Shown here one piece after another: positions 1 to 64,000 of a stretch of 64,000 bases of DNA (within the stretch, counting starts at the first letter, position 1; the number at the start of each line of letters is the position of its first letter). The stretch spans positions 103,577-167,576 of the forward strand of contig OZ219784.1 of NCBI GenBank assembly GCA_964291305.2. The letters run 5' to 3'. Below the pieces are notes generated by a model that was given only the letters and a program-made list of their open reading frames with translations, ran no database searches and was not told where the DNA came from. The position numbers and the translations under genes were made by a program. This stretch comes from Acidimicrobiales bacterium. Its GTDB lineage: Bacteria; Actinomycetota; Acidimicrobiia; Acidimicrobiales; CATQHL01.

Positions 1-668
1 TTGCGGTTCACCGGGGCCACCGAGGTCATGGCAATACCCGCCGCGCTTATGCGACCGTCTGCGCCTAGCTCCAGATGGGTCGCCACGCCCACGGTGGCGT
101 AGTCGCCGACCTTGCGCTCCAACTTCATGTAAGCCCCACCTGAAGCACCAGAAGGCACCGGGACCTGAACCTCGGTAACCATCTCACCGGGGGCGAGGCT
201 GTTAGTGAAGAAGTCCACGACGAAGTCGCCTATAGGAATGTGACGCTCACCGTCGGGGCCGGTGGCCACCACGGTGGCGCCGGTAGCCAGCAGCACCGAG
301 TTCCAGTCGCCTTCGGGGTCGCAGTGCGCCACCGAGCCGCAGAGCGTGCCCCGGTTACGCACCAGCGGGTCGGCAACCCAGGGGGCAGCGGCGGCGATGG
401 CACCACCGGGCAGATCGGAGGCCACAACGTCAGCGTGACGAACCGTGGCGCCGATCTTCAGGTGCCCGTTGGCCCGCTTCAGGGTGTTCAGCCCGGGAAC
501 CTCGTTGATGTCCACGAGCAGCGCCGGTTCCGCGAAACGCAGCTTCAGCATCGGGATGAGGCTCTGGCCCCCGGCCAGGATGCGGGCGTCCTCACCTCCC
601 TCGACCAGTGCGGTGACGGCTTCGGCCACAGAACGGGCCACCGTCAAGTCAAACGACGGCGGGTACAT
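1..668 (-). CDS. FAD-binding medium subunit of a molybdopterin (xanthine/CO dehydrogenase family) enzyme, CoxM/XdhB-like; 3' end runs off the window
   Basis: Not in the ORF track because no stop lies inside the window. My reverse-strand translation from ATG 668-666 reads MYPPSFDLTVARSVAEAVTALVEGGEDARILAGGQSLIPMLKLRFAEPALLVDINEVPGL..., which carries the AGGQSLIP FAD-binding signature. Confidence 0.75.
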   Translation of the reverse strand, partial: MYPPSFDLTVARSVAEAVTALVEGGEDARILAGGQSLIPMLKLRFAEPALLVDINEVPGLNTLKRANGHLKIGATVRHADVVASDLPGGAIAAAAPWVADPLVRNRGTLCGSVAHCDPEGDWNSVLLATGATVVATGPDGERHIPIGDFVVDFFTNSLAPGEMVTEVQVPVPSGASGGAYMKLERKVGDYATVGVATHLELGADGRISAAGIAMTSVAPVNR

Positions 669-861
669 GGGCATCCCCCTTCGGTGCCCACCAGGGCGGG
701 CGTCGGTGTTCTGTTATTACTCTGGCACTCTGGCCAACCGCAGCTATCGCCGGCCGCCGGCCGAAGAGACAGCCAGTCGCAGAGATAGTAGTCGTTTTAT
801 GTCGGGAGTATCAGCTGCGGCCTAAGGTCCAGGTGGCACCGGCTGATTCGCAGGAGGAAAA

Positions 862-2136
862 ATGGCCCGCTGGCTGAAGACAGGTATCGCCGAAGAAGAA
901 AAGCGCGCCCGCGACGACACGGTTCGGGACACCGTAACCAAAATCCTGGACGACATCGAACGGCGCGGCGACGAGGCGGTGCGAGAGCTGTCAATCCGCT
1001 TCGACGACTGGGACAGGGAAGACTTCCGCCTAAGCCAGGACGAAATTTCTGCCGCGGTCGCTGAGATCCCCGAGGAGACCCTTAATGATGTGCGCTTCGC
1101 TCAGGCGCAGATCCGCAACTTCGCCCAGATTCAGCGGGACTCGCTGCTAGACGTAGAAGCCGAGACGCTGCCGGGGGTAGTCCTAGGCCACCGCAACATC
1201 CCAGTCAGCTCGGTGGGCTGCTACGTGCCGGGGGGCAAGTACCCGCTGGTGGCCTCGGCGCATATGTCTGTCGTCACCGCCAAAGTGGCCGGAGTGGCGC
1301 GCATCGCGACCTGCGCCCCACCCTTTGCCGGTCGACCCGCCGCAGCAATCGTGGCCGCACAACACCTCGGCGGCGCCGATGAGATCTACTGTCTCGGCGG
1401 CGTGCAGGCCATCGGCGCCATGGCGCTGGGTACCTCCTCCATCGCCCCGGTGGACATGCTGGTGGGGCCCGGCAATCCCTTCGTGGCCGAGGCCAAGCGT
1501 CAGCTGTTCGGCCGGGTCGGCATCGACCTGCTGGCCGGGCCAACTGAGACCCTAGTAATCGCAGATGACACCAGCGACGGAGAGATCTGCGCCACCGACC
1601 TGCTAGGCCAGGCCGAGCACGGCCCCACCTCGCCAGCGATACTGCTGACCACCTCCGAGGAGCTAGCCCGGGAGACAATGGCCGAGGTGGAACGCCAACT
1701 AAAGACTTTGCCCACCGGAGAGGTAGCCGGGGCAGCCTGGCGTGACTACGGCCAGGTGATCGTGTGCGACAGCGACGAGGAGATGGTGCGCATTGCCGAC
1801 GAAATCGCCTCTGAGCACGTGCAGGTAATGACCGCGGATCCCGAATGGTTTGCTGAGCGCCTGCAGAACTACGGCTCGCTGTTCCTCGGCGACCGAACCA
1901 ACGTGGCCTACGGCGACAAGGTCATAGGCACTAACCACACGCTGCCCACGCGCCGGGCTGCCCGCTACACGGGTGGACTGTGGGTTGGCAAGTTCCTGAA
2001 GACCTGCACTTACCAGAAGGTGCTCACCGACGAGGCTTCGGTTCTGCTGGGTGAGTACTGCTCTCGGCTTTGCGCCCTGGAGGGCTTCGCCGGACACCAA
2101 GCGCAAGCCGATATCCGGGTAAGACGGCTGTCTTGA
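862..2136 (+). CDS. Histidinol dehydrogenase (HisD) family NAD-dependent dehydrogenase, probably a catabolic paralogue
   Basis: 424-aa ORF with HisD hallmarks [37 protein letters not shown]. Neighbours are catabolic genes, not his genes. Confidence 0.8.
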
Positions 2137-2195
2137 ACGACTCCCCGGGCACTGTCTTGAGCAACTCCCCGGACACTATTGCCGGCAACTATGGC

Positions 2196-2939
2196 ATGCG
2201 GCTGGACGGGCGGCGGGCGCTGATAACTGGTGCTGGGCGGGGGATCGGCCTGGCGTGCGCCCAAGCCCTAGCCGCTGCAGGGGCTGAGGTTTCGCTTCTG
2301 AGCCGCACCCGCAGCGAGTTGGAACAAGCCGCAGCCGGTATCCAAGCAGCCGGAGGGCGGGCCGAAGTGCTGGTCTGTGACTGCAGTGACAGCGCCTCGG
2401 TTGCCGAGGTAATCGGCCAAGCCTCGGGGCACTGGGACTTACTGGTCAACAACGCCGGCATCAACCGGCCAGAGAGCTTCCTGGAAGTCACCCGTGAGGC
2501 GTTTGAGGACGTGATGCGCATCAACGTCACCGGGGCCTTCTTCGTGGCGCAGGCAGTGGCCGCCAAGATGGTCGCCGCCGGAGGGGGTGGCAGCATCATC
2601 AACATGTCGTCCCAGATGGGCCACGTGGGCGGGGCGCAGCGCAGCGCCTACTGTGCCAGTAAGCACGCCATGGAAGGCATGACCAAGGCCATGGCCATCG
2701 ACTTGGCACCGCACCAAATCAGGGTCAACACGGTGTGCCCCACGTTCATCCTCACGCCCATGACTGCTGGCTTCCTAGAGGACGAGACGTTCTACGCCGA
2801 CACGCTGGGGCGCATCCCGCTGGGACGTCTCGGCGAACCCCGGGACGTGGCCGGCGCGGTGGTGTTCCTAGCCTCCGACGCTTCGGCCCTAATAACCGGA
2901 TCGGCCCTCAAGGTGGACGGAGGCTGGACCGCCATCTGA
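2196..2939 (+). CDS. Short-chain dehydrogenase/reductase (SDR)
   Basis: ORF track gives 2070..2939. The SDR fold begins at in-frame ATG 2196 (MRLDGRRALITGAGRGIGLA = TGxxxGIG); catalytic YCASK (YxxxK) is present. Confidence 0.85.
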   Translation: MRLDGRRALITGAGRGIGLACAQALAAAGAEVSLLSRTRSELEQAAAGIQAAGGRAEVLVCDCSDSASVAEVIGQASGHWDLLVNNAGINRPESFLEVTREAFEDVMRINVTGAFFVAQAVAAKMVAAGGGGSIINMSSQMGHVGGAQRSAYCASKHAMEGMTKAMAIDLAPHQIRVNTVCPTFILTPMTAGFLEDETFYADTLGRIPLGRLGEPRDVAGAVVFLASDASALITGSALKVDGGWTAI

Positions 2940-2949
2940 CAGCCCGCCG

Positions 2950-3954
2950 CTAGCCCCAGGGCGCAGGAACCGGCAGGTCCGTAACAGATAACAGCCCCGG
3001 CCTAGCAGCCACCACAGCTGGCAACATGTTGACCAGCACCGCCATGGTGGTGAACTGGGGGTTGAAGCCGGGGCGCACCACTGCGTGCAGGTCGGGGTCG
3101 CCACCGATGTCGTAGGAGTCCTCAGGGGCAAGGTCTACCGAAGCCAAGTCCACGTGCCCCAGGAACGTGGCGGTGAACCACTCTTCACCCCCGGAGTAGC
3201 CGGTGGTGACCTGCTTGAAGCCAGCGGATTGGCCAGCTCCGATGGGCACGGCCACAGTGTCGATGGCCGCCTGTGCCGGTATCGGACTAATGGTCTCACT
3301 GACGCGATCCACGCTGCGGCCGAAGCGCCGGGCGAAGGTAGCCATAGTGTGGGGGTATCCGATGTGGCCGTAGATATCTCCAGCAGCCACGCCGGCGGCG
3401 TGTTCGTCGGGGTTGAAGCCCAGACCCAGCCGGCGCTGGACGGTGGCGCTGAAGCGGGAGAGGTCCACCACCCGCCGCACCGAGATGCGATCCACCCGGG
3501 TAGCCGCGCCGGTGAGCGCCAGAGCTAGCACCTCGTAGATGTAGCCCGGGTTGGCGCCGGCTCCTAGCACGGTGACGCCAGCCTGATGGGCTTTGGCGTC
3601 GATCTGGGCCGCGAACTCTGGGTCGATCGCCCAGGGATACGCCATTTCTTCGGCGGTGCACATGACGTTCAGGCCGGCTTCCAGGCCGGCGGCGATGTCT
3701 TCGGCGACCTCGGCGATGAATGAGGTAGTGGCGATCAGCAACACGTCGGCCTTTGTGGCCAGGGCCTCGGCTCGGTCACTAACGGTGACCCCGTTCGGCT
3801 GGCCGGTGGCCAGTTCGCCCAAGTCAGCACCCACGAGGTCGGCGTTGCGGCTAGAGGCGGCCACTACCTGTAGGCCATCACGGGCAGCGGCCAAGCGGGC
3901 CACGTTCCTGCCGACATTACCTACACCGCACAGCACTAGCCGGATATCGCCCAT
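2950..3954 (-). CDS. NAD(P)-binding oxidoreductase (DapB-N / amine dehydrogenase-like family)
   Basis: 334-aa ORF with N-terminal Rossmann motif LVLCGVGNVGRNV. Overall it resembles dihydrodipicolinate-reductase-N-domain proteins; substrate unknown. Confidence 0.55.
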   Translation of the reverse strand: MGDIRLVLCGVGNVGRNVARLAAARDGLQVVAASSRNADLVGADLGELATGQPNGVTVSDRAEALATKADVLLIATTSFIAEVAEDIAAGLEAGLNVMCTAEEMAYPWAIDPEFAAQIDAKAHQAGVTVLGAGANPGYIYEVLALALTGAATRVDRISVRRVVDLSRFSATVQRRLGLGFNPDEHAAGVAAGDIYGHIGYPHTMATFARRFGRSVDRVSETISPIPAQAAIDTVAVPIGAGQSAGFKQVTTGYSGGEEWFTATFLGHVDLASVDLAPEDSYDIGGDPDLHAVVRPGFNPQFTTMAVLVNMLPAVVAARPGLLSVTDLPVPAPWG

Positions 3955-4146
3955 GGTTCACCTCCGCCGGCCAGGTAGATCTACTACCAACCGTGCCATG
4001 CTGTCTTCTAGTTGCCCAAGACTGTCATACCACTCGTGTAAGTTGCAGCCAGGCGTTGACCGGTAGGTTGACCGCGGGAGGTTGAGAGTCAGGTTTCCGC
4101 AGCGCGTCACGGTTGACCAGCACTTAGGGACTGTTTCGGAGGCGGC

Positions 4147-5253
4147 GTGAGCAGACCACAGCGGCGGCGCGAGAGCACCTCCACGTCTAACTTCGGTGTT
4201 GGGCGGCGTGAGGGGCACGACTCCTCTGCCTTTTACAACCGCTTCCCCCCGCCGGAGATCAGCCAGGACTCCCAAGTCGCGCCGGCGGCCTGCCGCGACC
4301 AGCTATGGCAGGGCGACGCCCGCCAGATGGACAGCTATGGCAACATCGCCGACTCTTCGGTGGCGCTGGTGGTCACCTCGCCGCCCTACTACGCCGGCAA
4401 GGAGTACGAGGAAGCCATCGGCGAGAGCCACATCCCGGCCAGCTACATCGACTACTTGGAGATGCTGCATGATGTCTTCGCCGAGTGCGTCCGCAAGCTG
4501 GAGCCCGGCGGGCGGATTGCGGTCAACGTCGCCAACCTGGGTCGCCGGCCGTACCGCTCGCTCTCGGCCGATGTCATCGACATCCTGCAGAACCGCCTGA
4601 AGCTGCTGTTGCGCGGCGAGGTCATCTGGCTCAAAGCTCGGGGCGCTTCGGGCAACTGCGCCTGGGGCTCGTTCCGCAAACCCAGCAACCCGGTGCTGCG
4701 CGATGTCACCGAGCGGGTAGTAATCGCCTCCAAGGGCCGCTTCAACCGGGCCGTACCGCAGAACAAACGAGCTGCTATTGGCCTGCCGTCGGAGAGTTCG
4801 ATCAGCGCTGGGGAGTTCATGGAGGCCACCATGGACATCTGGGAAATCCGCCCGGCCTCCGCTAGGTGGGTGGGACATCCGGCGCCGTTCCCCGTGGAGT
4901 TACCGCAGCGCCTCATCGAGCTGTACACCTACCGCGGTGACCTAGTGCTAGACCCGTTCGTCGGCTCGGGCACAACCGCCCTAGCAGCGGTACGCACCGG
5001 CCGACACTACGTGGGCTTCGACACCGACCCCAACTACATCGCCCTAGCAGAACAACGACTAACAGCCGAACACGACCAAGCCGAAAACGACTACGGGGAC
5101 TGCCGCTACATAGATCTGACAGAACAACCAGTAACCGAACACGACCAAGCCGAAAACGACTACGGGGACTGCCGCTACATAGATCTGACAGAACAACCAG
5201 TAACCGAACACGACGAAGGTGCTCACAACACCGAAGCGGCGGCCGCTCTGTGA
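4147..5253 (+). CDS. Site-specific DNA methyltransferase, beta-class N4/N6 (PF01555-type), probably N4-cytosine
   Basis: 368-aa ORF with GTG start. Motif IV VVTSPPYY precedes motif I LDPFVGSGTTALAA. SPPY rather than DPPY favours m4C (inference). The C-terminus carries a 23-aa exact duplication. Confidence 0.85.
   Translation: MSRPQRRRESTSTSNFGVGRREGHDSSAFYNRFPPPEISQDSQVAPAACRDQLWQGDARQMDSYGNIADSSVALVVTSPPYYAGKEYEEAIGESHIPASYIDYLEMLHDVFAECVRKLEPGGRIAVNVANLGRRPYRSLSADVIDILQNRLKLLLRGEVIWLKARGASGNCAWGSFRKPSNPVLRDVTERVVIASKGRFNRAVPQNKRAAIGLPSESSISAGEFMEATMDIWEIRPASARWVGHPAPFPVELPQRLIELYTYRGDLVLDPFVGSGTTALAAVRTGRHYVGFDTDPNYIALAEQRLTAEHDQAENDYGDCRYIDLTEQPVTEHDQAENDYGDCRYIDLTEQPVTEHDEGAHNTEAAAAL
5068..5205 (+). 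repeat. Perfect 69-bp tandem duplication (x2, plus 9 bp of a third unit) inside the MTase 3' end
   Basis: gaacacgaccaagccgaaaacgactacggggactgccgctacatagatctgacagaacaaccagtaacc occurs at 5068-5136 and again at 5137-5205. It encodes EHDQAENDYGDCRYIDLTEQPVT twice. Confidence 0.95.
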
Positions 5254-5296
5254 AACGACCTTGCGGCGGGCGCTAGCCGGCGGCTGAAGGGGCCAA

Positions 5297-6364
5297 GTGC
5301 CTAACGACCGGACGACACTCAGCGAGTTGGCGACTGCTTTAGGCATCACCGGGTGCGGTTCGCTGCGGGTGGCGCTGACCGAACGGCCCCAAAACATGTG
5401 CATCCGCGACGAATCCTGGGAGAAGCTTCAGCAGATACTGGCCGCCGGCACCTATGAGTACATAGCCCGAGCGGCCTTTGAAAACGGAGCCTTCTTTGCT
5501 GGCCACCCGACAGGGTTAGACGGTCGGACGCCGCGGCAGATCGAATGGAGTGGCGACCGGCGCATTCCCGGTGACCAGGCCATCCCCGCTGACCTGATCG
5601 TCGACCGGGTGTACCTGATTAGCTGCAAATACCTCTCGCAGATCCTGCATAACACAGCCCCGGCGCGACTGTTCGACGACATCCTGGCCCCGTCCTCGCA
5701 GGCTCGCCATACCGACTGGTTCGGAGAAGTAGCAGAGACCCAGCAGCTAGCGCTCTACCACCGCGCTCTGAAACTTTTCGGCCTCGGGGACATGGCCGAC
5801 TCCCCCAGTGAGCTGGACTCCGACCAGCACGCAAAACTCCGGTCCGCCTTCAAGGAGCACGGCGGCCGCGGCATACCCAGCGAACTACGTAGGGAGTACG
5901 ACGAGCTGATCGCCGCCGTCAGTAAGACATCGGCCGAACGATGGCGGCGGGGGCTACGAGAACCAGCCCAGCAGGAGCGCATGCTGTGGCGCCTGCTACG
6001 CATCTACTCCGCTACCTACTACATCTTGGGCATCGACCGGCGGCGGACGATGCGGCTGCGGGTTATGACCCCCTGGGAGTGGCGCAATGCCTTTGAGTTC
6101 CGGTCGTTTGTTATAGAGCCCGACGGCCGCGGGCAGCCGAGGGTGAGCTGGAAGGCCCGCTACGGAGAACGCTCCGGCGGGCGGATAGCCGATGTTCACG
6201 GCCACGTGGAGATCCGCTGGAGCCATGGGCCCTTCTTCCACCCGCCTGAGGCGAAGATCTACCTCGACACCCGCCACGAAGAGGTGCCTGGCTACGTCCC
6301 GCTGGATGGGCACAGCAGAGTTCGACTGCCCGAACAACTCCGTTTACCGCTAAAAGGCATCTGA
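5297..6364 (+). CDS. Hypothetical protein; candidate cognate Type II restriction endonuclease
   Basis: 355-aa ORF starting 44 nt after the MTase on the same strand. No family recognised. Only a weak PD-(D/E)XK-like string (PADLIVDRVYLISCKY). The call rests mainly on position. Confidence 0.4.
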   Translation: MPNDRTTLSELATALGITGCGSLRVALTERPQNMCIRDESWEKLQQILAAGTYEYIARAAFENGAFFAGHPTGLDGRTPRQIEWSGDRRIPGDQAIPADLIVDRVYLISCKYLSQILHNTAPARLFDDILAPSSQARHTDWFGEVAETQQLALYHRALKLFGLGDMADSPSELDSDQHAKLRSAFKEHGGRGIPSELRREYDELIAAVSKTSAERWRRGLREPAQQERMLWRLLRIYSATYYILGIDRRRTMRLRVMTPWEWRNAFEFRSFVIEPDGRGQPRVSWKARYGERSGGRIADVHGHVEIRWSHGPFFHPPEAKIYLDTRHEEVPGYVPLDGHSRVRLPEQLRLPLKGI

Positions 6365-6446
6365 CCATATACAGGACAAGGTAGGCACCACCCAGGCCCA
6401 GGTGACTGAACCGCTTACCGCTAAAAGGCATCTGACCAGATACAGG
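6344..6446 (+). repeat. 32-bp direct repeat x2, 71-bp period, overlapping the stop codon of the 5297..6364 gene
   Basis: ttaccgctaaaaggcatctgaccaTatacagg at 6344-6375 and ttaccgctaaaaggcatctgaccaGatacagg at 6415-6446. The following bases are also partly similar (ggcaccac/ggcaccaac). Confidence 0.9.
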
Positions 6447-6485
6447 GGCACCAACAGGCCGCCGGACAACCGGTTCCCCGGGTCA

Positions 6486-7217
6486 CTAGGGACAGGGGCT
6501 GCGCAAAGGTAGTTCGGCCACCTGCGCCAGCAAGACCCCGACTTCGCTGGCACGCACGGCGTAGCCCACGTTTGGGCGGAAACGCGAGGTGGCGAACACC
6601 ACCCCCACCACGATCCCGTCGCCGTTTAGCACCGCAGCCCCGGAGTCTCCGTAGCGGCCCTCGAAGCTCAACTCCAACCCTCGACGGGAAACCCGAGCGG
6701 TGCGGTAAACGTCCTGGATATTGACTCGGATGCGACGGACAAACTCGACTGGCTTGGGGTTGAACTGGCCGCCGGCGGCCATCGCCGCCACGATGCCGCC
6801 GCTACCGGCAGGCGCCAGGGCAACCGAGTCGCCGGCAGCTAGCTGCACCGGGTCGGCGCCGAGTCCTGGAACGCGCACCGCCGCCAAGTCGAGCGCCGAG
6901 TCCAGCGCTACTACGAAGCCGTTCCGGCTGCGACCGGCGGAGTCAGTAACCGTCACCCGGCGGCGGCCGGCAACGGGATGCGCGGCCGTCACTACTAGGT
7001 CATCAACCACGGCGAACCCGCTGGCAAGCGACATGCCGCCGCACTCGGCCGCCGAGACCGTGACGAACGGCCCAACAGCCCTCGGCGCGCCAAGTGCCCC
7101 CCACAAAGTCAGCCCCAGCGCCAACCCCACAGCAGCTAACAACGCCCACCACCGCAGCGGCCTCGTCGACGAACTACCGCTGACCGATCTGCTTGATCGC
7201 CCCAAGGGGATCAACAC
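6486..7217 (-). CDS. Membrane-anchored trypsin-like (S1) serine protease
   Basis: 243-aa ORF with N-terminal TM helix WWALLAAVGLALGLTLWGAL. Catalytic contexts VVTAAHP, LDLAAV and GDSGAAV are present. Confidence 0.8.
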   Translation of the reverse strand: MLIPLGRSSRSVSGSSSTRPLRWWALLAAVGLALGLTLWGALGAPRAVGPFVTVSAAECGGMSLASGFAVVDDLVVTAAHPVAGRRRVTVTDSAGRSRNGFVVALDSALDLAAVRVPGLGADPVQLAAGDSVALAPAGSGGIVAAMAAGGQFNPKPVEFVRRIRVNIQDVYRTARVSRRGLELSFEGRYGDSGAAVLNGDGIVVGVVFATSRFRPNVGYAVRASEVGVLLAQVAELPLRSPCP

Positions 7218-7297
7218 CCACCCGACACTACCTGCGACTCTCGCGCTAGAGGGCGGCTAGCTTGTGGCGGATTCTGTTGCCCACCTGAGGAAGGCCG

Positions 7298-8263
7298 ATG
7301 CAACCCGGACCTATAGATATCCATGCCCACGTGCTGCCCCAGAACTGCCTTGCCATCCCCACCGCCGGCGGCGAGCTGCAGTTGCGGGAGGTAAACGGCG
7401 AACTGCACCTAGGCGACCTTTCGCTGTCCATCCGCACGGCGACCATGTTCGACCTGGACATGATCATTACGGACATGGATACCTACGGCGTGGCAGTTCG
7501 GGCCATGTCGCCGCCGCCTTTCACCTTCGCCCTCGACGCCCCCGCCGACCGGGCGGCCGCCTTCGTGGCCTCGGTAAACGACGGCCTAGTAGCACTCTGT
7601 GAGCAAGCCCCGGAACGGCTGCGCGGCCTGGGGTCGCTGCCGCTGGCCGACCTGGATGCGGCAATGGCCGAGCTTCGCCGCCTAGCTGAGATCGACTGGG
7701 TGCGTGGCGTCACCGTGCCCCCGCTGGTGAACGGTGTCTCCTTTGAGGCCGACCCGCTGGGGACCATCCTGCGGGAGGCACACCGGCTCAACATGTGCAT
7801 GATCGTGCATCCCATGCAGTTGCCAGCTCCAGGTTTGAGCCACCACTACCTCATCAACCTGCTTGGCAACCCCACCGAGACGGCGGCGGCCATTGGGGGG
7901 GTGATCCTCTCTGGGCTAGCCGACGAACTGAACGACCTGCGGCTGGCGTTCCTGCACGGCGCTGGTTGCGCTCCCGGAGTGCTCGGCCGCTGGGATCACG
8001 GCTGGTCGGCCCGTCCCGACGTGTCGGCCGACTGCGCTCGGCGTCCCAGTGAGGTGTTCGCCGACCGCATCTGGGCAGACAACTTGACCCACAGCCCTGC
8101 CCACCTGCGATTCCTGGCCTCGGTGACCGGCGCCGAACGGCTGGTTCTGGGCTCGGACTACCCCTTCGACATGGCAGCCAAGGATCCAGTGGGCGCCGCC
8201 GAAGCGGCCGGACTAGAGGTTGAGCAACTCACCCAAAACGCGCTCAGATTCCTGGGCTATTGA
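7298..8263 (+). CDS. Amidohydrolase-2 family metal-dependent hydrolase/decarboxylase (ACMSD-like)
   Basis: 321-aa ORF with N-terminal IDIHAHV metal-binding motif and C-terminal LVLGSDYPFD. Confidence 0.75.
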   Translation: MQPGPIDIHAHVLPQNCLAIPTAGGELQLREVNGELHLGDLSLSIRTATMFDLDMIITDMDTYGVAVRAMSPPPFTFALDAPADRAAAFVASVNDGLVALCEQAPERLRGLGSLPLADLDAAMAELRRLAEIDWVRGVTVPPLVNGVSFEADPLGTILREAHRLNMCMIVHPMQLPAPGLSHHYLINLLGNPTETAAAIGGVILSGLADELNDLRLAFLHGAGCAPGVLGRWDHGWSARPDVSADCARRPSEVFADRIWADNLTHSPAHLRFLASVTGAERLVLGSDYPFDMAAKDPVGAAEAAGLEVEQLTQNALRFLGY

Positions 8264-8346
8264 AAGAACTTCAAAGCTACTAAATTGACCCTCGTGGGCA
8301 TCTGAATCTCAGACAGCCGCCCAGAGCAAGTCTAGAGGAGACCACC

Positions 8347-9582
8347 ATGAAGGAAGCGTTCGGCGTTCTCGGCACGGACTGGCGTGAAGGCATCAACTGG
8401 CAGGAGGTGCGGGAATGGCGGCTACGAAGGGCGCGGGAGGCCATGGCCCGCCACGAACTAGGCGCCATGTTGCTGATGTACGACGAGAACATCCGCTACG
8501 TCACCTCCACGCTGACGCCGGGCTGGAACCAGCTCAAGCCGGGCCTGCGCTACGCCGTGCTGGTGGAGGGTCGAGAGCCCATCATCTACGAGCAGGGTGA
8601 CATCGGCTATCACCTGCGCGAGCACTCGCCGTGGATTCCCAAGGAGAACGTGCGCTACTCCTACGCCTGGATCAAGGGAGCGGCCGGGCCAGCAGCCACC
8701 TCACAGGTGCAGAAGTTCACCAACGCCCTCATGGCCGACCTAGAAGAAGCCGGCGTGCAGGACAAACCCCTCGGGGTGGACTTCATGGACCTCAACATGA
8801 TCAGAGTCTTCGAGGAACGGGGCATCAACTGGACCGACGGCATGACCCCCATGATGGAGGCCCGAGCCATCAAGAGCCCCAACGAGCAGAAGGCCATGCG
8901 AATGGTGGGCTCTATCTGTGACGTGGTCCACTACCAGTTCAGCCAGTTTCTGCAGCCTGGCGTGACCGAGAACGAGGTAACCGCCTTCGGCATGGAGCAG
9001 CTCTACAACATCCCGGGCATGGAGAACGTGGAGGACGTGATCGTGTCCTCGGGCCCTAACGCCTGGCCCAACTGGCGCAACCACGGCGACCGAATCATCC
9101 GCCCCGGAGAGTTAGTCATCATCGACCTGGCAGCGCTCACCTGGAACGGCTTCAAGTCCTGCGTGTACCGCACATACTGCGTGGGCGGCAAGCCCACCGA
9201 CGAGCACAAGCGCTACTACGACCTGGCGTTGAAGTGGTTGAACGACTCCATCGAGGCGACCCGTCCCGGGGTGACCACCGCCGACATCGCCTCGGTCTGG
9301 CCCTCGGCTAAGGAGATCTGGGGCTACGAGGAGGAGGACGAGGCAGCCGCCAACCTGTGGGGCCACGGCCTAGGTCTGGCGCAGTACGACATCCCGGTAA
9401 TCTCCCGAATCTGGTCGTTGGATCACCCCGTGGAGATCCAGCCGGGCATGGTATTTGCACTCGAGACCCAGCACGGCAAGCTGCACGAGTTCGGCGTGCG
9501 CCTAGAGGAAATGCTGATCGTCAACGAAACCGGCGTTGAGATGATCTCGACGCCTGCTCCGGAGATCATCGCCGTCGGCTGA
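8347..9582 (+). CDS. M24 family (creatinase / Xaa-Pro peptidase-like) hydrolase
   Basis: 411-aa ORF with a creatinase-type N-domain followed by pita-bread fold strings VIIDLAA, WGHGLGL, VFALETQ. Some metal ligands look substituted. Confidence 0.7.
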   Translation: MKEAFGVLGTDWREGINWQEVREWRLRRAREAMARHELGAMLLMYDENIRYVTSTLTPGWNQLKPGLRYAVLVEGREPIIYEQGDIGYHLREHSPWIPKENVRYSYAWIKGAAGPAATSQVQKFTNALMADLEEAGVQDKPLGVDFMDLNMIRVFEERGINWTDGMTPMMEARAIKSPNEQKAMRMVGSICDVVHYQFSQFLQPGVTENEVTAFGMEQLYNIPGMENVEDVIVSSGPNAWPNWRNHGDRIIRPGELVIIDLAALTWNGFKSCVYRTYCVGGKPTDEHKRYYDLALKWLNDSIEATRPGVTTADIASVWPSAKEIWGYEEEDEAAANLWGHGLGLAQYDIPVISRIWSLDHPVEIQPGMVFALETQHGKLHEFGVRLEEMLIVNETGVEMISTPAPEIIAVG

Positions 9583-9620
9583 AAGCAGTCCGGGCGCGGT
9601 TAGCAGTTAGTCGCACAGAG

Positions 9621-11336
9621 ATGAGCCCGCGGGTCGTCAGCCTGGACGACCCCAAAGCTCTCCAGGTCAGCGAAGTTGGAGCCAAAGCCGCCGGCTTGGC
9701 CCGGGCGCGGCGCGCTGGCTTGCCGGTGCTGGATGGGTTCGTCGTCACCCTGGCAGCCTCTGCTAAACCGCTACAGCAGGCTGCCGCCGAGCTTTCGGGA
9801 CGCGGCTCGGGTGCCGCCCGGATGGTGCTGCTGCGCAGCGAACTAGACGATTCACTAATAGATGAGATCGCCGCCGCAGCCGCGGAGCTAGCCGAACCGC
9901 TCATCGCCCGCTCCTCTAGCGCGCTGGAAGGGGAAGGCAAATGGGCGGGGGCGTTCGCCTCGCTGCCCGAACTGAAGCGGGCGGAGGTGCCGAAGGCGCT
10001 GCGCAGCGTTTGGTCGGCGATGTTCACCCTCGAAGCCCTGGAACGTTTCGAAGCCTCCGGCATTGAACCCGCCAGCGCACTCATGGGTGTGTTGCTGCAG
10101 ACCGAGCTGGCGCCAGACTGCGGCGGCGCAGCTACCGCCGACGAGATTGGCAGTGTCAGAGTCTCAGCGGTGAAAGGCTCGCCGCGCGACCTGCTGGCGG
10201 GCTGGGTGCCAGGCGTGCAGGCCACCGTGGGGCCCGACGGCAGCATCTCTGGCAGCGAAGCGCTGGACCAAATAGGTGCCGCCACCCTCAACCAGGTGGC
10301 AGACTTGGCCCGCCGGGCCGCCACCGAGCTGGGCTGCAACCTAGTGGAGTGGGCTGTCACCGGTGGCGCGGCCGTGCTGCTACAGGTACAGCGCACCGTC
10401 ACCCCGACTGCCAGCAGCCGGGTGGAGTTGCCTGCCGCTCTGGGACATCCCCAAGCGCGGCGGTTAGCCCGGCTGGCGATGACTTATCCAGGGGCCTTGG
10501 GTGAAGAGTTAGTGCTGGGCTGGGCGGCGGGTCCGACCGGAGCTAGCAATGCTGGGGCCATCGATGCGGGATCTGTAGGGGGCGGGCAGTGCTCGGGACA
10601 AGGGCTTAGAGATCTGCTGGCTAGAACTCGCTCGGTTTCTGCTGAGTTGACTTCTCTGGCTTGGGGGCGGCCAATCGAAGAGGCTGCGGCTCTGGCCCGG
10701 TCGGTGCTTCGACGGTTGCGAGGAGATCGACCCAACGAATCGATCGAAGCCTTGGGGGAACTCGCGGCACCAGATGCAGCTATGGCTGCCGAAGTGTTGG
10801 AGAGCATCAGTCGGTTGGGGGTTGCTTTGGGCGATCCGCACGGTGTCTGGTATCACTCCGCTGATGAGTTGGCCGAAATACTGGCTGGTGACGCCGCTAG
10901 AGAGCGGGGCCGGGTGGGGCGAGACCGCTGGGAGCCGTTCCTGGCTGGAGTGGCAGCACTGGCGGGCGAGGCGCTGAGCGGGATCGGGGCCTCCGGGGGC
11001 ATCGGGGCCGGTCGACTGGTCTGGGTACCGAGCCCCACGGCAGTTGACCACGTGCGCCCACGGGACGTGATCTTGGTGCAGTACCCGCTGGCTAACTTCG
11101 CTCCCCTGCTGTGGGACGCCGCCGGACTTGTAGCGCTTGGCGGCGCACCCTCGGCCCACCTCATGGAAGTAGCCCGCTCCCTAGCGGTGCCCGCCGTCGT
11201 GAGCTGCCCGATCGATGACCTTGTCGAACTAAAGTCGGCCAGCCAGAAAGTCGGCGCAACTCACGAAACCCAGCGTGCGCTTCACCTCGCAACCGTCGAT
11301 GGGGATGAGGGCCGCGTGGCAGTGCTGGAGCTTTGA
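9621..11336 (+). CDS. PEP-utilising enzyme family protein (PPDK-N-like ATP-grasp domain plus mobile phosphohistidine domain)
   Basis: 571-aa ORF. N-terminus VGAKAAGLARARRAGLPVLDGFVV resembles the PEP/pyruvate-binding domain. C-terminus DVILVQYP...LVALGGAPSAHLMEVARSLAVPAVV resembles the swivelling His domain. Confidence 0.65.
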   Translation: MSPRVVSLDDPKALQVSEVGAKAAGLARARRAGLPVLDGFVVTLAASAKPLQQAAAELSGRGSGAARMVLLRSELDDSLIDEIAAAAAELAEPLIARSSSALEGEGKWAGAFASLPELKRAEVPKALRSVWSAMFTLEALERFEASGIEPASALMGVLLQTELAPDCGGAATADEIGSVRVSAVKGSPRDLLAGWVPGVQATVGPDGSISGSEALDQIGAATLNQVADLARRAATELGCNLVEWAVTGGAAVLLQVQRTVTPTASSRVELPAALGHPQARRLARLAMTYPGALGEELVLGWAAGPTGASNAGAIDAGSVGGGQCSGQGLRDLLARTRSVSAELTSLAWGRPIEEAAALARSVLRRLRGDRPNESIEALGELAAPDAAMAAEVLESISRLGVALGDPHGVWYHSADELAEILAGDAARERGRVGRDRWEPFLAGVAALAGEALSGIGASGGIGAGRLVWVPSPTAVDHVRPRDVILVQYPLANFAPLLWDAAGLVALGGAPSAHLMEVARSLAVPAVVSCPIDDLVELKSASQKVGATHETQRALHLATVDGDEGRVAVLEL

Positions 11337-12253
11337 TGAGCACCCTAAGCACCGACGGTCGTCCTCGTGTTATTCCCCGCGTCGGGGTAATCGGCGTCGG
11401 CGTTATGGGCGCAGCCATGTCCGATCACCTGGTAAACGCCGGCTTCGAGGTTTGCGGCTACGACGTAGACCCTTCGAAGTTAGAAGACGTGGCGGCCACC
11501 GGGGTTGGCTCGGTCGCTGAAATCGCCGCCCGCAGCGACGTAGTGCTGCTTTCGCTGCCCTCGTCGGAGGCTCTGGAGACCGTGTCAGCGGAGCTAGCCG
11601 CAGCACGGCCAAGCGGAGTCGTGGCTGTCGAGATGGGCACGCTGCCCCTCGAGGCGAAGCAGCGGGCCTACGAGCGCCTGACCGCGGTGGGCTGTGACCT
11701 GCTAGACGCCCCCGTGAGTGGCACCGGCCTACAGGCTGCCGACGCCACGCTGGTCATCTACAGCAGCGGCAACCGCGCTAGCTTCCAGCGAGCGCGGCCG
11801 ATATTCGAGGTGATCGGCCGCCGCTGCTACGACCTAGGGGCCTTCGGCAACGGCAGTCGGATGAAGTTCGTGGCCAACCTGCTAGTGGCAGTGCACACCC
11901 TCGCAGCAGCCGAGGCGCACGCCCTCGCAGCAGCAGCCGGGCTGAGTGCCGAAGTCACCCAAGAGGTGATCTCAGCCGGCGTGGGCACCTCGTCGATGTT
12001 CGACATCCGCGGCCCGATGATGGCAGCGGACAACTTCCGCCCGCCGTCGGCCCGCCTGGCGATCATTCACAAGGACGCCGACATCATTGCTGACTTCGCC
12101 CGCGGGGCCGGCGCCGAGACGCCTCTGCTGGACGCCGCCCTGCCGCTGTATCGGCGCGGCCTTGAGGCTGGCCTCGGCGACCTGGATGCGGCCGCACTGC
12201 GTCGCTTGTTCCCGCCAACCCCGCAGGAACGGGAACCCCTAACGTCCCCTTAG
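11336..12253 (+). CDS. NAD(P)-dependent 3-hydroxyisobutyrate/6-phosphogluconate dehydrogenase-family oxidoreductase
   Basis: Rossmann motif VGVIGVGVMGAAMSDHL. ATG 11336 shares 1 nt (A at 11336) with the upstream stop codon TGA 11334-11336; the track start is TTG 11333. Confidence 0.8.
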   Translation: MSTLSTDGRPRVIPRVGVIGVGVMGAAMSDHLVNAGFEVCGYDVDPSKLEDVAATGVGSVAEIAARSDVVLLSLPSSEALETVSAELAAARPSGVVAVEMGTLPLEAKQRAYERLTAVGCDLLDAPVSGTGLQAADATLVIYSSGNRASFQRARPIFEVIGRRCYDLGAFGNGSRMKFVANLLVAVHTLAAAEAHALAAAAGLSAEVTQEVISAGVGTSSMFDIRGPMMAADNFRPPSARLAIIHKDADIIADFARGAGAETPLLDAALPLYRRGLEAGLGDLDAAALRRLFPPTPQEREPLTSP

Positions 12254-12289
12254 AAGGCGCCAATAGAGCGCCCAAACAGCCCAACAGCG

Positions 12290-12357
12290 CCCCACCAGCC
12301 CAAATAGCCACCAACCCAAATAGGCCCCACCAGCCCAAATAGCCACCAACCCAAATA
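12290..12357 (+). repeat. Perfect 33-bp direct repeat x2 (35-bp period) in a G/T-poor leader
   Basis: ccccaccagcccaaatagccaccaacccaaata at 12290-12322 and 12325-12357. It lies immediately 5' of the RBS aaaggag and ATG 12371. Confidence 0.9.
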
Positions 12358-12370
12358 AAAGGAGAACCGC

Positions 12371-13330
12371 ATGACTATCCCCCGCAAGGTGCTGAGCACC
12401 GACCTGCTAGAGGAGTACTGCACCCGGTTCTGTAACTGGGGCCGCTGGGGAGACGAAGACGAGGTCGGCACCCTCAACTTCATCACCCCGGAGAAAATCA
12501 TCGGTTCGGCTTCGCTGGTGCGCTCTGGCAAGGTGTTCTCGCTGGAGTTACCGCTGGACAGCAACGGACCCCAGACCGGGGCCTTCGGCCGGGTCAACCC
12601 AGTGCATCAGATGGTTGCAACCGGCACTGACCACATCCTTGGGCGCCAGGACTGGCCGCTGGAGTGGGGCGTGGCCGACGACTCGCTGTTCCTGTTCCTG
12701 CAGGGTGGCACGCAGTGGGACGCCCTGGCGCACATCTTCCACAAGGGGAAGATGTACAACGGTTTCGACGCCAGCTTGGTGCACGCCAAGGGCGCTGATC
12801 GCAACGGCATCCAGAACCAGAAGACGGTGGTTTCCCGCGGCGTGCTGCTAGACGTGCCCCGGGCGCTGGGGCGGGAGCACCTGGAGCCGGGGGAGCCAAT
12901 TGACGGCGACCTGCTGGATGAGACCTGCACCCACCACGGCGTACAGGTCGGCACCGGTGACATCGTGCTGATCCGCACCGGCGACATGCAGCGCCGCCGG
13001 CACCTGCCGGGCTGGGACGGCTACTCCGCTGGCGACTCCCCAGGGCTGTCGCTGCTGTCGGCCCCGTGGCTGGCCGAGCGAGAAATCGCCGCCGTGGCTA
13101 CCGACACCTGGGGAGCCGAAGTGCGCCCCAACGAGATCCCCGACAGCTTCCAGCCGCTGCACCTAGTGATGGTGGTGAACATGGGCCTCTTCGTGGGCGA
13201 GATCTGGTACCTGGACGAGCTGGCAGAGGATTGCGCCGCCGACGGCGTGTACGAGTTTCAGCTGGTGGCGCCGCCGCTGGTCATCCCTCGAGCTGTCGGA
13301 TCGCCGCTCAACCCCCAGGCCATCAAATAA
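12371..13330 (+). CDS. Putative cyclase / arylformamidase family protein
   Basis: 319-aa [21 protein letters not shown] and [13 protein letters not shown] resemble the PF04199-type cyclase/kynurenine formamidase family. Confidence 0.7.
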
Positions 13331-13379
13331 CCCACCTGAGATAAATAGCCCACCGAGGACCCTTGCCAGGGAGGTCACC

Positions 13380-14297
13380 GTGAGCATCCAAGGGCGCCTG
13401 CCAGCAGACGTGCCGATCGGCTGGATCGGCACCGGAGTCATGGGTGCCTCCATGTGCGGGCACCTCATGAGCGCTGGCCACCCCGCAGCCGTCCACACCC
13501 GCACCCGCGCCAAGGCCGCCGGGCTGCTAGAGCAGGGCGCGACATGGGCCGACTCGCCACGCCAGGTAGCCGAGGCAACCGGCGTGATCTTCAGCATCGT
13601 GGGCTACCCGGCTGACGTGCGGGAGGTGATCTTGGGCCCCGACGGCGTGTTGGCCGGCTGTCGCGGCGGCGAGGTAATCGTGGACATGACCACCAGCGAA
13701 CCTTCCCTGGCAGTCGAGATAGCCGAGGCGGCCGCGGCTCGGGGTGTAGCGGCGGTGGACGCTCCCGTATCGGGGGGCGATGTGGGTGCCCGCGGCGGCA
13801 CCCTTTCGATCATGATCGGGGGCGACGCCGAGGTGGTGACCTCCCTAGCGCCCTTCTGGGATGCCATGGGGCGCACCTGGGTACACCAGGGCGGCCCCGG
13901 CGCCGGCCAGCACACCAAGATGGTGAACCAGACGCTCATAGCCGCCGGCATGATCAGCGTATGTGAGGGCCTGCTCTACGCCTGGCGGGCCGGGCTAAAC
14001 CTAGAACAGGTCATGGAGTCGGTAGCCAGCGGCGCGGCGGGCAGCTGGTCGCTCTCCAACCTGGGCACCCGCATGATCGCCGGCAACTTCGACCCGGGCT
14101 TCTTCGTTGAGCATTTCGTAAAAGACATGGGCATCGCCCTCGCTGAGGCCGACCGCATGGGCCTCGAGCTGCCGGGCCTGCGGCTAGCCCGGGAACTCTA
14201 CGGCCAACTGATAGCCGCCGATCGGGGTCGCCTCGGCACTCAATCCCTGATTCTGGCCCTCGCCGAACTCTCGGGGCTGGACTGGGCTAAGCGCTGA
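13380..14297 (+). CDS. NAD(P)-dependent 3-hydroxyisobutyrate dehydrogenase-family oxidoreductase
   Basis: 305-aa ORF with GTG start and Rossmann motif [17 protein letters not shown]. Paralogue of 11336..12253. Confidence 0.8.
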
Positions 14298-14309
14298 GGC
14301 TCTGTCCGG

Positions 14310-14450
14310 CCTAGACTGGCCCCCGGTCCGGGGACGAAGTCCGGTTGGAATCCGGCACTGTCCCGCAACGGTGAAGCGATGCCTGTCGCTTGGGGAAGTT
14401 CCCCAGCTTCGAACCATCGCTGAGTCCGGTCGAATCCCGGCCCGAGCAAA
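14310..14450 (+). promoter_or_regulatory. Cobalamin (B12) riboswitch
   Basis: GGGACGAAGTCCGGTTGGAATCCGGCACTGTCCCGCAACGGTGAAGCG fits the conserved core GGGAA..GGTG..AATCC..CCCGC..AC.GT. A B12-box-like GAGTCCGGTCGAATCCCGGCC follows. It lies directly 5' of a BtuF-type gene. Boundaries are approximate. Confidence 0.65.
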
Positions 14451-14535
14451 CCACAACACCCTCGAGGATCAGGGTTGGTTTGGCCGGCAGCCTCTGTCGA
14501 TCGAGCTTCTGTCCTCGACCGACAGGAGGTACCCG

Positions 14536-15729
14536 ATGCTCAAACAGCGCTCCGTTGTATTTCTCGCTTGGATTCTGGCGCTTGCCGGCTTGCTAGCCGT
14601 CAGCTGCGGCAGCGACAACACATCTGACGCTACGGCTCCGGCTCCGCCACCGGTGGCCGAGCCCGCGCCAGCACCATCGGAAGTGGATCCGCCCCCGGCA
14701 CCGCCAGAACAACCCAGGGAGGAGGCCAGCCCCACGACGGCAACCGTCGAAGAACCCCCAGCAGCCTCCTCAGCTACGACGTCTTCGCCCACGACAACTG
14801 CGCCCACGACAACTGCGCCTACGACAACTGTCGCGGTCGCGCCCGAACCGCCGAGCACCACTAGCACGACCGTTGCCACAGCGGAAGAAGAACCAGCCGG
14901 TCTGGATGCTAGGTTCCCCGTCACGATCGACTCCGACGCCGGTACCTGGATGCTGGAGCAGGCACCACAGCGCATCGTTTCCCTGTCGCCGACTGCCACC
15001 GAGACCCTTTTCGCTGTCGGTGCGGGGCCGCAAGTAGTAGCTGCCGATAGTTGGTCAACTTTCCCCCCAGAGGCTCCGACCACCGACCTCTCGGCATTCA
15101 ACCCAAACGTTGAAGCCATAACCACATACGACCCCGACCTTGTGGTGATCTCCTACGACACAAACGACCTAGTTGCCAGCCTGACCGCACTGGAAATACC
15201 GGTACTGATGAGCACAAATCCAGCTGACATCGAGGGTGGTTACACCACTATGACCCAGCTCGCTACAGCCACCGGCCACGTCGAAGGAGCCCAGGAAGTT
15301 ATCGAGTCGATGCGTACCGCCATAACCGAAACCCTGGCAAGCGCCCCCGATATCCAGATCCGCGTGTACCACGAACTCGACAATACGTACTACTCGGCAA
15401 GCTCTAACGGCTTCGTGGGTTCGGTCTATTCCACGCTCGGCGTTATCAACATCGCCGATGAAGCAGACGTCAACGGCTCGGGATTCCCCCAGCTCACCGA
15501 GGAGTACATCATCGAGGCGGACCCGCAGCTGATCGTGATTACCGACCAGACGGGTTACACCGCTGAGGATGTTGCCGCCCGTCCCGGTTGGGATTCGATC
15601 AGCGCAGTGCGTGAGGGCAACATCCTCATGGTCAACGCCGACATTGCCTCGCGCTGGGGCCCTCGTCTTCCCCAGTTCCTCAGCGCCGTGACAGAGGCTC
15701 TGACAGAAATCGCTGCTACGGCCCCCTAA
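14536..15729 (+). CDS. BtuF/FhuD-type periplasmic-binding lipoprotein (cobalamin/siderophore ABC importer)
   Basis: Track ORF 14371..15729 overlaps the riboswitch. In-frame ATG 14536 follows RBS gacaggagg and gives signal peptide MLKQRSVVFLAWILALAGLLAVSCGS (lipobox-like). A long P/T/A-rich linker precedes RIVSLSPTATETLFAVGAG. Confidence 0.8.
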   Translation: MLKQRSVVFLAWILALAGLLAVSCGSDNTSDATAPAPPPVAEPAPAPSEVDPPPAPPEQPREEASPTTATVEEPPAASSATTSSPTTTAPTTTAPTTTVAVAPEPPSTTSTTVATAEEEPAGLDARFPVTIDSDAGTWMLEQAPQRIVSLSPTATETLFAVGAGPQVVAADSWSTFPPEAPTTDLSAFNPNVEAITTYDPDLVVISYDTNDLVASLTALEIPVLMSTNPADIEGGYTTMTQLATATGHVEGAQEVIESMRTAITETLASAPDIQIRVYHELDNTYYSASSNGFVGSVYSTLGVINIADEADVNGSGFPQLTEEYIIEADPQLIVITDQTGYTAEDVAARPGWDSISAVREGNILMVNADIASRWGPRLPQFLSAVTEALTEIAATAP

Positions 15730-15763
15730 GCCGAGCCAGAACCGACAAGCACTGATACTAGCT

Positions 15764-16843
15764 ATGGCCGCACCGCCGGAACGTGCCGCGGCCGAAACGG
15801 CGGCACTGCGGGCATTCCGCTTGCCGCCGTTGGCGGCGGCAGTGGCTCTTGTAGTTGTTGCGGGCGTGGCGTTGCTTAGTGCGACGCGAGGCGCCGCCGG
15901 ACTGGGATTCACCGACGTGCTAGCGGCCATAGCGGATCGGCTGCCGCTAGTCGAGTTGGATTCGGGGCTGAGCAGCCGCCAGGAGGGCATTCTGTTCCAG
16001 ATTCGCCTGCCCCGGTTGGTGCTGGGAATGTTAGTGGGCGGGGCTTTAGCCATGGCCGGAGCCGCATATCAGGGCGTGTTCCGCAATCCCCTCGCAGACC
16101 CATACCTACTGGGCATCTCCGCCGGGGCGGGGTTCGGCGCCGTGCTAGCGATCGGGTTCGGCCTCGACTTGGGCCTGGGACCGTTCGACGCCGTGGCAGC
16201 GGCGGCGTTCGTCGGGGCGATAGTGGCGGTTACGGCCTCAGCCACCATCGCCCGGGGCGCCTGGCGCTCGACTGCCACGCTGCTACTGGCCGGCATCGCT
16301 ATGGCTTCCCTTTTCTCTGCCGCCCAGACCTACGCCTTGAGCCAGCTGAACGAGGCGCTCACCCGCGAGGTGATTTCATGGCTGTTCGGCCGGCTGAACA
16401 CCAGTGGCTGGGGGGAAGTAGGGATCCTGGGGCCTTACGTGATCGTCTGCGGGCTTGTCCTGCTGTTGCACCGCCGCCATCTGGATGTGCTGCGGGTGGG
16501 CGACGACGAGGCCCGCTCTCTGGGAATAAACCCAACTCGACTGCGGCTGGTGGTTATCCTCGCCGCCTCGCTGCTGACAGCCGCGGCGGTGTCGGTCAGC
16601 GGTCTAATAGGTTTTGTGGGCCTTGTCGTGCCCCATGTCGTCCGGCTGCTGGTGAGCCATAGTTACCGCGTCATCGTGCCACTCTCGGCGCTTGGCGGAG
16701 CGGCCTTTCTGGCGTTGGTGGACACCGGAGCCCGCACGCTCACCGCCCCCGCCGAACTGCCGGTCGGGGTAATCACCGCGTTAGTGGGCGCCCCGTTCTT
16801 CGTGCTGGTGCTGTGGCGCGCCTCCCGCAAGGTGCTGGCATGA
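15764..16843 (+). CDS. FecCD/BtuC-family ABC importer permease
   Basis: 359-aa polytopic membrane ORF. ILFQIRLPRLVLGMLVGGALAMAGAAYQGVFRNPLADPYLLGIS is typical of FecCD permeases. Confidence 0.85.
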   Translation: MAAPPERAAAETAALRAFRLPPLAAAVALVVVAGVALLSATRGAAGLGFTDVLAAIADRLPLVELDSGLSSRQEGILFQIRLPRLVLGMLVGGALAMAGAAYQGVFRNPLADPYLLGISAGAGFGAVLAIGFGLDLGLGPFDAVAAAAFVGAIVAVTASATIARGAWRSTATLLLAGIAMASLFSAAQTYALSQLNEALTREVISWLFGRLNTSGWGEVGILGPYVIVCGLVLLLHRRHLDVLRVGDDEARSLGINPTRLRLVVILAASLLTAAAVSVSGLIGFVGLVVPHVVRLLVSHSYRVIVPLSALGGAAFLALVDTGARTLTAPAELPVGVITALVGAPFFVLVLWRASRKVLA

Positions 16844-18261
16844 CGGCAGGCACAGCTCATCTTCCGCCTTCAAGCGGCGATGCACTAACAGAGCTGGACT
16901 CAGCTGCCGAATCGCTCACCTGTCGGCAGATACGGGTGTCGTTCGGCGAGATCGAGGCACTGCGCGGGGTAGACCTGCGGCTGAGCAGCGGAGAGTGGCT
17001 TGGCCTGATCGGACCGAACGGCGCCGGCAAGTCCACGCTGCTGCGCGCAATCGCTGGCCTGGTGGACTACGAAGGCAGCGTCTCTCTGGGCTGTGGCCGG
17101 CGGCTTGGCGGCCAAGATGTGGCCCTAGTGCCGCAGAACCCAACACTGCCCGAAGGCATGACTGTGGCCGAGTACGCCCTGCTGGGTCGAAGCCCCCACC
17201 TGGGTTGGCTGGAGGTGGAGTCGCGCCGTGACCGCCGCATAGTAGCCACGGCGTTGGAGCGGCTGAACCTGCAGCGGTTCGCCGACCGCCCCGTGACTCA
17301 CCTTTCCGGTGGCGAAATCCAGCGCGTCACGTTAGCGCGAGCGCTCGTCCAGCAGGCCCCGATCCTGCTCTTAGACGAGCCGACAAGCTCGCTAGATCTA
17401 GGCCACCGAGATTCTGTACTGGAGTTGATAGACAAACTGCGTCGCAACGTCGGAGTCTCAGTGATCGCCGCCATGCACGACCTCAGCACGGCTGCTCGCT
17501 TTGCCGACCGTTTGGCGCTAATCCACCGGGGGCGCATCGTGGCCGACGGCCCGCCGCAGAGCGTCCTGCAACCCAGCAGACTCTCTGCGGTCTACGCCAC
17601 GCCGCTAAACGTCCACACCATCGACGGCGAAATAGTCGTCTTGCCCACTGCCCGAACCGACCCGAACCAACAGGAGCACCCGACCATGACAACCGACCAA
17701 GCACCCCTTACCGAACGACCCTACGAGCGAGGTGAGTTGCGCTCGGCACCCTCGCTGGTGCTGGTCAACACCGGCGAGGGGAAAGGTAAGTCCACGGCGG
17801 CGTTCGGCACGGTTTTGCGGGCCGTGGCTTTGGGCTGGCCGACCGCAGTGGTTCAGTTCCTCAAGAGCGGAGATTGGAATACCGGCGAAGAGAAAGTATG
17901 TCGCAGCCTGGGCGTGGAGTGGTCCTCAGCAGGCGACGGCTTCACCTGGGAATCCGAGGACCTGGACGAGACCCAAGCTAAAGCAGTAGCCGCCTGGCAG
18001 TTCTCTGCCGAGTTGATAGCGGCGGGCAATCACCGGCTAGTGGTGCTAGACGAGATCAGCTACGCCATGACCTGGGGTTGGATCGCCGCCGCCGAAGTAG
18101 CCGCAGCGCTGGCTGGCCGCCCAGAGCAGGTCAACGTAATCCTGACAGGGCGGGACATGGCCGCAGAAATAGTCGAAGTGGCCGACACCGTTAGCGAGAT
18201 GGTGAGCGTGAAACATGCCTTCGACCGCGGTATTCGGGCCAAGAAGGGAATCGACTACTAG
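16840..18261 (+). CDS. Fusion protein: ABC importer ATPase (BtuD/FepC-like) + cob(I)alamin adenosyltransferase (CobO/BtuR)
   Basis: ATG 16840 forms an ATGA overlap with the permease stop. Walker A GPNGAGKST, signature LSGGEIQR, Walker B LLLDEPTS. With no intervening stop, a CobO domain follows: LVLVNTGEGKGKSTAAFG...VVLDEISYAM...VKHAFDRGIRAKKGIDY. An internal ATG sits at 17686. Confidence 0.8.
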   Translation: MTAGTAHLPPSSGDALTELDSAAESLTCRQIRVSFGEIEALRGVDLRLSSGEWLGLIGPNGAGKSTLLRAIAGLVDYEGSVSLGCGRRLGGQDVALVPQNPTLPEGMTVAEYALLGRSPHLGWLEVESRRDRRIVATALERLNLQRFADRPVTHLSGGEIQRVTLARALVQQAPILLLDEPTSSLDLGHRDSVLELIDKLRRNVGVSVIAAMHDLSTAARFADRLALIHRGRIVADGPPQSVLQPSRLSAVYATPLNVHTIDGEIVVLPTARTDPNQQEHPTMTTDQAPLTERPYERGELRSAPSLVLVNTGEGKGKSTAAFGTVLRAVALGWPTAVVQFLKSGDWNTGEEKVCRSLGVEWSSAGDGFTWESEDLDETQAKAVAAWQFSAELIAAGNHRLVVLDEISYAMTWGWIAAAEVAAALAGRPEQVNVILTGRDMAAEIVEVADTVSEMVSVKHAFDRGIRAKKGIDY

Positions 18262-18372
18262 TGACTACTAATTCTGCGTAAATTCTCGTAATTTTCGGCT
18301 GTCATAGCCCTGGGGTATGGTGCCTTTCGGCAGTTGCCAAACCGACCACCGACCGCAGACGGAGGGAGCTAG

Positions 18373-20658
18373 ATGGCGTATCAGATCATCCAGTCGGAAC
18401 CGTACTGGGACTGCGTGAGTTCGCTGCGTCGAGATGATCCCTACAAGTCTCACCTGGTGGACACACTCGACGATTTGCGGCGTCAACCGTTCGGCAACCC
18501 TCGCCTAAGCACCCACGACATCGGCACGGCGCGCAACGGCCGCAAACTCTTTTCCTCCGATGTAGGTGGCCGGACAAGCGACCGGCGCGTCGTCTGGCAG
18601 ATCTTCGGCCAGACCATCGTTGTACTGCTCTACGGCAACCACAAGGTCCAGGACCGGGCCAAGCGGATGCAGATCAGCTTCGATCAGCAGCAGCAGTTGA
18701 TGCAGGTGTACGAGCAGGCACCAGACTCCGAGGCAGAGCGGCCATATCGGGAACACCGCAAGACTTCAGGAACTCTGTTCATGGCGTGGACCGACCGAGA
18801 GTTGGCTTCACTTGGCTTCCCAGAACCCACCGTGGAGCACCTGCGCCGCTTGAACAGCGAGGACGAGCTTCTAGCGCTCGAAGAGAACCTGGGCCCTCAA
18901 CTTTTTGAACTCGCTGTTGAGGTAATCACCGTCGGCCCACCGGTAAGGACTATCGGCACAGCCACCGCATTGGAAGCCCCCGAGCCGCCGGTAAGCGCCA
19001 AGCCTCCAGTGGATCGCCAGCCCGAGGCACCAACCAGCGCTGAGGCCAGCACGGCTACGGCCCCGGCAACCCCGCCCGAGGTGAGCGACGAGGACCGCGA
19101 GCTGGAGCGTCTGCTGAACGACGAGCAGGCCGGAGCGCTGTTCACTCGGTTGGAGCCGGAGTTCATGGCCGAAGTGATCGGCCGACCCATCGAGGACTGG
19201 ATGATCTTCTTGCACCCCGATCAGCGCTCCACTGCAACTCGGCGTTACCAGGGCCCAGCCCGGGTGCGCGGCCCCGCTGGTACCGGCAAGACGGTGGTGG
19301 GCCTACACCGAGCCGCCCACTTAGCCGCTCGCAGCCGCGCCGCCGAGGCTGCTGGCCCAGCGAGCGATAGTGAGCCAACCCTTCCGGTGCTTGTCACTAC
19401 CTACATCAGCTCGCTGCCGCCGGTTTTCGAGGAGTTGTACGGGCGCATGCCCGGCACCCAGTCGGGCGAAGTGGAGTTCCTCAACGTCGACAAGCTGGCC
19501 CGGCAGGTATGCAAAGAGGCAGAAGAACGAGCTTATGTCAACTCGCGCAAGGTGGATACTGCTTACGAACAGGCCTTCAAGCAAGTCGTCTTGCCCGGTA
19601 CGCCGCTGCACGGCCTTACCTCGCGGTACCTGCAAGATGAGATCACCAAGATGATCAAGGGTCGGGCCATCGAGTCTTTAGAGGATTATCTGGGGATGGA
19701 GCGCACCGGCCGCCGAATGCGGCTGGGGCGGCTGCAGCGGACCCAGGTTTGGGAGTTGATGGAGTGCTGGGACGCCGAGATGGATCGACACGGCACCATG
19801 GACTTCTGCGATGTGATCCTGCGAGCACTATGGGTAGCTCGAGAAAGCACCCGGCCGCGCTATTCGGCCGTGATCGTCGACGAGGCCCAAGATCTGACCA
19901 TGGCTGGTTTGCAGTTTCTGCGGGCGCTAGTCAACGCCCCGGATCACGACGTAGACCGCCCCGATGGGCTGTTCATCCTGGGTGACGGGGCACAGCGCAT
20001 TTATCCCGGCGGTTTCACGCTGCGCCAGGCGGGGGTAGAGGTGCGCGGCCGCACCACCGTGTTGACCGAGAACTACCGCAACACTGGCGAGATCATCAGC
20101 GCGGCGCTAGCCGTGGCGGGCGATCACCGCGTGGAGGACCTCAGCGAGGAGTTCCAGCGGGGAGACGAGACGATCACAACCAGCCGTCAGGGCCCTCGAC
20201 CGTTGCGGATCGAAGCCCAAGGCTGGGATAACCAAGCCGCGGCCATCGCTCAATGCATCCAGGACTTCATAGCCGAGGACACGAGCCTCGGTCATGGAGG
20301 TATGGCGGTGTTAGTGAGTTCCAACAACGCTGCAAACGGATTCCGCAACCGCCTGGAACAGTTGGAGTTAGCAGTGCAGCCTCTAGAGAACTACGACGGA
20401 CAGCCCAACGACAAGGTAAAGGTAGGTACCTACCACCGCGCCAAGGGGCTGGAGTTCAAAGTGGTGTTCCTCCCACAACTCGGCCGTTTCCCACCCGACC
20501 CACGCAAGGGCCAAGGCGAAGAAGAAGCAGCCGAGGACTACGACCTACACATGTCGCAGTTGTTCGTAGCCATGACCCGTGCCCGAGACCGGCTAGTGGT
20601 ACTCCACAGCCCCAACGGAAGCAAAGCAATAGACCCCGCCACCGACTACTTCGAGTAG
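18373..20658 (+). CDS. RelE/ParE-like N-terminal domain fused to an SF1 (UvrD-like) helicase
   Basis: 761 aa. Residues 1-100 are toxin-like (SDRRVVWQIFGQTIVVLLYGNHK). The helicase core has WMIFLHPDQ, Walker A GPAGTGKT (aa 300-307), VIVDEAQD, ENYRNT, YHRAKGLEFKVVF and FVAMTRARDRLVVL. Confidence 0.8.
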   Translation: MAYQIIQSEPYWDCVSSLRRDDPYKSHLVDTLDDLRRQPFGNPRLSTHDIGTARNGRKLFSSDVGGRTSDRRVVWQIFGQTIVVLLYGNHKVQDRAKRMQISFDQQQQLMQVYEQAPDSEAERPYREHRKTSGTLFMAWTDRELASLGFPEPTVEHLRRLNSEDELLALEENLGPQLFELAVEVITVGPPVRTIGTATALEAPEPPVSAKPPVDRQPEAPTSAEASTATAPATPPEVSDEDRELERLLNDEQAGALFTRLEPEFMAEVIGRPIEDWMIFLHPDQRSTATRRYQGPARVRGPAGTGKTVVGLHRAAHLAARSRAAEAAGPASDSEPTLPVLVTTYISSLPPVFEELYGRMPGTQSGEVEFLNVDKLARQVCKEAEERAYVNSRKVDTAYEQAFKQVVLPGTPLHGLTSRYLQDEITKMIKGRAIESLEDYLGMERTGRRMRLGRLQRTQVWELMECWDAEMDRHGTMDFCDVILRALWVARESTRPRYSAVIVDEAQDLTMAGLQFLRALVNAPDHDVDRPDGLFILGDGAQRIYPGGFTLRQAGVEVRGRTTVLTENYRNTGEIISAALAVAGDHRVEDLSEEFQRGDETITTSRQGPRPLRIEAQGWDNQAAAIAQCIQDFIAEDTSLGHGGMAVLVSSNNAANGFRNRLEQLELAVQPLENYDGQPNDKVKVGTYHRAKGLEFKVVFLPQLGRFPPDPRKGQGEEEAAEDYDLHMSQLFVAMTRARDRLVVLHSPNGSKAIDPATDYFE

Positions 20659-20727
20659 CCCACCGAGTAGCCCAACCTGCGATATCCCGACTGAAAAAGT
20701 GACACGCTGGCTGAGCGCGCAGACCGG

Positions 20728-22908
20728 CTACACCCAATCTCGAGGATTGTCTTTGTTTGAGGTGCTGCTGACACGACCCCTGTCATCCGAGGAATCGTCG
20801 GCCTTGTCAATCTGAAGCGAAACAGAGTCCGAGCCTTCAATGATGACCCGAACCCGGTCACCGGCACATGCTCCGAGCTGCTGCAGAGGTTCGGACACGT
20901 AGCCCAGCGAGAGACCCCCGACTGATGCGAGTGGCCAGTTCACCGAGAGCCGGCGACATCCCGGCGGCGAGGAAACCTGGACTCTGATGTTGCCATCGGG
21001 TTCGCAACCCAAGGCAGCAGCGATTTCCGGCGGGAACCCGGGAACGCTGTAGCCTTTGAAGAAGCGATCCTCAACTTCGAAGCACCAGTACGGAAAACCC
21101 GCGGCCGTGTAGCCATGCAAAACGTCGCTCAGAGGTCTCAGGACGATTGAAGAAGTGTCGGCAAGACTGACAAGGCCATCCCGGAGCACGAAACGAGGAG
21201 TCCCTACAAAGGAACGAACACTAAACTCGCTCACTCCGAACTGTCGAGGCAACTCTTCAAGGATCCTCTCAAGTCGAGTAGCCCCATTATCTTCGTGGAT
21301 CCTCTGGATGATTTCCGCTGCTATGCCTTCGTACTCATCCTCGATCCATTCGACGAGACCCCAACGCACCTTGTCCGCCCTAACAACGCTTTCAAGCACC
21401 GACAAGTGTGAAACAACTCTGCCGGGGTCTAGCCCACAAAGTTCAGCAATCTCGTCTCGCGTCGCAGGTCGTCCAATCTCAAGTAGCGCTGCCTTAGCTC
21501 GAGCCCTCCTGCTATTTCTGAGCGCAAGAAAGCCGCCGAGACGATGAAAATCGCAAAGAGACACGAGCAAGTCCCAGTACTGTTCCCAGCTTGCGCTGGG
21601 TAGATGCTCCCGAAGTGCGGATTCCTGAACTAGCCCCGCGTCATCCGCCAGATTGCGGGACTCGCGCCTCAGAACGTCAAGAACATCTAAGGCAGCTTCA
21701 TTGAGGCATAAACCCTCAAGGGGAGAAAATCCCAACCTCTCCTGAAGGAAGCAACATGCTAAGTCTTGGCTTTTTGCACTGTACTCGCCTACTACCGGAT
21801 CCGAAAAAATCGACGATATATGCTCTTCAAGTTCGTTCTCACTGAGGATTGGAGGAATCTGCTCTCGAAGCAGGGACGCCATAATCTCCAGATTCGACCC
21901 AATTTTTGACTCAAAAGAACGCGTGAGAGATTTCGTCATTTGCCTGACTCGTTCTCCTGAGAGATCGAGCATCTGGCCAAGCTCGCGATATGACACCCGA
22001 GATGGGGACATGATGCGCCTTTCAAGAGTCAGCTTCTCTTCGTGTCGCAGCCCTTCCCAGAGTTCGTCGATGGCCTTGAGCACCTGATCTGCGAGACTCT
22101 GGACTTTCACCAGGTCGGAGATACGAATCTCGTGGAACTCATCGGTCAACTCGAGTTTTGCTGCCAGGTTGCTGAGATCGATGTTGAGAGCGTCTCCCAG
22201 AGTGCGAGCCCCACAGAACTCTCCCGCTACGTTCAAGATTCTCTCCAATAGCGGGATCGCAGTTTCCCAACGCTTGTATTGCTTGGTGCGGCCTAAATCT
22301 GAGGGGAGCTGAGTTGCCAGTGCTATCTGTGTTTGATCCCAACGAACATCTTGACCGGTAAAGCTGACAGTCTGCCGGTCAGCAGCGGGGAGTGACTTGA
22401 AAAGACCGACGATCTGGGCAGCTTCAATAACGCACATCAAGTCCAACAGCGAAAGCACCCCGAAGTTTGGGAGCGCCAGGAGTTGAACGACTGTCAAAGG
22501 TTCACCCGGCTTAAGTCTCTTTTGGTTAAATCCTCGGAGGATGCAGTTCCGAGTCCGAGTTCGAAGGGGCAATTCGGACAATTGCTGGGGCGTCGAATCA
22601 GCGGGGATTACGATTTGTCCTTTGAACGAACCCGGATAGCTACTAACAGCAAGGTCGGCAAGTGCAGCTTGGGCTGCATTACTGATGGGCGTAGGACGGC
22701 GATCCCAAAATGTCATCAAGTCCCCGACGACCCCAAGGTCTGACCTGGCGGCCGGTGGAGCACCCACGGCTTGGAGGAACGCCGATGGAAGCGCGGCCGA
22801 CGAGAACGATTCAATGAAACCGCGGGGTAACAAGGGAGTTGGAGGGCTGCCCCAAGGTGCGAGCGGTGTCGCACTAACAACTTCAGGAACGCTCGCTGAG
22901 ATATTCAT
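20728..22908 (-). CDS. Large multi-HTH protein: RNAP alpha-CTD-like HhH + sigma-70 region-4-like HTH + HARE-type winged helices + C-terminal barrel-like domain; no catalytic motif seen
   Basis: 726-aa ORF, visibly lower G+C than its neighbours. aa ~108-165: LSELPLRTRTRNCILRG...LLALPNFGVLSLLDL. aa ~292-332: LTLERRIMSPSRVSYRELGQMLDLSGERVRQMTKSL. Later: ALLEIGRPATRDEIAELCG...VRWGLVEW. Confidence 0.6.
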   Translation of the reverse strand: MNISASVPEVVSATPLAPWGSPPTPLLPRGFIESFSSAALPSAFLQAVGAPPAARSDLGVVGDLMTFWDRRPTPISNAAQAALADLAVSSYPGSFKGQIVIPADSTPQQLSELPLRTRTRNCILRGFNQKRLKPGEPLTVVQLLALPNFGVLSLLDLMCVIEAAQIVGLFKSLPAADRQTVSFTGQDVRWDQTQIALATQLPSDLGRTKQYKRWETAIPLLERILNVAGEFCGARTLGDALNIDLSNLAAKLELTDEFHEIRISDLVKVQSLADQVLKAIDELWEGLRHEEKLTLERRIMSPSRVSYRELGQMLDLSGERVRQMTKSLTRSFESKIGSNLEIMASLLREQIPPILSENELEEHISSIFSDPVVGEYSAKSQDLACCFLQERLGFSPLEGLCLNEAALDVLDVLRRESRNLADDAGLVQESALREHLPSASWEQYWDLLVSLCDFHRLGGFLALRNSRRARAKAALLEIGRPATRDEIAELCGLDPGRVVSHLSVLESVVRADKVRWGLVEWIEDEYEGIAAEIIQRIHEDNGATRLERILEELPRQFGVSEFSVRSFVGTPRFVLRDGLVSLADTSSIVLRPLSDVLHGYTAAGFPYWCFEVEDRFFKGYSVPGFPPEIAAALGCEPDGNIRVQVSSPPGCRRLSVNWPLASVGGLSLGYVSEPLQQLGACAGDRVRVIIEGSDSVSLQIDKADDSSDDRGRVSSTSNKDNPRDWV

Positions 22909-23096
22909 ATCGCGGCACCTTACGCAAGGGACGGCGTCGTTGGAGGTTCGGCAAGGAACTCAACCGGGACTGAAGCGCCCATGCAACGAATTTATTCTGC
23001 CCCTGCGACAGCGACATGCATGCCGAATTCAACATTGACTTTCACTGATGTCGCCGGCGTGGTCTCTGTGACATGCGCGAGGTGAGAGCTTTTTCC

Positions 23097-23190
23097 GGTT
23101 TAGACCGAGGCATTACCCCAACCGCACCTACAAGCCGACCGGTCTAACCGCACGCCAAAGTTCTACTGGTTTAGACCGAGGCACTGCCCC
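23097..23190 (+). repeat. 23-bp direct repeat x2 (71-bp period) with an inverted partial copy between, in a divergent promoter region
   Basis: ggtttagaccgaggcaTtAcccc at 23097-23119 and ggtttagaccgaggcaCtGcccc at 23168-23190. cggtctaaccg at about 23139-23149 is a near reverse complement of cggtttagaccg. Confidence 0.85.
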
Positions 23191-23201
23191 CCCCCCCCCC
23201 C
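23187..23201 (+). repeat. Homopolymeric C15 tract upstream of the DUF1156 methylase gene
   Basis: 15 uninterrupted C counted directly. It ends 22 nt before GTG 23224 and 52 nt before GTG 23254. Confidence 0.95.
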
Positions 23202-23253
23202 GACTTCCCTCACCGGGCTGTGGGTGTCGTATTGTGTTAGTACCGTCTGGGTT

Positions 23254-26084
23254 GTGAGTGTGCGGCGGAAGTTGGTTGAGGTGGCGTTGCCGTTGGATGC
23301 GATCAACGCGGCGTCGGCTCGGGAGAAGTCGATCCGTCATGGGCATCCGTCGACTTTGCATTTGTGGTGGTCACGGAAGCCGTTGGCTGCGTGCCGGGCG
23401 GTGTTGTTCGCTTCGTTGGTGGACGACCCGTCTAGCCGCCCGGAGCGGTGGCCGACTGTTGAGGCTCAGACCGCTGAGCGCAAGCGCCTGTTCGGGATTA
23501 TTGAGCGGCTAGTCCGCTGGGATAACAGCAACAACTCGGACGTGTTGGCCGAGGCGCACGCGGAGATCGCCGAGAGCTGCGACGGCGACTTACCTACTGT
23601 GTTGGACCCTTTCGCCGGCGGAGGGTCGATTCCGTTGGAGGCTCAACGGCTGGGGTTGAAGGCGGTTGCGTCTGATTTGAACCCGGTGGCAGTGCTAATC
23701 AACAAAGCACAAATCGAAATACCACCCCGGTTCGCTAATCGCCCTCCGGTGCATCCCGACCAGGAGGGCGCCACGCAACTGCGGGTTTGGTCTGGCGCTC
23801 AGGGCCTGGCCGCCGATGTGGCCTACTACGGCCGATGGATGCGAGACGAAGCCGAACGTCGCATCGGCAGCCACTACCCCACCGCCGCCAACTCGGACGG
23901 CGAGCAGCTAACGCCTATCGCCTGGATCTGGGCGCGCACCGTGCGGTCGCCAGACCCCGCCTGGAACGGCCACGTGCCACTAGCGCGATCGTTCGTGGTG
24001 TCAAAGAAGAAGGGGCGCGAGGCTTGGGCGAAGCCGGTCGTCGATCGGGCAGCCCAACGATCAGATTCGAGATCCGGACTGGCGTATCGCTGATGCTCTT
24101 GAGGGCACGGTGACCGTGGCGGTGGCCGCTGCTTGGCCACCGGCACAGCCATGCCATTCCCCTATATCCGCCAAGAGGGTCGCGCCGGGCGTATGGGCTT
24201 ACAGCTAATGGCAATCGTGGCAGAAGGCGACCGGCAGCGTGTCTACTTGCCGCCGACAGCGGATCACGTCGAGGCGGCCCGGGTGCCGCCGCCGGAGGCC
24301 CCCCCCCCCCGCGAGGCGATTTACCGCACAATCCCCGAGATTTCAAGACTCCTAACTACGGGATGACCTCATGGGCTGACCTATTCACCCCGCGGCAGTT
24401 GGTGGCCCTAACCACGTTTTCTGACCTGCTGGGTGATGTCTCCGAAATAGTATCTAGGGATGCGGCTGCGGTGGGCATGGCCGATGATGGGTTTCGGCTG
24501 CGCGACGGCGGTTGCGGTGCTCAAGCGTATGGGGACGCGATAGTTACGTATCTGGCTTTTGTGATTGATAAGTGCGCTGATTACTGGTCTTCGATCTGCA
24601 CCTGGACTAACTCAGGGGAATTTGTTCGTAGCACGTTTGCCCGTCAGGCGATCTCGATGAACTGGGACATGGCAGAAACGAATCCATTTTCTGATTCGAC
24701 GGGGAATTGGATATCGATGGTCGATTGGGTTTCCAAAGCGGTTAGCCAATCGCCTGCCCTATTTCCTGGCGAGGCGGTTCAGCAGGGCCACCGGTTGAAT
24801 AATCCTGCACGAACGTGGCACTTCCCAACCCTAGTCCCCGGCGAGGCGGCCCAGCAGGACGCCCAGTCCGCCGTCAAAGAGCACGAGAAAGTTCTCATTT
24901 CCACTGATCCGCCGTATTACGACAACATCGTGTACGCCGATTTGTCAGATTTCTTCTACGTGTGGCTGCGACGCAACCTCGCCGACGTTTGGCCGGAAGA
25001 ATGCTCGACGCTACTAGTGCCGAAAGCAGACGAACTAGTGGCAACGCCTTATCGGTTCGACGGCGACAAACGGCGAGCTGAAGAGTTCTTCGAGTCAGGG
25101 CTGAATCGTGTGTTCAGCGGTTTGGGGGAGGTGCAAGATGAGCGATTCCCGTTCACCGTCTACTACGCCTTCAAACAAGCGGAGACCACTAAGGGGGGCG
25201 TAGCGTCTACGGGCTGGGAGACGATGCTGCAGAGCCTGGTCGACGCCGGGTTCGTAATCAACGGCACCTGGCCGCTTCGAACAGAGCGGTCAAGTCGCCC
25301 TATCGCTGTCGGGGCGAACGCGCTGGCGTCTTCGATTGTGCTGGCCTGCCGGCGGCGGCCCGAGTCCGCCCCACTCGCTTCTCGGCGGGAGTTCCTGGGT
25401 GCTCTCAAAGCCGAACTGCCCGAGGCATTGCGCTTGCTGCGCCAGGGAGGCATCGCACCGGTGGATATGGCCCAAGCGGCTATCGGGCCGGGCATGGCAG
25501 TGTTCTCCCGCTACGAGCAGGTCATGGAAGCCAACGGCGAAACCATGAGAGTCCGCACCGCACTAGAACTGATCAACGAAACCCTCGACGAAGTCACACG
25601 AGAGATAGACGCCGACTTCGACTACGACACCCGCTGGGCGGTCAGCTGGTTCAGCGAATACGGCTTCGAAGAAGGCGAATACGGCCGCGCCGAGCTGCTG
25701 TCTAAGTCTCGCAACACCTCGGTAGCCGGTCTCGTAGAAGCAGGCATCGCCCAAGCCGGCGCCGGCCGGGTGCGCTTACTCCGCCTCGACGAACTAGACC
25801 TGGAATGGGACCCAGCAACCGACGACCGGTTCACCGTCTGGGAAATCACCCACCACCTCATCCGCCGCATCCACGACCTGGGCGAACAATCAGCCGCAAC
25901 CCTGCTGCGCGCGGTGGGAGGCCACGGCGACTCGGCCAAAGAACTCGCCTACCGCCTCTACCTAATCTGCGAACGCAAAAACTGGGCCGCCGAAGCGCTC
26001 GGCTACAACAGCCTCGTCACCTCCTGGGCCGAACTAACCAAACTCGCCACCCAAACCCCCACCACCGCCCCCACACTCCTATAA
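23254..26084 (+). pseudogene. DUF1156 / COG1743-type adenine-specific DNA methylase, disrupted (in-frame stops, at least 4 frame changes)
   Basis: N-terminus [55 protein letters not shown], motif [21 protein letters not shown], motif IV ISTDPPYYDNIVYADLSDFFYVWLRRN. The coding path jumps frames: 1 (to ~24050), 0 (TIRFEIRTG), 2 (DALEGTV), 1 (RGGGRCLATGTAMPFPYIRQEGRAGRMGLQLMAIV), then 0 after the C12 tract (DFKTPNYGMTSWADLFTPRQL). The track splits it into 23224..24093, 24133..24366 and 24363..26084. Confidence 0.75.
24299..24310 (+). repeat. Homopolymeric C12 tract inside the DUF1156 methylase reading frame
   Basis: 12 uninterrupted C, encoding the poly-Pro run. The reading frame changes exactly here. 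Confidence 0.95.
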
Positions 26085-26257
26085 GCGCACCCTCCTGGTT
26101 CACACCTTCGAGGCTGCGCCTGTGGTCCTCCAGTGTGGCTGTGGGGCGATCGCTGCTATAAATCCGCCTGATTCATACCTATCCAGGCGACGTGATGCGC
26201 TCGGAGCACGCGTCTGTCGCTGTTGCTATAAACCCGCCTGATTCACACCTATCCAGG
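26079..26257 (+). repeat. Three-unit degenerate tandem repeat (70-73 bp period) overlapping the methylase stop codon
   Basis: gctgctataaatccgcctgattcatacctatccagg at 26152-26187 and gttgctataaacccgcctgattcacacctatccagg at 26222-26257 (3 mismatches). A degenerate copy ctataagcgcaccctcctggttcacaccttcgagg lies at 26079-26113. Confidence 0.8.
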
Positions 26258-26277
26258 GGCTGTTTCTTGGCAGCGCG

Positions 26278-26958
26278 GTGCGCAGGTCGCGCTTCCCCCC
26301 CCCCGGTGACCTCAAGAGGCTGCCCACGCTGAGGCGCTACGGCGGGCTGGGGGTTCCCAACGCTCTTGCGTGTAGGGCTGGGCGTTTCAACTCCGACATC
26401 GAACTGCCTTACAGTCTCCGTCACGTTGACTTCCGGGCGACGTTGGAAGACGTTTACGACTTGTTCTGCGACGTGAACACGCTGCTAGTTGGTAGGGGCC
26501 TCAAACGGTTAGCGGACATGGTGCGCCCGGCGATCCTTTCGGGAGTTGTGTCGGAACTGGTCACAGCGAGCCTGGCGAAGCATTCGAGGAGTTTGGCGGT
26601 CAACAGTTATCACAACGGCCATCCTGATCTAGTCCTGAGCGGCCAATACCCCGACGATGCCGCGAGGGCCGGCTCCGAAGGCGTCGAAATCAAGTCAACG
26701 GTGAACCCTCGAGGCGCGGTGGATACTCACGGGGCACGCCCGCAGTGGTTGTGTGTCTTCGTTTACGAGATCGACACGAAAACCGAACCGGTGACGGAGC
26801 GGGTGCCTCTGCGTTTCACCGCGATCTATCTAGCTCCGGTCACCAACGCTGATTTCCGCAGCAACCCTCGCGCGACTTCGCTCGGCACACGTACCGCGAG
26901 TCTTCATAAAGACGGGCTGAAGAAGTTGCGCGATAACTGGGTCTACCTCGACTCGTAG
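26278..26958 (+). CDS. PD-(D/E)XK Type II restriction endonuclease candidate
   Basis: 226-aa maximal ORF with a canonical nuclease core: NGHPDLVL then 19 residues then EGVEIKST. It converges tail-to-tail with an MTase (16-bp overlap). The true start is uncertain: GTG 26278, or as late as TTG 26443. Confidence 0.6.
   Translation: MRRSRFPPPGDLKRLPTLRRYGGLGVPNALACRAGRFNSDIELPYSLRHVDFRATLEDVYDLFCDVNTLLVGRGLKRLADMVRPAILSGVVSELVTASLAKHSRSLAVNSYHNGHPDLVLSGQYPDDAARAGSEGVEIKSTVNPRGAVDTHGARPQWLCVFVYEIDTKTEPVTERVPLRFTAIYLAPVTNADFRSNPRATSLGTRTASLHKDGLKKLRDNWVYLDS
26295..26304 (+). repeat. Homopolymeric C10 tract at the 5' end of the restriction endonuclease ORF
   Basis: 10 uninterrupted C, codons 6-9 of the longest ORF (FPPPG). 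Confidence 0.95.
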
Positions 26959-27860
26959 TCGCGTAGTTCGGGGATCGCCCGGGTGGCGAGTTGCGCGTAG
27001 GCAGGTTCGGATTCGACGCCGATGCTGGCATAGCCCAGGTGTTCGGCGGCGGCGAGCGTGGAGCCTGACCCGGCGAACGGGTCTAGTACGACGCCTTCAC
27101 CGAGCGGCAGAATGGCCCGCACAACTTGGCGCAGAAACGCTTGCGGTTTGAGGCTCGGGTGGGGGGCGATTCTCTTCTCGGCTGGACGCGTGGGCGACGA
27201 CTCGATCACGTCCATAAACGGTTTATCGTCAGAGATGCGCCGCAGCCCTCCGGTTCCCCAGGTTCGCAAGTTGTCCTGAACGCGACCCTGCAGCGGTTTG
27301 CGGAACAGCAGCCAGGGCTCCCAGCTAGAACGCGGCATAACGGTTACCTCTGGGAACTCCTCGTGCGCGTTCTTCGGCCGGTCTCCGCCGCGCATCGTCA
27401 TAACCAGGCGTACTACTTCGCCGCGCCGCTCAAGACCCCCAGCGGCTAACGCCCCGGAGACGATGTACGAAAACAGCGGATTAGACGCCACCAACACGTG
27501 AGCCCCCGGCACGAGCACCGGCATCAGCGCGCCAGCCCAAGACGAAAAGAAACAACGAAGACGACCTAGATCATCGTCGGTCAGCACGGTAAACCTAGGC
27601 AGCGGCGACCGTGCAGCACCGTCGAAAGCGGGAGGCAACCGCCACACACCGCCGCGGCCCTGGCGGAGCTTGCGCTGCTGCAGCGGCGCATATTCCACAA
27701 GCCCGTAAGGGGGATCCGTCACCACGCCGTGAACCGAGTTCGCCGGCTGAGCCTCGAGCCACTCCAAACAGTCCCCAACAAACAACGCCGAACGGCCCAC
27801 CGACACGAACGGCACCCAACCCGCATCAACGACCGCGCTAACGGAGTCGGTAGACACCAC
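26943..27860 (-). CDS. Site-specific DNA methyltransferase, beta-class N6-adenine/N4-cytosine (PF01555-type)
   Basis: 305-aa ORF. Motif IV VVTDPPYGL precedes motif I VLDPFAGSGSTLAAAEHLGY. An alternative GTG start near 27815 would remove the overlap with the upstream gene. Confidence 0.85.
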   Translation of the reverse strand: MVSTDSVSAVVDAGWVPFVSVGRSALFVGDCLEWLEAQPANSVHGVVTDPPYGLVEYAPLQQRKLRQGRGGVWRLPPAFDGAARSPLPRFTVLTDDDLGRLRCFFSSWAGALMPVLVPGAHVLVASNPLFSYIVSGALAAGGLERRGEVVRLVMTMRGGDRPKNAHEEFPEVTVMPRSSWEPWLLFRKPLQGRVQDNLRTWGTGGLRRISDDKPFMDVIESSPTRPAEKRIAPHPSLKPQAFLRQVVRAILPLGEGVVLDPFAGSGSTLAAAEHLGYASIGVESEPAYAQLATRAIPELRDYESR

Positions 27861-28059
27861 GCCGCACCCTCACAAACCGCCCACCTCGGCCCGCATTCAG
27901 ATTCAGATAACTACGAACCGACGAAGCCGCAACACCGCCGCCCAAACGAGCCTCAACCGACAGGTGAATCTCCTTCAGAGAAAGAGGCCCAACACCAGCA
28001 GCCAGCGCCCGCTCAACAGCGTCGCGAACCTCGCCGGGCCGCCGCCGAGAAACACCCAC
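27838..28059 (-). CDS. Small HARE-HTH-like winged-helix protein (possible R-M controller or specificity accessory)
   Basis: 73 aa with GTG start. GPLSLKEIHLSVEARL...SSVRSYLNLNAGRGGRFVRVRRGVYRLR fits the HARE-HTH pattern ending in F.RV.RG.Y.L. It sits first in the operon with the MTase, overlapping it by 23 nt. Confidence 0.55.
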   Translation of the reverse strand: MGVSRRRPGEVRDAVERALAAGVGPLSLKEIHLSVEARLGGGVAASSVRSYLNLNAGRGGRFVRVRRGVYRLR

Positions 28060-28065
28060 AAAACC

Positions 28066-28087
28066 TATAATAGACGTCCAGACGTCA
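28066..28087 (-). promoter_or_regulatory. Candidate leaderless promoter/operator: TATTAT box plus two adjacent GACGTC palindromes
   Basis: The minus strand reads ttGACGTCtgGACGTCtattataggttttGTG. The TATTAT box ends 7 nt before the GTG start at 28059. The two GACGTC palindromes are 8 nt centre to centre. Confidence 0.3.
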
Positions 28088-28167
28088 ACACACGTGGATA
28101 ATCGAATCTACCGACTTCAACACGCTCCGGACCAACGATGCACCAGGCTCTCCCCCGCCGGTGTGGG

Positions 28168-29187
28168 CTAGGTGAAGCTGCGGGTTTGGCCGGTGCGCAC
28201 GTCGAGAGTAACGAGGCGGGCGCGGTGCTTCCGCCACTTCTCGGAGTAGTACCGGATCACCTCGCGGTCTTCGCCGAGCGCGTCGAGCAGGGCGGCGTCG
28301 AGCATGTCCAACATTTCGACAGCCGCGGTGACGTAGCTCTCGGCTTGACAGGCCGCCGCGTCTAGCAGCTCTATGTCTTCGCTGGCGTACCAGCCCTCTT
28401 CGTCCCACTCGAACCAGCCCGCCATAGCGGCCAGATCGATGTTCAGCTCGTCGAGCTTGTCGGCGACTGTCGAACGCAAATCAGGTGGTAGCAGGTTGAC
28501 GCAGTTGGTTATGTCGTGGCACTGGCCCCGCCACGCGTTCTTGTCAGTGGTGTGAGCGCCGTGGAGCACGGCCAACGTTTCCACCGCCCGGTCGAACGCG
28601 ATAGCAGCTGCGGCGCACACATCAACCAGCCGCCCCGGGGCGGGCTCGTTTCTTGGCCCGTAGTTAGTTTCCCCGGACTCGGTGCGGTCAGCCCAGAGAT
28701 CCTCGGCGTTCAAATGGAACTCCAAGCGGTTGACCCCGAAAATAAGCAACATCCGCCAGTAGCCGAACGCCTGGCCGGCGTTGCTGGTAGCGCGTTGCAT
28801 CTTCTTGTTCCAGCGGACTTCGCCACGCCGGCCTGAGTCGGCGACAGTGACAGTGCCCAGAGCGTTGATGCGATGCTCGAACGATGTGGAAACCTGCTCG
28901 ACGCGGGTTTTCCACTCAGGGCGGTCAGTGGGGAACACCTGCACACGCCAACGCTCGGCGACCGCGCCGGCAGCCGCTTCCTCTAGTCGCTTCTTCAGCT
29001 TGTACCGCTCGTCGTAGTCGATATCCGCGAACACCGCCACCAGGTCAATGTCGCTCTTAGCCGTAGCCTCGCCACGGGCGACCGACCCGTACAGCAACAC
29101 CTCCTCCGCCCCCTCAGCCAACAACACCCCCGCTGCCCGCCGAGCGTCAGCTACCGTCGGAACAACCCCAGCAGAGACATCACGCAT
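28168..29187 (-). CDS. Nucleotidyltransferase (Pol-beta/MNT superfamily) fused to a ~230-aa helical C-terminal domain (HEPN/KNTase-C-like?)
   Basis: 339 aa with NTase signature LLYGSVARGEATAKSDIDLVAV (GSx10-SDxDL). The C-terminal part is helical, and its only near-HEPN string is WRGQCHD (Rx3H, not the canonical Rx4-6H). Confidence 0.65.
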   Translation of the reverse strand: MRDVSAGVVPTVADARRAAGVLLAEGAEEVLLYGSVARGEATAKSDIDLVAVFADIDYDERYKLKKRLEEAAAGAVAERWRVQVFPTDRPEWKTRVEQVSTSFEHRINALGTVTVADSGRRGEVRWNKKMQRATSNAGQAFGYWRMLLIFGVNRLEFHLNAEDLWADRTESGETNYGPRNEPAPGRLVDVCAAAAIAFDRAVETLAVLHGAHTTDKNAWRGQCHDITNCVNLLPPDLRSTVADKLDELNIDLAAMAGWFEWDEEGWYASEDIELLDAAACQAESYVTAAVEMLDMLDAALLDALGEDREVIRYYSEKWRKHRARLVTLDVRTGQTRSFT

Positions 29188-29261
29188 AATTCAAAATACC
29201 CTCGGGGGGCAAGCATCGAGCCGGCCACATGGACCAACCGTCTTCAGTGTTACAACAAGCC

Positions 29262-29445
29262 GCCGCGGAGTTGCTCACAACCCACAACTCCGCAGGGAGT
29301 AGGCGCTGCTAGAGATGGCCCACCAGGCTTATGGGCAGGCTGCGTTCACAACCCACGACTCCGTAGGAGGCAGGCGCTAGCCCATAGGTGGTCGCGCTGT
29401 GCCTAGACCGCGGAGCTGCTCACAGTCCACAACTCCGCAGGCATA
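29262..29445 (+). repeat. Three ~72-bp tandem units, each carrying a hairpin-forming ~30-nt element
   Basis: gcggagttg-ctcacaaccca-caactccgc at 29265-29293 forms a perfect 9-bp stem. A degenerate copy lies at ~29339-29367. gcggagctg-ctcacagtcca-caactccgc lies at 29410-29438. Inter-hairpin segments share aggcgct(g)ctag. Confidence 0.8.
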
Positions 29446-29497
29446 GGGGAAAGAGGAGGCCACTGCCGAGTTCCGGGTCGGCGTGGTGTGATTTGTT

Positions 29498-31237
29498 TCA
29501 GCGTCGTAGGGGCGGATTCACAGCCGGCGGTTTGATGGTGTTGTTGATGTTGAACCTCGCCGCGAACCCGTGGGTGCAGGCAGTCCAAGCACCGCGCCGT
29601 ACAGGTGGGGTATTGCCAAGCTGGTCGGGGTGTTGGAGCGTGAACCTGCCGTCGGCGTCTCGGACTACTTCGGCGCCTCTGGTGTGAACCAAATGGTGGT
29701 GGCAGTAGCTGCAGAGCAGGCAGAGGTTGTCGAGGTCGGTTTTGCCTCCGTGCTCCCAGTGGGTGATGTGGTGTGCTTGGCACCAGTTAGCCGAAGCCCC
29801 GCAACCCACGCAACCCTTATCCCGCACAGCCAACACCGCGCGCTGGCGGCTAGAAGCGTGGCGTTTACCCCGGCCGAGCCACAAAGGCTCGCTCTTACCC
29901 TTAAACACAGCCGGCAAGATTCTCGCGTCACACGCCAAACCGAGAAGCTCCTCAACCGACAGCGGGGTGCCATCAGAGAGGCGGGCGTCACGTAGTTGGC
30001 CCGCAATGGTGTCGTAGTCGGCGACCACCAACAGGTCCACACCCTGAGCCTTGCCCGCAGACTTACCAGCCTTGCCGGTTCCGCCGCTGTTGGTGACGAG
30101 CTGTTCGAGCACGTCGGCCATGCGCTGACCCGAAGAAAGCCGACGTTTAGCATCCTCAGCGTGGAACAGCCGGTTAGCCGTAGCAGTGAGAGCGGTCTCG
30201 ATGCGACTACCAGCCACCGGATCGAACCGGCCCATTAGGGAGAACATCCCATCGGGTTCCTGCTTGATATTCAAATAGCGCCGCTCCCGCTGACGCGCCC
30301 GCCGCTCCCCAAGATCACCCCGAGTCTGCTCGTTCACAAAATCGCGGACAGTGCGGCTGAACCGATCCTCGGACTCCCGCCCCGCAGCATCCAACAACCC
30401 AGCCTCACCACCCGGATCACCAGATGGGGTTTGTTCTACGGCTTCGGCGATCATCTTGGCTTGCTTCGCAGTGATAGCCCCAGAGCGCAAAGCCTCAGCA
30501 GTCCCAGGCGCCCGGCCCAACTGCTCGGCCAACTTCACGTCCTGCTTAGCCCGACCGCGTGACTGCCTCAAACCGTCACGCAACACATCAACCGCGTGGC
30601 CCTCACCCCGACGGCGGGCCAACTCGCCCACCATCTCAGCCTTCACCGCAGCCAACCGAGACTCACACCTGCCGACCAACACCAACCGAGCCTCCAACTC
30701 CCCATCAGCCAAACCCCCAACCAACAAATCCGAGGAAAACAAACCAACCAAACCCTCAACATCAAACCCCGCGCCAAGACCGGACACGCCAGCCGACCTA
30801 GAGGACCCAGTAGCGGCACCAGAGGCCCCACCAGCAGAAGTGCCATTGCGCCCAACAACAGATACTCGGTCAGCGGACCCAACAACGGCGGCAGCGGACC
30901 CGGCAGCACCGACGGCGCCGGCAGCCCCAACAGCGACGACCGCAGACTCATCAGCAGACCCAACAACGGCGGCAGCGGACCCGGCAGCACCGACGGCGCC
31001 GGCAGCCCCAACAGCGACGCCAACAGACCCAAAGACAGCAGCGCCGGCGGCCCCAACAGCAGCACCATCGGCCCCAATAGCGGTGGTGCCGTTATGCCCA
31101 GCAGCACCCCCGCCAGCGCGCCCAGCAGCAGCACCCCCGCCAGCGCGCCCAGCAGCAGCGTCGTTCAGCTCGGCAGCGCCGTCGGGCTCAGCAGCAACCC
31201 CAACAGCCGAGTCGTCGAACAGAGTCGCAATCGTCAT
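29498..31237 (-). CDS. DUF222 / REP13E12-family HNH endonuclease
   Basis: C-terminal HNH DKGCVGCGASANWCQAHHITHWEHGGKTDLDNLCLLCSYCHHHLVH. Probable start ATG 31237 (MTIATLFDD); the track ORF extends to 31420. The N-terminal third is A/G-rich repeats. Confidence 0.85.
   Translation of the reverse strand: MTIATLFDDSAVGVAAEPDGAAELNDAAAGRAGGGAAAGRAGGGAAGHNGTTAIGADGAAVGAAGAAVFGSVGVAVGAAGAVGAAGSAAAVVGSADESAVVAVGAAGAVGAAGSAAAVVGSADRVSVVGRNGTSAGGASGAATGSSRSAGVSGLGAGFDVEGLVGLFSSDLLVGGLADGELEARLVLVGRCESRLAAVKAEMVGELARRRGEGHAVDVLRDGLRQSRGRAKQDVKLAEQLGRAPGTAEALRSGAITAKQAKMIAEAVEQTPSGDPGGEAGLLDAAGRESEDRFSRTVRDFVNEQTRGDLGERRARQRERRYLNIKQEPDGMFSLMGRFDPVAGSRIETALTATANRLFHAEDAKRRLSSGQRMADVLEQLVTNSGGTGKAGKSAGKAQGVDLLVVADYDTIAGQLRDARLSDGTPLSVEELLGLACDARILPAVFKGKSEPLWLGRGKRHASSRQRAVLAVRDKGCVGCGASANWCQAHHITHWEHGGKTDLDNLCLLCSYCHHHLVHTRGAEVVRDADGRFTLQHPDQLGNTPPVRRGAWTACTHGFAARFNINNTIKPPAVNPPLRR
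30871..31019 (-). repeat. 81-bp in-frame tandem duplication inside the HNH gene (a 27-bp x2 repeat lies at ~31100-31156)
   Basis: A 68-bp block cagc(g/a)gacccaacaacggcggcagcggacccggcagcaccgacggcgccggcagccccaacagcgacg occurs at 30871-30938 and 30952-31019. It encodes AVGAAGAVGAAGSAAAVVGSAD twice. Confidence 0.85.
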
Positions 31238-31722
31238 CAGACACCCCCTCAAAACAGTGTGCACCGTTGGCTTCCGTTCGGCGGAGCCGACAAGCCGGAC
31301 AAACAACACCAACCCCGCAAACAGATCAGCGACCGGTACCAAGCAGTTTATCCAATCAACACAAAAACACAACGTCTGTATGTAATCTGAGGGAAATAAT
31401 TTTAAGCGACAGCCGCACAAAGACGGAAACGGTGTCGATCGCGCCGTCTAGTGCCTTCTCATCCCACCCCGCGGCAGGTGCTCTCACAGCACGGGGCGCT
31501 GGCACCCAACGCCCAAAGAAGCTGCTGGAACACTCACCGCCTGAGACTGCCGCTTGCGTCCTCTACGCAAAGTTCGACAGCACGCGCTACCGGCGCCCGG
31601 AACACTCACCGCCCGAGTTTGACGCTTGCGCCTAGGGCGAGATCGGCTTCGGCGGTGAGAACAACTACCCACGCAACCAGCGGGAACCGAAGCCGCTTGC
31701 GCCTAGTCCGAGATTAGCTGGC

Positions 31723-31905
31723 GGCGAGCGTTCGCCTTACTGATCAGCAGCGGTGCGCTGGTTGGGCATCGACCAGCTGGCCCGACGAGGCCCGGCGAGC
31801 GTTCGCCTTACTGATCAGCAGCGGTGCGCTGGTTGGGCATCGACCAGCTGGCCCGACGAGGCCTCGGCGAGCGTTCGCCTTACTTATCAGCAGCGGTGTG
31901 CTGTG
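31723..31905 (+). repeat. 71/72-bp tandem repeat, about 2.5 near-identical units; more degenerate 72-73-bp units upstream to ~31520
   Basis: The unit ggcgagcgttcgccttactgatcagcagcggtgcgctggttgggcatcgaccagctggcccgacgaggccc starts at 31723, 31794 and 31866. ggaacactcaccgcc also repeats at ~31525 and ~31598, and cgcttgcgcctag at ~31622 and ~31694. Confidence 0.9.
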
Positions 31906-32485
31906 GGGCCGCGGTGGTGCGGGGAGGGGCCATGAACGCCACGATTGCGGCGCCTAATACAGCGCCGCCGGTTGAAAGGGCTAGATCCAACACCGTGTCC
32001 TCGTATGTCAGGAAGAGGCGGCTAGTGCCGGTCTTGGCAACCACGTACTCCAAAAGTTCCCAGAGCACGATCAAGAAGGCGCCGAAACCTCCGCCGGCAG
32101 CTACCAGGCCGAACCGGGTGATAGGTCGGCTGCCACGCAGGATCATCGTGAACGCAACGGCTAGCAGCGACCAGTTGGCCAGGTGCAAGATGTCGTCGAA
32201 CAGGTCCACGCTCTCGTAGAGCCCCAGCATGTTGCCGCCTATGTCTAAGAAGAACGGTGCCACGATGCAGGCGTCGGCCACGGTGTAATAGGCAATCCGG
32301 CGCTTAGACCAGCGGTGCAACAACGGTGCCACGGCTATACACAGCGGAAAGGTGAGGGTCCGCGCCAGCCAGCCTTTGCCGTCCAGTCGCTCCAAGTCGG
32401 AAATCAAACCGCCCACGAGCATCGCCACCAGCCCCCAGCGCAACAAGTGCAGCACCAACCGCCCGAACCCGACTCTGCCCATCAC
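31880..32485 (-). CDS. Hypothetical polytopic membrane protein
   Basis: 201-aa ORF with about 5 hydrophobic helices (LVAMLVGGLISDL, FPLCIAVAPLL, LLAVAFTMIL, GFGAFLIVLWELL, GGAVLGAAIVAF). The last ~9 codons and the stop lie inside the third 71-bp repeat unit. Confidence 0.55.
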   Translation of the reverse strand: MMGRVGFGRLVLHLLRWGLVAMLVGGLISDLERLDGKGWLARTLTFPLCIAVAPLLHRWSKRRIAYYTVADACIVAPFFLDIGGNMLGLYESVDLFDDILHLANWSLLAVAFTMILRGSRPITRFGLVAAGGGFGAFLIVLWELLEYVVAKTGTSRLFLTYEDTVLDLALSTGGAVLGAAIVAFMAPPRTTAAPQHTAADK

Positions 32486-32638
32486 TAACTCTGTCTAGTC
32501 GTGGGGCAGCAACTCGGCACATCAAGCCGAGACCGGCAGTTGGATGGACAACGCGCCTAACGTTGGGGGTTGCGGTCGATAGATGTGCTCAAATCGTCGG
32601 GCCGTCGCCGAGGACACAAACACCGGAGGTGAGCAGTT

Positions 32639-33619
32639 GTGCTGGAAACCGCACTGAGGCACTACTGGCACCCGGTGGCGCTCGCCAGCGAAGTAACCAG
32701 CCAGCCACAGCAAGTGCGGCTCCTAGGCCAGTCGATAGTGCTATACCGCGATGCCGAGGGCGTGATTGCCTTAGCCGACCGCTGCGTCCACCGAGGAGTG
32801 GCCCTCTCGGGAGGGTGCATCCGCAACGGCGAACTCATGTGCCCCTACCACGGCTGGCAATACGACCGCAACGGCAAAGTGACATACATCCCCGCGCTCG
32901 GCCCCGACGGCAACATCCCCAGCCAAGCCCGAGTAAAGCGCTACCAAGTGCGCGAACAATACGACGCCATCTGGCTAACACTCGAAGACCCAGCAGCCGA
33001 CCCGCCCCCCTGGCCCGACAACGACTGGGACAACCCAGACTGGCGCGTATTCCAAGTAGGGAAGTGGCACTGGCAAACCTCCGCCGGCCGGATGGTGGAG
33101 AACGCCCTGGACTTCGCCCACTTCAACTTCGTGCACGCAGGGTTCACCGAGCTGGCCGACGGGCCATTCATCAAGCCCTACGACGTGACAATCACAGACG
33201 ACGGCATGAGCTACGCCTACAACGACAGCGTGCTAGTGCGGGACTACCGACTGCACCTGCCCTTCACCTTGCACGACCGCAAGTCGGTGATGGCGGCCAC
33301 CGGCGGGGTCACTTGGTCGGAGCGGGGCGACTCTAAGACTGGCGATGTCACCACCATCACTTCGGTGGCGTCCCCCACCGACCGGGAAGAGGTGATGATC
33401 GTCGTGTACCTATCCCGCAATCACTCCCTAGATATACCCGATGAGGACTTTGCGGTCGGTTTCGATGAGATCATGAAGCAAGATCGAGCAGTGGTGGAAG
33501 CCCAGGACCCCGCCGAGCTTCCCCTAGACCCGCGAGAGGAACTACACCTCAAAGTGGCCGACGGCGCCTCAATCATTTACCGCCGGCTGCTGCGAGAACT
33601 AGCAGCCCAGCACACCTAA
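32639..33619 (+). CDS. Rieske [2Fe-2S] non-haem iron oxygenase alpha-type subunit (VanA/PaO-like)
   Basis: 326 aa with Rieske motif CVHRG..17 residues..CPYHGW. Confidence 0.85.
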   Translation: MLETALRHYWHPVALASEVTSQPQQVRLLGQSIVLYRDAEGVIALADRCVHRGVALSGGCIRNGELMCPYHGWQYDRNGKVTYIPALGPDGNIPSQARVKRYQVREQYDAIWLTLEDPAADPPPWPDNDWDNPDWRVFQVGKWHWQTSAGRMVENALDFAHFNFVHAGFTELADGPFIKPYDVTITDDGMSYAYNDSVLVRDYRLHLPFTLHDRKSVMAATGGVTWSERGDSKTGDVTTITSVASPTDREEVMIVVYLSRNHSLDIPDEDFAVGFDEIMKQDRAVVEAQDPAELPLDPREELHLKVADGASIIYRRLLRELAAQHT

Positions 33620-33662
33620 CTGCCAGACCCCCTCCGGAAGAACCACTGCCGCGGCCCGAGAG

Positions 33663-35186
33663 ATGAGCAATCCGACATCGGGCGCGCTCATGGTGGCGGG
33701 TGCAACCAGTGGAGCGGGGAAGTCCACCGTCAGCGCGGCATTGTGTCGCTTGCTGCGCCGTCGCGGTCTCTCAGTGGCACCGTTCAAAGCGCTGAACATG
33801 TCCAACCACTCCGCGGTCACCGCCGACGGTGGCGAGATCGGGCGGGCCCAGGCGATGCAAGCCGCAGCTGCGGGATTGGCGACAGACCGCCGCATGAACC
33901 CCATCTTGTTGAAGCCCAATCGCCAGCGTGGCAGCCACGTGGTGGTGCTGGGTGAGGAGCGGCAGACCAGCAACGCAGCCAGCTTCGGGCAGCTGACCGC
34001 CAGCCTCAAGCCGTTGGTACTGGAAGCCCTGGACTCGCTGCGCCGCGACCATCGCTGGGTGATCGCCGAGGGAGCGGGAGGAGCAGCGGAGATCAACCTG
34101 CTTGACCGTGATCTGGTGAATCTGCCGCTTGCCCAAGCCGCTGGCATTCCAGCAATCCTGGTGGTGGACATCGACCAGGGTGGAGCTTTCGCCGCCGCTT
34201 ACGGCAGCATCGGGCTTCTCCCCCCGGAGCTGCGCGCCACCATCAGCGGCGTCGTGTTCAACCGCTTCCGCGGCGACGTCGGCCAGCTGAGCAGTGGCAT
34301 AGCTCAACTCACCCAGCGCACCGGCGTACCCATCCTGGGTGTCTTACCCCATCTCGGACCCGTACCACTCCTCGGGGTGGAGGACTCATTAGACATAACC
34401 TCTGGAGACATAGCCGCCGTTGCCCGCCACACGCAGCAATCAGACCGACCGGTCCGAGTGGCAGTGGTGCTGCTGCCACATCTGGCGAATCCCTCTGACT
34501 TTGATCCGTTCCTAGTCGAACCCGATGTCTCGTTGTCCTGGGTGACCCGAGGCGACCAATTTGAGGCCGCGGATTTGGTAATTCTGCCTGGCAGCCGAGC
34601 GACCGTTTCCGATCTTGCCTGGCTGCGCCAGCGCGGCCTCGACCGCGCCATAGCTGAAGTAGCCCGCCTCGAGAGCGCCCGAGTGATCGGGATTTGTGCC
34701 GGCTATCAGATGCTGGGAACCGAAATCGACGATCCCATCGAGTCCGGAGCCGGACTGGTGCCAGGCTTGGGCCTGCTGCAGTCAACCGCAAGGTTCGTCG
34801 AGCCTAAGATCGTGCGACGCTCAACTGGGAACGCCGGCGGCCGCCCTATCGCCGGGTATCAGATCCGCTTTGGCCGCCCAGCGCCCAGCCAGTCACCCTG
34901 GCTCGAGCTAGACGGCGAACCCGAAGGAGCCGTCTCGGCCTCGGGAGTTGTCCTGGGCACCAGCCTGCACGGGATCTTCGACGCCGACGGGTTCCGCTCC
35001 GCTCTACTCACTGAAATCGCCTCCGCCACAAACCGCTACTACAGCCCAGCACCACACACATTCGCCGGCGCGCTCGAAGCTCAACACGAGCGGCTAGCAG
35101 ACTGGATCGAAGAGCACCTGGACATCAACGCCCTAATAGACATCGCCTCCACCGCAGCCCCGCCGGAGGAAGGTCCGGGCTGGTAA
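33663..35186 (+). CDS. cobQ: Cobyric acid synthase
   Basis: 507 aa. N-terminal P-loop GATSGAGKSTVSAALCR, then RAQAMQA. C-terminal GATase-like VIGICAGYQMLG. Confidence 0.9.
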   Translation: MSNPTSGALMVAGATSGAGKSTVSAALCRLLRRRGLSVAPFKALNMSNHSAVTADGGEIGRAQAMQAAAAGLATDRRMNPILLKPNRQRGSHVVVLGEERQTSNAASFGQLTASLKPLVLEALDSLRRDHRWVIAEGAGGAAEINLLDRDLVNLPLAQAAGIPAILVVDIDQGGAFAAAYGSIGLLPPELRATISGVVFNRFRGDVGQLSSGIAQLTQRTGVPILGVLPHLGPVPLLGVEDSLDITSGDIAAVARHTQQSDRPVRVAVVLLPHLANPSDFDPFLVEPDVSLSWVTRGDQFEAADLVILPGSRATVSDLAWLRQRGLDRAIAEVARLESARVIGICAGYQMLGTEIDDPIESGAGLVPGLGLLQSTARFVEPKIVRRSTGNAGGRPIAGYQIRFGRPAPSQSPWLELDGEPEGAVSASGVVLGTSLHGIFDADGFRSALLTEIASATNRYYSPAPHTFAGALEAQHERLADWIEEHLDINALIDIASTAAPPEEGPGW

Positions 35187-35252
35187 GCGAACCGACGTAG
35201 GCCCCGGTAATGGGGCTCGGCGCCGCCAGGGTGGCCGGTACCATCGGCGGCG

Positions 35253-36746
35253 ATGAGCGAACCTAATAGCCTGGGGCTGGCACTCGGCGGGCTGAGCAAA
35301 GCCGAACGGGTTCACTACGACCGGCTCGTGGCCACCACCTCGCTGCTGGCCGACATCAGCTTCGCCGACATCTTGCTGCTGCTGCCCGTCGACAACGCCG
35401 ACGACACGGGAACCTCCCACAGCGGTATGGAGGGGGGCGTACGCTTCGTCACTACCGCCCACAGCCGCCCCGTCACTAGCCAGACAGTACATCCGGACGA
35501 TCTGGTGGGCGGGGTGATCAGCGCCAACCAACGGCCGCTGGCTGTGCTCGCACACCAGAGCGGGGTGAGCACCAACGGCGGCGCCTACCTGGCCGAACAA
35601 AGGCGCTGGGTTCAGTCCCTGGCAGTCCCAGTGAACTTCGCCAACCGCACGATTGCTGTGTTGCTGCGCGAGTTTCCGTCGGTGAGCGACCGGGTCTGGG
35701 GGCGGTTGGAGACTACCTACTTCGGCCTGTTCCGCCGCTTAGCAGGGATGATCGCCGACGGTTCCTTCCCTTATGCCGCGGGGCCGGGGAACCACGACCA
35801 CCCACCCCGGGTGGGCGACGGTGTCATAGTGTTAGACGCCTGGCAGCGAGTCACGTACCTAACGCCTAACGCCCACTCTGCGCTGCGGCGCCTCGGTATC
35901 AACGGCGACCCCACAGGCAAGCGCCTCGCCCATGTGGGAATTGAACCTCGTGCTCTGCGACTCACCGCCTCAGCGGTGCTGCCACACGACGAAGAGATAG
36001 AGCGCAACGGCCACAACGTGGTCGTGCGGTGCCTGCCACTGATCCAAGAGGAGACCCTCACGGGTGTCTTGGTGCTGGTGCGGGACATTACCGAGTTGCG
36101 CCGGGTTGACCGCTTGTTGATCACCAAGAATGCCGCCTTAGCCGAGGTGCATCATCGGGTGAAGAACAACTTGCAGACGGTGTCGTCGCTGCTCAGGCTG
36201 CAGAGCCGCTGGCTGGAAGAACCCGAAGCCAAAGAAGCGCTGGCCGAGTCGGCCCGCCGCATCCGCCTGATCGCCGCTGTGCACGAGATCCTCAGCGGCC
36301 CCGACGGCGACAGCACCCCGTTCGAAAGCGTCGTGGATTACCTTGCGTCGCTGCTGCGAGAGTCGCTGGCTTTACCGAACGCGCCGATCTCGATCAGGGT
36401 GGAGGGAGTGGTCGGTCCGCTGCCCAGCGAGGTCATGACCACGATGGCGATCGTGCTGAACGAACTGGTGCAAAACGCAGTCGATCATGGTTTCGGCGGC
36501 CCCACGGCTGCCGGCCATCAAGACAGCGAGATCGTGGTCAGGCTCGCCCGAGTGGACTCGGAACTCCAGCTCTCGGTGACCGACAACGGCAGGGGCATGC
36601 CAGATAGTCCGCTGCAGGAGGGTTTAGGCCTGACGCTGGTCCGGGCGCTGGTGGAAAACGACCTCGGCGGCAGTCTGGTACACCGGTCCGAGCCGGGCGG
36701 CACCACCGTAGAACTAGTCGCCCCCCTAGAGGCAAAAAGCCGCTAG
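35253..36746 (+). CDS. pdtaS: PdtaS-like cytoplasmic sensor histidine kinase (GAF/PAS + HisKA_2 + HATPase)
   Basis: 497 aa. H-box EVHHRVKNNLQTVSSLLRLQSR. ATPase N/G boxes LNELVQNAVDHG and DNGRGMP. No TM segments seen. Confidence 0.75.
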   Translation: MSEPNSLGLALGGLSKAERVHYDRLVATTSLLADISFADILLLLPVDNADDTGTSHSGMEGGVRFVTTAHSRPVTSQTVHPDDLVGGVISANQRPLAVLAHQSGVSTNGGAYLAEQRRWVQSLAVPVNFANRTIAVLLREFPSVSDRVWGRLETTYFGLFRRLAGMIADGSFPYAAGPGNHDHPPRVGDGVIVLDAWQRVTYLTPNAHSALRRLGINGDPTGKRLAHVGIEPRALRLTASAVLPHDEEIERNGHNVVVRCLPLIQEETLTGVLVLVRDITELRRVDRLLITKNAALAEVHHRVKNNLQTVSSLLRLQSRWLEEPEAKEALAESARRIRLIAAVHEILSGPDGDSTPFESVVDYLASLLRESLALPNAPISIRVEGVVGPLPSEVMTTMAIVLNELVQNAVDHGFGGPTAAGHQDSEIVVRLARVDSELQLSVTDNGRGMPDSPLQEGLGLTLVRALVENDLGGSLVHRSEPGGTTVELVAPLEAKSR

Positions 36747-36765
36747 CACAGGTGTCAACTAACGA

Positions 36766-37182
36766 TCACCGAGTTGGTCGCGCCACGGGCAGGATCTCCA
36801 CCGCCAAGTCGCTTCCAGGAACTTCAGCGAGAGCGGCATCGCAGGAGACCAGCAGAGCGTCAAGCGCCTCTGCCAGCGCAAGGTAGATCCCGTCGTAGAC
36901 AGTCACGTTGGCACGCAGCTCAAACGCCCGCAGCAAAAGCCCGGTGTGAGGGAATCGCTGAATCCGCAGATCAGAGAAGTCCCCTAACACCTCGGCAGCG
37001 CTAGCGACAGTCATTTTGTCGTGCAACACGAAACGCCGGATCACCTGGCCGATTTCGGCATCGAGAAGGTGCGGGGCGCAGACCGCCTCTCGGTCAGCAA
37101 ATCGCTTAGCAAGAGATTGCCCGGCCGGGCTGTATTTATGCAGGAGCAGTTCCGTGACCGCCGAGGCATCGGCAACTATCAC
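36766..37182 (-). CDS. vapC: PIN-domain toxin VapC
   Basis: 138 aa. MIVADASAVTELL is the N-terminal acidic PIN motif. The start overlaps the antitoxin stop by 4 nt. Confidence 0.85.
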   Translation of the reverse strand: MIVADASAVTELLLHKYSPAGQSLAKRFADREAVCAPHLLDAEIGQVIRRFVLHDKMTVASAAEVLGDFSDLRIQRFPHTGLLLRAFELRANVTVYDGIYLALAEALDALLVSCDAALAEVPGSDLAVEILPVARPTR

Positions 37183-37418
37183 CGCATTTCACGCTCGGAC
37201 CGGATGGCCTCTACAGATGACTCCGACAGTACCGGCGACTGGCGACTGGCGATGCGGGCTAACACCTCTTCCACTGGTGGGACCGACAGCGCGCTCTCTA
37301 GTTCCCGCAGTATGTAATCCGAGAGGCTCAAGCCGGCGCGAGCGGCGCGTGACTTAGCCTCTCGGTGGACGGCATCGGGAACATTTCTGACTTGAATCAT
37401 CTTGGTCATGCGCACCAC
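37179..37418 (-). CDS. vapB: VapB/FitA-type (RHH) antitoxin
   Basis: 79 aa. IQVRNVPDAVHREAKSRAARAGLSLSDYILRELE is typical of RHH plasmid-stability antitoxins. Confidence 0.75.
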   Translation of the reverse strand: MVRMTKMIQVRNVPDAVHREAKSRAARAGLSLSDYILRELESALSVPPVEEVLARIASRQSPVLSESSVEAIRSEREMR

Positions 37419-37493
37419 ACTATCTCATGTTCACGACATTGTCTCTCGCAGTCGTACCCGGCGAGACAAGTAAGAAACAGAGCTGAAGTCTCA

Positions 37494-39011
37494 TCATCCC
37501 AGGGCTACGACTAGGAGCGAGACCTCGGTGAAGTGGGTGACGGTTCCGGGTACTACGCCGAAGATCAAGGTGGCTGCCAGGGTCAGGGCCAGCGCCGAGC
37601 GCAGCGAGAATGGCACGGCGATGCGCCCGGCGGCGGCCATCTCCTCGCTGGGCGCCTCGAACCACATGCGGGCGGCAAGCTTGCCGTAGTAGCCAACCGC
37701 GATTACGGCGTTGATGGCAGCGAAGCCGGCCAGCACATAGGCGGCCGGGTTGTCGGCCGACACCAGCGCGCCGAACACGGCAAACTTGGCGTACCAGCCC
37801 CCTGCCGGCGGAATACCAGCCAGCGAGGCCAAGAACACCGTCATAACCACTGCCATCCCCGGCGACACTTTGAACAAGCCGTTGTATGACGCCAAGTCAC
37901 CGGTGCCGGTGCGGCGAGCCACAACCATGATGACCGCAAAGACGCCCAGGTTCATGGCTGCATAGATGACCAAATAGGTGAGCACCGCCGAGACGGCCTC
38001 GTCGGCTACCGCAGCGTTCTGACCAGCCACGGCCAGCGGCGCCAGCATGAACCCAGCCTGGGCGATACCCGAGTAGGCCATAAGGCGCACAATGTTCTTC
38101 TGCCGTAACGCCATGAGGTTGCCGGCGGTCATGGAGGCGGCCGCCAAGAACCACAACGCCGGACCGTAAACGTCGTCACGCTCCCAGAACCCTACGAACA
38201 CCAGCGAGCCCAGCGCTACGAAACCCGCCGTCTTAGAAGCCACCGACAAGAAGGCCGTGATCGGGGTGGGCGCCCCCTCATAGGTGTCGGGTGCCCAGGT
38301 GTGGAACGGGAACGCCGAGACCTTGAAGGCGAACCCCACGATCACGAAGATCACGCCCAATGTGATGGCAGCGCTGGGTACGGCATCGGCGCCCCGGTCT
38401 AGTGGGGCGGCCACTGCGATGTCGGCCAACACCGTCGAGCCCGAAGCCCCGAACAGCAGCGACATGCCGTAGAGCATGATGGCCGAAGCGAAGACCCCCA
38501 TGAGGAAGTACTTCAGCCCGGCCTCGTTGCTGCGCAGGTCGCGCTTGCGCCAGGCGGCCAGCAGGTAAGCGGGGATAGAGAGCAGCTCTAGCGCCACAAA
38601 GATGCTGATGAGGTCCCGCGCCGAGGCCATCACCACCATGCCCAACAGCGACGCCAGCACCAAACCGTAGTACTCGTTCTCCCAGTAGTCCCCCTCGGCT
38701 ATGTAGTTCATGGAGAGCAGCACCACGACGTAGCCCGAGACCACAAACAACGCCTTCAGGATGAGCGAGTAGCCATCCACCACGTAGGCGCCGTCGAACA
38801 TGACCCGCGGCTCGGAGGCCACGCCAGCAGTAGCCAGGGTGATGATCGGCACCAGCACACCTAGCAGCCCCAGCCCTGCCAGCGCCGAGGTAACCGTCCG
38901 GCCCCGCTCGGCCAAGGCAATATCCAGGCAGGTCAGCAAGGCCCCCACGCCCAGCAGCGTCAACTCGGGCGCCAGCGCGTGCCAGTCCAGGTGTGGTCGG
39001 ACGAACCCCAT
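37494..39011 (-). CDS. nuoN: NADH-quinone oxidoreductase subunit N (operon 1)
   Basis: Antiporter-like polytopic ORF, last in the operon. The track ORF extends to 39095. Start taken at ATG 39011 (MGFVRPHLDWHALAPEL); GTG 39047 (a GTGA overlap with the nuoM stop) is the alternative. Confidence 0.85.
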   Translation of the reverse strand: MGFVRPHLDWHALAPELTLLGVGALLTCLDIALAERGRTVTSALAGLGLLGVLVPIITLATAGVASEPRVMFDGAYVVDGYSLILKALFVVSGYVVVLLSMNYIAEGDYWENEYYGLVLASLLGMVVMASARDLISIFVALELLSIPAYLLAAWRKRDLRSNEAGLKYFLMGVFASAIMLYGMSLLFGASGSTVLADIAVAAPLDRGADAVPSAAITLGVIFVIVGFAFKVSAFPFHTWAPDTYEGAPTPITAFLSVASKTAGFVALGSLVFVGFWERDDVYGPALWFLAAASMTAGNLMALRQKNIVRLMAYSGIAQAGFMLAPLAVAGQNAAVADEAVSAVLTYLVIYAAMNLGVFAVIMVVARRTGTGDLASYNGLFKVSPGMAVVMTVFLASLAGIPPAGGWYAKFAVFGALVSADNPAAYVLAGFAAINAVIAVGYYGKLAARMWFEAPSEEMAAAGRIAVPFSLRSALALTLAATLIFGVVPGTVTHFTEVSLLVVALG

Positions 39012-39043
39012 AACCCCTAAGGGGCCGGCAAGCGCGCCGAGGG

Positions 39044-40690
39044 TCACTGGCCGCTCTCCGCCTGCTCGCCAACGCGGCGCAGCCGCTCGAAGCACTCCTC
39101 GCCCCGCTCCACTTCCAGGCAGCCGCCGGGCGAGCCATTCACCGCCTCCACCTGCAGCGACTCTTTCACTGCCGGATCGGTGGCCTCATGCAGCAGTCGA
39201 GGGAAGAAGCCCAGCACCACGATCAGCACCAGCAGCGGCGCCCAGGCCAAATACTCTCGGGGGGTGGCGTCGGTCACGTCGGGGGAGTTAGCGAACTCTT
39301 TGCGAGCGTTGCCGAAGGCCGTCTTCTGCAGCATCCACAACAGGTAGCCGGCGGCCAGCACCGTGCCGATGGCGGCGATCACCATGTAGGCGCGAAACAC
39401 TGCCTCGTTGAGGATCTCGGCGGGGTTGTAGGACGCCAGAATCGCCGGGAACTCGCCCCAGAACCCGGCCAAACCGGGCAGCCCCAGAGAAGCCATAACG
39501 CAGAAACCCAGAATCCAGCCCATGCGCGGCGCCTGCTGCAACAGGCCACCGAGGCGGGACATCTCCAAGGTGTGGTAGCGGTCCTTCACCGATCCGGCCA
39601 GGAAGAACAACATCCCGGTAATCAGGCCGTGCGCCACCATGCCGAACACCGCGGCGTTGATCCCGAAGGGAGTCAACGTGGCGATTCCCAGCATCACGAA
39701 GCCCATGTGGGCTACCGAACTAAAGGCTATGAGCCGTTTCATGTCGCGCTGGGCCAGGCAGCCCAGGGCGCCGTAGATGATGCCGATCACCGCTAGCAGC
39801 CCAATGACTGGAGCCCAGGCCGCCGCCGCTTCCGGCAGCATCGGCACGGCGACCCGCACGAACCCGTAGGTACCCAGCTTCAACAACACCGCAGCCAGAA
39901 TCACCGAACCCACGGTGGGTGCCTCGGTGTGGGCGTCGGGCAGCCACGTGTGGAACGGGAACATCGGCACTTTGATGCCGAAGCCCAAGAACATGCCGGC
40001 GAAGATCCACAACTGGCTAGTGCGGGCTATGGCCGAGGTGGCCCCGCTCGAGAGCGCACGCATGTCGAAGGTGCGGGCCGCATCCAGGCCGACCAGGGTG
40101 CCGTCGGCCAAGAAGAACAGGGCCAGGAAGCTGACCAGCATGAGCGCCGAACCGAAGAGCGTGTAGAGGAAGAACTTGATGGCGGCGTAACGCCGGTTCT
40201 CGCCTCCCCAGACACCGATCATGAAGTACATCGGCAACAGCACAACCTCGAAGAAGACAAAGAACAAGATGAGGTCCTGAGCGGTAAAGGTGCCGATCAT
40301 GCCGGTCTCCAGCACCAACAGCAGCGCCAGGAAGGCTTTCGGGTTGCGCGGCTCGGGGAAGTGCCCAAACGAGTACACGATGCACAGCGGCACGATCAGC
40401 ACAGTCAACAGCACTAAAGGCAGCGAGATGCCGTCAATTCCCATGATGTAACGGCTGTTGATGACATCGATCCACGACCGGTCCACCACGTATTGCAGTT
40501 CCCCAGCTTTGGACAAGTTGAAGCGAGCCAGCAAGAAAATGGCGAACAGCGCCGTTAGCAGCGAGGCACCCAGAGCCGCCGCTTTCAGCCACAACTCCCG
40601 GCTCGAGGGCAACGCCAGCAACAACGCCGCGCCCACTAGCGGGATGAAGGTGACCAACGTCAACCCCCATCCGTTTAGAAATGCATCCAT
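39044..40690 (-). CDS. nuoM: NADH-quinone oxidoreductase subunit M (operon 1)
   Basis: 548 aa with the NuoM/Mrp-antiporter pattern FPFHTWLPDAHTEAPT. Has a ~40-aa hydrophilic C-terminal extension. Confidence 0.9.
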   Translation of the reverse strand: MDAFLNGWGLTLVTFIPLVGAALLLALPSSRELWLKAAALGASLLTALFAIFLLARFNLSKAGELQYVVDRSWIDVINSRYIMGIDGISLPLVLLTVLIVPLCIVYSFGHFPEPRNPKAFLALLLVLETGMIGTFTAQDLILFFVFFEVVLLPMYFMIGVWGGENRRYAAIKFFLYTLFGSALMLVSFLALFFLADGTLVGLDAARTFDMRALSSGATSAIARTSQLWIFAGMFLGFGIKVPMFPFHTWLPDAHTEAPTVGSVILAAVLLKLGTYGFVRVAVPMLPEAAAAWAPVIGLLAVIGIIYGALGCLAQRDMKRLIAFSSVAHMGFVMLGIATLTPFGINAAVFGMVAHGLITGMLFFLAGSVKDRYHTLEMSRLGGLLQQAPRMGWILGFCVMASLGLPGLAGFWGEFPAILASYNPAEILNEAVFRAYMVIAAIGTVLAAGYLLWMLQKTAFGNARKEFANSPDVTDATPREYLAWAPLLVLIVVLGFFPRLLHEATDPAVKESLQVEAVNGSPGGCLEVERGEECFERLRRVGEQAESGQ

Positions 40691-40706
40691 CGGTCTCCTC
40701 TCGAGG

Positions 40707-42863
<2,157 letters not shown>

Positions 42864-42870
42864 GGCCGGC

Positions 42871-43170
42871 CTAACCCTTCATAATGTCGGCCTCACTGAG
42901 GTCGACGCTTTGACGGTTGCGATATAGCAGCAGCAGAATTGCTAGTCCTACGCCCACCTCGGCCGCGACCACGGCAATTACGAACAGGGCGAATACTTCA
43001 CCGGAAACGCTGGAGACGTAGCTGCCGAACGCCACCAGGTTGATGTTCACGGCGTTGAGGATGAGTTCGATCGACATCAAAACCAAGACGCCGTTGCGGC
43101 GGGCCAATACCCCGTAAACGCCGATGGCGAAAAGCACGGCGCTGAGGATGAGGAACTGGTTCAACAGCAC
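42871..43170 (-). CDS. nuoK: NADH-quinone oxidoreductase subunit K (operon 1)
   Basis: 99 aa, with MSIELILNAVNINLVAF. Confidence 0.9.
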   Translation of the reverse strand: MLLNQFLILSAVLFAIGVYGVLARRNGVLVLMSIELILNAVNINLVAFGSYVSSVSGEVFALFVIAVVAAEVGVGLAILLLLYRNRQSVDLSEADIMKG

Positions 43171-43174
43171 GGTC

Positions 43175-43684
43175 TCAGTTCCTCCGGGCGATGACTATGG
43201 CCCCGATGAGGGCGGCCAGCAGCAGCACCGAGACGGCCTCGAACGGCACAATGTAGGTGCTGAAGATCGAGTCGGCCACATCGGCTGTGGTTGTGCGGGT
43301 GTCGGCGGGCAACTCGGCGTCGCCGAAGCCCGTCACCACGGCGTAGATGGTGACGGTAGCCACCAGCGCGGCCGCCAGCACCGCCGGCAGCCGTTTGGCG
43401 TGGTCGGTGCCTTCCTCGTTACCTATGCGGGTGCGGGTCAGCATGATGCCGAACAGGAACAGCACCACCACGGCACCGATGTAGACCAGAATCTGGGTGA
43501 TCCCCACAAACTCGGCGCCCATCAGCAAGAACAGGGCCGCCACACCGCCGAGCACCACCACTAGAAACAGCGCCGCGTGTACAACGTTGCGGGTAGTGAC
43601 AAGACGGATAGCAGCCAACACCATAATGGCGGAAATCACCCCAAAGGCGATGTTCTGAGCTACGAGAGCCCCGAGGATGGTCAC
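43175..43684 (-). CDS. nuoJ: NADH-quinone oxidoreductase subunit J (operon 1)
   Basis: 169-aa hydrophobic ORF between nuoI and nuoK, with [18 protein letters not shown]. Confidence 0.85.
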
Positions 43685-44250
43685 GAGCTGGCGCTCCGCG
43701 GTGGCCGGTGCTTCGACGGCTCGGGTCGGCGGGGCTGCTTGATCGAGGCTCCCGGTTCGTAGGTCTCGAACTCTGGCACGGTCTCCATCCAGTCAGCTAG
43801 ACGGTCGGCGTCATGCAACAGGTCGGCGATACGGGGCTCGGAGTACTCAAACTCCGGGCTCCAGAAAAGGGCATCGAAGGGGCAAACCTCAACGCAGATT
43901 CCGCAGTACATGCAGAGGGCGTAGTCGATGTCGAAACGGTCGATCTTGGCGCGCTGGCGAGGCTTGCCGCCCGGGCGCCGCGGCGGAGCCAACTCCTTGT
44001 GCCCCTCGATGTAGATACACCAGTCGGGGCATTCTCGGGCACAGAGCATGCACACAGTGCAGTTGTCGTGATGCAGACCGATGACGCCGCGGGCTCGCGT
44101 CACCGGAGCCTCCTTGACATGCGGGTACTGCACGGTGTGAGCCCCGCGGGAGGGCGCAGGGACAGGCTTGCGCAGACCGTCGGGGAAAACCGTACGCAGC
44201 AGAGTCCGGAGCGTCACCCCCATCCCTTTAAGCATCCCTGCGCCTCGCAT
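43681..44250 (-). CDS. nuoI: NADH-quinone oxidoreductase subunit I (operon 1)
   Basis: 189 aa with two 4Fe-4S motifs [12 protein letters not shown] and [12 protein letters not shown]. Confidence 0.9.
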
Positions 44251-44264
44251 GATCTTCCTCTCTC

Positions 44265-45299
44265 TCAGACCAGGACTTTCAACACGCCAGTCATAACGAT
44301 GTTCGCCAGCGTCAGCGGTATGAGAACTTTCCAGGCCAGCTTCTGGAGTTGATCCTCACGCAGCCGGGGGAACGTGAAGCGGAACCAGAAGATGAGCGCC
44401 GAGACGGCCATGATCTTGATGAACATCACAAACGGGCCGATGAGGTTAAACCAGCCCGAGGTTGGGTCCAGGCCCGGGACATACCAGCCGCCCAGGAACA
44501 GCACCGAGGCAATCCCGGCGAAAGCGAAGGCAGTACCAAACTCGGCCATGAAGAAGAACAAGAACCGGAAACCGGTGTACTCCACCTGGTAGCCGCCGAC
44601 GATCTCGGACTCGGCTACCGGCATGTCGAACGGCGGCTGGGTGAGTTCGGCCTGCATCGCTATCAAAAAGATGGCAAAGCCCAGAAACTGCGTGAGGATG
44701 TAGGGGAAGCCCAGCCCGCCCCAGCCGAACATCTCGCCGTTGGCTTGAGCCATGACGATCTTGTTGAGATCCAACGTGCCGGCCTGGATGACCACGCCGA
44801 TGCCCGCCAGCGCTAGCGGCAGTTCGTAGGCGATGAGCTGGCCGGCGGCACGCATTCCCCCCATGAGGGCGTACTTGTTGGCTGAACCCCAGCCGGCCAT
44901 GAGTACCCCGATCACCGAGAGCGATGCCACCGCCAAAGCGAAGAACAGCCCAACGTCTAGGTTGCTAACCACTGCGTCGGGGCCCATCGGCAGCACTACG
45001 AACAGCAAGAAGGTAGACACCAGCACCACCACCGGGGCCAGAGCGAACACGTAGCGGTCGGCTCTACGTGGGAACACGTCTTCTTTTTGCAGGAACTTCA
45101 CGCCGTCGGCCAGCAGCTGCAGCGTGCCGTAGGGGCCAGCCTCCATAGGGCCGAGGCGACTCTGCATGAAGCTCATCATTTTCATGAGGAACACGTAGCC
45201 CAAGATGAGCGCCGCGGTGGGGATGACCAAAGACACCACCACTAGCTTGATGGCGGTTTGCTGCCAATAGGCCAGCTCGACGGCGAGGGTCCACATCAT
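44265..45299 (-). CDS. nuoH: NADH-quinone oxidoreductase subunit H (operon 1)
   Basis: The track ORF extends to 45380. ATG 45299 ([12 protein letters not shown]) forms an ATGA overlap with the nuoD stop. Contains [21 protein letters not shown]. Confidence 0.9.
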
Positions 45300-46465
45300 C
45301 GGTCGATGTCGCCCAAGATGAAGTACAAGCTGGCCAGGATGGTAATCACGTCGGGTACGTAGACGCCCCGCATGACCCACGGCACCACGGAGATGTTGTT
45401 GAAGGAAGCAGAGCGGATCTTCACCCTGAACGGCCCTAAATCACCCTTGCTGACCACGTAGTAGCCCATGACGCCTAGCGGATTCTCGGTGGCCACGTAA
45501 GCCTCGCCAGCCGGAACCTTGATTATCACCGGCACTTTGGCCATGACCGGCCCCGAGGGCAGACCGTCCAGCAGCTGCTCCACCATGTAGGTGGCCTCAC
45601 GGGTCTCCTGCAGACGCACCCAGTAGCGAGCAAAAGAGTCCCCGTCGGGGTGCGTCCAGACTTTCCAATCCAACTGGTCGTGGACCAGCCCGCAGGGATT
45701 GTCGCGGCGCATATCCCAGTCCACTCCGCTAGCACGCAGATTGGCCCCTGAGAGCCCGTAGGAGAGGGCCACCTCGGCAGGGATTACGCCCACACCGCGG
45801 GTCCGGGCCTCGAAGATCTCGTTGCCCAGGAGCAGGTCTTCCAGCTCGTCGCAGAAGTTGCGCATCTTGACCATGACCCCGCGGGTCTCTTCGATCCAAC
45901 CCTTGGGCAGATCGTCCTTGAGCCCGCCGATGCGATCAAAGTTGGGGTGGAAACGCCCGCCGGTGACCGCCTCTATCTGGTTGAGGACAAACTCCCGGTC
46001 TCGGAAGGCAAAGAAAACCGGGGTGAGGGCGCCGAGCTGAACGCCCATATCGCCGAGGAAGAGAGAGACGTTCGCCAGTCTTGACAACTCGAAGAGGACG
46101 GTGCGGATCCAGGCGGCCCGCGGCGGCGCCTCTACCTCCATGAGTTGCTCGGCGGCCAGGATGAAAGGAACCTCGTTGGCGAAGCTGCCCAACCAGTCGA
46201 TGCGATTCACCAGGGTCGTGACCTGCGGGTAGGTGCGCACCTCGGCCAGCTTCTCGTAGCCCCGGTGCATGTAGCCCATGACCGGCTCGGCCACTACCAC
46301 CTGCTCGCCGTCGAGGCGGGCCACGATGCGCAGGGTGCCGTGAGTGGCGGGGTGCTGCGGGCCGATGTTGAGGGTCATACCCTCGGTCTCTAACTCCACG
46401 TTGACACGAGCGTCAGCCGCGGCGGCGGCAATGAAGGACCGCTGCTCGCGCTCAGTGACGCTCAT
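45296..46465 (-). CDS. nuoD: NADH-quinone oxidoreductase subunit D (operon 1)
   Basis: 389 aa, with LNIGPQHPATHGTLRIVARLDGE. Confidence 0.9.
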   Translation of the reverse strand: MSVTEREQRSFIAAAAADARVNVELETEGMTLNIGPQHPATHGTLRIVARLDGEQVVVAEPVMGYMHRGYEKLAEVRTYPQVTTLVNRIDWLGSFANEVPFILAAEQLMEVEAPPRAAWIRTVLFELSRLANVSLFLGDMGVQLGALTPVFFAFRDREFVLNQIEAVTGGRFHPNFDRIGGLKDDLPKGWIEETRGVMVKMRNFCDELEDLLLGNEIFEARTRGVGVIPAEVALSYGLSGANLRASGVDWDMRRDNPCGLVHDQLDWKVWTHPDGDSFARYWVRLQETREATYMVEQLLDGLPSGPVMAKVPVIIKVPAGEAYVATENPLGVMGYYVVSKGDLGPFRVKIRSASFNNISVVPWVMRGVYVPDVITILASLYFILGDIDR

Positions 46466-46489
46466 GTGTGGGCCTTCATGGGAGGGCCT

Positions 46490-47146
46490 TCATGTTTGGG
46501 TCGCGTCAGTATTAGGCATGTCTTCGGTGTCCACCAGGCCCGGCCAGGGCTTCACCCGGCGGGCCAGCAGCGGGAAGTCCTTGCGCAGCGGGTGGCCCTC
46601 GAACTCGCCCGGCAGGTAAATGTGGCGCAGGTCGGGGTGGCCAATAAAGGCAATCCCGAACATCTCCCAGGCTTCCCGCTCGTGCCAGTTGGCACCGGCA
46701 TACACGGGGATCCAGGTCTCCACCGCCGGGTTTTCATTCGGCAGGTCGGCCTTGAGGGTCACCGAGAGGTTCTCCCCCCCGGGGTTGTCCTCCACAGCCA
46801 TAACACGGGCGAAGACCTGCAAGCGGGTCTCGCCACCGGCCACTCCGTGCTCAATAGCAGTGTCAGCAATTGGGGGGCCACTGGTGGGCCAGTCCTGCTC
46901 GGCGTCCATGTCGCGCCCAAACGGGGAAGGCAGCCAGTCGATGGCCGAGAGAAAATCAAACCAGCGACAGCCCAAATCGTCGCGCAGAGCAAAGCCCGCC
47001 TGCTGCCAGGACTCGTGATGGACCCGTACCCACAACTCTCCCCGCTGGGAATGATGCGCCAGAACCGCTTCGCCGAGCTGCTCGCCGAGGCAAGCCAAAG
47101 CAGCAACATGACGCGGCTCGGTCGGGGCGGGGGATGTCTCGCTCAC
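46490..47146 (-). CDS. nuoC: NADH-quinone oxidoreductase subunit C (operon 1)
   Basis: 218 aa, with HEREAWEMFGIAFIGHPDLRHIYLPGEFEGHPLRKDFPL. Confidence 0.9.
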   Translation of the reverse strand: MSETSPAPTEPRHVAALACLGEQLGEAVLAHHSQRGELWVRVHHESWQQAGFALRDDLGCRWFDFLSAIDWLPSPFGRDMDAEQDWPTSGPPIADTAIEHGVAGGETRLQVFARVMAVEDNPGGENLSVTLKADLPNENPAVETWIPVYAGANWHEREAWEMFGIAFIGHPDLRHIYLPGEFEGHPLRKDFPLLARRVKPWPGLVDTEDMPNTDATQT

Positions 47147-47164
47147 CTTAGAAGTCCTCGTGCC

Positions 47165-47665
47165 CTAATCGACGACGATCGGATCGCCGCGCCAGCGGGC
47201 GGCCATGTCCTCGTTGGCGATGCGCTCCTGCAGCAAGACAATGCCCTCCAGTAGGGCTTCGGGACGGGGCGGACACCCCGGTACGTAGACATCTACCGGG
47301 ACTATCTGGTCTATGCCCTTGGTGACCGAGTACGAGTCCCAGTAGGGGCCGCCGCAGTTAGCGCACGAACCCATCGAGATGACGTATTTAGGGTCGGGCA
47401 TCTGCTCGTAGAGCCGCAGAATCGACGGCACCATCTTGTCGGTGACGGTGCCCGAGATCACCACCAGATCGGCCTGGCGGGGACTGGCGGGGAAAGGGAT
47501 CACCCCCAGGCGCATGACGTCGTAGCGGGGCGAACCGAACGCCGCCCCCATCTCTATGGCGCAGCAGGCCAACCCCCACTGATAAACCCAAAGGGAGTAC
47601 TTGCGGCCGATATTCAGCAGCTTGGTAAGCGGCGCGGGCATCTTGCCGCTCTCTACCAGGCCCAT
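47165..47665 (-). CDS. nuoB: NADH-quinone oxidoreductase subunit B (operon 1)
   Basis: 166 aa with N2-cluster ligand contexts [19 protein letters not shown] and VPGCPPRPE. Confidence 0.9.
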
Positions 47666-47700
47666 CTAGCTACAGCCTCCTACGGGGCGAGGCGCAGTGC

Positions 47701-48066
47701 TCAGACCCACCGCAGCACCCGCTTGCGCCAGGCGTAGAACAGTCCCAGAGCCAATATGAAGATGAAGATCGCCATCTCCACCAGGCCGAACACCCCGTAG
47801 ACCTCCAGCCGGGTAGCCCAGGGGAAGATAAACACCGCCTCCACATCGAACATGACGAACAGCAGCGCGAACAGGTAGTAGCGCAGCGTGCTCTGCGACC
47901 AACCCTCCCCGACGGGGTCTACGCCGCTCTCGTAAGTGACGTACTTTTGACGCTGGGGCCGATCGGGGCGTAGCACCCCGCCGAGGCCCAGCATCAAGGC
48001 CACCATAAGCACCGCCAATACGGCGAATAAACCGACCGTCAGGTAGCTGCGCAGGAAGTCCGACAC
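47701..48066 (-). CDS. nuoA: NADH-quinone oxidoreductase subunit A (operon 1)
   Basis: 121 aa, with YESGVDPVG...RYYLFALLFVMFDVEAVFIFPWA. Confidence 0.9.
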   Translation of the reverse strand: MSDFLRSYLTVGLFAVLAVLMVALMLGLGGVLRPDRPQRQKYVTYESGVDPVGEGWSQSTLRYYLFALLFVMFDVEAVFIFPWATRLEVYGVFGLVEMAIFIFILALGLFYAWRKRVLRWV

Positions 48067-48127
48067 AGAGCCAGAGCCTACCTATCGGTAGCCGCTCGAC
48101 GACGGCTAGAGCTGGTGCCAGCCGCCC

Positions 48128-49492
48128 TCAGCTGCCCAGGCTCGGAATCTGGGCCTTTGCGGCCTGGATTGCCTCCGCCGGATAGCTGTAGTCGTGCAGT
48201 TGACCCGTCAAGTAAGAGTCGTAGGCCGAGAGGTCTAACAGGCCATGGCCGCACAACGCGGTGAGGATGACTTTCTCCTCGCCGGTGGTGGCACAGCGCC
48301 GGGCCTCCGCCACAGCCGAGGCCAGAGCATGGGTGGGCTCGGGGGCGGGGATGATGCCCTCGCAGCGGGCAAACAGCGTGCCCGCCTCGAAGCACTCCAA
48401 CTGGTGCTTAGCTTCGGCCTCTACGAGACCCAGTTCGTAGATGTGCGAGAGCAGCGGCGACATGCCGTGATAGCGCAGACCGCCCGCGTGGATAGGGGCT
48501 GGCACGAAGCTGTGCCCCAAGGTGTGCATCTTGATGAGCGGGGTGAAGCCCGCCATGTCGCCGAAGTCGTAAGCGTAGGAACCCTTGGTGAGCGTGGGGC
48601 AGGCCGCTGGCTCCACGCAGCGGATGACCGGCGCCATTTTGCCGGCCAGCTTCTCGCGCAGGAACGGAAACGAAAGCCCGCCAAAGTTGGAACCTCCGCC
48701 AGTGCAGCCCACGATCAGGTCGGGGTTTTCGCCCAGCTCGGCGAGCTGCAGCAGAGCCTCCTCGCCGATAACCGTCTGATGCAACAGCACGTGGTTCAAA
48801 ACGCTGCCCAGCGAGTAGTGCGCCTGCGAGTCGCCAGCAGCCACCTCGATGGCTTCGCTAATAGCAATGCCGAGGCTGCCGGGGTTGTCGGGCTCGGCCT
48901 CTAGCAGCTTGCGCCCCGTCTCGGTGACTGTCGAAGGGCTAGGGTGCACGGAGGCGCCAAAAGTCTCCATCATGAGCCGCCGATAAGGCTTTTGGTCATA
49001 GGAGGCGCGCACCTGCCACACTTCGCATTCGAGTTCGAACATCTGACAGGCGAACGCCAGGGCGCAACCCCATTGCCCCGCGCCGGTCTCGGTGGTGAGC
49101 TTGGTAATGCCCGACTCGGCGTTGTAGAAAGCCTGCGGGACGGCGGTGTTGGGCTTGTGCGACCCGACCGGGCTGACGCCCTCATACTTGAAGTAGATAC
49201 GGGCCGGGGTGTTGAGAGCCTGCTCAAGTCGCCGGGCGCGCATCAAAGGCGTGGGACGCCACAGGCGGTACACCTGCTGGATAGGGTCGGGAATGTCTAT
49301 GTAGCTGTCGCTGCTGACCTCTTGGAGGATCAGCGCCAGCGGAAACAACGGGGCTAAAGCATCGGGGCCAATCGGCTCCATGGTGGCCGGATGCAGCGGA
49401 GGCGGGGGCGGCGCTGGCAAGTCCGGGATCACGTTGTACCACTGAGTGGGCATTTGATCTTCGGACAGAAGTGTTTTGATGCGTTCAGCCAT
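48128..49492 (-). CDS. TrpB2-type (TrpB-like) PLP-dependent enzyme
   Basis: 454 aa. [30 protein letters not shown] (PLP lysine) and TETGAGQWG are typical of the long TrpB2 clade. Confidence 0.8.
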
Positions 49493-49548
49493 GATCTCAG
49501 GGTAGGCGGTCAGCTAGCCGCTGGGGTAGTTAGGCGGGGCCGGCCGGG

Positions 49549-50202
49549 CTAAACGTGGCCTGCCGCGGCGGCTGCGACCGCCACACGCACGTCGTCTATG
49601 GCGCGCACCATGGTCCGACCGATCAGGTCGAGTCTCGTGACCTGCTCAATACGAGGGGTTACCTCGGCCAGCTCGCGCCCCGCGAGCAGGGCTCGGAAGA
49701 TACCGCAGGCGTCAGCCAGGCAAATCAGCATCACATCGCGCGGGTCGGGAATGTCCTCGCTCAACAGCACCTCCATTAGGCGCAACTTGACCTCTTTGCG
49801 GATTTGGCCGTCAATAGCGGGATACCGCCGGGTGCGGAACACCCACAAAAAGCGCTTGTCCTGTTCCTCCAGGACGCCCCGCTGCACCAGGCTGGCCAGC
49901 GCCGCTGCCCGGATGTCCTCAGCCCGCTCGGCCACGTGCTCGATCCAGTAACGGGAATCATGCGGACCCTCAGCAGCAATCTCCGCCAGCGTTTGATCTA
50001 GCAGTTCGTCGCCGGTGGGCGTGTCGTCAACTAGGAACAGGTGCTCTAGATCAGTGTCGATGCGATTGGCATCGGCTAACTCCATCAGGACCGCGCCGGC
50101 GATGGCGAAGCGCAGCGACCAGGTAGGGACTCGTACAAACGAACCGCCCTCGTCGCTTAGTAGGAGAAGATTGATTTCTTCTACAAGTCCAACCATTGGC
50201 AT
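49549..50202 (-). CDS. GPP34/GOLPH3 family protein
   Basis: Start taken at ATG 50202 (MPMVGLVEEINLLLLSDEGG); the track ORF extends to 50256. FAIAGAVLMELADANRI fits the GPP34 family. Confidence 0.7.
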   Translation of the reverse strand: MPMVGLVEEINLLLLSDEGGSFVRVPTWSLRFAIAGAVLMELADANRIDTDLEHLFLVDDTPTGDELLDQTLAEIAAEGPHDSRYWIEHVAERAEDIRAAALASLVQRGVLEEQDKRFLWVFRTRRYPAIDGQIRKEVKLRLMEVLLSEDIPDPRDVMLICLADACGIFRALLAGRELAEVTPRIEQVTRLDLIGRTMVRAIDDVRVAVAAAAAGHV

Positions 50203-50267
50203 CCTTTCGCTGGGTCTCCAGCACAAGCTAACGCGCTCAACCCCAACGGTTAGCACAGGCGCCGCGT

Positions 50268-51734
50268 CTAGCTGCCGAGCCAGACTGTGGCGTCGTTAGT
50301 GAGTTCTACCAGTGGGCCAGGCAAAATGCCGAAGACCAGCGTGGCCAGCGCGCACACGGCTACCACAAAGGCCGCCGAACGCGAGACCGTCGGCCGGCCC
50401 AAAAGCACCGGAGCGGTGAGATACATCCGTACCACGATCCGCAGATAAAGAAAGGCCGCTACCACCGCGCCGAGCATCGCTATGGCCGCCAACCAGAACG
50501 AGCGAGCCTCTACTGAGGCGCCGATGACCTCCAGCTTCGCCCAGAATCCCGTGGTAAACGGCACGCCCGCCTGCGCCAGCAGCAATACAGCGAAAGCAGC
50601 TGCCAGCATTGGCGAACGCTTAGCCAGGCCGTCGTAAGAGTCGAGGCTCTGGCGGCCACCGGCGTCGGTGCCGAGGATCGTGACCACCGCAAAGCTGCCC
50701 AAAGCCAGGAAGGCGTAGACGCCAAGGTAGAAGAGCGAGCCGGCAATGCCCTCGTCGGTTGCCGCCTCGACGCCTACGAGGATGAAGCCGGCGTGGCTGA
50801 TGGACGAGTAAGCCAGCAGTCGTCGAACATCGGACTGCACCACCGCCAGCGTGGCGCCCACTAACACCGTTAGAGCCGCAATAGCATAGACGATGGGTTG
50901 CCAGTCGGCGGCGTTGGCGCCGAGGGCGGCGTTGAACACCCGCAGCAAGCCAGCAAAGCCGGCGGCTTTCACCCCCGCGGACATGTAGGCCACCGCCACC
51001 GGCGGAGATCCCTCGTAGACATCGGGGGTCCAGGCATGGAACGGCACCGCCGCCACTTTGAAGAAAAGCCCTACTAGCAGCAGCGCCATACCACCGAGCA
51101 ACAGGGCGTTGGACTCCGGCCCTTCGCCGGCTAAGAAATCCGCCACCAAGGCCAGCTTGGTAGACCCGGTGGCCCCGTAGAGCAGAGCCACTCCGTAGAG
51201 GAAAAACGCCGAGGCGAACGCTCCCAGCAAGAAGTATTTGAGCCCGGCTTCTTGGGATTGGCTGCGTCGCAGGTCTAGGGCAGCCAGCACATAGGCGGAG
51301 ATAGACAGCACCTCGAGCCCTAAGAACAACACGATTAGGTCGTTAGCCGAGGCCATCGTGACACCACCGGCACCCGAAAGCAGCAAAAGCACGCAGAACT
51401 CCTCAGCGGGCAAACCCAGCCGACGCAGCGTGCCCGAGGCCAGCACCGCACTCAGCAGCACCGAGATGGCAACCACCCCGCTGAGGAACACCGAGAACCC
51501 GTCGATACCGATGGTGTCGGCGATCGTGGTGAACGCTCCCCTAGCGGGATCCTGCACCCTGACCCACAGCCAGATCACCCCGCCCAGAGCGCCCAGGGCG
51601 GCGCCAGCAGAAAAGGCGGTGGCAAACCAAGCTGGCAGTCGCCGCCGCAGCAACGATCCCAGCGTCAGCAGCACTAGGCCGCCCCCGCCCAGAAAGTACT
51701 GCGGCAGTAGGGCTGGCCAGTCCACCTGAGGCAT
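50268..51734 (-). CDS. nuoN: NADH-quinone oxidoreductase subunit N (operon 2)
   Basis: The track ORF 50268..52025 has an Arg/Gly-rich N-extension lying inside nuoM. ATG 51734 (MPQVDWPALLPQ) shares one base with the nuoM stop (TAATG). Confidence 0.85.
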   Translation of the reverse strand: MPQVDWPALLPQYFLGGGGLVLLTLGSLLRRRLPAWFATAFSAGAALGALGGVIWLWVRVQDPARGAFTTIADTIGIDGFSVFLSGVVAISVLLSAVLASGTLRRLGLPAEEFCVLLLLSGAGGVTMASANDLIVLFLGLEVLSISAYVLAALDLRRSQSQEAGLKYFLLGAFASAFFLYGVALLYGATGSTKLALVADFLAGEGPESNALLLGGMALLLVGLFFKVAAVPFHAWTPDVYEGSPPVAVAYMSAGVKAAGFAGLLRVFNAALGANAADWQPIVYAIAALTVLVGATLAVVQSDVRRLLAYSSISHAGFILVGVEAATDEGIAGSLFYLGVYAFLALGSFAVVTILGTDAGGRQSLDSYDGLAKRSPMLAAAFAVLLLAQAGVPFTTGFWAKLEVIGASVEARSFWLAAIAMLGAVVAAFLYLRIVVRMYLTAPVLLGRPTVSRSAAFVVAVCALATLVFGILPGPLVELTNDATVWLGS

Positions 51735-53280
51735 TACCGCCCCACCTCCGGTTCGAGAGGGTCGCTGGCTTCTGGCGTGCCGTGAGCCTCCACGTGTGAC
51801 ACCAGCGCGTCCACCGAGGGTTCCATGCGATCCAACACTGGCCGCGGGTACACGCCCAGGAAGATGATGAGCGCCAGCAGGGGTGCTAGCACAAGGCCTT
51901 CGCGCCAGCGCAGGTCGGCCATCGTGGCGTTGAGGCCCCGCGCCGGGCCGTGGAACACCCGCTGATAGGCCCAAAGCAGGTATACCGCCGCCAGGATCAC
52001 CCCGACAGTTGCCGCCACTGCCCACCAGCGGTGCGCCTCAAAGGCACCCAGCAGCACCAGGAACTCGCCTACGAACCCGTTGAGGCCCGGCAGTCCCACC
52101 GAGGAGAGCATGACCACCAGGAAGGTCAACGCCAGGACCGGCGCGGGCTTCGCTAGGCCACCTAGTTCGGCTATGGCGCGGGTGTGGCGCCGCTCGTAGA
52201 TGTAGCCCACCAGGAGGAACAGCGCTCCGGTGGATAGGCCATGGTTCACCATCTGCAGCAGGCCGCCGCTGAGACCTTCAGTGTTGAGAGCGAAGATGCC
52301 CAGGATGATGAAGCCCAGGTGCGCCACCGAGGAATAGGCGATTAGCCGCTTGAAGTCACTCTGCATCGTGGCCACCACAGCGCCGTAGAGGATGCCCACC
52401 ACGCCTAGGGTGAGCATTAGCGGGGCGAAGAAGCGAGACGCCTCGGGGAACAAGTACAAGCCAAACCGGACGAAGCCATAGGTGCCGAGCTTCAGCATCA
52501 CTCCCGCCAAGATCACCGATCCCGCCGTGGGGGCGTCGGTGTGTGCGTCCGGCAGCCAGGTGTGCAGCGGAATGAGCGGCACCTTTACGGCGAAGCCGAG
52601 GGCAAAGGCTAGGAATATCCAGCGGGCGGTGGTGGTAGCTAGGGACTGTGACAGGGCGATCTCCACTACGTCGAAGGTGAGCGGGCCGCCGGTCGCCGAG
52701 GCGTGCAGGAACGCAGTAGCGAGGACGCCCACCAACATCAGCGCCGAGCCGAACATGGTGAACAAGAAGAACTTGACCGCCGAGTAGCGGGCGTTTCCGT
52801 GCCCCCACTGACCGATGAGAAAGTACATCGGCACCAACACAACCTCGAAGAACAGGAAGAACAAAAGCAGGTCCAGAGCCGAGAACACGCCCAGGCAGCC
52901 GAACTCCAGCAGCAACAGCCACACGTAATAGGCCTTGTGGTCGTGGCCCGGATCTGTCGCCAGGGCTCCCAGCGGGAAAAGCAGCGCCGTCAAGGCCAGC
53001 AAGAACAGCGAGATGCCGTCGATGCCCAGCTTCCAACTGATCCCCCAGGCGGCCACCCACGTCTGATCCACGATCATTTCGAAGCCGCCAGAAGCCACCG
53101 GGTACTCGGCGATCATCCAACCCGCCAGCGCGGCCACAGCCGACATGAACAACACCGCCACCGGGCGCACCAACTCCACGCGACTGCGGGGCAGCAGCAG
53201 CACCGCAGCGGCTCCCAACAGCGGCAACAGCACCAGCATCCCCAGCGCGGGGAATGACTGCGTACCGCTGGCCGCCAGGA

Positions 53281-53290
<10 letters not shown>
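51734..53290 (-). CDS. nuoM: NADH-quinone oxidoreductase subunit M (operon 2)
   Basis: 518 aa, with PLHTWLPDAHTDAPTAGSVILAG. Confidence 0.9.
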
Positions 53291-55161
<1,871 letters not shown>

Positions 55162-55173
55162 TGCCAGAGCGCC

Positions 55174-55476
55174 TCAGCCGCGCAGCGCCGAGATGTCGTC
55201 GGCGGTGGCGCCGGCGCGGCGACGCATGATCGCCACCACGATCGCCAGGCCCACAACCACCTCGGCCGCCGCCACTACAAGCACGAAGAACACTGATACT
55301 TGTCCGCCCAGGTCGGCCAGATCGCGACCGAAGGCCACGAAGGTCAAGTTGACGGCATTCAGCATTAGCTCCACGCACATAAACATGATCAACGGGTTGC
55401 GCCGCACTAGCAGTCCCACCGCGCCGAGCGCGAACACCACTGCCGCCAAGGCCAGATACCAACCGGTGTCGACCAT
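55174..55476 (-). CDS. nuoK: NADH-quinone oxidoreductase subunit K (operon 2)
   Basis: Start taken at ATG 55476 (MVDTGWYLALAAVVFALGAVG); the track ORF extends to 55584. Contains CVELMLNAVNLTFVAF. Confidence 0.85.
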   Translation of the reverse strand: MVDTGWYLALAAVVFALGAVGLLVRRNPLIMFMCVELMLNAVNLTFVAFGRDLADLGGQVSVFFVLVVAAAEVVVGLAIVVAIMRRRAGATADDISALRG

Positions 55477-55501
55477 CAGGAGCGCGCCTTGGAGTGCATG
55501 C

Positions 55502-56155
55502 TCACACCGCCTCGGGGGCAGCCTCGGCCGAGGGTTCGGCGGTCTCGTCGGTAGTGGGTCGACGGCCAGCCAAGACCACCGCACCGACGACTGCCACGGT
55601 GAGCAGCAGTCCAGTCAACTGGAACGCCCATACGTAGTCGGTGAACACCCACCAGGCCACCTGGCGGATGTTGGAGCTGGGCTCGGTGCCGTCGCAGTCT
55701 TGGACAAGCGGGCCGGAGGAACTAGGTGCTTTGGCCACCCCAGTACAGCTGTCGTATTCGGGCGCTACCGCCGCCGGCTGCCCCGTCGCCACCGGACCGG
55801 CGAAACTGCCCGAGCCGGCGGAGATGGTGAACAGCAGCGCTAACACCAACACGGCCACTCCCAAGCCCAGAGCCAGCGGGCGCTGGCCGCCAAGCGGCTC
55901 GGTGTGCAGGTTCTCGGCCCGGTCCACGCCCAAGAGCATGATGACGAACAGGAACAGCACCACAATGGCGCCGGCGTAGACGATCACCTGAACAGCGGCC
56001 AGGAATTGTGCGTCCAGCGTCAGGAAGAGCACCGCAATCCCAAACAGCGTCGCCACCAGCGACAGGGCGGCGCGCACCGGGTGACGAGACACGATAACCC
56101 CGAACGCTCCACCCACGGTGATAGCCGCACAGACGGCGAATACGGCTGCCTGCAT
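55502..56155 (-). CDS. nuoJ: NADH-quinone oxidoreductase subunit J (operon 2)
   Basis: 217-aa hydrophobic ORF in the J position, with VIVYAGAIVVLFLFVIMLLG. Confidence 0.85.
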   Translation of the reverse strand: MQAAVFAVCAAITVGGAFGVIVSRHPVRAALSLVATLFGIAVLFLTLDAQFLAAVQVIVYAGAIVVLFLFVIMLLGVDRAENLHTEPLGGQRPLALGLGVAVLVLALLFTISAGSGSFAGPVATGQPAAVAPEYDSCTGVAKAPSSSGPLVQDCDGTEPSSNIRQVAWWVFTDYVWAFQLTGLLLTVAVVGAVVLAGRRPTTDETAEPSAEAAPEAV

Positions 56156-56808
56156 TAGGTCGAAGACTCCCGGGCCGAGGACTCCCGCTGGGGCTCATCG
56201 GCAGGGGTGTCGGCCAGCTCGGCGGTTTGACCCTGCTCGGGTGGGCGCACCCCGTAGCCCAACTCGGCCGACCAGACGGCGCGACCCTCCCAGGCGGCCG
56301 AGCCTGAAGGGGAAGTGGCTCGCATCCAGCCGGAGGTGTGCTCGTCGTCGCCGGGGCGCCAGTCTTCCCAAGCCAGCCGTCGGGGTTTGCCGTCGTCGTC
56401 TACCAGCAGCTCTTCTTTGGTGTAAACGGCGTCGTCACGGGAGGTAAAGGAGAACTCAAAGAGTTTCGACTCGGTGATGGCCTCGGTGGGGCAGGCCTCC
56501 ACGCACAGGTCGCAGTGGATGCAGCGCAGGTAGTTGATCTCGTAGACGTAGCCGTAGCGCTCACCGGGGGCTACCGGGCTGTCGGGGGGATTGTCGGCGC
56601 CGCGCACGTATATGCAATTAGCTGGACAAACACCAGCGCAGAGCTCGCAACCGATACAGCGCTCCATCCCGTCCTCGTAGCGCCCCAGCACGTGGCGCCC
56701 ATGGAAACGCTCGGGCTTGGGACGTTTCACGGTGGGATAGCGCGAGGTGACACGGTTCTCAAACAGCTTGGCGAACGTGACCTTAAACCCGCCGAAGAAG
56801 TTCACCAC
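56155..56808 (-). CDS. nuoI: NADH-quinone oxidoreductase subunit I (operon 2), with C-terminal extension
   Basis: 217 aa, with CIGCELCAGVCP and CIHCDLCVEACP. Confidence 0.9.
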   Translation of the reverse strand: MVNFFGGFKVTFAKLFENRVTSRYPTVKRPKPERFHGRHVLGRYEDGMERCIGCELCAGVCPANCIYVRGADNPPDSPVAPGERYGYVYEINYLRCIHCDLCVEACPTEAITESKLFEFSFTSRDDAVYTKEELLVDDDGKPRRLAWEDWRPGDDEHTSGWMRATSPSGSAAWEGRAVWSAELGYGVRPPEQGQTAELADTPADEPQRESSARESST

Positions 56809-58025
56809 TGCGTCCGCCCCTCCGACAGCTCGCTCGCCGCCTCATCCACTCGCCGCTCTTTCTGGCCTGCCCGCACCGCCGTGCGCAGCAGCAAGCCAGC
56901 CCCGGCCAGGGCGGCCACGCTCACCACGATGACCACCGCCGTCGACCAGCGGAGGTCGCGACCAATGCTGAGGGCACCGAGGAACAACAGCCAGCCCAAC
57001 GACAGCGGAATGAGCACCTTCCAGCCCACGTCCATCAGCTGGTCATATCGCAGCCGGGGCAACGTGGCCCGAAGCCAGACAAACAGGAACAAGAACAGCA
57101 TCAGCTTCAGGAAGAACCAGATAATCCCCCAAAGCCAGTCCACCCCGGCTATGAGGATCGGGCCGTCGGGGCCACCCAAGAACAGCGTCACGACGATTGC
57201 CGACATCGTGATCACGTTCATGAACTCCGCCAAGAAGAACAGCGCAAACCTGATAGAGCTGTACTCGGTGTGGAAGCCCCCCACGAGTTCCTGCTCTGCC
57301 TCTACTAGGTCGAACGGCGGGCGGTTCAATTCGGCGGTGGTAGCCACGAGGAACACCACGAACGGAACGATGCCGGTGACCCAGAGATTCCAGTCGTAGC
57401 CACTCTGGTCGGCCACGATGTCGTGGGTGGACAAGCTGCCGGACTGCAGCAGCACCGCAGCCAGAGACAGACCCAGGGCGGCTTCATAGGAGACCATCTG
57501 CGCCGAAGCCCGCACTGAGCCCAGAAGCGGGTACTTAGAACCCGAGGACCAGCCTGCCAGCATCACCCCGTAGACCGCCACCGACGACATGGCCAGCACT
57601 AGCAGAATGCCGATGTGAGGGTCGGCCACCTGCAGATAGGTGGTGTTACCCCACCAGCTGACCGTGCCGTCGCCGGTGGTGAAGTTGCCGCCCACCGGCA
57701 CCACGGTGAAGACCAGAAATGCCGGCACCAGCGAGAGATATGGCGCCAGCTTGTAGACGAAGCGGTCCGAACGAGCCGGAACTAGATCTTCCTTGAAGAA
57801 GAGCTTGATTCCGTCGGCCAGGGTCTGCAGTATGCCCCAGGGCCCAGCTAGCGCCGGTCCGATGCGGTTCTGCATGTCGCCGATGAGCTTGCGCTCAAAC
57901 CAGATCATCAGCATCACCGCCACCATCAGCATGGCGAAGGCGGCCACCACCTTGATGATGAGAATCAGCGCTTCGTCCAGGCCAAAGCCGCCGATGTAGG
58001 CCGGATCCAGCGCCAGGACGTTCAT
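56802..58025 (-). CDS. nuoH: NADH-quinone oxidoreductase subunit H (operon 2)
   Basis: 407 aa, with RIGPALAGPWGILQTLADGIKLFFKED. Confidence 0.9.
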   Translation of the reverse strand: MNVLALDPAYIGGFGLDEALILIIKVVAAFAMLMVAVMLMIWFERKLIGDMQNRIGPALAGPWGILQTLADGIKLFFKEDLVPARSDRFVYKLAPYLSLVPAFLVFTVVPVGGNFTTGDGTVSWWGNTTYLQVADPHIGILLVLAMSSVAVYGVMLAGWSSGSKYPLLGSVRASAQMVSYEAALGLSLAAVLLQSGSLSTHDIVADQSGYDWNLWVTGIVPFVVFLVATTAELNRPPFDLVEAEQELVGGFHTEYSSIRFALFFLAEFMNVITMSAIVVTLFLGGPDGPILIAGVDWLWGIIWFFLKLMLFLFLFVWLRATLPRLRYDQLMDVGWKVLIPLSLGWLLFLGALSIGRDLRWSTAVVIVVSVAALAGAGLLLRTAVRAGQKERRVDEAASELSEGRTQW

Positions 58026-60571
58026 GCGTCTGGGGACTCCTGCGGGAACTCCACCTTGACCTGACAGACGGCGGCATCGGCATCGATTAGCTCACCCGGA
58101 TCGGCTCCGCCACAGTTGAAGCTGAGCGCCGCAACCTGGCGCGGCACCCGTTCGTCGGGTTCCGCGGTCACCCAGATGGCACCGGCGGAGGAGCTGACCT
58201 TCAACAGGTCGTCGGGGCCGCAGCCGAAGCGTTTAAGGTCTGCGGGGTTCAGCCGCAACACCGCCGGGCGGGCGAAGCCGGCCAGGGACGGACAGTTAGA
58301 CACCACTGTGCCCAAGTCGTACATCCTGCGATCGGCTACCAGCCTCCAGGAGTAGCTGTCGGGGGCCACTGCTGGTGCCGCAGGAAGCTGCACCTCCTCG
58401 AGGCTTAATAGCGGCGGCCGGGCAGGGACGGTACTCACTGGCTCCGAGCCGTTTAGCTGAGCCCCCAGCAGCAATACACCGTCAAGCTGGGAGCGCACCC
58501 TCTGCCAACTTGCTCCGACGTGCAGCGGCGAAAGCTCGGTCAACTCTGCCCAGGCCCCCTCGGGCGAGGAGATCTGCAGGTCCGAGCCCAGCCGCAGCGC
58601 CAGCTCGGCTGCGATCTCCCAGTCCCTCCGGCATTGCGCAGGCGGTGTGACTTGGCGAGTTTCGGCGGTGGCACGACCTTCGATGTTCAAGTGCGTGCCC
58701 GACCGCTCGCCGAACATCACTGCCGGCAGCACCAAGTCGGCATATGCCACCGAGGCTGTTTCGAAGGTGTCAACAGCAATGATGGTTCCAACCCGCTCCA
58801 GCGCCCGGCGCGCCAGCTCCCGGTCGGGGAAGTCGGCCAGCGGGTCGGCGCCGAGGAGGTAGAGCACGTCGATGTGGCCAGCCGCAGCGGCCATAAGAAT
58901 TCCGGCAGCGTCGGCGCCCTGCTGAGCCGGCACCGACCCCCACGCTGCCCCATACCAGTCACCCGCGGAGCCGAGCGTGGTCCGCCCCGGCAGTAACCCC
59001 GGGGCTAGGCCGCTGTCGATCGCTCCCGCAGCGGCGCCGCGGCGCAGCAGCGGCAAAAAACGAGCGTGAGGAAAGGCCCGGGCCAGACGCCTGGCAGCAC
59101 TGGCAGTGGCCTCGGCCGACTCCGCCGCCGAGTCGCGGCCCCACAGCACGGTTAGGGGTTTGTCAGCCAGCAACGCTTTCACTTCACGAATCTCGCTAGT
59201 GGGGATGCCGCCAACGGCCGCTCCCCGCGGGGGATCCAGGATCGCCTCGGCAACCATGTCGGCGTCACCCGGGCGCACCCGCAGCGAGTGCCGGGCTAGC
59301 GGCGTGAGGCTGCCGCTGAGGGCCGCCAGCTCCACCAGCGTCGCATTGCCCGAACTGACAGCGCCTCGCAGTCGCAGGAAAAGGCTGCCGAAGGTCTCCC
59401 GCAGGTCGCCAGCCAGGGTGAGTACCACACCACCGGGCTGGCAGGCATCGGCAATCGTGGCTCGCGGCAGTGCGCAGACCAGATCGGCCGGCAGGCCGTC
59501 GCCAAGCTGGGCGTCGGTGTTGTCGGTGCCGATGACGCTTTTGGCAAACTTGGCCCAGGCGTACTGATCCTCGCTGCAAAGCCGAGCCCCGCCCACCAGC
59601 GCCACCGAGGACGGCCCGTTGCGACCAAGGGCTTCCCCGGTGGCCTCCGCAGCCGCAGCCAGCACCGCCGACCAGGAGGCCGGTTGCAGGTTGGAGTCTT
59701 TGCGCACTAGGGGCTGCTGCAGCCGGCCAGGGCTGCTGAGAGCTTCGAAGCTGAAGCGATCCCGGTCGGTCAACCAACCGTGGTTCACCGCCTCAGAGTC
59801 CACGCCCTGGATGCGCAGCAGACGATTGCGCGAGGCGTGCAGCGAAACCCGGTCACCAGTGGCGTTGGGATAGGTGGAAACCATCTCGGCCAGGTCCCAA
59901 GGCCGCGCCTTGAAACGGTACGGCTGTGCGGTGAGAGCCCCTACGGGGCAGATCTGCACGGTGTTACCGCTGAAGTAAGAGTCGAAGGGGCGCTCGGGGA
60001 ACGTGTTTACTTGAGTGTGATAGCCGCGGTCCTGAAAGCCGATCAGAGGCTCACCGGCCACCTCATCGGCGAAACGGGTGCAGCGGTCGCAGAGGATGCA
60101 GCGCTCGCGGTCGAGGTACACCAAGTCACTAATCGCCAGCGGCTTGTCGAAGTGGCGCTTTTGCTCCACGAAGCGGCTTTCCCCGGGACCGTAGGCCATG
60201 GTCTGGTCCTGCAGCGGACACTCTCCGCCCTTGTCGCACACCGGGCAGTCCAGCGGATGGTTCACTAGCAGAAACTCCAACACCCCGTCCTGAGCCTTAC
60301 GGGCGATGTCGCTGGCGGTTTCCACCACCATTGCTTCGCTGACCGTCAGCATGCACGAGGGAGCCAAGGCGGGACCACGTCCGGTGTCCACCTCTACTAG
60401 ACACATCCGGCACATGCCGACCGGGCGCATGCGCGGGTGGTAGCAGAATCGGGGGATGTAAGTACCGGCCTGTTCGCAGGCGTCGATGAGCAACTGGCCC
60501 GTAGCGGCGCTGATCTCAACGCCGTCGACGGTGATTCGCACGCTTGACTCGCTCACAGCCGGCTCGCTCAT
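58022..60571 (-). CDS. nuoG: NADH-quinone oxidoreductase subunit G
   Basis: 849 aa. N-terminal 2Fe-2S/4Fe-4S region IPRFCYHPRMRPVGMCRMCLVEV...HPLDCPVCDKGGECPLQD, followed by a molybdopterin-like domain. Confidence 0.9.
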   Translation of the reverse strand: MSEPAVSESSVRITVDGVEISAATGQLLIDACEQAGTYIPRFCYHPRMRPVGMCRMCLVEVDTGRGPALAPSCMLTVSEAMVVETASDIARKAQDGVLEFLLVNHPLDCPVCDKGGECPLQDQTMAYGPGESRFVEQKRHFDKPLAISDLVYLDRERCILCDRCTRFADEVAGEPLIGFQDRGYHTQVNTFPERPFDSYFSGNTVQICPVGALTAQPYRFKARPWDLAEMVSTYPNATGDRVSLHASRNRLLRIQGVDSEAVNHGWLTDRDRFSFEALSSPGRLQQPLVRKDSNLQPASWSAVLAAAAEATGEALGRNGPSSVALVGGARLCSEDQYAWAKFAKSVIGTDNTDAQLGDGLPADLVCALPRATIADACQPGGVVLTLAGDLRETFGSLFLRLRGAVSSGNATLVELAALSGSLTPLARHSLRVRPGDADMVAEAILDPPRGAAVGGIPTSEIREVKALLADKPLTVLWGRDSAAESAEATASAARRLARAFPHARFLPLLRRGAAAGAIDSGLAPGLLPGRTTLGSAGDWYGAAWGSVPAQQGADAAGILMAAAAGHIDVLYLLGADPLADFPDRELARRALERVGTIIAVDTFETASVAYADLVLPAVMFGERSGTHLNIEGRATAETRQVTPPAQCRRDWEIAAELALRLGSDLQISSPEGAWAELTELSPLHVGASWQRVRSQLDGVLLLGAQLNGSEPVSTVPARPPLLSLEEVQLPAAPAVAPDSYSWRLVADRRMYDLGTVVSNCPSLAGFARPAVLRLNPADLKRFGCGPDDLLKVSSSAGAIWVTAEPDERVPRQVAALSFNCGGADPGELIDADAAVCQVKVEFPQESPDA

Positions 60572-60573
60572 AA

Positions 60574-62556
60574 CTAGCTGGCAGCCGCCACCGGAATACG
60601 GCGCGGCAGGTAGGCCTCAAACTCGCTGCGGAAATCTCGCAGCGCCGAAAGGATCGGCGAAGCCGCGGATGGACCCAGCGGACAAATGGTGGTCATGCGT
60701 GGTGGCCAAGTGAGTCCAGGGCTGATGTTGTCGCAGACATCGGTGAGCAGGTCTAGATCGCTGGGTCGGCCACGCCCCGCCAGAATGCGCTCCAAGATGA
60801 CTTCTAACCAGCTGGTGCCCTCACGGCAGGGAGTGCACTTGCCGCAGGACTCGCGGGCAAAAAAGCGCACCAGGTTGTGACATGCCCGGGGGATGTCGGT
60901 GCTGGAGTCCATCACCACGATGGCGCCAGAGCCCAGCATCGACCCAGCGGCGTCAACCGCGGCCTTGTCCAACGGAAGGTCTAGCTGCTCAGGCCCAAAC
61001 CAGGGAGCCGAAGCCCCGCCAGGGATAAAAGCCTTAAGGTGGCGATCGCCGCGGATGCCGCCCCCGTAGCGCTCAGCGCCGATGATCTCCCTAAAGGTCG
61101 TAACCCCGAACGGCACCTCGAAGACGCCGGGGTTGCGCACGTGGCCCGAGACGGCGAAGACGCGCGTACCGGCGGACTGCTCGGCACCACGAGCCACGAA
61201 AGCAGCGGCCCCGTGGCTCACGATCCAAGGCAGGTTGGACAGCGTCTCCACATTGTTGACGATGGTCGGGCGACCATAAAGCCCTATCGCGGCCGGGAAG
61301 AAAGGCGGCTTCAATCGGGGCATGCCCCGGTTCCCCTCGAGGCTCTCGATTAGTGCGGTCTCCTCGCCGACGATGTAAGCCCCAGCGCCGGAGTGCAGCA
61401 CTATGTCCACCTCAAAGTCGCTGCCGCAGATTTTCGAGCCCACATAGCCGGCGGCGTAAGCCTCATTCAGGGCTTCGGCAAGCCGCTCAGCGGCCAGCGC
61501 CATCTCGCCGCGCACGTACAGGAAGCACTGTGACAGGCCTAGCGCGTAGCAGGCAATGAGACAGCCCTCGATGAGCTGGTGCGGGTCGCGCTCCATTAAC
61601 AGGCGGTCTTTGTAGGTCCCGGGCTCGCTCTCGTCTCCGTTGACCACCAGATAGCGGGGCCACTCGTCAGGCGGGCAGAAGCCCCACTTCACCCCAGCCG
61701 GAAAACCGGCGCCGCCGCGTCCCAGCAAGCTCGCCGCCCGCACTTCGGCGTGGACAGCTGCCGGCGACGAAGCCAGCGCCCGGCGCAGTCCGGTGTAGCC
61801 GCCGGTGCGTAGGTAGCCCTCCAAGCTGTAGCCGTCGGCTAGGTCGGCCCGAGAGGTCACGATCAGCTGGTCCACTGGCAGCTGGTCCACTGGCGACGGC
61901 TCGGGATCCGCTAGCGCTCCGTCAGCCTCGCCGCCCCCCTGGTGGCGCTGCCACCAAGCCGGTGGCTGGAGCGGCTCGGCCGACGCGGGTGCCTGGGGCG
62001 GCGAAACCCCAGCGGCACGACCGGGGGGTATCTGCTGGCGCACCTTGGCAAGCACGCCGTGGTGCGGTATGTCTCGGCGCTCACCGCTGCGCAGTTCGGC
62101 GATCAGGCGATCAAAGTCCTGGGGTTTTACCTTGGCTTCGTAGCGGTAGTTCACCTGCAGACACGGTGCCTCGGTACAGGCCGCCACACACTCCACTGCC
62201 TCCAAGGTGATCTGCCCGTCGCTGGTGGTACCACCCAGCGGCACGCCCAACGTGTCGCTGGCATGGGCAATCAAATCCTCGGCCCCCAGCAGGTGACAGC
62301 TGATTCCCCGACAGATGTTGACGCGGTACTTGCCGCCGGGCGAGCGCTTGAACATCTCGTAGAAAGAGCAGGTACTTAGCACCTCTGAGGGGGTCAACTC
62401 CAGCAGTTCGGCGATGTGTTCCATCGCCTCGGAACTCACGTAGCCCTCCTGGGCCTGCGCCACGTGCAGCAGCGGGATGAGCGCCGAGCGAGCCACCGGG
62501 TAGCGGGCAGTGATCTCTTTGGCCAACTTGAGGTTCTCTTCGCTGAGGCGGGCCAT
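60574..62556 (-). CDS. nuoEF: Fused NuoE-NuoF subunit of NADH-quinone oxidoreductase
   Basis: 660 aa. aa 1-165 are NuoE (CRGISCHLLGAEDL...VECVAACTEAPCLQVN). A ~70-aa P/A-rich linker follows. The rest is NuoF (LLGRGGAGFPAGVKWGF, ESEPGTYKDR, ESCGKCTPCREG). Confidence 0.85.
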   Translation of the reverse strand: MARLSEENLKLAKEITARYPVARSALIPLLHVAQAQEGYVSSEAMEHIAELLELTPSEVLSTCSFYEMFKRSPGGKYRVNICRGISCHLLGAEDLIAHASDTLGVPLGGTTSDGQITLEAVECVAACTEAPCLQVNYRYEAKVKPQDFDRLIAELRSGERRDIPHHGVLAKVRQQIPPGRAAGVSPPQAPASAEPLQPPAWWQRHQGGGEADGALADPEPSPVDQLPVDQLIVTSRADLADGYSLEGYLRTGGYTGLRRALASSPAAVHAEVRAASLLGRGGAGFPAGVKWGFCPPDEWPRYLVVNGDESEPGTYKDRLLMERDPHQLIEGCLIACYALGLSQCFLYVRGEMALAAERLAEALNEAYAAGYVGSKICGSDFEVDIVLHSGAGAYIVGEETALIESLEGNRGMPRLKPPFFPAAIGLYGRPTIVNNVETLSNLPWIVSHGAAAFVARGAEQSAGTRVFAVSGHVRNPGVFEVPFGVTTFREIIGAERYGGGIRGDRHLKAFIPGGASAPWFGPEQLDLPLDKAAVDAAGSMLGSGAIVVMDSSTDIPRACHNLVRFFARESCGKCTPCREGTSWLEVILERILAGRGRPSDLDLLTDVCDNISPGLTWPPRMTTICPLGPSAASPILSALRDFRSEFEAYLPRRIPVAAAS

Positions 62557-63827
62557 CAGCGGTCAACCTCACCCATGATGGGATCCACCGAAGAGATGAT
62601 CGCCACAGCGTCGGCTACCAAACGTCCCTGAAGCATGTGCGGCAGCGCCTGCAGGTTTATAAAGCTGGGCCCCCTGATATGCATACGCAGCGGCTTGGAG
62701 CCGCCGTCGGCCACCAGATAGCAGCCAAGTTCACCCCGGGGCGACTCCACTGCTTCGTAGACCTCACCGGGGGGCACCTTGAAGCCTTCGGTGAAGATCT
62801 TGAAGTGGTGGATAAGCGCCTCCATAGATTCGTCGATGCGGCCTCTAGGCGGTGGGGTGACTTTCTTGTCCTGGGCGCGGTAGTCGCCTGACGGCATCCC
62901 TGCAAGGATCTGGTGGACCAGCCGGATGGACTCGCGGATCTCGTTCAGACGGATGGCGTAACGGTCGAAGGAATCCCCGTAAGTCCCACAGATGACATCG
63001 AAGTCCAGTTGGTCGTAGTCCAAGTAGGGCATGTGTCGGCGCAAGTCCCAGGAGTAGCCCGTGCTGCGCAGAATCGGCCCTGTCACGCCCAGCGCTAAGC
63101 ACTCATCGGCGCTAATCACACCCACCCCTTGAAGTCGCTCGCGCCAGATGGGTTGGCCGGTCAACAACGTGTCGTACTCGTCGAGGCGCTCGCCGATGGG
63201 TTCCAGCAGCCGCAAGATGTCGTCACGCCAGCCGTCGGGCAGGTCAGCAGCCACGCCGCCGGGACGGATGTAGTTATGGTTCATGCGTAGGCCGGTGATC
63301 TTCTCCAGCAGCCGCAGCACCTCCTCCCGCTCACGCCAGCCGTAGAGCATCATCGACACGGCGCCGAGGTCCATGCCGTTGGTGGCCTGGAATAGCAGGT
63401 GCGAGCTGATGCGATTCAACTCGCACATCAGCATCCGGATCCACACCGCCCGGGGCGGGAGTTCTAGCCCTAGCAGCGTCTCGGTAGCAGTTGAGAAGGC
63501 CAACTCGGTAAACAGGGGGGAGGCGTAGTCCATGCGCGTGACGTTGGTCGGGCCTTGCAGGTAGGTGAGGGTCTCGCCGGTCTTCTCCATGCCGGTGTGC
63601 AGGTAGCCGATGATCGGCTTGCAAGCCGTCACCGTCTCGCCATCTAGTTCTAAAAGCAGCCGCAACACACCGTGAGTGGAGGGATGCTGCGGACCCATAT
63701 TGATAATCATGCGCTCCGGCGCTGAGGGGGTAGCAACAAGCGCCTCGGATTCGCTGAGCCGCAGAACCGGGCTGGCGTGGCGGGCGTAGACCCCACCGGG
63801 CAGCGTTACCGGAGCCTCAGCGCTCAC
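62556..63827 (-). CDS. nuoD: NADH-quinone oxidoreductase subunit D (operon 2)
   Basis: 423 aa with GTG start, and [23 protein letters not shown]. Confidence 0.9.
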
Positions 63828-64000
63828 CGAACATCCCCGGCCGCCTTGAACCGCACAGGCACGGTGCCGACGGCATAGTCCTTGCGCAGGGGATGTCCAT
63901 CCCAGTCCTCGGGCAGCAAGATGCGGGTCATGTCCGGGTGGCCGTCGAAGCTGATGCCGAACATGTCGAACACTTCCCGTTCGGGGTTCTCGCTGCCGGG
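63824..64000 (-). CDS. nuoC: NADH-quinone oxidoreductase subunit C (operon 2), C-terminal fragment; 5' end beyond the window
   Basis: My reverse translation reads ...[52 protein letters not shown]. The stop at 63824-63826 forms a GTGA overlap with the nuoD start. Confidence 0.85.

Follow-up and report, generated by a model that had tools for sequence, protein, structure and literature searches.

The locus studied here encodes a putative toxin fold and a helicase on one polypeptide, and raises the question of whether such a fusion is a new defence device that works alone or a member of a system already described. The original prediction saw a RelE/ParE/HigB-like toxin joined by a long linker to a UvrD-like motor, proposed that it acts as a single-chain abortive-infection device, and could match it to no system with a name. 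In the following, the window is the whole stretch of DNA that was analysed, 64 kb long.

The gene and its setting

The open reading frame starts with ATG and its 761-codon frame is intact (Table 1). Translation bore out the predicted frame and every motif quoted for it, with K306 as the Walker A lysine. Full-length homologues form more than 110 clusters, which are 43–67% identical to the window protein. In the spacer upstream of the gene (18262..18372) the sole ORF is a 72-aa frame with a TTG start, which lies on the minus strand and overlaps the start of the ArmD-like gene, and a simple scan of this spacer found no sigma-70-like promoter. The prediction that no antitoxin-sized ORF precedes the gene held for the window, and the 14 related loci show no conserved gene of that kind beside the relatives either.

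The gene had been placed at the edge of a defence island. The island is real, covering 18.3–33.6 kb of the window between cobalamin genes, but it is decayed and holds a split DUF1156 methylase (Pfam, PADLOC). The other genes of the window are housekeeping genes, and no tRNA marking an integration site was found in the 64 kb. A convergent neighbour of 726 aa was rejected as a partner: no homologue of it adjoins the gene at other loci of the family, and with a GC content of 53–58% it differs from the ArmD-like gene (62–63%).

Table 1. Position of the ArmD-like gene, its upstream elements and its protein segments in the window.
Feature	Coordinates	Strand	Basis
Whole gene, ArmD-like RelE-UvrD fusion, 761 aa + stop	18373..20658	+	ORF list, translation, homologues
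Shine-Dalgarno-like GGAGGGA, 6 nt 5' of ATG	18361..18367	+	direct sequence reading
111-bp intergenic spacer after btuD-cobO	18262..18372	.	without antitoxin-sized gene
aa 1-98, RelE/YoeB/YafQ-fold (beta-alpha-alpha-beta4), predicted endoribonuclease	18373..18666	+	AF2, Foldseek, hhalign
Stretch with codons of putative catalytic and invariant H48, D63, D70, R71, R72, Y87, H90, R98	18514..18666	+	hhalign, alignment
aa 99-186, conserved beta-hairpin + five-helix module	18667..18930	+	conservation, AF2, hhalign
aa 187-240, variable, disordered P/A-rich linker, about 50 aa	18931..19092	+	alignment, pLDDT
aa 241-761, UvrD/PcrA/Rep-like SF1A helicase core	19093..20655	+	Pfam, PADLOC, Foldseek, BLASTP
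Walker A GPAGTGKT, aa 300-307, lysine K306	19270..19293	+	invariant in homologues
Walker B / motif II DEAQD, aa 503-507	19879..19893	+	invariant in homologues

The helicase core

Pfam recognised UvrD-helicase (PF00580) at residues 282–544 and UvrD_C (PF13361) at residues 676–743, and Foldseek returned UvrD, PcrA and Rep as top matches of the full-length model, in agreement with the complete UvrD-like motor that had been predicted. All helicase motifs are present, and K306 and DEAQD (D503/E504) are invariant across 46 homologues. The window protein is a complete UvrD-like SF1 motor covalently joined to a RelE-like domain.

The Foldseek matches would also suit a housekeeping repair or transcription helicase, that is, a paralogue of UvrD, PcrA or HelD, as would one related locus (L005) in which the ArmD-like gene lies between uvrB and uvrA. 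NCBIfam scores, however, fell well short of the values required for an equivalog (pcrA 57 vs. 911, uvrD 47 vs. 1144, HelD 29–31 vs. 419–1051), and an identity as HelD/HelR or housekeeping UvrD was rejected. Moreover, no neighbour gene is conserved across related loci, and the insertion point of the ArmD-like gene varies even between syntenic genomes. The protein also evolves much faster than the flanking core genes, being 64–67% identical between genomes in which these are 80–93% identical. Across loci the gene is accompanied by TA modules, methylases, transposases, GmrSD and genes of ARMADA; the survey yielded defence and mobile contexts, in line with the defence setting of the original prediction, and no conserved housekeeping synteny. 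We regard a housekeeping role as hardly credible.

PADLOC matched the helicase best to NERD+UvrD (5.9e-26) and also to GajB of Gabija (up to 4.2e-22). GajB is likewise a UvrD-like SF1 helicase in anti-phage defence, and is not known to carry a RelE-like N-terminal unit. It was absent from the top 50 Foldseek matches and from the phmmer matches in the PDB, and its partner GajA (OLD/TOPRIM), which defines Gabija, was not found among the window neighbours by Pfam or PADLOC. A Gabija assignment was rejected.

The nearest helicase cores are those of NERD-UvrD proteins of actinomycetes (PADLOC C3a187, 'NERD+UvrD'; 33–40% identity), which form the sister group in an NJ tree; in this tree, which is unbootstrapped, the window helicase lies nearer to them than to E. 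coli ArmD. In both kinds of protein a nuclease-type domain at the N-terminus is followed by the motor, but in NERD-UvrD this domain is NERD (PD-(D/E)xK-type) and in the window protein it is RelE-like. Comparing the window N-terminus with NERD-type N-termini, hhalign gave a probability of 0.5%, and the PADLOC NERD+UvrD match is limited to aa 494–746, leaving the protein without the NERD N-terminus of that class. ARMADA partners were not found in the NERD-UvrD flanks.

The N-terminal unit

By sequence, residues 1–110 had no family match in Pfam, NCBIfam or PADLOC, and searches of PDB sequences (phmmer, profile hmmsearch) gave chance matches only (DtxR, SPC24, antibody). The AF2 model of the N-terminal unit (pLDDT 89, pTM 0.83) was matched by Foldseek foremost to archaeal RelE, YafQ, YoeB and RelK (E 2e-4 to 1e-2, TM to target 0.72–0.76, prob 1.0), the top entries for aa 1–98 being 1wmi_A, 9lew_B, 2a6r_C and 3oei_C. 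RelE-superfamily toxins thus head the list for the region in which the original prediction had placed its toxin (residues 1–100). The RelE part of the proposed RelE/ParE/HigB pattern stands, on AF2, Foldseek and hhalign, while the resemblance to ParE is weaker, and a reading as a ParE-like gyrase poison was rejected at a Foldseek TM of about 0.5. As modelled, aa 1–98 is a RelE-superfamily fold nearer to YafQ, YoeB and RelE than to ParE.

The domain profile also retrieved standalone proteins of 88–101 aa, the best of which clears the Pfam YafQ_toxin threshold. Against YafQ together with these standalone proteins, hhalign gave a probability of 97.6% (E 4.6e-12), a value that is partly circular since the query profile itself had retrieved three of the four templates; this circularity is offset by the fold search and by the independent Pfam assignments, one of which exceeds the curated cut-off. 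When the domain profile was compared with YoeB, RelE or YafQ as single sequences, the register was right but the match not significant, and significance was reached only with the small YafQ-type profile.

The hhalign alignment puts H48, D70 and H90 onto H50, D67 and H87 of YafQ, while the equivalent of YafQ H63 is an Asp (D63), so that three of four YafQ catalytic positions are retained. In YafQ, H50 and H63 are reported to be functionally redundant general bases (YafQ residue roles, PMC4652777). The residues H48, D63, D70, R71, R72, Y87, H90 and R98 do not vary among the 13 aligned tier-1 sequences, which represent 12 distinct genes, both solo and YprA-linked, and H90 and R98 are near-universal across the wider ArmD-like set. 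Aligned by eye rather than by a tool, R72 and H90 appear to correspond to R65 and H83 of YoeB. The domain thus retains a putative His/Asp/Arg/His site. Position 48 is usually His or Glu, with Lys in two tier-2 members; His and Glu are the residues found there in YafQ and YoeB. In E. coli ArmD, H48 is replaced by Glu and D70 by Tyr.

The domain therefore resembles YafQ, YoeB and RelE in its fold and in its His/Asp/His set. Those toxins, however, are standalone proteins of ~90 aa, whereas the window domain is fused to 660 further residues and the chain runs past the C-terminal catalytic His into a further folded module. A type II toxin is small, standalone and encoded beside a cognate antitoxin gene; this protein shares the RelE-superfamily fold, but no antitoxin gene adjoins its gene, and the Pfam toxin models miss the domain.

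This failure of the Pfam models, the Asp in place of YafQ H63 and the Glu and Tyr of E. coli ArmD would fit a RelE-like unit that is a catalytically dead adaptor, for example one that binds the ribosome, RNA or a partner and does no more than position or regulate the helicase, leaving ATP-driven translocation as the sole enzymatic activity. Against this, nearly all members retain R98 and H90 (YafQ H87 and, by eye, YoeB H83), position 48 keeps the His or Glu of YafQ and YoeB in most, and dN/dS is no higher for the domain than for the motor (see below). In addition, an effector role is suggested by the nearest helicase relatives, where a NERD nuclease domain takes the place of the unit. We consider a dead adaptor distinctly improbable.

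Between toxin and helicase, an acidic P/A-rich linker of ~170 aa had been predicted. This has to be revised: aa 99–186 are folded and conserved, and only about 187–240 are disordered, with pLDDT <50 at 190–228 (AF2) and, at 201–220, 86% gaps and low identity in the alignment. In the AF2 model aa 99–186 pack with the RelE-like domain (pLDDT 80–93; the pTM of 0.83 is that of the two-module unit), and aa 1–98 and aa 99–186 form one rigid unit. The module is common to the window protein and E. coli ArmD and is collinear with ArmD N-termini.

Relation to ArmD and Cami1

ArmD of ARMADA type II consists of a RelE-like domain and a UvrD/GajB-like helicase and is the fourth essential protein of this system, in which all four arm genes are essential; its partners are ArmA (SNF2), ArmB (PglX-like methylase) and ArmC (YprA-like helicase), the reported gene order is a 'strict' A-B-C-D, the ArmD mutation K266A abolishes defence in E. 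coli ARMADA, and protection is direct and non-abortive (Bell et al., 2025, bioRxiv 10.1101/2025.09.15.676423; mBio 2026, PMC13463889). E. coli constructs lacking armA, armB or armC and keeping armD were assayed by phage plating, with toxicity unreported (10.1101/2025.09.15.676423; PMC13463889), which suggests that the domain is probably not constitutively toxic and speaks for the adaptor reading weighed above.

The window protein likewise carries a RelE-like domain, a hairpin/helical module, a linker and a UvrD/GajB-like SF1 helicase, and its homology to E. coli ArmD (WP_000218177.1) is collinear over the full length. BLASTP aligned aa 265–746 with 225–694 of ArmD (28% identity, E 5e-51), the clade HMM aligned E. 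coli ArmD across HMM positions 26–731, and hhalign matched the N-terminal two-module unit to ARMADA-linked ArmD N-termini over 170 columns (columns 4–186; prob 98.1%, E 8e-14). The RelE-UvrD fusion architecture is therefore already named, as the ArmD described in 2025, and the claim of novelty in the original prediction is unsupported. The two proteins nevertheless differ: helicase identity is only 28%, the window linker is longer, the Walker A lysine is K306 in one and K266 in the other, and position 48 is His in the window protein and Glu in E. coli ArmD. The operon differs as well, as armA, armB and armC do not adjoin the window gene in the order A-B-C-D, partner genes are missing from the vicinity of the window copy and of its crown clade, and relatives that are linked to partners are ordered D-C-A-B.

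Cami1 (CARF-RelE, CRISPR-associated; PDB 8phj, 8phb) also combines a RelE-fold effector and a sensor or regulatory domain in one chain without an antitoxin, and Foldseek listed it among its matches in a complex with the 70S ribosome. By analogy, a RelE domain can evidently still work on the ribosome as part of a large fusion. Its partner domain, however, is a cyclic-oligoadenylate-binding CARF and not an ATP-driven helicase, and outside the RelE fold it is unrelated to the window protein.

Gene neighbourhoods and selection

In three basal relatives (L003, L009, L013), YprA+SNF2(+MTase) genes lie directly downstream on the same strand in the order D-C-A-B, with PglX-like methylase genes among the partners. 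For L003 and L009 the partner systems are named ARMADA-like from domain content only, and their YprA is 23–37% identical to ArmC, in parts only. A YprA-like gene is also found directly downstream in L016, where the short contig ends. Other arrangements occur: the order is C-D-A-B in L069, and in L085, L087 and L089 the ArmD-like gene follows YprA, preceded in L085 by an MTase. In L002 and L006, decayed yprA fragments remain downstream.

In the 64-kb window, phmmer and tblastn gave no match to, or remnant of, ArmA, ArmB, ArmC or their actinobacterial equivalents; ARMADA partner genes are absent within 18 kb upstream and 43 kb downstream of the gene. Examination of neighbouring genes showed that 10 of 14 close loci, the window copy included, are solo. 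The crown group is solo throughout (window, L001, L007/8, L011, L012, L091–L093), and this clade spans 64–79% identity. Among solo copies dN/dS was 0.12–0.20 for the RelE domain and 0.16–0.25 for the helicase (dS about 0.3–1.2); they are under purifying selection in both domains, and they evolve faster than flanking core genes. From sequence comparison we infer that the window copy belongs to a solo crown group persisting in variable defence and TA hotspots.

An AAA_14-DUF4143 ATPase recurs beside the ArmD-like gene in several loci. It was considered as a partner but is missing from the window.

The missing partners, the decayed island with its split methylase and the erosion of ARMADA at L002 and L006 could indicate a relic of a degraded ARMADA, non-functional and heading for pseudogenisation. 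Such an end state is very improbable: the 761-codon frame is intact with all helicase and RelE-site motifs present, dN/dS is low among solo copies at the dS given above, and the solo state is common to the whole crown clade.

The selection on both domains of an exclusively solo crown group would agree with the device of the original prediction, autonomous and abortive, in which the helicase would sense foreign nucleic acid and release the RelE-like toxin against host translation, leading to dormancy or death of the infected cell. The lack of an antitoxin gene and of a conserved neighbour, the retained catalytic residues and the precedent of Cami1 for a sensor-RelE single polypeptide fit this as well. 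However, E. coli ArmD, which is the one relative to have been characterised, depends on ArmA, ArmB and ArmC and protects non-abortively, and the decayed yprA beside L002 and L006 shows that solo copies arise by operon erosion. We therefore think an abortive device unlikely.

Proposed history and mechanism

The best explanation overall is a divergent, orphaned ArmD-like defence gene, which we hold to be probable, though well short of certain, with the following history and mechanism included. Comparison of the loci suggests an ancestral operon with the ArmD-like gene first, followed by genes for a YprA-like helicase, an SNF2 helicase and a PglX-like methylase; the partner genes would then have been lost in the clade of the window copy. 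The motor may load on invader-derived nucleic acid and translocate using ATP. As there is no antitoxin, the tethered RNase domain would have to be silenced in cis, with the aa 99–186 module and/or the motor as the probable inhibitor, and RNA would be cut only in the context of an invader, as ribosome-bound or nascent phage mRNA. The RNase activity of the RelE-like domain, its substrate and its inhibition in cis are all steps that we infer. The expected outcome would be direct protection, as in ARMADA, and not suicide.

Since no partners lie in the 64 kb and the solo clade is under purifying selection, some autonomous activity of the window copy is possible. A more far-reaching proposal is that the solo crown clade has evolved from ARMADA into a defence that works autonomously with one protein, in which the motor would detect phage nucleic acid, displace the aa 99–186 module as a built-in antitoxin and free a YafQ-like ribosome-dependent RNase on a 50-aa leash. 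We put this forward tentatively and would sooner expect it to be wrong.

Biological significance

While the architecture was known from ArmD, the present analysis contributes that the YafQ/YoeB-type catalytic set is retained across the family, and delimits another conserved module that accompanies the RelE-like domain. It also indicates that the same helicase chassis alternatively bears a NERD nuclease domain, and identifies a clade in which purifying selection has maintained an ArmD-like protein beyond the loss of its ARMADA partners. This solo clade is a natural experiment on whether a helicase-RNase fusion acts alone, and on what keeps a toxin fold from doing harm when there is no antitoxin. 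A fusion that does act alone would represent a new defence gene of compact size and offer a clean system in which to study helicase-gated RNases; were the autonomous reading true, the logic of type II toxin-antitoxin systems would have collapsed into a helicase-gated single chain.

Domain architecture

The ORF encoding the window protein was confirmed as a complete gene with GGAGGGA 6 nt upstream of its start codon, separated by a 111-bp spacer from the preceding btuD-cobO gene. All motifs quoted in the original prediction were found in the protein; GPAGTGKT (aa 300–307) and DEAQD (aa 503–507) are invariant among 46 aligned homologs. The UvrD-like motor was likewise borne out by the Pfam domains UvrD-helicase (aa 282–544) and UvrD_C (aa 676–743) and by the full-length AF2 model (pLDDT 85), whose best Foldseek matches were UvrD, PcrA, and Rep.

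Residues 1–110 had no match in Pfam, NCBIfam, PADLOC, or PDB sequences; the N-terminal region is strongly conserved across more than 110 clusters of full-length homologs, which share 43–67% identity with the window protein. An AF2 model of aa 1–190, built from a 30-sequence alignment (pLDDT 89, pTM 0.83), showed the order beta-alpha-alpha-beta-beta-beta-beta, and Foldseek against the PDB matched the N-terminus almost exclusively to RelE-superfamily mRNA interferases: archaeal RelE (1wmi_A, E 2e-4, TM to target 0.74), YoeB (2a6r_C, TM 0.76), YafQ, M. tuberculosis RelK, HP0892, HP0894, and the CARF-RelE protein Cami1. ParE toxins scored lower, at about 0.5.

A profile of aa 1–106, searched against 1.84 billion representative proteins, recovered besides the fusion family standalone proteins of 88–101 aa matching Pfam YafQ_toxin (cut-off 30 bits): P0165 with 36.3 bits, P0166 just below the cut-off with 29.1, and P0164 weakly with 18.7. 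P0165 also matched YoeB_toxin below that model’s cut-off. Comparing the domain profile with E. coli YafQ and the standalone proteins, hhalign gave a probability of 97.6% (E 4.6e-12, 80 columns), so that a bridge to YafQ-type toxins exists at the sequence level. The YafQ and YoeB references were 100% identical to the PDB chains. The profile also matched a 471-aa protein (P0163) with a Peptidase_M48 domain (E 1.4e-4), and a 1467-aa protein (P0136) in which about 780 residues without Pfam match come after the RelE-UvrD architecture.

The 170-aa linker proposed previously does not exist as such. Residues 99–186 are conserved (R129, G133, W139, G148, L157, and R158 invariant) and fold confidently as a beta-hairpin plus five helices in the aa 1–190 model; the only variable, gap-rich, and disordered stretch between the N-terminal unit and the helicase is about aa 187–240. 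The pTM of the two-module unit implies that the RelE-like domain and the helical module would pack together.

Putative catalytic site

In the hhalign alignment H48, D63, D70, and H90 of the window protein correspond to YafQ H50, H63, D67, and H87, the residues of its acid-base catalysis, with H50 and H63 acting redundantly as general bases (PMC4652777). Within the close clade, H48, D70, R71, R72, Y87, H90, and R98 do not vary. Across the wider family, H90 and R98 are near-universal, and most members have His or Glu at position 48, two having Lys. By eye, in a comparison of two sequences, R72 and H90 also align with YoeB R65 and H83, which we take to be catalytic; hhalign of the domain profile with YoeB alone was not significant. 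That the domain is a catalytically dead adaptor is improbable in our view. Based on the fold matches, the YafQ mapping, and residue conservation, the original call of a RelE-type fold was right, and the site looks fit for catalysis, with RNase activity predicted.

Relationship to ArmD

The fusion had not been recognized as a named system; its architecture is that of ArmD from the recently described ARMADA type II, a system of four proteins: ArmA (BrxHII-like SNF2 helicase), ArmB (PglX-like methylase), ArmC (YprA-like helicase), and ArmD (RelE-like domain plus UvrD/GajB-like helicase) (Bell et al., bioRxiv 2025-09-15). Defense needs all four genes and is abolished by ArmD K266A and weakened by D454N; the RelE call on ArmD was one HHpred hit (E 0.0085), without a RelE-site mutant (Bell et al., bioRxiv 2025-09-15). 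The need for armD in EHEC EDL933 was confirmed (mBio 2026). A search of E. coli genomes with a published primer led to the reference ArmD (WP_000218177.1). Its helicase part is 28% identical to that of the window protein (E 5e-51), and the N-terminal 190 aa matched a profile of seven ARMADA-type ArmD N-termini, E. coli included (probability 98.1%, E 8e-14), over 170 collinear columns covering the RelE-like domain and helical module. Because both parts match, the window protein is, by sequence homology, a full-length distant ArmD homolog.

The best PADLOC model for the window protein was the candidate “NERD+UvrD” (C3a187). At 41 actinomycete loci (Streptomyces, Nocardia, Actinomadura, and others; within L018–L066), helicases 33–40% identical to the window helicase occur in proteins of about 690 aa. 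These share the helicase chassis, and a NERD-type domain (LLADRRWPG..VD..VGP.GVFVVD.K.W) replaces the RelE-like unit. No ARMADA partners were found within 10 kb of them. As a nuclease-type domain occupies the equivalent position, the comparison supports a putative effector role for the RelE-like unit.

Genomic context

Coordinates of the RelE-UvrD gene, neighboring genes, and genes at related loci
Feature	Position	Strand	Description
BtuD-CobO ORF	16813–18261	+	482 aa; BtuD-like ABC ATPase (aa 35–287), CobO/BtuR corrinoid adenosyltransferase (aa 310–482)
RelE-UvrD fusion	18373–20658	+	761 codons, ATG start
HTH protein	20728–22908	-	726 aa; weak HTH/sigma-70 region 4 matches
Methyltransferase, first part	23224–24093	+	289 aa; DUF1156 N-terminus
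Methyltransferase, second part	24363–26084	+	573 aa; HmaB profile positions 419–960, E 3e-208
DUF222-HNH	29498–31420	-	
Complex I-type genes	37494–63827	-	two sets
49-kDa subunit	45296–46465	-	
49-kDa subunit	62556–63827	-	
L001 RelE-UvrD	8001–10385		
L093 RelE-UvrD	10001–12370		
L093 AAA_14-DUF4143	8618–9901		
L005 DUF222-HNH	11725–13032		
L009 YprA-like, first part	10292–10597		101 aa; YprA N-terminus
L009 YprA-like, second part	10536–15044		1502 aa; begins at residue 218 of L003 counterpart
L029 NERD-UvrD	9422–11539		

Neither homologs nor remnants of ArmA, ArmB, or ArmC were found in the 64-kb window, whose remaining genes are for complex I, the uptake and biosynthesis of cobalamin, and functions of that kind. 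The neighborhood is known for 14 close relatives: two (L003, L009) carry YprA-like and SNF2 genes directly downstream on the same strand, with a methylase too in L009; two (L002, L006) retain only yprA fragments downstream, and ten are solo, i.e., without such partners nearby. Of the more distant members, L013 is linked as L003 and L009 are, L069 has the order C-D-A-B, and in L085, L087, and L089 the gene directly follows the YprA-like gene, the canonical position (in L085 a methylase precedes the latter). Compared with armD of ARMADA type II, the window gene differs by its solo state and its relatives by operon order; it is a solo form of a kind of system described only recently and does not amount to a categorically new one. 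The YprA-like gene of L009 is apparently split, which could reflect a frameshift or early decay. In several independent contexts (L001, L006, L007/L008, L011, L015, L092, L093) an AAA_14-DUF4143 ATPase gene, absent from the window, directly adjoins the RelE-UvrD gene; it may be a partner or a hitch-hiker.

The gene forms the left edge of a variable stretch of about 15 kb (18.3–33.6 kb) between btuFCD-cobO and cobQ, containing a low-GC HTH protein, a split DUF1156/HmaB-like methylase, an N6/N4 methylase, a nucleotidyltransferase, and a DUF222-HNH gene. The HTH protein gene converges on the helicase gene (69-bp gap); its GC content of 53–58%, compared with about 63% in the surroundings, suggests recent acquisition, and no homolog adjoins any other family member. 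The two methyltransferase ORFs (270-bp gap) are probably a pseudogenized remnant of an Hma-type system; neither a helicase nor an ATPase turned up as partner. DUF222-HNH endonuclease genes, which are typical of actinobacterial mobile elements, share the island with the helicase gene here and in L005. BtuD-like and CobO/BtuR are two genes overlapping by a few bases in the syntenic loci L001, L092, and L093; the single ORF is either a real fusion or a frameshift/assembly artefact. The duplicate complex I-type sets, with several Proton_antipo_M subunits, imply two NADH-dehydrogenase or Mrp-like clusters within 27 kb.

Evolution and selection

In a neighbor-joining tree of the helicase part (no bootstrap), YprA-linked loci were basal, yprA-fragment loci intermediate, and solo loci, which by comparison with the linked loci have lost the partner genes and include the window, formed the crown. 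The closest relatives in the genome collection are Acidimicrobiales MAGs; other members occur in Acidobacteriota, Binatia, and other phyla. In L001, L092, and L093 the gene lies before btuF, in the window after cobO, and the family protein is 64–67% identical to that of the window versus 80–93% for flanking core proteins. The shifted insertion point and low identity are typical of a mobile, fast-evolving defense gene; a housekeeping helicase is extremely unlikely. Purifying selection acts on the solo copies (dN/dS 0.12–0.20 for the RelE domain, 0.16–0.25 for the helicase, including a pair at dS about 0.33), and we regard a relic as very unlikely. Between L001 and L093, dS is 0.27 in the helicase and 0.9–1.6 in the RelE domain, module 2, and linker, a mosaic suggesting that recombination exchanged the N-terminal unit between alleles.

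Possible mode of action

ARMADA type II protects cells directly, by a non-abortive route (Bell et al., bioRxiv 2025-09-15). An autonomous abortive-infection device, as proposed originally, is a doubtful explanation for the solo gene. The solo protein may work alone or with partners encoded elsewhere. Its SF1A motor would engage invader nucleic acid, and the tethered RNase, since an antitoxin is absent, would be restrained in cis and cut RNA only while the motor is engaged. The outcome would probably be direct protection, as in ARMADA.

Follow-up and report, generated by a model that had tools for sequence, protein, structure and literature searches.

Three long cytosine tracts lie on one strand within 3.1 kb of a bacterial defence island, and we consider it probable, if by no wide measure, that they are hypermutable slipped-strand contingency switches of a defence locus centred on an orphan HmaB-type DNA methylase gene. 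The DNA analysed, hereafter the window, comprises 64,000 nt of the forward strand of contig OZ219784.1 (positions 103,577-167,576; assembly GCA_964291305.2, Acidimicrobiales bacterium). It is chromosomal, with hisD, cobalamin genes and a nuo operon, and its defence island extends from ~18.4 to 31.9 kb with a G+C content slightly lower than that of the rest. The island encodes a UvrD/GajB-like helicase, a 726-aa helix-turn-helix (HTH) protein, a DUF1156 methylase, a 226-aa protein, a Type II N6/N4 methylase, a nucleotidyltransferase and a DUF222-HNH protein. This last protein and the nearest relatives of the methylase indicate an uncultured actinobacterium, probably one of the Acidimicrobiia. 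The features of concern here are collected in Table 1.

The longest tract had been noticed between divergent genes for a multi-HTH protein and a DUF1156 methylase, and both the open reading frames and the Pfam matches agree with this setting. The 726-aa HTH protein belongs to a rare family, with 66 homologs found and a top identity of 50%. In two loci with homologs (L127 and L128) the gene lies directly 3' of SspABCD-like phosphorothioation genes.

Table 1. Positions of features in and around the C tracts, numbered from the first nucleotide of the window
Feature	Position	Strand	Basis or remark
Divergent 726-aa HTH protein gene	20728-22908	-	ORF; weak HTH_24 and Sigma70_r4 matches
Divergent intergenic region, 345 bp	22909-23253		between the HTH gene (start 22908) and the DUF1156 gene
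Repeat copy 1 (R1)	23090-23128		exact 16-mer core 23097-23112
Insert (S), unrelated to the repeats	23129-23160		holds inverted partial copy CGGTCTAACC, 23140-23149
Repeat copy 2 (R2)	23161-23199		exact 16-mer core 23168-23183
C15 homopolymer	23187-23201	+	non-coding, 53-67 nt upstream of the methylase start codon
Candidate -10-like hexamers (TANNNT)	23231-23246	+	TATTGT 23231-36 and TACCGT 23241-46; the only ones before the start; inference
HmaB-type DUF1156 N6-adenine methylase gene, disrupted	23254-26084	+	Pfam, PADLOC, alignment, tblastn
C12 tract in methylase, PPP linker	24299-24310	+	+2 out of frame; ortholog C10 in frame
In-frame 72-nt repeat-insert-repeat unit inside methylase	24757-24867	+	24-aa insertion, absent from P0002 and P0007
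Repeat, three copies spaced 70-73 nt	26071-26257		first copy includes the methylase stop codon (CCACACTCCTATAA...)
226-aa PD-(D/E)xK protein, EcoRV/NaeI-like fold, putative Type II restriction endonuclease	26278-26958	+	homologs, motif, model
C10 tract, codons 6-9 of the 226-aa gene	26295-26304	+	in frame in this assembly
Convergent N6_N4 Type II methylase	26943-27860	-	Pfam; PADLOC MTase_II 382 bits

Three C tracts and a disrupted methylase gene

All three tracts were located as the original prediction had described them, C15 being the longest, and we likewise find no other homopolymer longer than 7 nt in the 64 kb, the runners-up being G7 (7895-7901) and C7 (46774-46780). A chance model derived from the window's own 14,552 C runs, with P(C|C) ~0.30, predicts ~0.3 C runs of at least 10 nt, 0.03 of at least 12 nt and 0.0008 of at least 15 nt per 64 kb; three runs of at least 10 nt inside 3.1 kb are therefore far beyond chance. 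C15, C12 and C10 also exceed the length at which a G/C tract was counted as hypermutable, about 8-9 nt or more, the threshold applied here for a simple-sequence-repeat contingency locus. Slipped-strand (contingency) switches classically occupy three positions, namely upstream of a gene, inside it and near its start. Here the methylase passes from one frame to another at C12, C10 separates the conserved body of an endonuclease-like gene from its only start codon, and the placement of C15 upstream of a start codon suggests an effect on the promoter. Replication slippage would change the length of such tracts at high frequency, and each change in C12 or C10 could shift the frame and turn the protein on or off; we infer that the tracts switch within the population. 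In this assembly the methylase tract is off and the endonuclease tract on, states that may be wrong or population averages, as long-read assemblies cannot be relied on for the consensus length of a long homopolymer.

The methylase fragment carries the Pfam domains DUF1156 and MethyltransfD12, and the HmaB profile matches over its full length (PADLOC, E = 0; 1192 bits for P0121, an intact 943-aa ortholog on L001, a long-read metagenome contig in ENA). HmaB is the DUF1156 N6-adenine methylase of the Hma system (PMC11232893), which has been renamed BREX-related type 1 and in which HmaB is the counterpart of the type-3 BREX methylase (bioRxiv 10.1101/2025.10.09.681413). For all its full-length HmaB match, the window differs from that system in that HmaA, an SNF2 helicase with a NOV_C nuclease domain, and HmaC, a DUF499 ATPase, are both absent; of the three components only HmaB is found, and the window copy is therefore an orphan. 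Three of the related loci (L016, L022 and L082) hold the complete HmaA-HmaB-HmaC trio. The papers on Hma make no mention of simple repeats or phase variation (PMC11232893; bioRxiv 10.1101/2025.10.09.681413).

The window and L001 are 91% identical in nucleotide sequence, but only over the coding sequence with 4 nt ahead of the start and 6 nt past the stop. At the codons where the window has C12 in the +2 frame, L001 has C10 in frame (ETPPPRGDL in L001), a tract-length polymorphism that is seen against this one close ortholog at 91% nucleotide identity. Exact-protein look-ups gave no identical record for the HTH protein, the window methylase fragment, P0002, P0003 or P0340, and a contig scan with P0121 gave no near relative of the window, the top match being 67% identical.

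This disruption of the methylase gene in the assembly, which the original prediction had missed, is not confined to C12. Relative to L001, single-base deletions follow positions 24057, 24084 and 24110, and these jointly restore the frame, yet a stop at 24091-24093 is reached first. Elsewhere in the window the open reading frames are long and intact, so that the three deletions reflect either genuine decay or an error of the consensus at this spot; if they are real, C15 may control a dead gene. That the methylase is a decaying pseudogene, and C15 the product of neutral slippage in a horizontally acquired island that regulates nothing now, strikes us as unlikely, even though the three additional 1-nt deletions and premature stop besides the out-of-frame C12, the lower G+C of the island and a promoter region that is not conserved relative to the ortholog would all fit. 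The frame otherwise runs on through 2.8 kb with a protein 89-92% identical to that of the intact ortholog, the deletions could be consensus errors from mixed paralog or strain reads, long tracts that are not maintained decay through point mutation, and tracts recur at intact HmaB genes elsewhere.

The product of the gene that carries C10 has 560 homologs, whose alignments start at its residue ~35, and bears an HPD...GxExK motif. A structure model (pLDDT 89, with residues 1-30 disordered) returned restriction endonucleases for all of its top 37 PDB matches in a fold search (NaeI, EcoRV, BglI, SfiI, NlaIV), and a search of the PDB by sequence gave no match. GTG 26278 is the sole in-frame canonical start ahead of the conserved body, which places C10 at codons 6-9. 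The convergent Type II methylase is the likely partner of this protein, and the two look like a restriction-modification pair in which the endonuclease gene carries a switch tract at its 5' end.

Simple repeats recur in related HmaB loci

A set of 79 HmaB loci from species-representative genomes, supplemented by several contigs from protein look-ups and consisting mostly of Acidimicrobiales, was used for comparison. In 1.45 Mb of related loci, 18 of the 21 G/C tracts of at least 9 nt lie in HmaB genes (13) or within 450 nt upstream of them (5), against an expected fraction of 0.21 (binomial p = 4e-10). When HmaB genes were aligned by tblastn with P0121, 10 of the 12 frameshift junctions coincided with a simple repeat of at least 11 nt: G15 and G14 in L011, G17 in L022, G11 in L079, C12 in L081, (AG)14 in L082, G18, G21 and G22 in L131, and C12 in the window. 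Tracts that are in frame include G11 in L011, G19 in L131, C10 in L001 and C9 in L046. Within the protein, these repeats map to three places, the GGG of a DPFAGGGS motif and residues ~271-296 and ~334-371, and consist variously of G runs, C runs and a dinucleotide repeat, from which it appears that HmaB tracts arose independently and repeatedly.

Several of these genes are organized in tandem. In L131, whose genome is circular and 2.78 Mb long, five HmaB genes stand in tandem: three are out of frame (G18, G21, G22), one is in frame (G19) and one is without a tract. L011 has at least four tandem copies. Five paralogs, P0002-P0006, are all on one 2.39-Mb contig, and two of these begin at or just after the GGG motif. 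Upstream tracts include C17 and C13 in the divergent intergenic region ahead of the L022 HmaB gene, which itself has G17, as well as G12 after a repeat pair in L016, and G9 in L001. L016 is an Illumina/MEGAHIT contig and the other tract-bearing loci are long-read assemblies; the tracts are therefore independent of sequencing platform. That they were created by sequencing, assembly or polishing is thus highly improbable. Long homopolymers are error-prone, to be sure, the lengths of 15, 12 and 10 may be off by 1-2, and three odd 1-nt deletions do occur in the same methylase gene, but conserved reading frames continue on either side of the tracts, an independent assembly has C10 at the C12 site, similar tracts are found across many independent metagenome-assembled genomes, assemblers and platforms, and the rest of the window has long intact open reading frames.

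With the C12/C10 difference from the ortholog and 10 of the 12 HmaB breaks at repeats, slipped-strand phase variation, which had been proposed for C15, is well supported for the locus as a whole; for C15 itself it is argued by analogy, and an effect on transcription would follow from its position. Where HmaB genes are annotated as "frameshifted" in long-read metagenome-assembled genomes, many are probably caught in one state of a switch and not dead. Tandem arrays of paralogs with tracts suggest that methylation and defence specificity are switched combinatorially in natural communities, and existing HiFi reads offer a test bed, in which tract length and 6mA kinetics could be read on single molecules.

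Phase-variable DNA methylases are textbook knowledge for a few host-adapted pathogens, and to our knowledge there is one case in actinobacteria, the Pgl system of Streptomyces. Phase variation of pglX through a G tract was reportedly described in Streptomyces coelicolor by Sumby and Smith in 2003. The two systems are alike in that both concern an actinobacterium, a BREX-type N6-adenine methylase and a frame-setting G/C tract in the coding sequence, and a switching rate of 1e-2 to 1e-4 is given for pglX in PMC4365076. They differ in that the methylase here is of the DUF1156/HmaB family and an orphan that lacks helicase and ATPase partners, that further tracts lie upstream of the gene and in the neighbouring endonuclease gene, that HmaB relatives form tandem arrays of up to five paralogs with tracts of G18-G22 (four of the five in L131), and that the rate for pglX was measured, whereas here switching is deduced from sequence. 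NucS-based mismatch repair in actinobacteria does not correct indels (PMC8228993). Phasevarions, in which a simple repeat in a Type III mod or Type I methylase gene sets random on and off states, provide a second likeness (PMC4209511, PMC6902483), and by that analogy the orphan methylase could act as an epigenetic switch. The phasevarion hosts are host-adapted pathogens (Haemophilus, Neisseria, Helicobacter, Moraxella) and their enzymes are of Type I or III with mostly tetra- or penta-nucleotide repeats or shorter G tracts, in contrast to an HmaB enzyme in an environmental or symbiotic high-G+C actinobacterium. Simple-repeat contingency switches are well known in pathogens but are not known to have been described for the little-studied Hma (BREX-related type 1) family, in which they would here operate in uncultured Acidimicrobiia.

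The C15 tract and the repeats upstream of the methylase gene

Alignment with the intact ortholog identifies GTG 23254 as the true methylase start. C15 stops 22 nt short of GTG 23224 and 52 nt short of GTG 23254, matching the 22-52 nt first given for the candidate starts. Its distance falls in the 21-80-nt class of upstream tracts, the class deemed likeliest to overlap a promoter (PMC1891110). There is no ATG, GTG or TTG ahead of the tract in 23090-23186, and C15 is therefore non-coding; a translational role was rejected on this ground. A sigma-70 scan found no -35/-10 pair flanking C15, both intergenic regions were negative in sigma-70 and terminator scans, an Rfam scan of 22909-23253 gave no match, and the folding of the same 345 bp is nothing unusual (z = -0.3). 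The candidate hexamers TATTGT and TACCGT begin 30 and 40 nt after C15; TACCGT would yield a leaderless mRNA starting at ~23254, and L001 has a TATGGT 9 nt before its own GTG, at an equivalent distance. With -10-like hexamers 30-40 nt downstream and an empty sigma-70 scan, C15 would sit upstream of the -35 position and not in the promoter spacer to which the original prediction had assigned it. Homology with L001 sets in just 4 nt ahead of the start codon and does not reach into the promoter region.

A transcriptional role for C15 can be proposed by analogy. Each C gained or lost would alter the distance and the helical phase between the upstream DNA, including a conserved 16-mer that abuts the tract, and a core promoter 30-40 nt downstream, and transcription would be tuned or switched. 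The C-stretches of the Bordetella fim promoters range from C10 to C19, and those of fim2, fim3 and fimX resemble C15 in tract length, distance to the start codon and a conserved box preceding the tract (PMC1891110). In fim, however, the activator site and the -10 element flank the tract, an arrangement that, judged on sequence only, is not found here, where the tract would lie upstream of -35; there is also no BvgA-like system.

We assign a very low probability to C15 acting at the level of nucleic acid structure or RNA (as a G-quadruplex, an i-motif or a site of Rho loading) and not through promoter geometry. Poly(C) is the preferred ligand of Rho, and the G15 on the opposite strand is barely long enough for a three-tetrad quadruplex with 1-nt loops. 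Rho loading needs a transcription start upstream of C15, though, and the sigma-70 scan shows no promoter-like site there; folding is not in excess, and the coding tracts, which act by frame, would be left unexplained.

The repeat pair that leads into C15 consists of two 39-nt copies of 77% identity spaced 71 nt apart. A 23-bp repeat had been claimed, of which the spacing and the run of the second copy into C15 hold, while the match is 21 of 23 nt and exact over only 16 nt, GGTTTAGACCGAGGCA, at 23097-23112 and 23168-23183. The 3' part of R2 has become the C tract, where R1 reads CCCCAACCGCACC. The inverted partial copy, announced as well, was found as CGGTCTAACC, the reverse complement of GGTTTAGACCG minus one T; 2 of 300 shuffles matched the repeat equally well, a figure uncorrected for the 21 units tested. 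The 16-mer GGTTTAGACCGAGGCA occurs nowhere else in the 64-kb window, even allowing 3 mismatches, and is absent from all comparison loci, and a scan of JGI metagenomes returned 44 single matches, all attributable to chance.

These repeats had been said to look like operator sites. We hold it doubtful that the 16-mers and the inverted copy bind a regulator, such as the divergent HTH protein, with the C tract setting the spacing between regulator and RNA polymerase. The 16-mer is identical in both copies though the flanks have diverged (77% overall), it is near-palindromic (GGTnTAnACC), its second copy abuts the C tract, and only 2 of 300 shuffles equal the inverted copy. Against this, the shuffle result is uncorrected for 21 tests, the motif recurs neither elsewhere in the 64 kb nor in homologous promoters (and at no other regulated or orthologous promoter), homologs of the HTH protein are found in phosphorothioation-type defence operons and not beside methylases, and the 71-nt spacing is common to at least eight other units of unrelated sequence. 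The repeats are thus probably not a dedicated operator pair, and that part of the claim is weakened by a spacing shared by unrelated units and a 16-mer that is unique. The unit appears to be old, at 77% identity, and the perfectly kept 16-mer core and the inverted copy make a secondary function as a binding site possible.

Repeat-insert-repeat units of CRISPR-like dimensions

Distances between repeated 11-mers in the window peak sharply at 69-72 nt. At least nine loci contribute (5066, 6340, 23090, 24757, 26154, 29275, 31527, 31623 and 31722-31793), all of them in or beside defence or mobile genes, and the repeat sequences are unrelated from locus to locus. A 72-nt peak is also found in L001, L011, L016, L022 and L131, and in no locus outside the Acidimicrobiales except for a genuine CRISPR array in a Nostoc locus (L071). 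Most units in the window, L001, L011 and L022 comprise 1.5 copies: an insert (S) of 34-38 nt sits between two repeats (R) of 33-37 nt each. The R copies are up to 100% identical, and S resembles neither R nor what lies beyond the second R. The unit beside C15 has an R of about 37-39 nt (77%) and an S of about 32-34 nt; in L131, R varies from 28 to 50 nt and the period stays at 71-74 nt. Units with three or four R copies and different inserts occur at 29275 in the window and at 15157 and 15528 in L001, and units with identical inserts at 31722 in the window and 12819 in L001. The best two of the three copies that follow the methylase (26154-26187 and 26224-26257) are 94% identical. Paralogs P0002 and P0007 lack the unit inside the methylase gene, which shows that it arose by a net insertion of 24 aa.

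A simple tandem duplication of 2.0 copies was rejected for most units, given that the insert is unrelated to the sequence after the second R and that the unit in the methylase gene is a net insertion. True CRISPR arrays were rejected as well, as none occurs in the Acidimicrobiales loci examined and the sole array is that of the Nostoc locus L071. What the units do share is the dimensions of a neo-CRISPR event, a duplication of repeat length around an unrelated insert of spacer length in 1.5 copies. Type I-G arrays in other species have 36-bp repeats and ~36-bp spacers (PMC12915315, PMC6547450), and L001, the closest relative, encodes a Cas4-Cas1 fusion, Cas3, GSU0053 and GSU0054, which indicate type I-G. 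Off-target integration by E. coli Cas1-Cas2 duplicates a target of repeat length (Nivala 2018, as cited in bioRxiv 10.1101/148544). On the strength of these dimensions, the type I-G operon in L001 and the E. coli precedent, we propose off-target spacer integration as the origin of the 71-nt units, an analogy that suggests the leading, if unproven, explanation. The repeat pair by C15 would then be one of many such scars, frequent in the defence islands of this lineage, in which ~35 nt of new DNA is bracketed by a duplicated ~36-nt target. Relative to the E. coli neo-CRISPR case, which is alike in its duplicated target and spacer-length insert, the events here would be natural, numerous and concentrated in defence islands, each with a different pseudo-repeat.

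Neither cas genes nor, the Nostoc array aside, a true array were found in the window or in the comparison-locus sequence examined. The insert sequences have no match in 1.5 Mb of window and related-locus sequence, and exact 26-28-mer scans of IMG/VR with five inserts gave no match. More broadly, and only tentatively, the units, the C15 pair included, may be scars of a promiscuous type I-G Cas4/1-Cas2 integrase which, with G/C tracts of up to 22 nt, would make HmaB loci and their arrays a hyper-evolvable, stochastically switched repertoire of defence or epigenetic states. If made by a CRISPR integrase, the repeat-insert-repeat units would constitute the first dense natural record of off-target spacer integration. 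Some lie in promoters, others follow a stop codon immediately, and one interrupts the methylase gene without loss of frame.

HmaB copies in the window and in related loci

When aligned to L001, the locus holding its intact HmaB ortholog, the window methylase carries three single-base deletions, spaced 27 and 26 nt apart and none of them at a homopolymer, that jointly regain the reading frame, yet a stop codon is encountered between them. These deletions may reflect genuine decay, or they may be a consensus error arising where paralog or strain reads were mixed. The homology between the two loci coincides almost exactly with the methylase coding sequence, exceeding it by 4 nt upstream of the start and 6 nt downstream of the stop; the sequences that flank the gene are unrelated to those of this closest relative. 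Judged from this alignment, it is as if the methylase gene had been swapped as a cassette or through conversion between paralogs.

HmaB paralogs also occur in tandem, with five in L131 and at least four in L011. Four of the L131 copies contain a G tract (G18, G21, G22 and G19) at one common site, with three of these copies out of frame and one in frame. We find that five paralogs encoded on a single 2.39-Mb contig (P0002–P0006) are near-identical over the C-terminal ≈250 residues and variable in the middle part, a pattern in the protein sequences which hints that gene conversion has occurred and that specificities differ. In L082, where the Hma locus is complete (SNF2 helicase, HmaB, HEPN-DUF499), the HmaB gene is split, with an (AG)14 dinucleotide repeat at the point of the break.

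Coordinates of sequence features in the window and in related loci
Feature	Locus	Position
Single-base deletions relative to L001	window	24057/24058, 24084/24085, 24110/24111
Limits of methylase homology	window	23250 and 26090
Limits of methylase homology	L001	9997 and 12838
Tandem HmaB paralogs	L131	6939–20903
Tandem HmaB paralogs	L011	7983–19726
(AG)14 repeat	L082	5926–5953
Repeat containing methylase stop codon	window	26071–26084
Repeat containing methylase stop codon	L001	12819–12975
Further copies of stop-codon repeat motif	L001	15528–15760
Units of ≈70–74-nt period	window	5066–5218, 6340–6446, 24757–24867, 26071–26257, 29275–29450, 31527–31935
Units of ≈70–74-nt period	L001	9737–10000, 12819–13305, 14910–15760, 17471–17579, 18727–18835
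Second repeat then homopolymer tract	window	23161–23201
Second repeat then homopolymer tract	window	26224–26304
Second repeat then homopolymer tract	L016	7671–7746
226-aa protein	window	26278–26958
726-aa HTH protein	window	20728–22908
HTH protein homolog	L127	7001–9328
HTH protein homolog	L128	7001–9865
G12 tract	L025	4969–4980
Methylase gene region with 69-nt tandem repeat	window	4147–5253
81-nt repeat	window	30870–31019

Repeat-insert-repeat units

Many units of ≈70–74-nt period, in each of which two copies of a ≈36-nt repeat enclose an unrelated insert of ≈35 nt, are found in the window and in L001, with repeat sequences that are unrelated from one unit to another. Every listed unit is located within or next to defence or mobile genes, and none is in a core operon. 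Their dimensions equal those of a type I-G CRISPR repeat plus spacer, and on this basis the units may be scars from off-target spacer integration. Three repeat-insert-repeat units have a homopolymer tract 0–40 nt 3' of their second repeat.

The methylase stop codon (CCACNCTGCTNTAA) falls inside the first downstream repeat in both genomes. In L001 the motif recurs in four further copies at a distance of 2.7 kb, and these look like relics of another HmaB 3' end.

Neighbouring proteins and other repeats

The 226-aa protein belongs to a family of ≈560 members for which Pfam, NCBIfam and PADLOC hold no model; with its HPD...GxExK motif and EcoRV/NaeI-like predicted fold, this is an uncatalogued family of predicted Type II restriction endonucleases. 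The 726-aa HTH protein is a member of a rare unnamed family (66 hits), and its homologs in L127 and L128 directly follow SspABCD-like genes (cysteine desulfurase, DUF4007, large ATPase, PAPS reductase) with overlapping starts, which suggests a phosphorothioation-linked defence component and not a plain regulator.

In the window, an N6/N4 methylase gene ends in a near-perfect tandem repeat of 69 nt (2.2 copies), and an 81-nt repeat (1.9 copies) sits within the DUF222-HNH gene; both repeats are in frame. In L025, a gene adjoining an N6/N4 methylase encodes a protein of 806 aa that includes a cadherin-like domain and carries a G12 tract at codons ≈15–18, likely another 5' switch tract, here in a putative surface protein.

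Follow-up and report, generated by a model that had tools for sequence, protein, structure and literature searches.

Phase-variable methylases have so far been found mostly in host-adapted pathogens, where they belong to Type I and Type III systems, and in a single BREX-type case, that of pglX. Surveys cover phasevarions in genera such as Haemophilus, Neisseria and Helicobacter, in which Type III mod or Type I hsdM/hsdS are the switching genes (PMC5909438, PMC7383803). Restriction requires the methylase in these systems, so the OFF state is safe (PMC5909438, PMC7383803), a logic that is accepted for Type III mod. Poly-G switches Cj0031, a Type IIG enzyme in Campylobacter jejuni (PMC4889913). 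In Streptomyces coelicolor the G-tract of pglX contracts from 8 to 7 G or expands again, which turns Pgl off and on at 1e-2 to 1e-4 (PMC4365076, citing Sumby & Smith 2003).

The Hma system consists of the helicase-nuclease HmaA, the methylase HmaB and the DUF499 ATPase HmaC, and a recent analysis grouped it with the DUF499-centred BREX-related systems. In MANTIS (Gao_RL), a relative of Hma, loss of the methylase MtsC is non-toxic and abolishes targeting; MtsC methylates only together with its DUF499 ATPase. In the literature searched we found no report of phase variation for DUF1156, Hma, BREX-related or MANTIS systems. The preliminary description of the locus had known of no homopolymer switching in DUF1156 methylases or in high-G+C actinobacteria. 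The first half of this claim agrees with our search, while the second has to be given up because of the pglX G-tract.

The stretch of DNA analysed here (the window) comprises 64,000 nucleotides. Its DUF1156 gene starts with GTG at 23254, in agreement with the intact orthologue P0121 and the called N-terminal fragment P0128, and stops with TAA at 26082-26084. The N-terminal ORF (23224-24093) matched Pfam DUF1156 (PF06634) with E=2e-31 and, in addition, the D12-type adenine-methylase motif. Both methylase motifs, I (FxGxG) and IV (DPPY), are present in the window gene (Table 1). P0121 matched the PADLOC HmaB profiles at full length with 1192 and 1175 bits; it fell short of the cut-off of NCBIfam DUF1156_antiphage (115 vs 1000 bits). 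Judged by profiles and motifs, the window gene belongs with the N6-adenine methylases of HmaB type in the BREX-related Hma family, i.e. to an anti-phage type. A 22-aa segment, SQSPALFPGEAVQQGHRLNNPARTW (24744-24818), was considered as a duplication linked to decay and was dismissed, since the intact orthologue carries the same segment.

Table 1. Features of the methylase locus, in coordinates of the window.
Feature	Position	Strand	Basis or remark
71-nt direct repeat copies	23090-23128 and 23161-23199		
C15 tract, ends 52 nt upstream of start codon	23187..23201	+	in second copy of 71-nt direct repeat
HmaB-type (DUF1156) N6-adenine DNA methylase pseudogene, four indels	23254..26084	+	profiles, orthologue
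Motif I DPFAGGGS, AdoMet-binding loop	23605..23628	+	motif; same motif bears G-tract in L043, L044, L077
Deletion 1, 1 nt vs L080, frame 1 to frame 0	24055..24059	+	DNA alignment
Deletion 2, 1 nt vs L080	24082..24086	+	DNA alignment
TGA closing N-terminal fragment (279 aa, P0128), reached after deletion 1	24091..24093	+	
Deletion 3, 1 nt vs L080; net of three = -3	24108..24112	+	DNA alignment
C12 tract, +2 vs in-frame C10 of orthologue, OFF length	24299..24310	+	sequence, alignment, editing
TGA met by upstream frame past C12	24364-24366	+	
Motif IV TDPPYYDN, catalytic DPPY	24903..24926	+	motif, alignment
226-aa ORF, candidate restriction endonuclease	26278..26958	+	coding-type GC3, PD...EIK motif
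C10 tract, codons 6-9 of ORF 26278-26958	26295..26304	+	
Type II N6/N4 DNA methylase gene	26943..27860	-	Pfam N6_N4_Mtase; PADLOC MTase_II E=7e-115

HmaB is flanked in most related loci by HmaA of about 1200 aa and by HmaC of about 1100 aa. With HmaA and HmaC of the Corynebacterium locus L077 as tblastn queries there was no match at 1e-8 in the window or in L080, the contig that encodes P0121, while the same search detected HmaA in 55 and HmaC in 62 other loci. Thus the adjoining SNF2 helicase-nuclease and DUF499 ATPase that make up an Hma system are missing in the window. A neighbouring UvrD-like helicase and a 726-aa HTH protein were examined as partners of HmaB and rejected, as neither had Hma matches and both are absent from L080. 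By analogy with MtsC, an HmaB that stands alone as in the window and L080 may not methylate by itself. Because the methylase stands alone and its MANTIS counterpart needs the DUF499 ATPase, a phasevarion role of the window gene is speculative.

The G+C content drops to 57-62% around the methylase gene, and other mobile or defence-type genes were noted in this low-G+C region. Cobalamin genes, two operons of nuo type and a B12 riboswitch lie in the remainder of the window, which is ordinary Acidimicrobiales-like chromosome. The downstream 226-aa ORF had no family match in profile searches; it is convergent with the Type II methylase gene.

The window contains just three homopolymers of at least 8 nt, all of them poly-C on the plus strand and spanning 3.1 kb around the methylase gene (Table 1). 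Ten positions of the window matched 10-nt C/G runs, compared with 0.52 ± 0.8 (maximum 3) in 100 dinucleotide-preserving shuffles of the window. The C12 tract exceeds chance. As in contingency genes, a simple repeat is located within the ORF, and the C15 tract lies upstream of it. Scans for sigma-70 promoters and terminators around the C15 and C10 tracts yielded nothing. We also considered whether repeats of about 71-nt periodicity are degenerate CRISPR arrays, given that L080 has cas genes; this was rejected because whole units rather than half-units alone are repeated, with site-specific sequences.

The C12 tract coincides with a change of reading frame in the methylase gene. Upstream, the translation runs ...HVEAARVPPPEAPPP (24295-24309); downstream, it proceeds from 24312 as RGDLPHNPRDFKTPNYG... 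in a different frame, and the conserved continuation that starts at 24312 in this other frame is RGDLPHNPRDFKTPNYGMTSW... Editing of the tract in silico showed that C10 or C13 would fuse the two frames. An AlphaFold model (pLDDT 80, pTM 0.76) has residues 344-360 as coil, with a beta-rich insert before and helices after it. The tract encodes a Pro-rich loop that is flanked by a Zn-ribbon insert on one side and by the next helical domain on the other. Neither a sequence search of the PDB nor Foldseek on the model was informative.

The closest orthologue with DNA, P0121 (943 aa), was found via the 90% cluster of the C-terminal fragment of the window gene, and its contig L080 was read as DNA. The L080 gene is intact and has GAG-A-C10-G-CGA, i.e. 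ETPPPRG, where the window has GAG-G-C12-G-CGA with two additional C. Because intact L080 carries C10 at the same site, we take 10 (or 13) C as ON and 12 C as OFF lengths. P0001, with 86% identity and available as protein only, also reads ETPPPRG at the tract site, while the alignment shows that PPP is missing there in more distant homologues. Therefore the homopolymer is a feature of a sub-lineage. It is kept in the one close relative with DNA, at ON length in L080 and at OFF length in the window. Look-ups of identical proteins for the C-terminal fragment of the window gene and for P0001, P0021 and P0124 gave no match. In a collection of species-representative genomes, which contains neither the genome of the window nor that of P0001, the best loci were 63-70% identical. 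When JGI metagenomes were scanned for the flanks of the tract as a DNA pattern, one chance match, L081, without a methylase turned up. The N-terminal 400 aa as a protein query returned many truncated HmaB fragments and no new close relative beyond P0128 of the window.

The DNA alignment with L080 revealed that single nucleotides are missing from the window gene near 24057, 24084 and 24110. Across these deletions the reading frame passes through all three phases. When only the tract was edited to 10 or 13 C, the resulting ORF did not exceed 660 aa. The repeat is accordingly not the sole lesion in the window, and the tract cannot act as a switch there because the three further frameshifts kill the gene. 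These results bear out part of the preliminary description, which had seen the frame-switch point in the C12 tract, named 10 or 13 C as in-frame and 12 C as OFF lengths, proposed orthologues as a place to look for a homopolymer at this site, and noted additional disruptions at 24040-24120 that a tract switch alone would not overcome. The additional frameshifts also bear on the idea that RNA polymerase slippage or ribosomal frameshifting on C12 lets the OFF allele produce some complete protein without mutation. Transcription is known to slip on long homopolymers, a general property with nothing specific to the window; yet the upstream deletions and the TGA at 24091-24093 would truncate the protein ahead of the tract, and we regard such a rescue as extremely improbable.

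After repair of all four indels the gene had no in-frame stop and its protein was 92% identical to P0121. Comparison of the repaired gene with that of L080 gave a dN/dS of 0.13 at a dS of 0.30. The low dN/dS together with the absence of any remaining stop argues for purifying selection through nearly all of the divergence and for a recent death of the gene. Thus the sequence indicates a recent inactivation, unless the lesions are assembly errors. Selection of this strength on a stand-alone HmaB was seen although MtsC requires its DUF499 ATPase. The three deletions span 53 nt, which independent random decay would predict at roughly 1e-3 by our own rough estimate. The clustering may stem from a single error-prone repair patch or from a local problem of the consensus.

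The last point leads to the question of whether the window gene is really intact, with a true tract of 10 or 13 C and possibly with consensus errors as the three deletions. Homopolymers of at least 10 nt are the chief residual error in long-read assemblies, and the window was taken from a 217-kb contig whose genome is of uncultured type. Each of the four lesions is an indel, their repair leaves neither a stop nor an excess of amino-acid changes, and the close spacing of the three deletions is odd; each of these observations would fit a miscalled gene. However, none of the three deletions lies in a homopolymer. Furthermore, 10 of 10 other genes tested in the window matched their families end to end. 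The window is therefore not generally indel-ridden, and errors would have to be limited to the methylase gene.

Plain decay of a pseudogene would be another explanation of the same data. The gene would have lost its partners and its function, and the poly-C would be its most mutable spot that was never selected as a switch. Four frame-breaking indels in a single gene, the lack of HmaA and HmaC and the position in a low-G+C region with other mobile or defence-type genes are all in line with decay. On the other hand, the gene of L080 stands alone as well and is intact with an in-frame C10, and the dN/dS of 0.13 points to a gene that was under selection until recently.

The family was surveyed for G/C runs in 79 loci encoding relatives plus L080, the window and L082 (82 in all), and enrichment was calculated on the first 81 sequences with 1.43 Mb. 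These contained 21 G/C runs of at least 9 nt. Ten of them are located inside HmaB, which accounts for 16% of these 1.43 Mb (binomial P=7e-4, for a small sample of 21 tracts of which six come from the single locus L039). None was inside HmaA or HmaC, where 5.2 were expected (25% of the sequence). Of the 11 runs outside HmaB, seven precede an HmaB start by no more than 400 nt.

The tracts occupy different places in the gene. They were found in the FAGGGS motif (G11 in L043, G9 in L044, G10 in L077), in the loop preceding the Zn ribbon (C9 in L048, C29 in L021, G18 in L039 and G14 in its second copy), at a turn near residue 323 (G12 in L017), at residue 350 (window and L080) and at residue 412 (C13 in L082). 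L021 and L039 are located on Acidimicrobiales chromosomes. The presence of at least five sites with either C or G points to independent origins. DSSP on the P0121 model assigned coil or an inter-strand turn to all four placeable sites (the motif, ~323, 350 and 412). In the DPF[ACS]GGG motif the G-run was no longer than 6 in 65 of 68 copies and 9-11 in the other three. Upstream tracts analogous to the C15 of the window were noted in L039 (C14 and C10 at 70-95 nt ahead of the second copy, and G9 at about 40 nt ahead of the first), in L050 (C9 about 25 nt upstream of the HmaB start) and in L082 (C9 20 nt upstream).

Six of these genes are out of frame at the tract (L017 G12, L021 C29, L043 G11, L044 G9, L048 C9 and L082 C13). 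In each of the six the tract is the sole lesion, and an edit of +/-1 nt gave a full-length ORF of 924-1066 aa. In frame at the tract were L080 (C10), L077 (G10) and both copies in L039 (G18, G14). Between L044 and L077, two Corynebacterium MAGs, the tract is the sole non-triplet indel inside the gene. Single ON/OFF calls are provisional, particularly for C29, G18 and the C12 of the window, since many of the comparison genomes appear, from their record and contig names, to be long-read MAGs, in which homopolymer length is the typical residual error. That the tracts exist and that they are concentrated in HmaB is independent of exact lengths.

The survey bears on both explanations set out above. 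Decay alone leaves unexplained that a 10-nt run was kept under purifying selection and that tracts recur elsewhere in the family as sole lesions, and we consider it an unlikely account of the locus. With respect to miscalled lengths, the G9 allele of L044 is OFF in a MetaWRAP-binned MAG, which from its record name we infer to be a short-read assembly; in view of this presumed short-read case, of the non-homopolymer context of the deletions and of the full-length neighbouring genes, errors as the sole cause appear quite improbable.

We therefore favor the view that the poly-C in the ORF of HmaB is a slippage-prone element that serves as an ON/OFF switch in the family and has recently died in a locked-off state in the window, to which we assign a probability of roughly 0.55. 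Strand slippage in replication would be the cause of changes in the number of C. A tract of 10 or 13 C would give the full protein of 943-944 aa, whereas with 11, 12 or 14 C translation would end within about 20 codons. The tracts of the family may be maintained by selection as elements that turn the methylase ON and OFF reversibly, and where HmaA and HmaC are present the tract would toggle an entire BREX-like defence. In the window the allele presumably went OFF by a gain of two C, and three deletions of one base each, located some 190-250 nt upstream, would then have turned it into a locked-off pseudogene of a stand-alone HmaB. Confinement of the tracts to the methylase fits an enzyme that is needed for target recognition and whose loss is safe. 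Taken together, the pattern of tracts in the family suggests the signature of contingency genes, with an on/off switch that decayed in the genome of the window.

Slightly below even odds, we extend this to the proposal that HmaB of several lineages, among them uncultured Acidimicrobiales and Corynebacterium, is systematically equipped with poly-G/C tracts, shortly before the start codon and at five or more independent sites in the ORF, which would make both Hma defence and methylation by stand-alone HmaB phase-variable. On this view the window holds a burnt-out example of an undescribed class of phase-variable defence or epigenetic switches in environmental actinobacteria. If true, stochastic ON/OFF switching of methylation-based defence reaches a second BREX-related family and uncultured marine and environmental actinobacteria. 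The confinement of tracts to HmaB, with none in HmaA or HmaC, would mean that this protein serves both targeting and self-protection, as MtsC does in MANTIS. In practical terms, frameshifts at homopolymers of HmaB should not be 'corrected', or dismissed as pseudogenes or assembly errors, before the reads have been inspected.

Compared with the Hma system as described, the window gene is an HmaB by profile and most related loci have the canonical HmaA-HmaB-HmaC operon; the window and L080 differ by lacking HmaA and HmaC. With the phasevarions HmaB shares an N6-adenine methylase ORF that contains simple repeats and the presence of both ON and OFF alleles in databases (PMC5909438, PMC7383803). 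Yet phasevarions belong to host-adapted pathogens, rely mostly on tetra- or pentanucleotide repeats or on poly-G, in genomes of low GC, and have demonstrated effects on regulons, whereas the carriers of HmaB tracts are uncultured Acidimicrobiales and Corynebacterium MAGs that are known here from sequence alone. Cj0031 is likewise a methylase-containing enzyme that is toggled by an intragenic homopolymer (PMC4889913), but it is a fused restriction-methylase of an unrelated family in a low-GC pathogen. The closest parallel in its features is pglX, which is also an adenine methylase of BREX type (type 2) with an intragenic G/C homopolymer in a high-G+C actinobacterium. It differs in being a gamma-class enzyme of another family that is always part of pglWXYZ and whose switching was demonstrated experimentally. 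HmaB of the window belongs to DUF1156 and stands alone, the tracts of its family are longer (9-29 nt), and its switching is deduced. Thus intragenic G-tract phase variation of an actinobacterial defence methylase is already known from pglX, while the family-wide habit of HmaB seems to be unreported.

The C15 tract 5' of the methylase pseudogene belongs to a direct repeat of 71 nt and lies within its second copy; at the corresponding position the first copy has CCCCAACCGCACC. Comparable G/C tracts are found upstream of HmaB in L039, L050 and L082, three other loci encoding HmaB relatives. At L080, the locus with the closest orthologue, the motif TATGGTGACC occurs three times at a spacing of about 71 nt and reaches the methylase start. 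Inside the pseudogene three separate 1-nt deletions fall within 53 nt (24055-24112) with a spacing of 27 and 26 nt and a net change of -3. Their site is a variable loop region, where homopolymers of other HmaB genes are located, too.

The 3' end of the methylase gene carries a tandem array of 2.5 to 3 units of about 70 nt in the window (26074-26257) as well as in L080 (12819-12990). In both, the first unit is formed by the final bases of the gene including its stop codon, and the unit sequences are not alike between the two loci. Repeated integration at this site may have left the array behind. Repeats with a period of about 69 to 74 nt were also present in intergenic regions. Each region has 2 to 3 copies of a unit of its own; the period is conserved and the sequence is not. 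A CRISPR-like nature of these repeats was rejected because the repetition covers whole units.

Coordinates of features near the methylase gene and of intergenic repeats, and identifiers of N-terminal HmaB fragments
Feature	Window	L080	Strand	Remark
C15 tract	23187-23201			ends 52 nt 5' of methylase start codon
71-nt direct repeat, two copies	23090-23128, 23161-23199
226-aa ORF	26278-26958			coding-type GC3; HPDLVL...GVEIKST
Type II N6/N4 methylase gene	26943-27860		-
Nucleotidyltransferase, 339 aa	28168-29187		-	weak matches to MntA-type antitoxins and Hailong HalB
DUF222-HNH ('13E12-type') gene	29498-31420	13494-14876	- (window), + (L080)
Intergenic repeats, ~69-74-nt period	5066-5218, 29263-29441, 31527-31630, 31623-31719, 31722-31903	9850-10000
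N-terminal HmaB fragments				P0126, P0141, P0162, P0189, P0191, P0196, P0207, P0230

No family match was found for the 226-aa ORF. It has a PD...EIK motif. As it is convergent with the Type II methylase gene, it is probably the restriction endonuclease partner of this methylase. A C10 tract (26295-26304) constitutes codons 6-9 (FPPPG) of the ORF and is in frame in the assembly. The nucleotidyltransferase gene and the methylases share one low-G+C island. The DUF222-HNH gene, which is about 87% identical between the window and L080, adjoins the stand-alone methylase in both loci in opposite orientation; the copy in the window has internal repeats of 81 and 27 nt (30870-31160).

Elsewhere in the window, a match to Rfam RF01482 with 51.9 bits marks an AdoCbl riboswitch (14309-14486, + strand) ahead of the gene of a BtuF-like substrate-binding protein inside a cobalamin gene cluster with cobO and cobQ close by. 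Two single ORFs are apparent fusions, one of an ABC-transporter ATPase with a CobO adenosyltransferase (482 aa; 16813-18261, + strand) and one of NuoE with NuoF (660 aa; 60574-62556, - strand).

In other genomes, L039 has two stand-alone HmaB genes on one Acidimicrobiales chromosome (8618-11719 and 19160-21709) with 7.4 kb between them. Each copy possesses its own intragenic G-tract (G18 and G14) in addition to its own upstream tracts. Furthermore, protein calls on Mb-sized contigs, e.g. in Truepera radiovictrix and Mycobacterium lacus, include many HmaB proteins that are N-terminal fragments of 400-700 aa. Thus, judged from called protein fragments, breakage of HmaB seems to be common far outside the lineage of the window.
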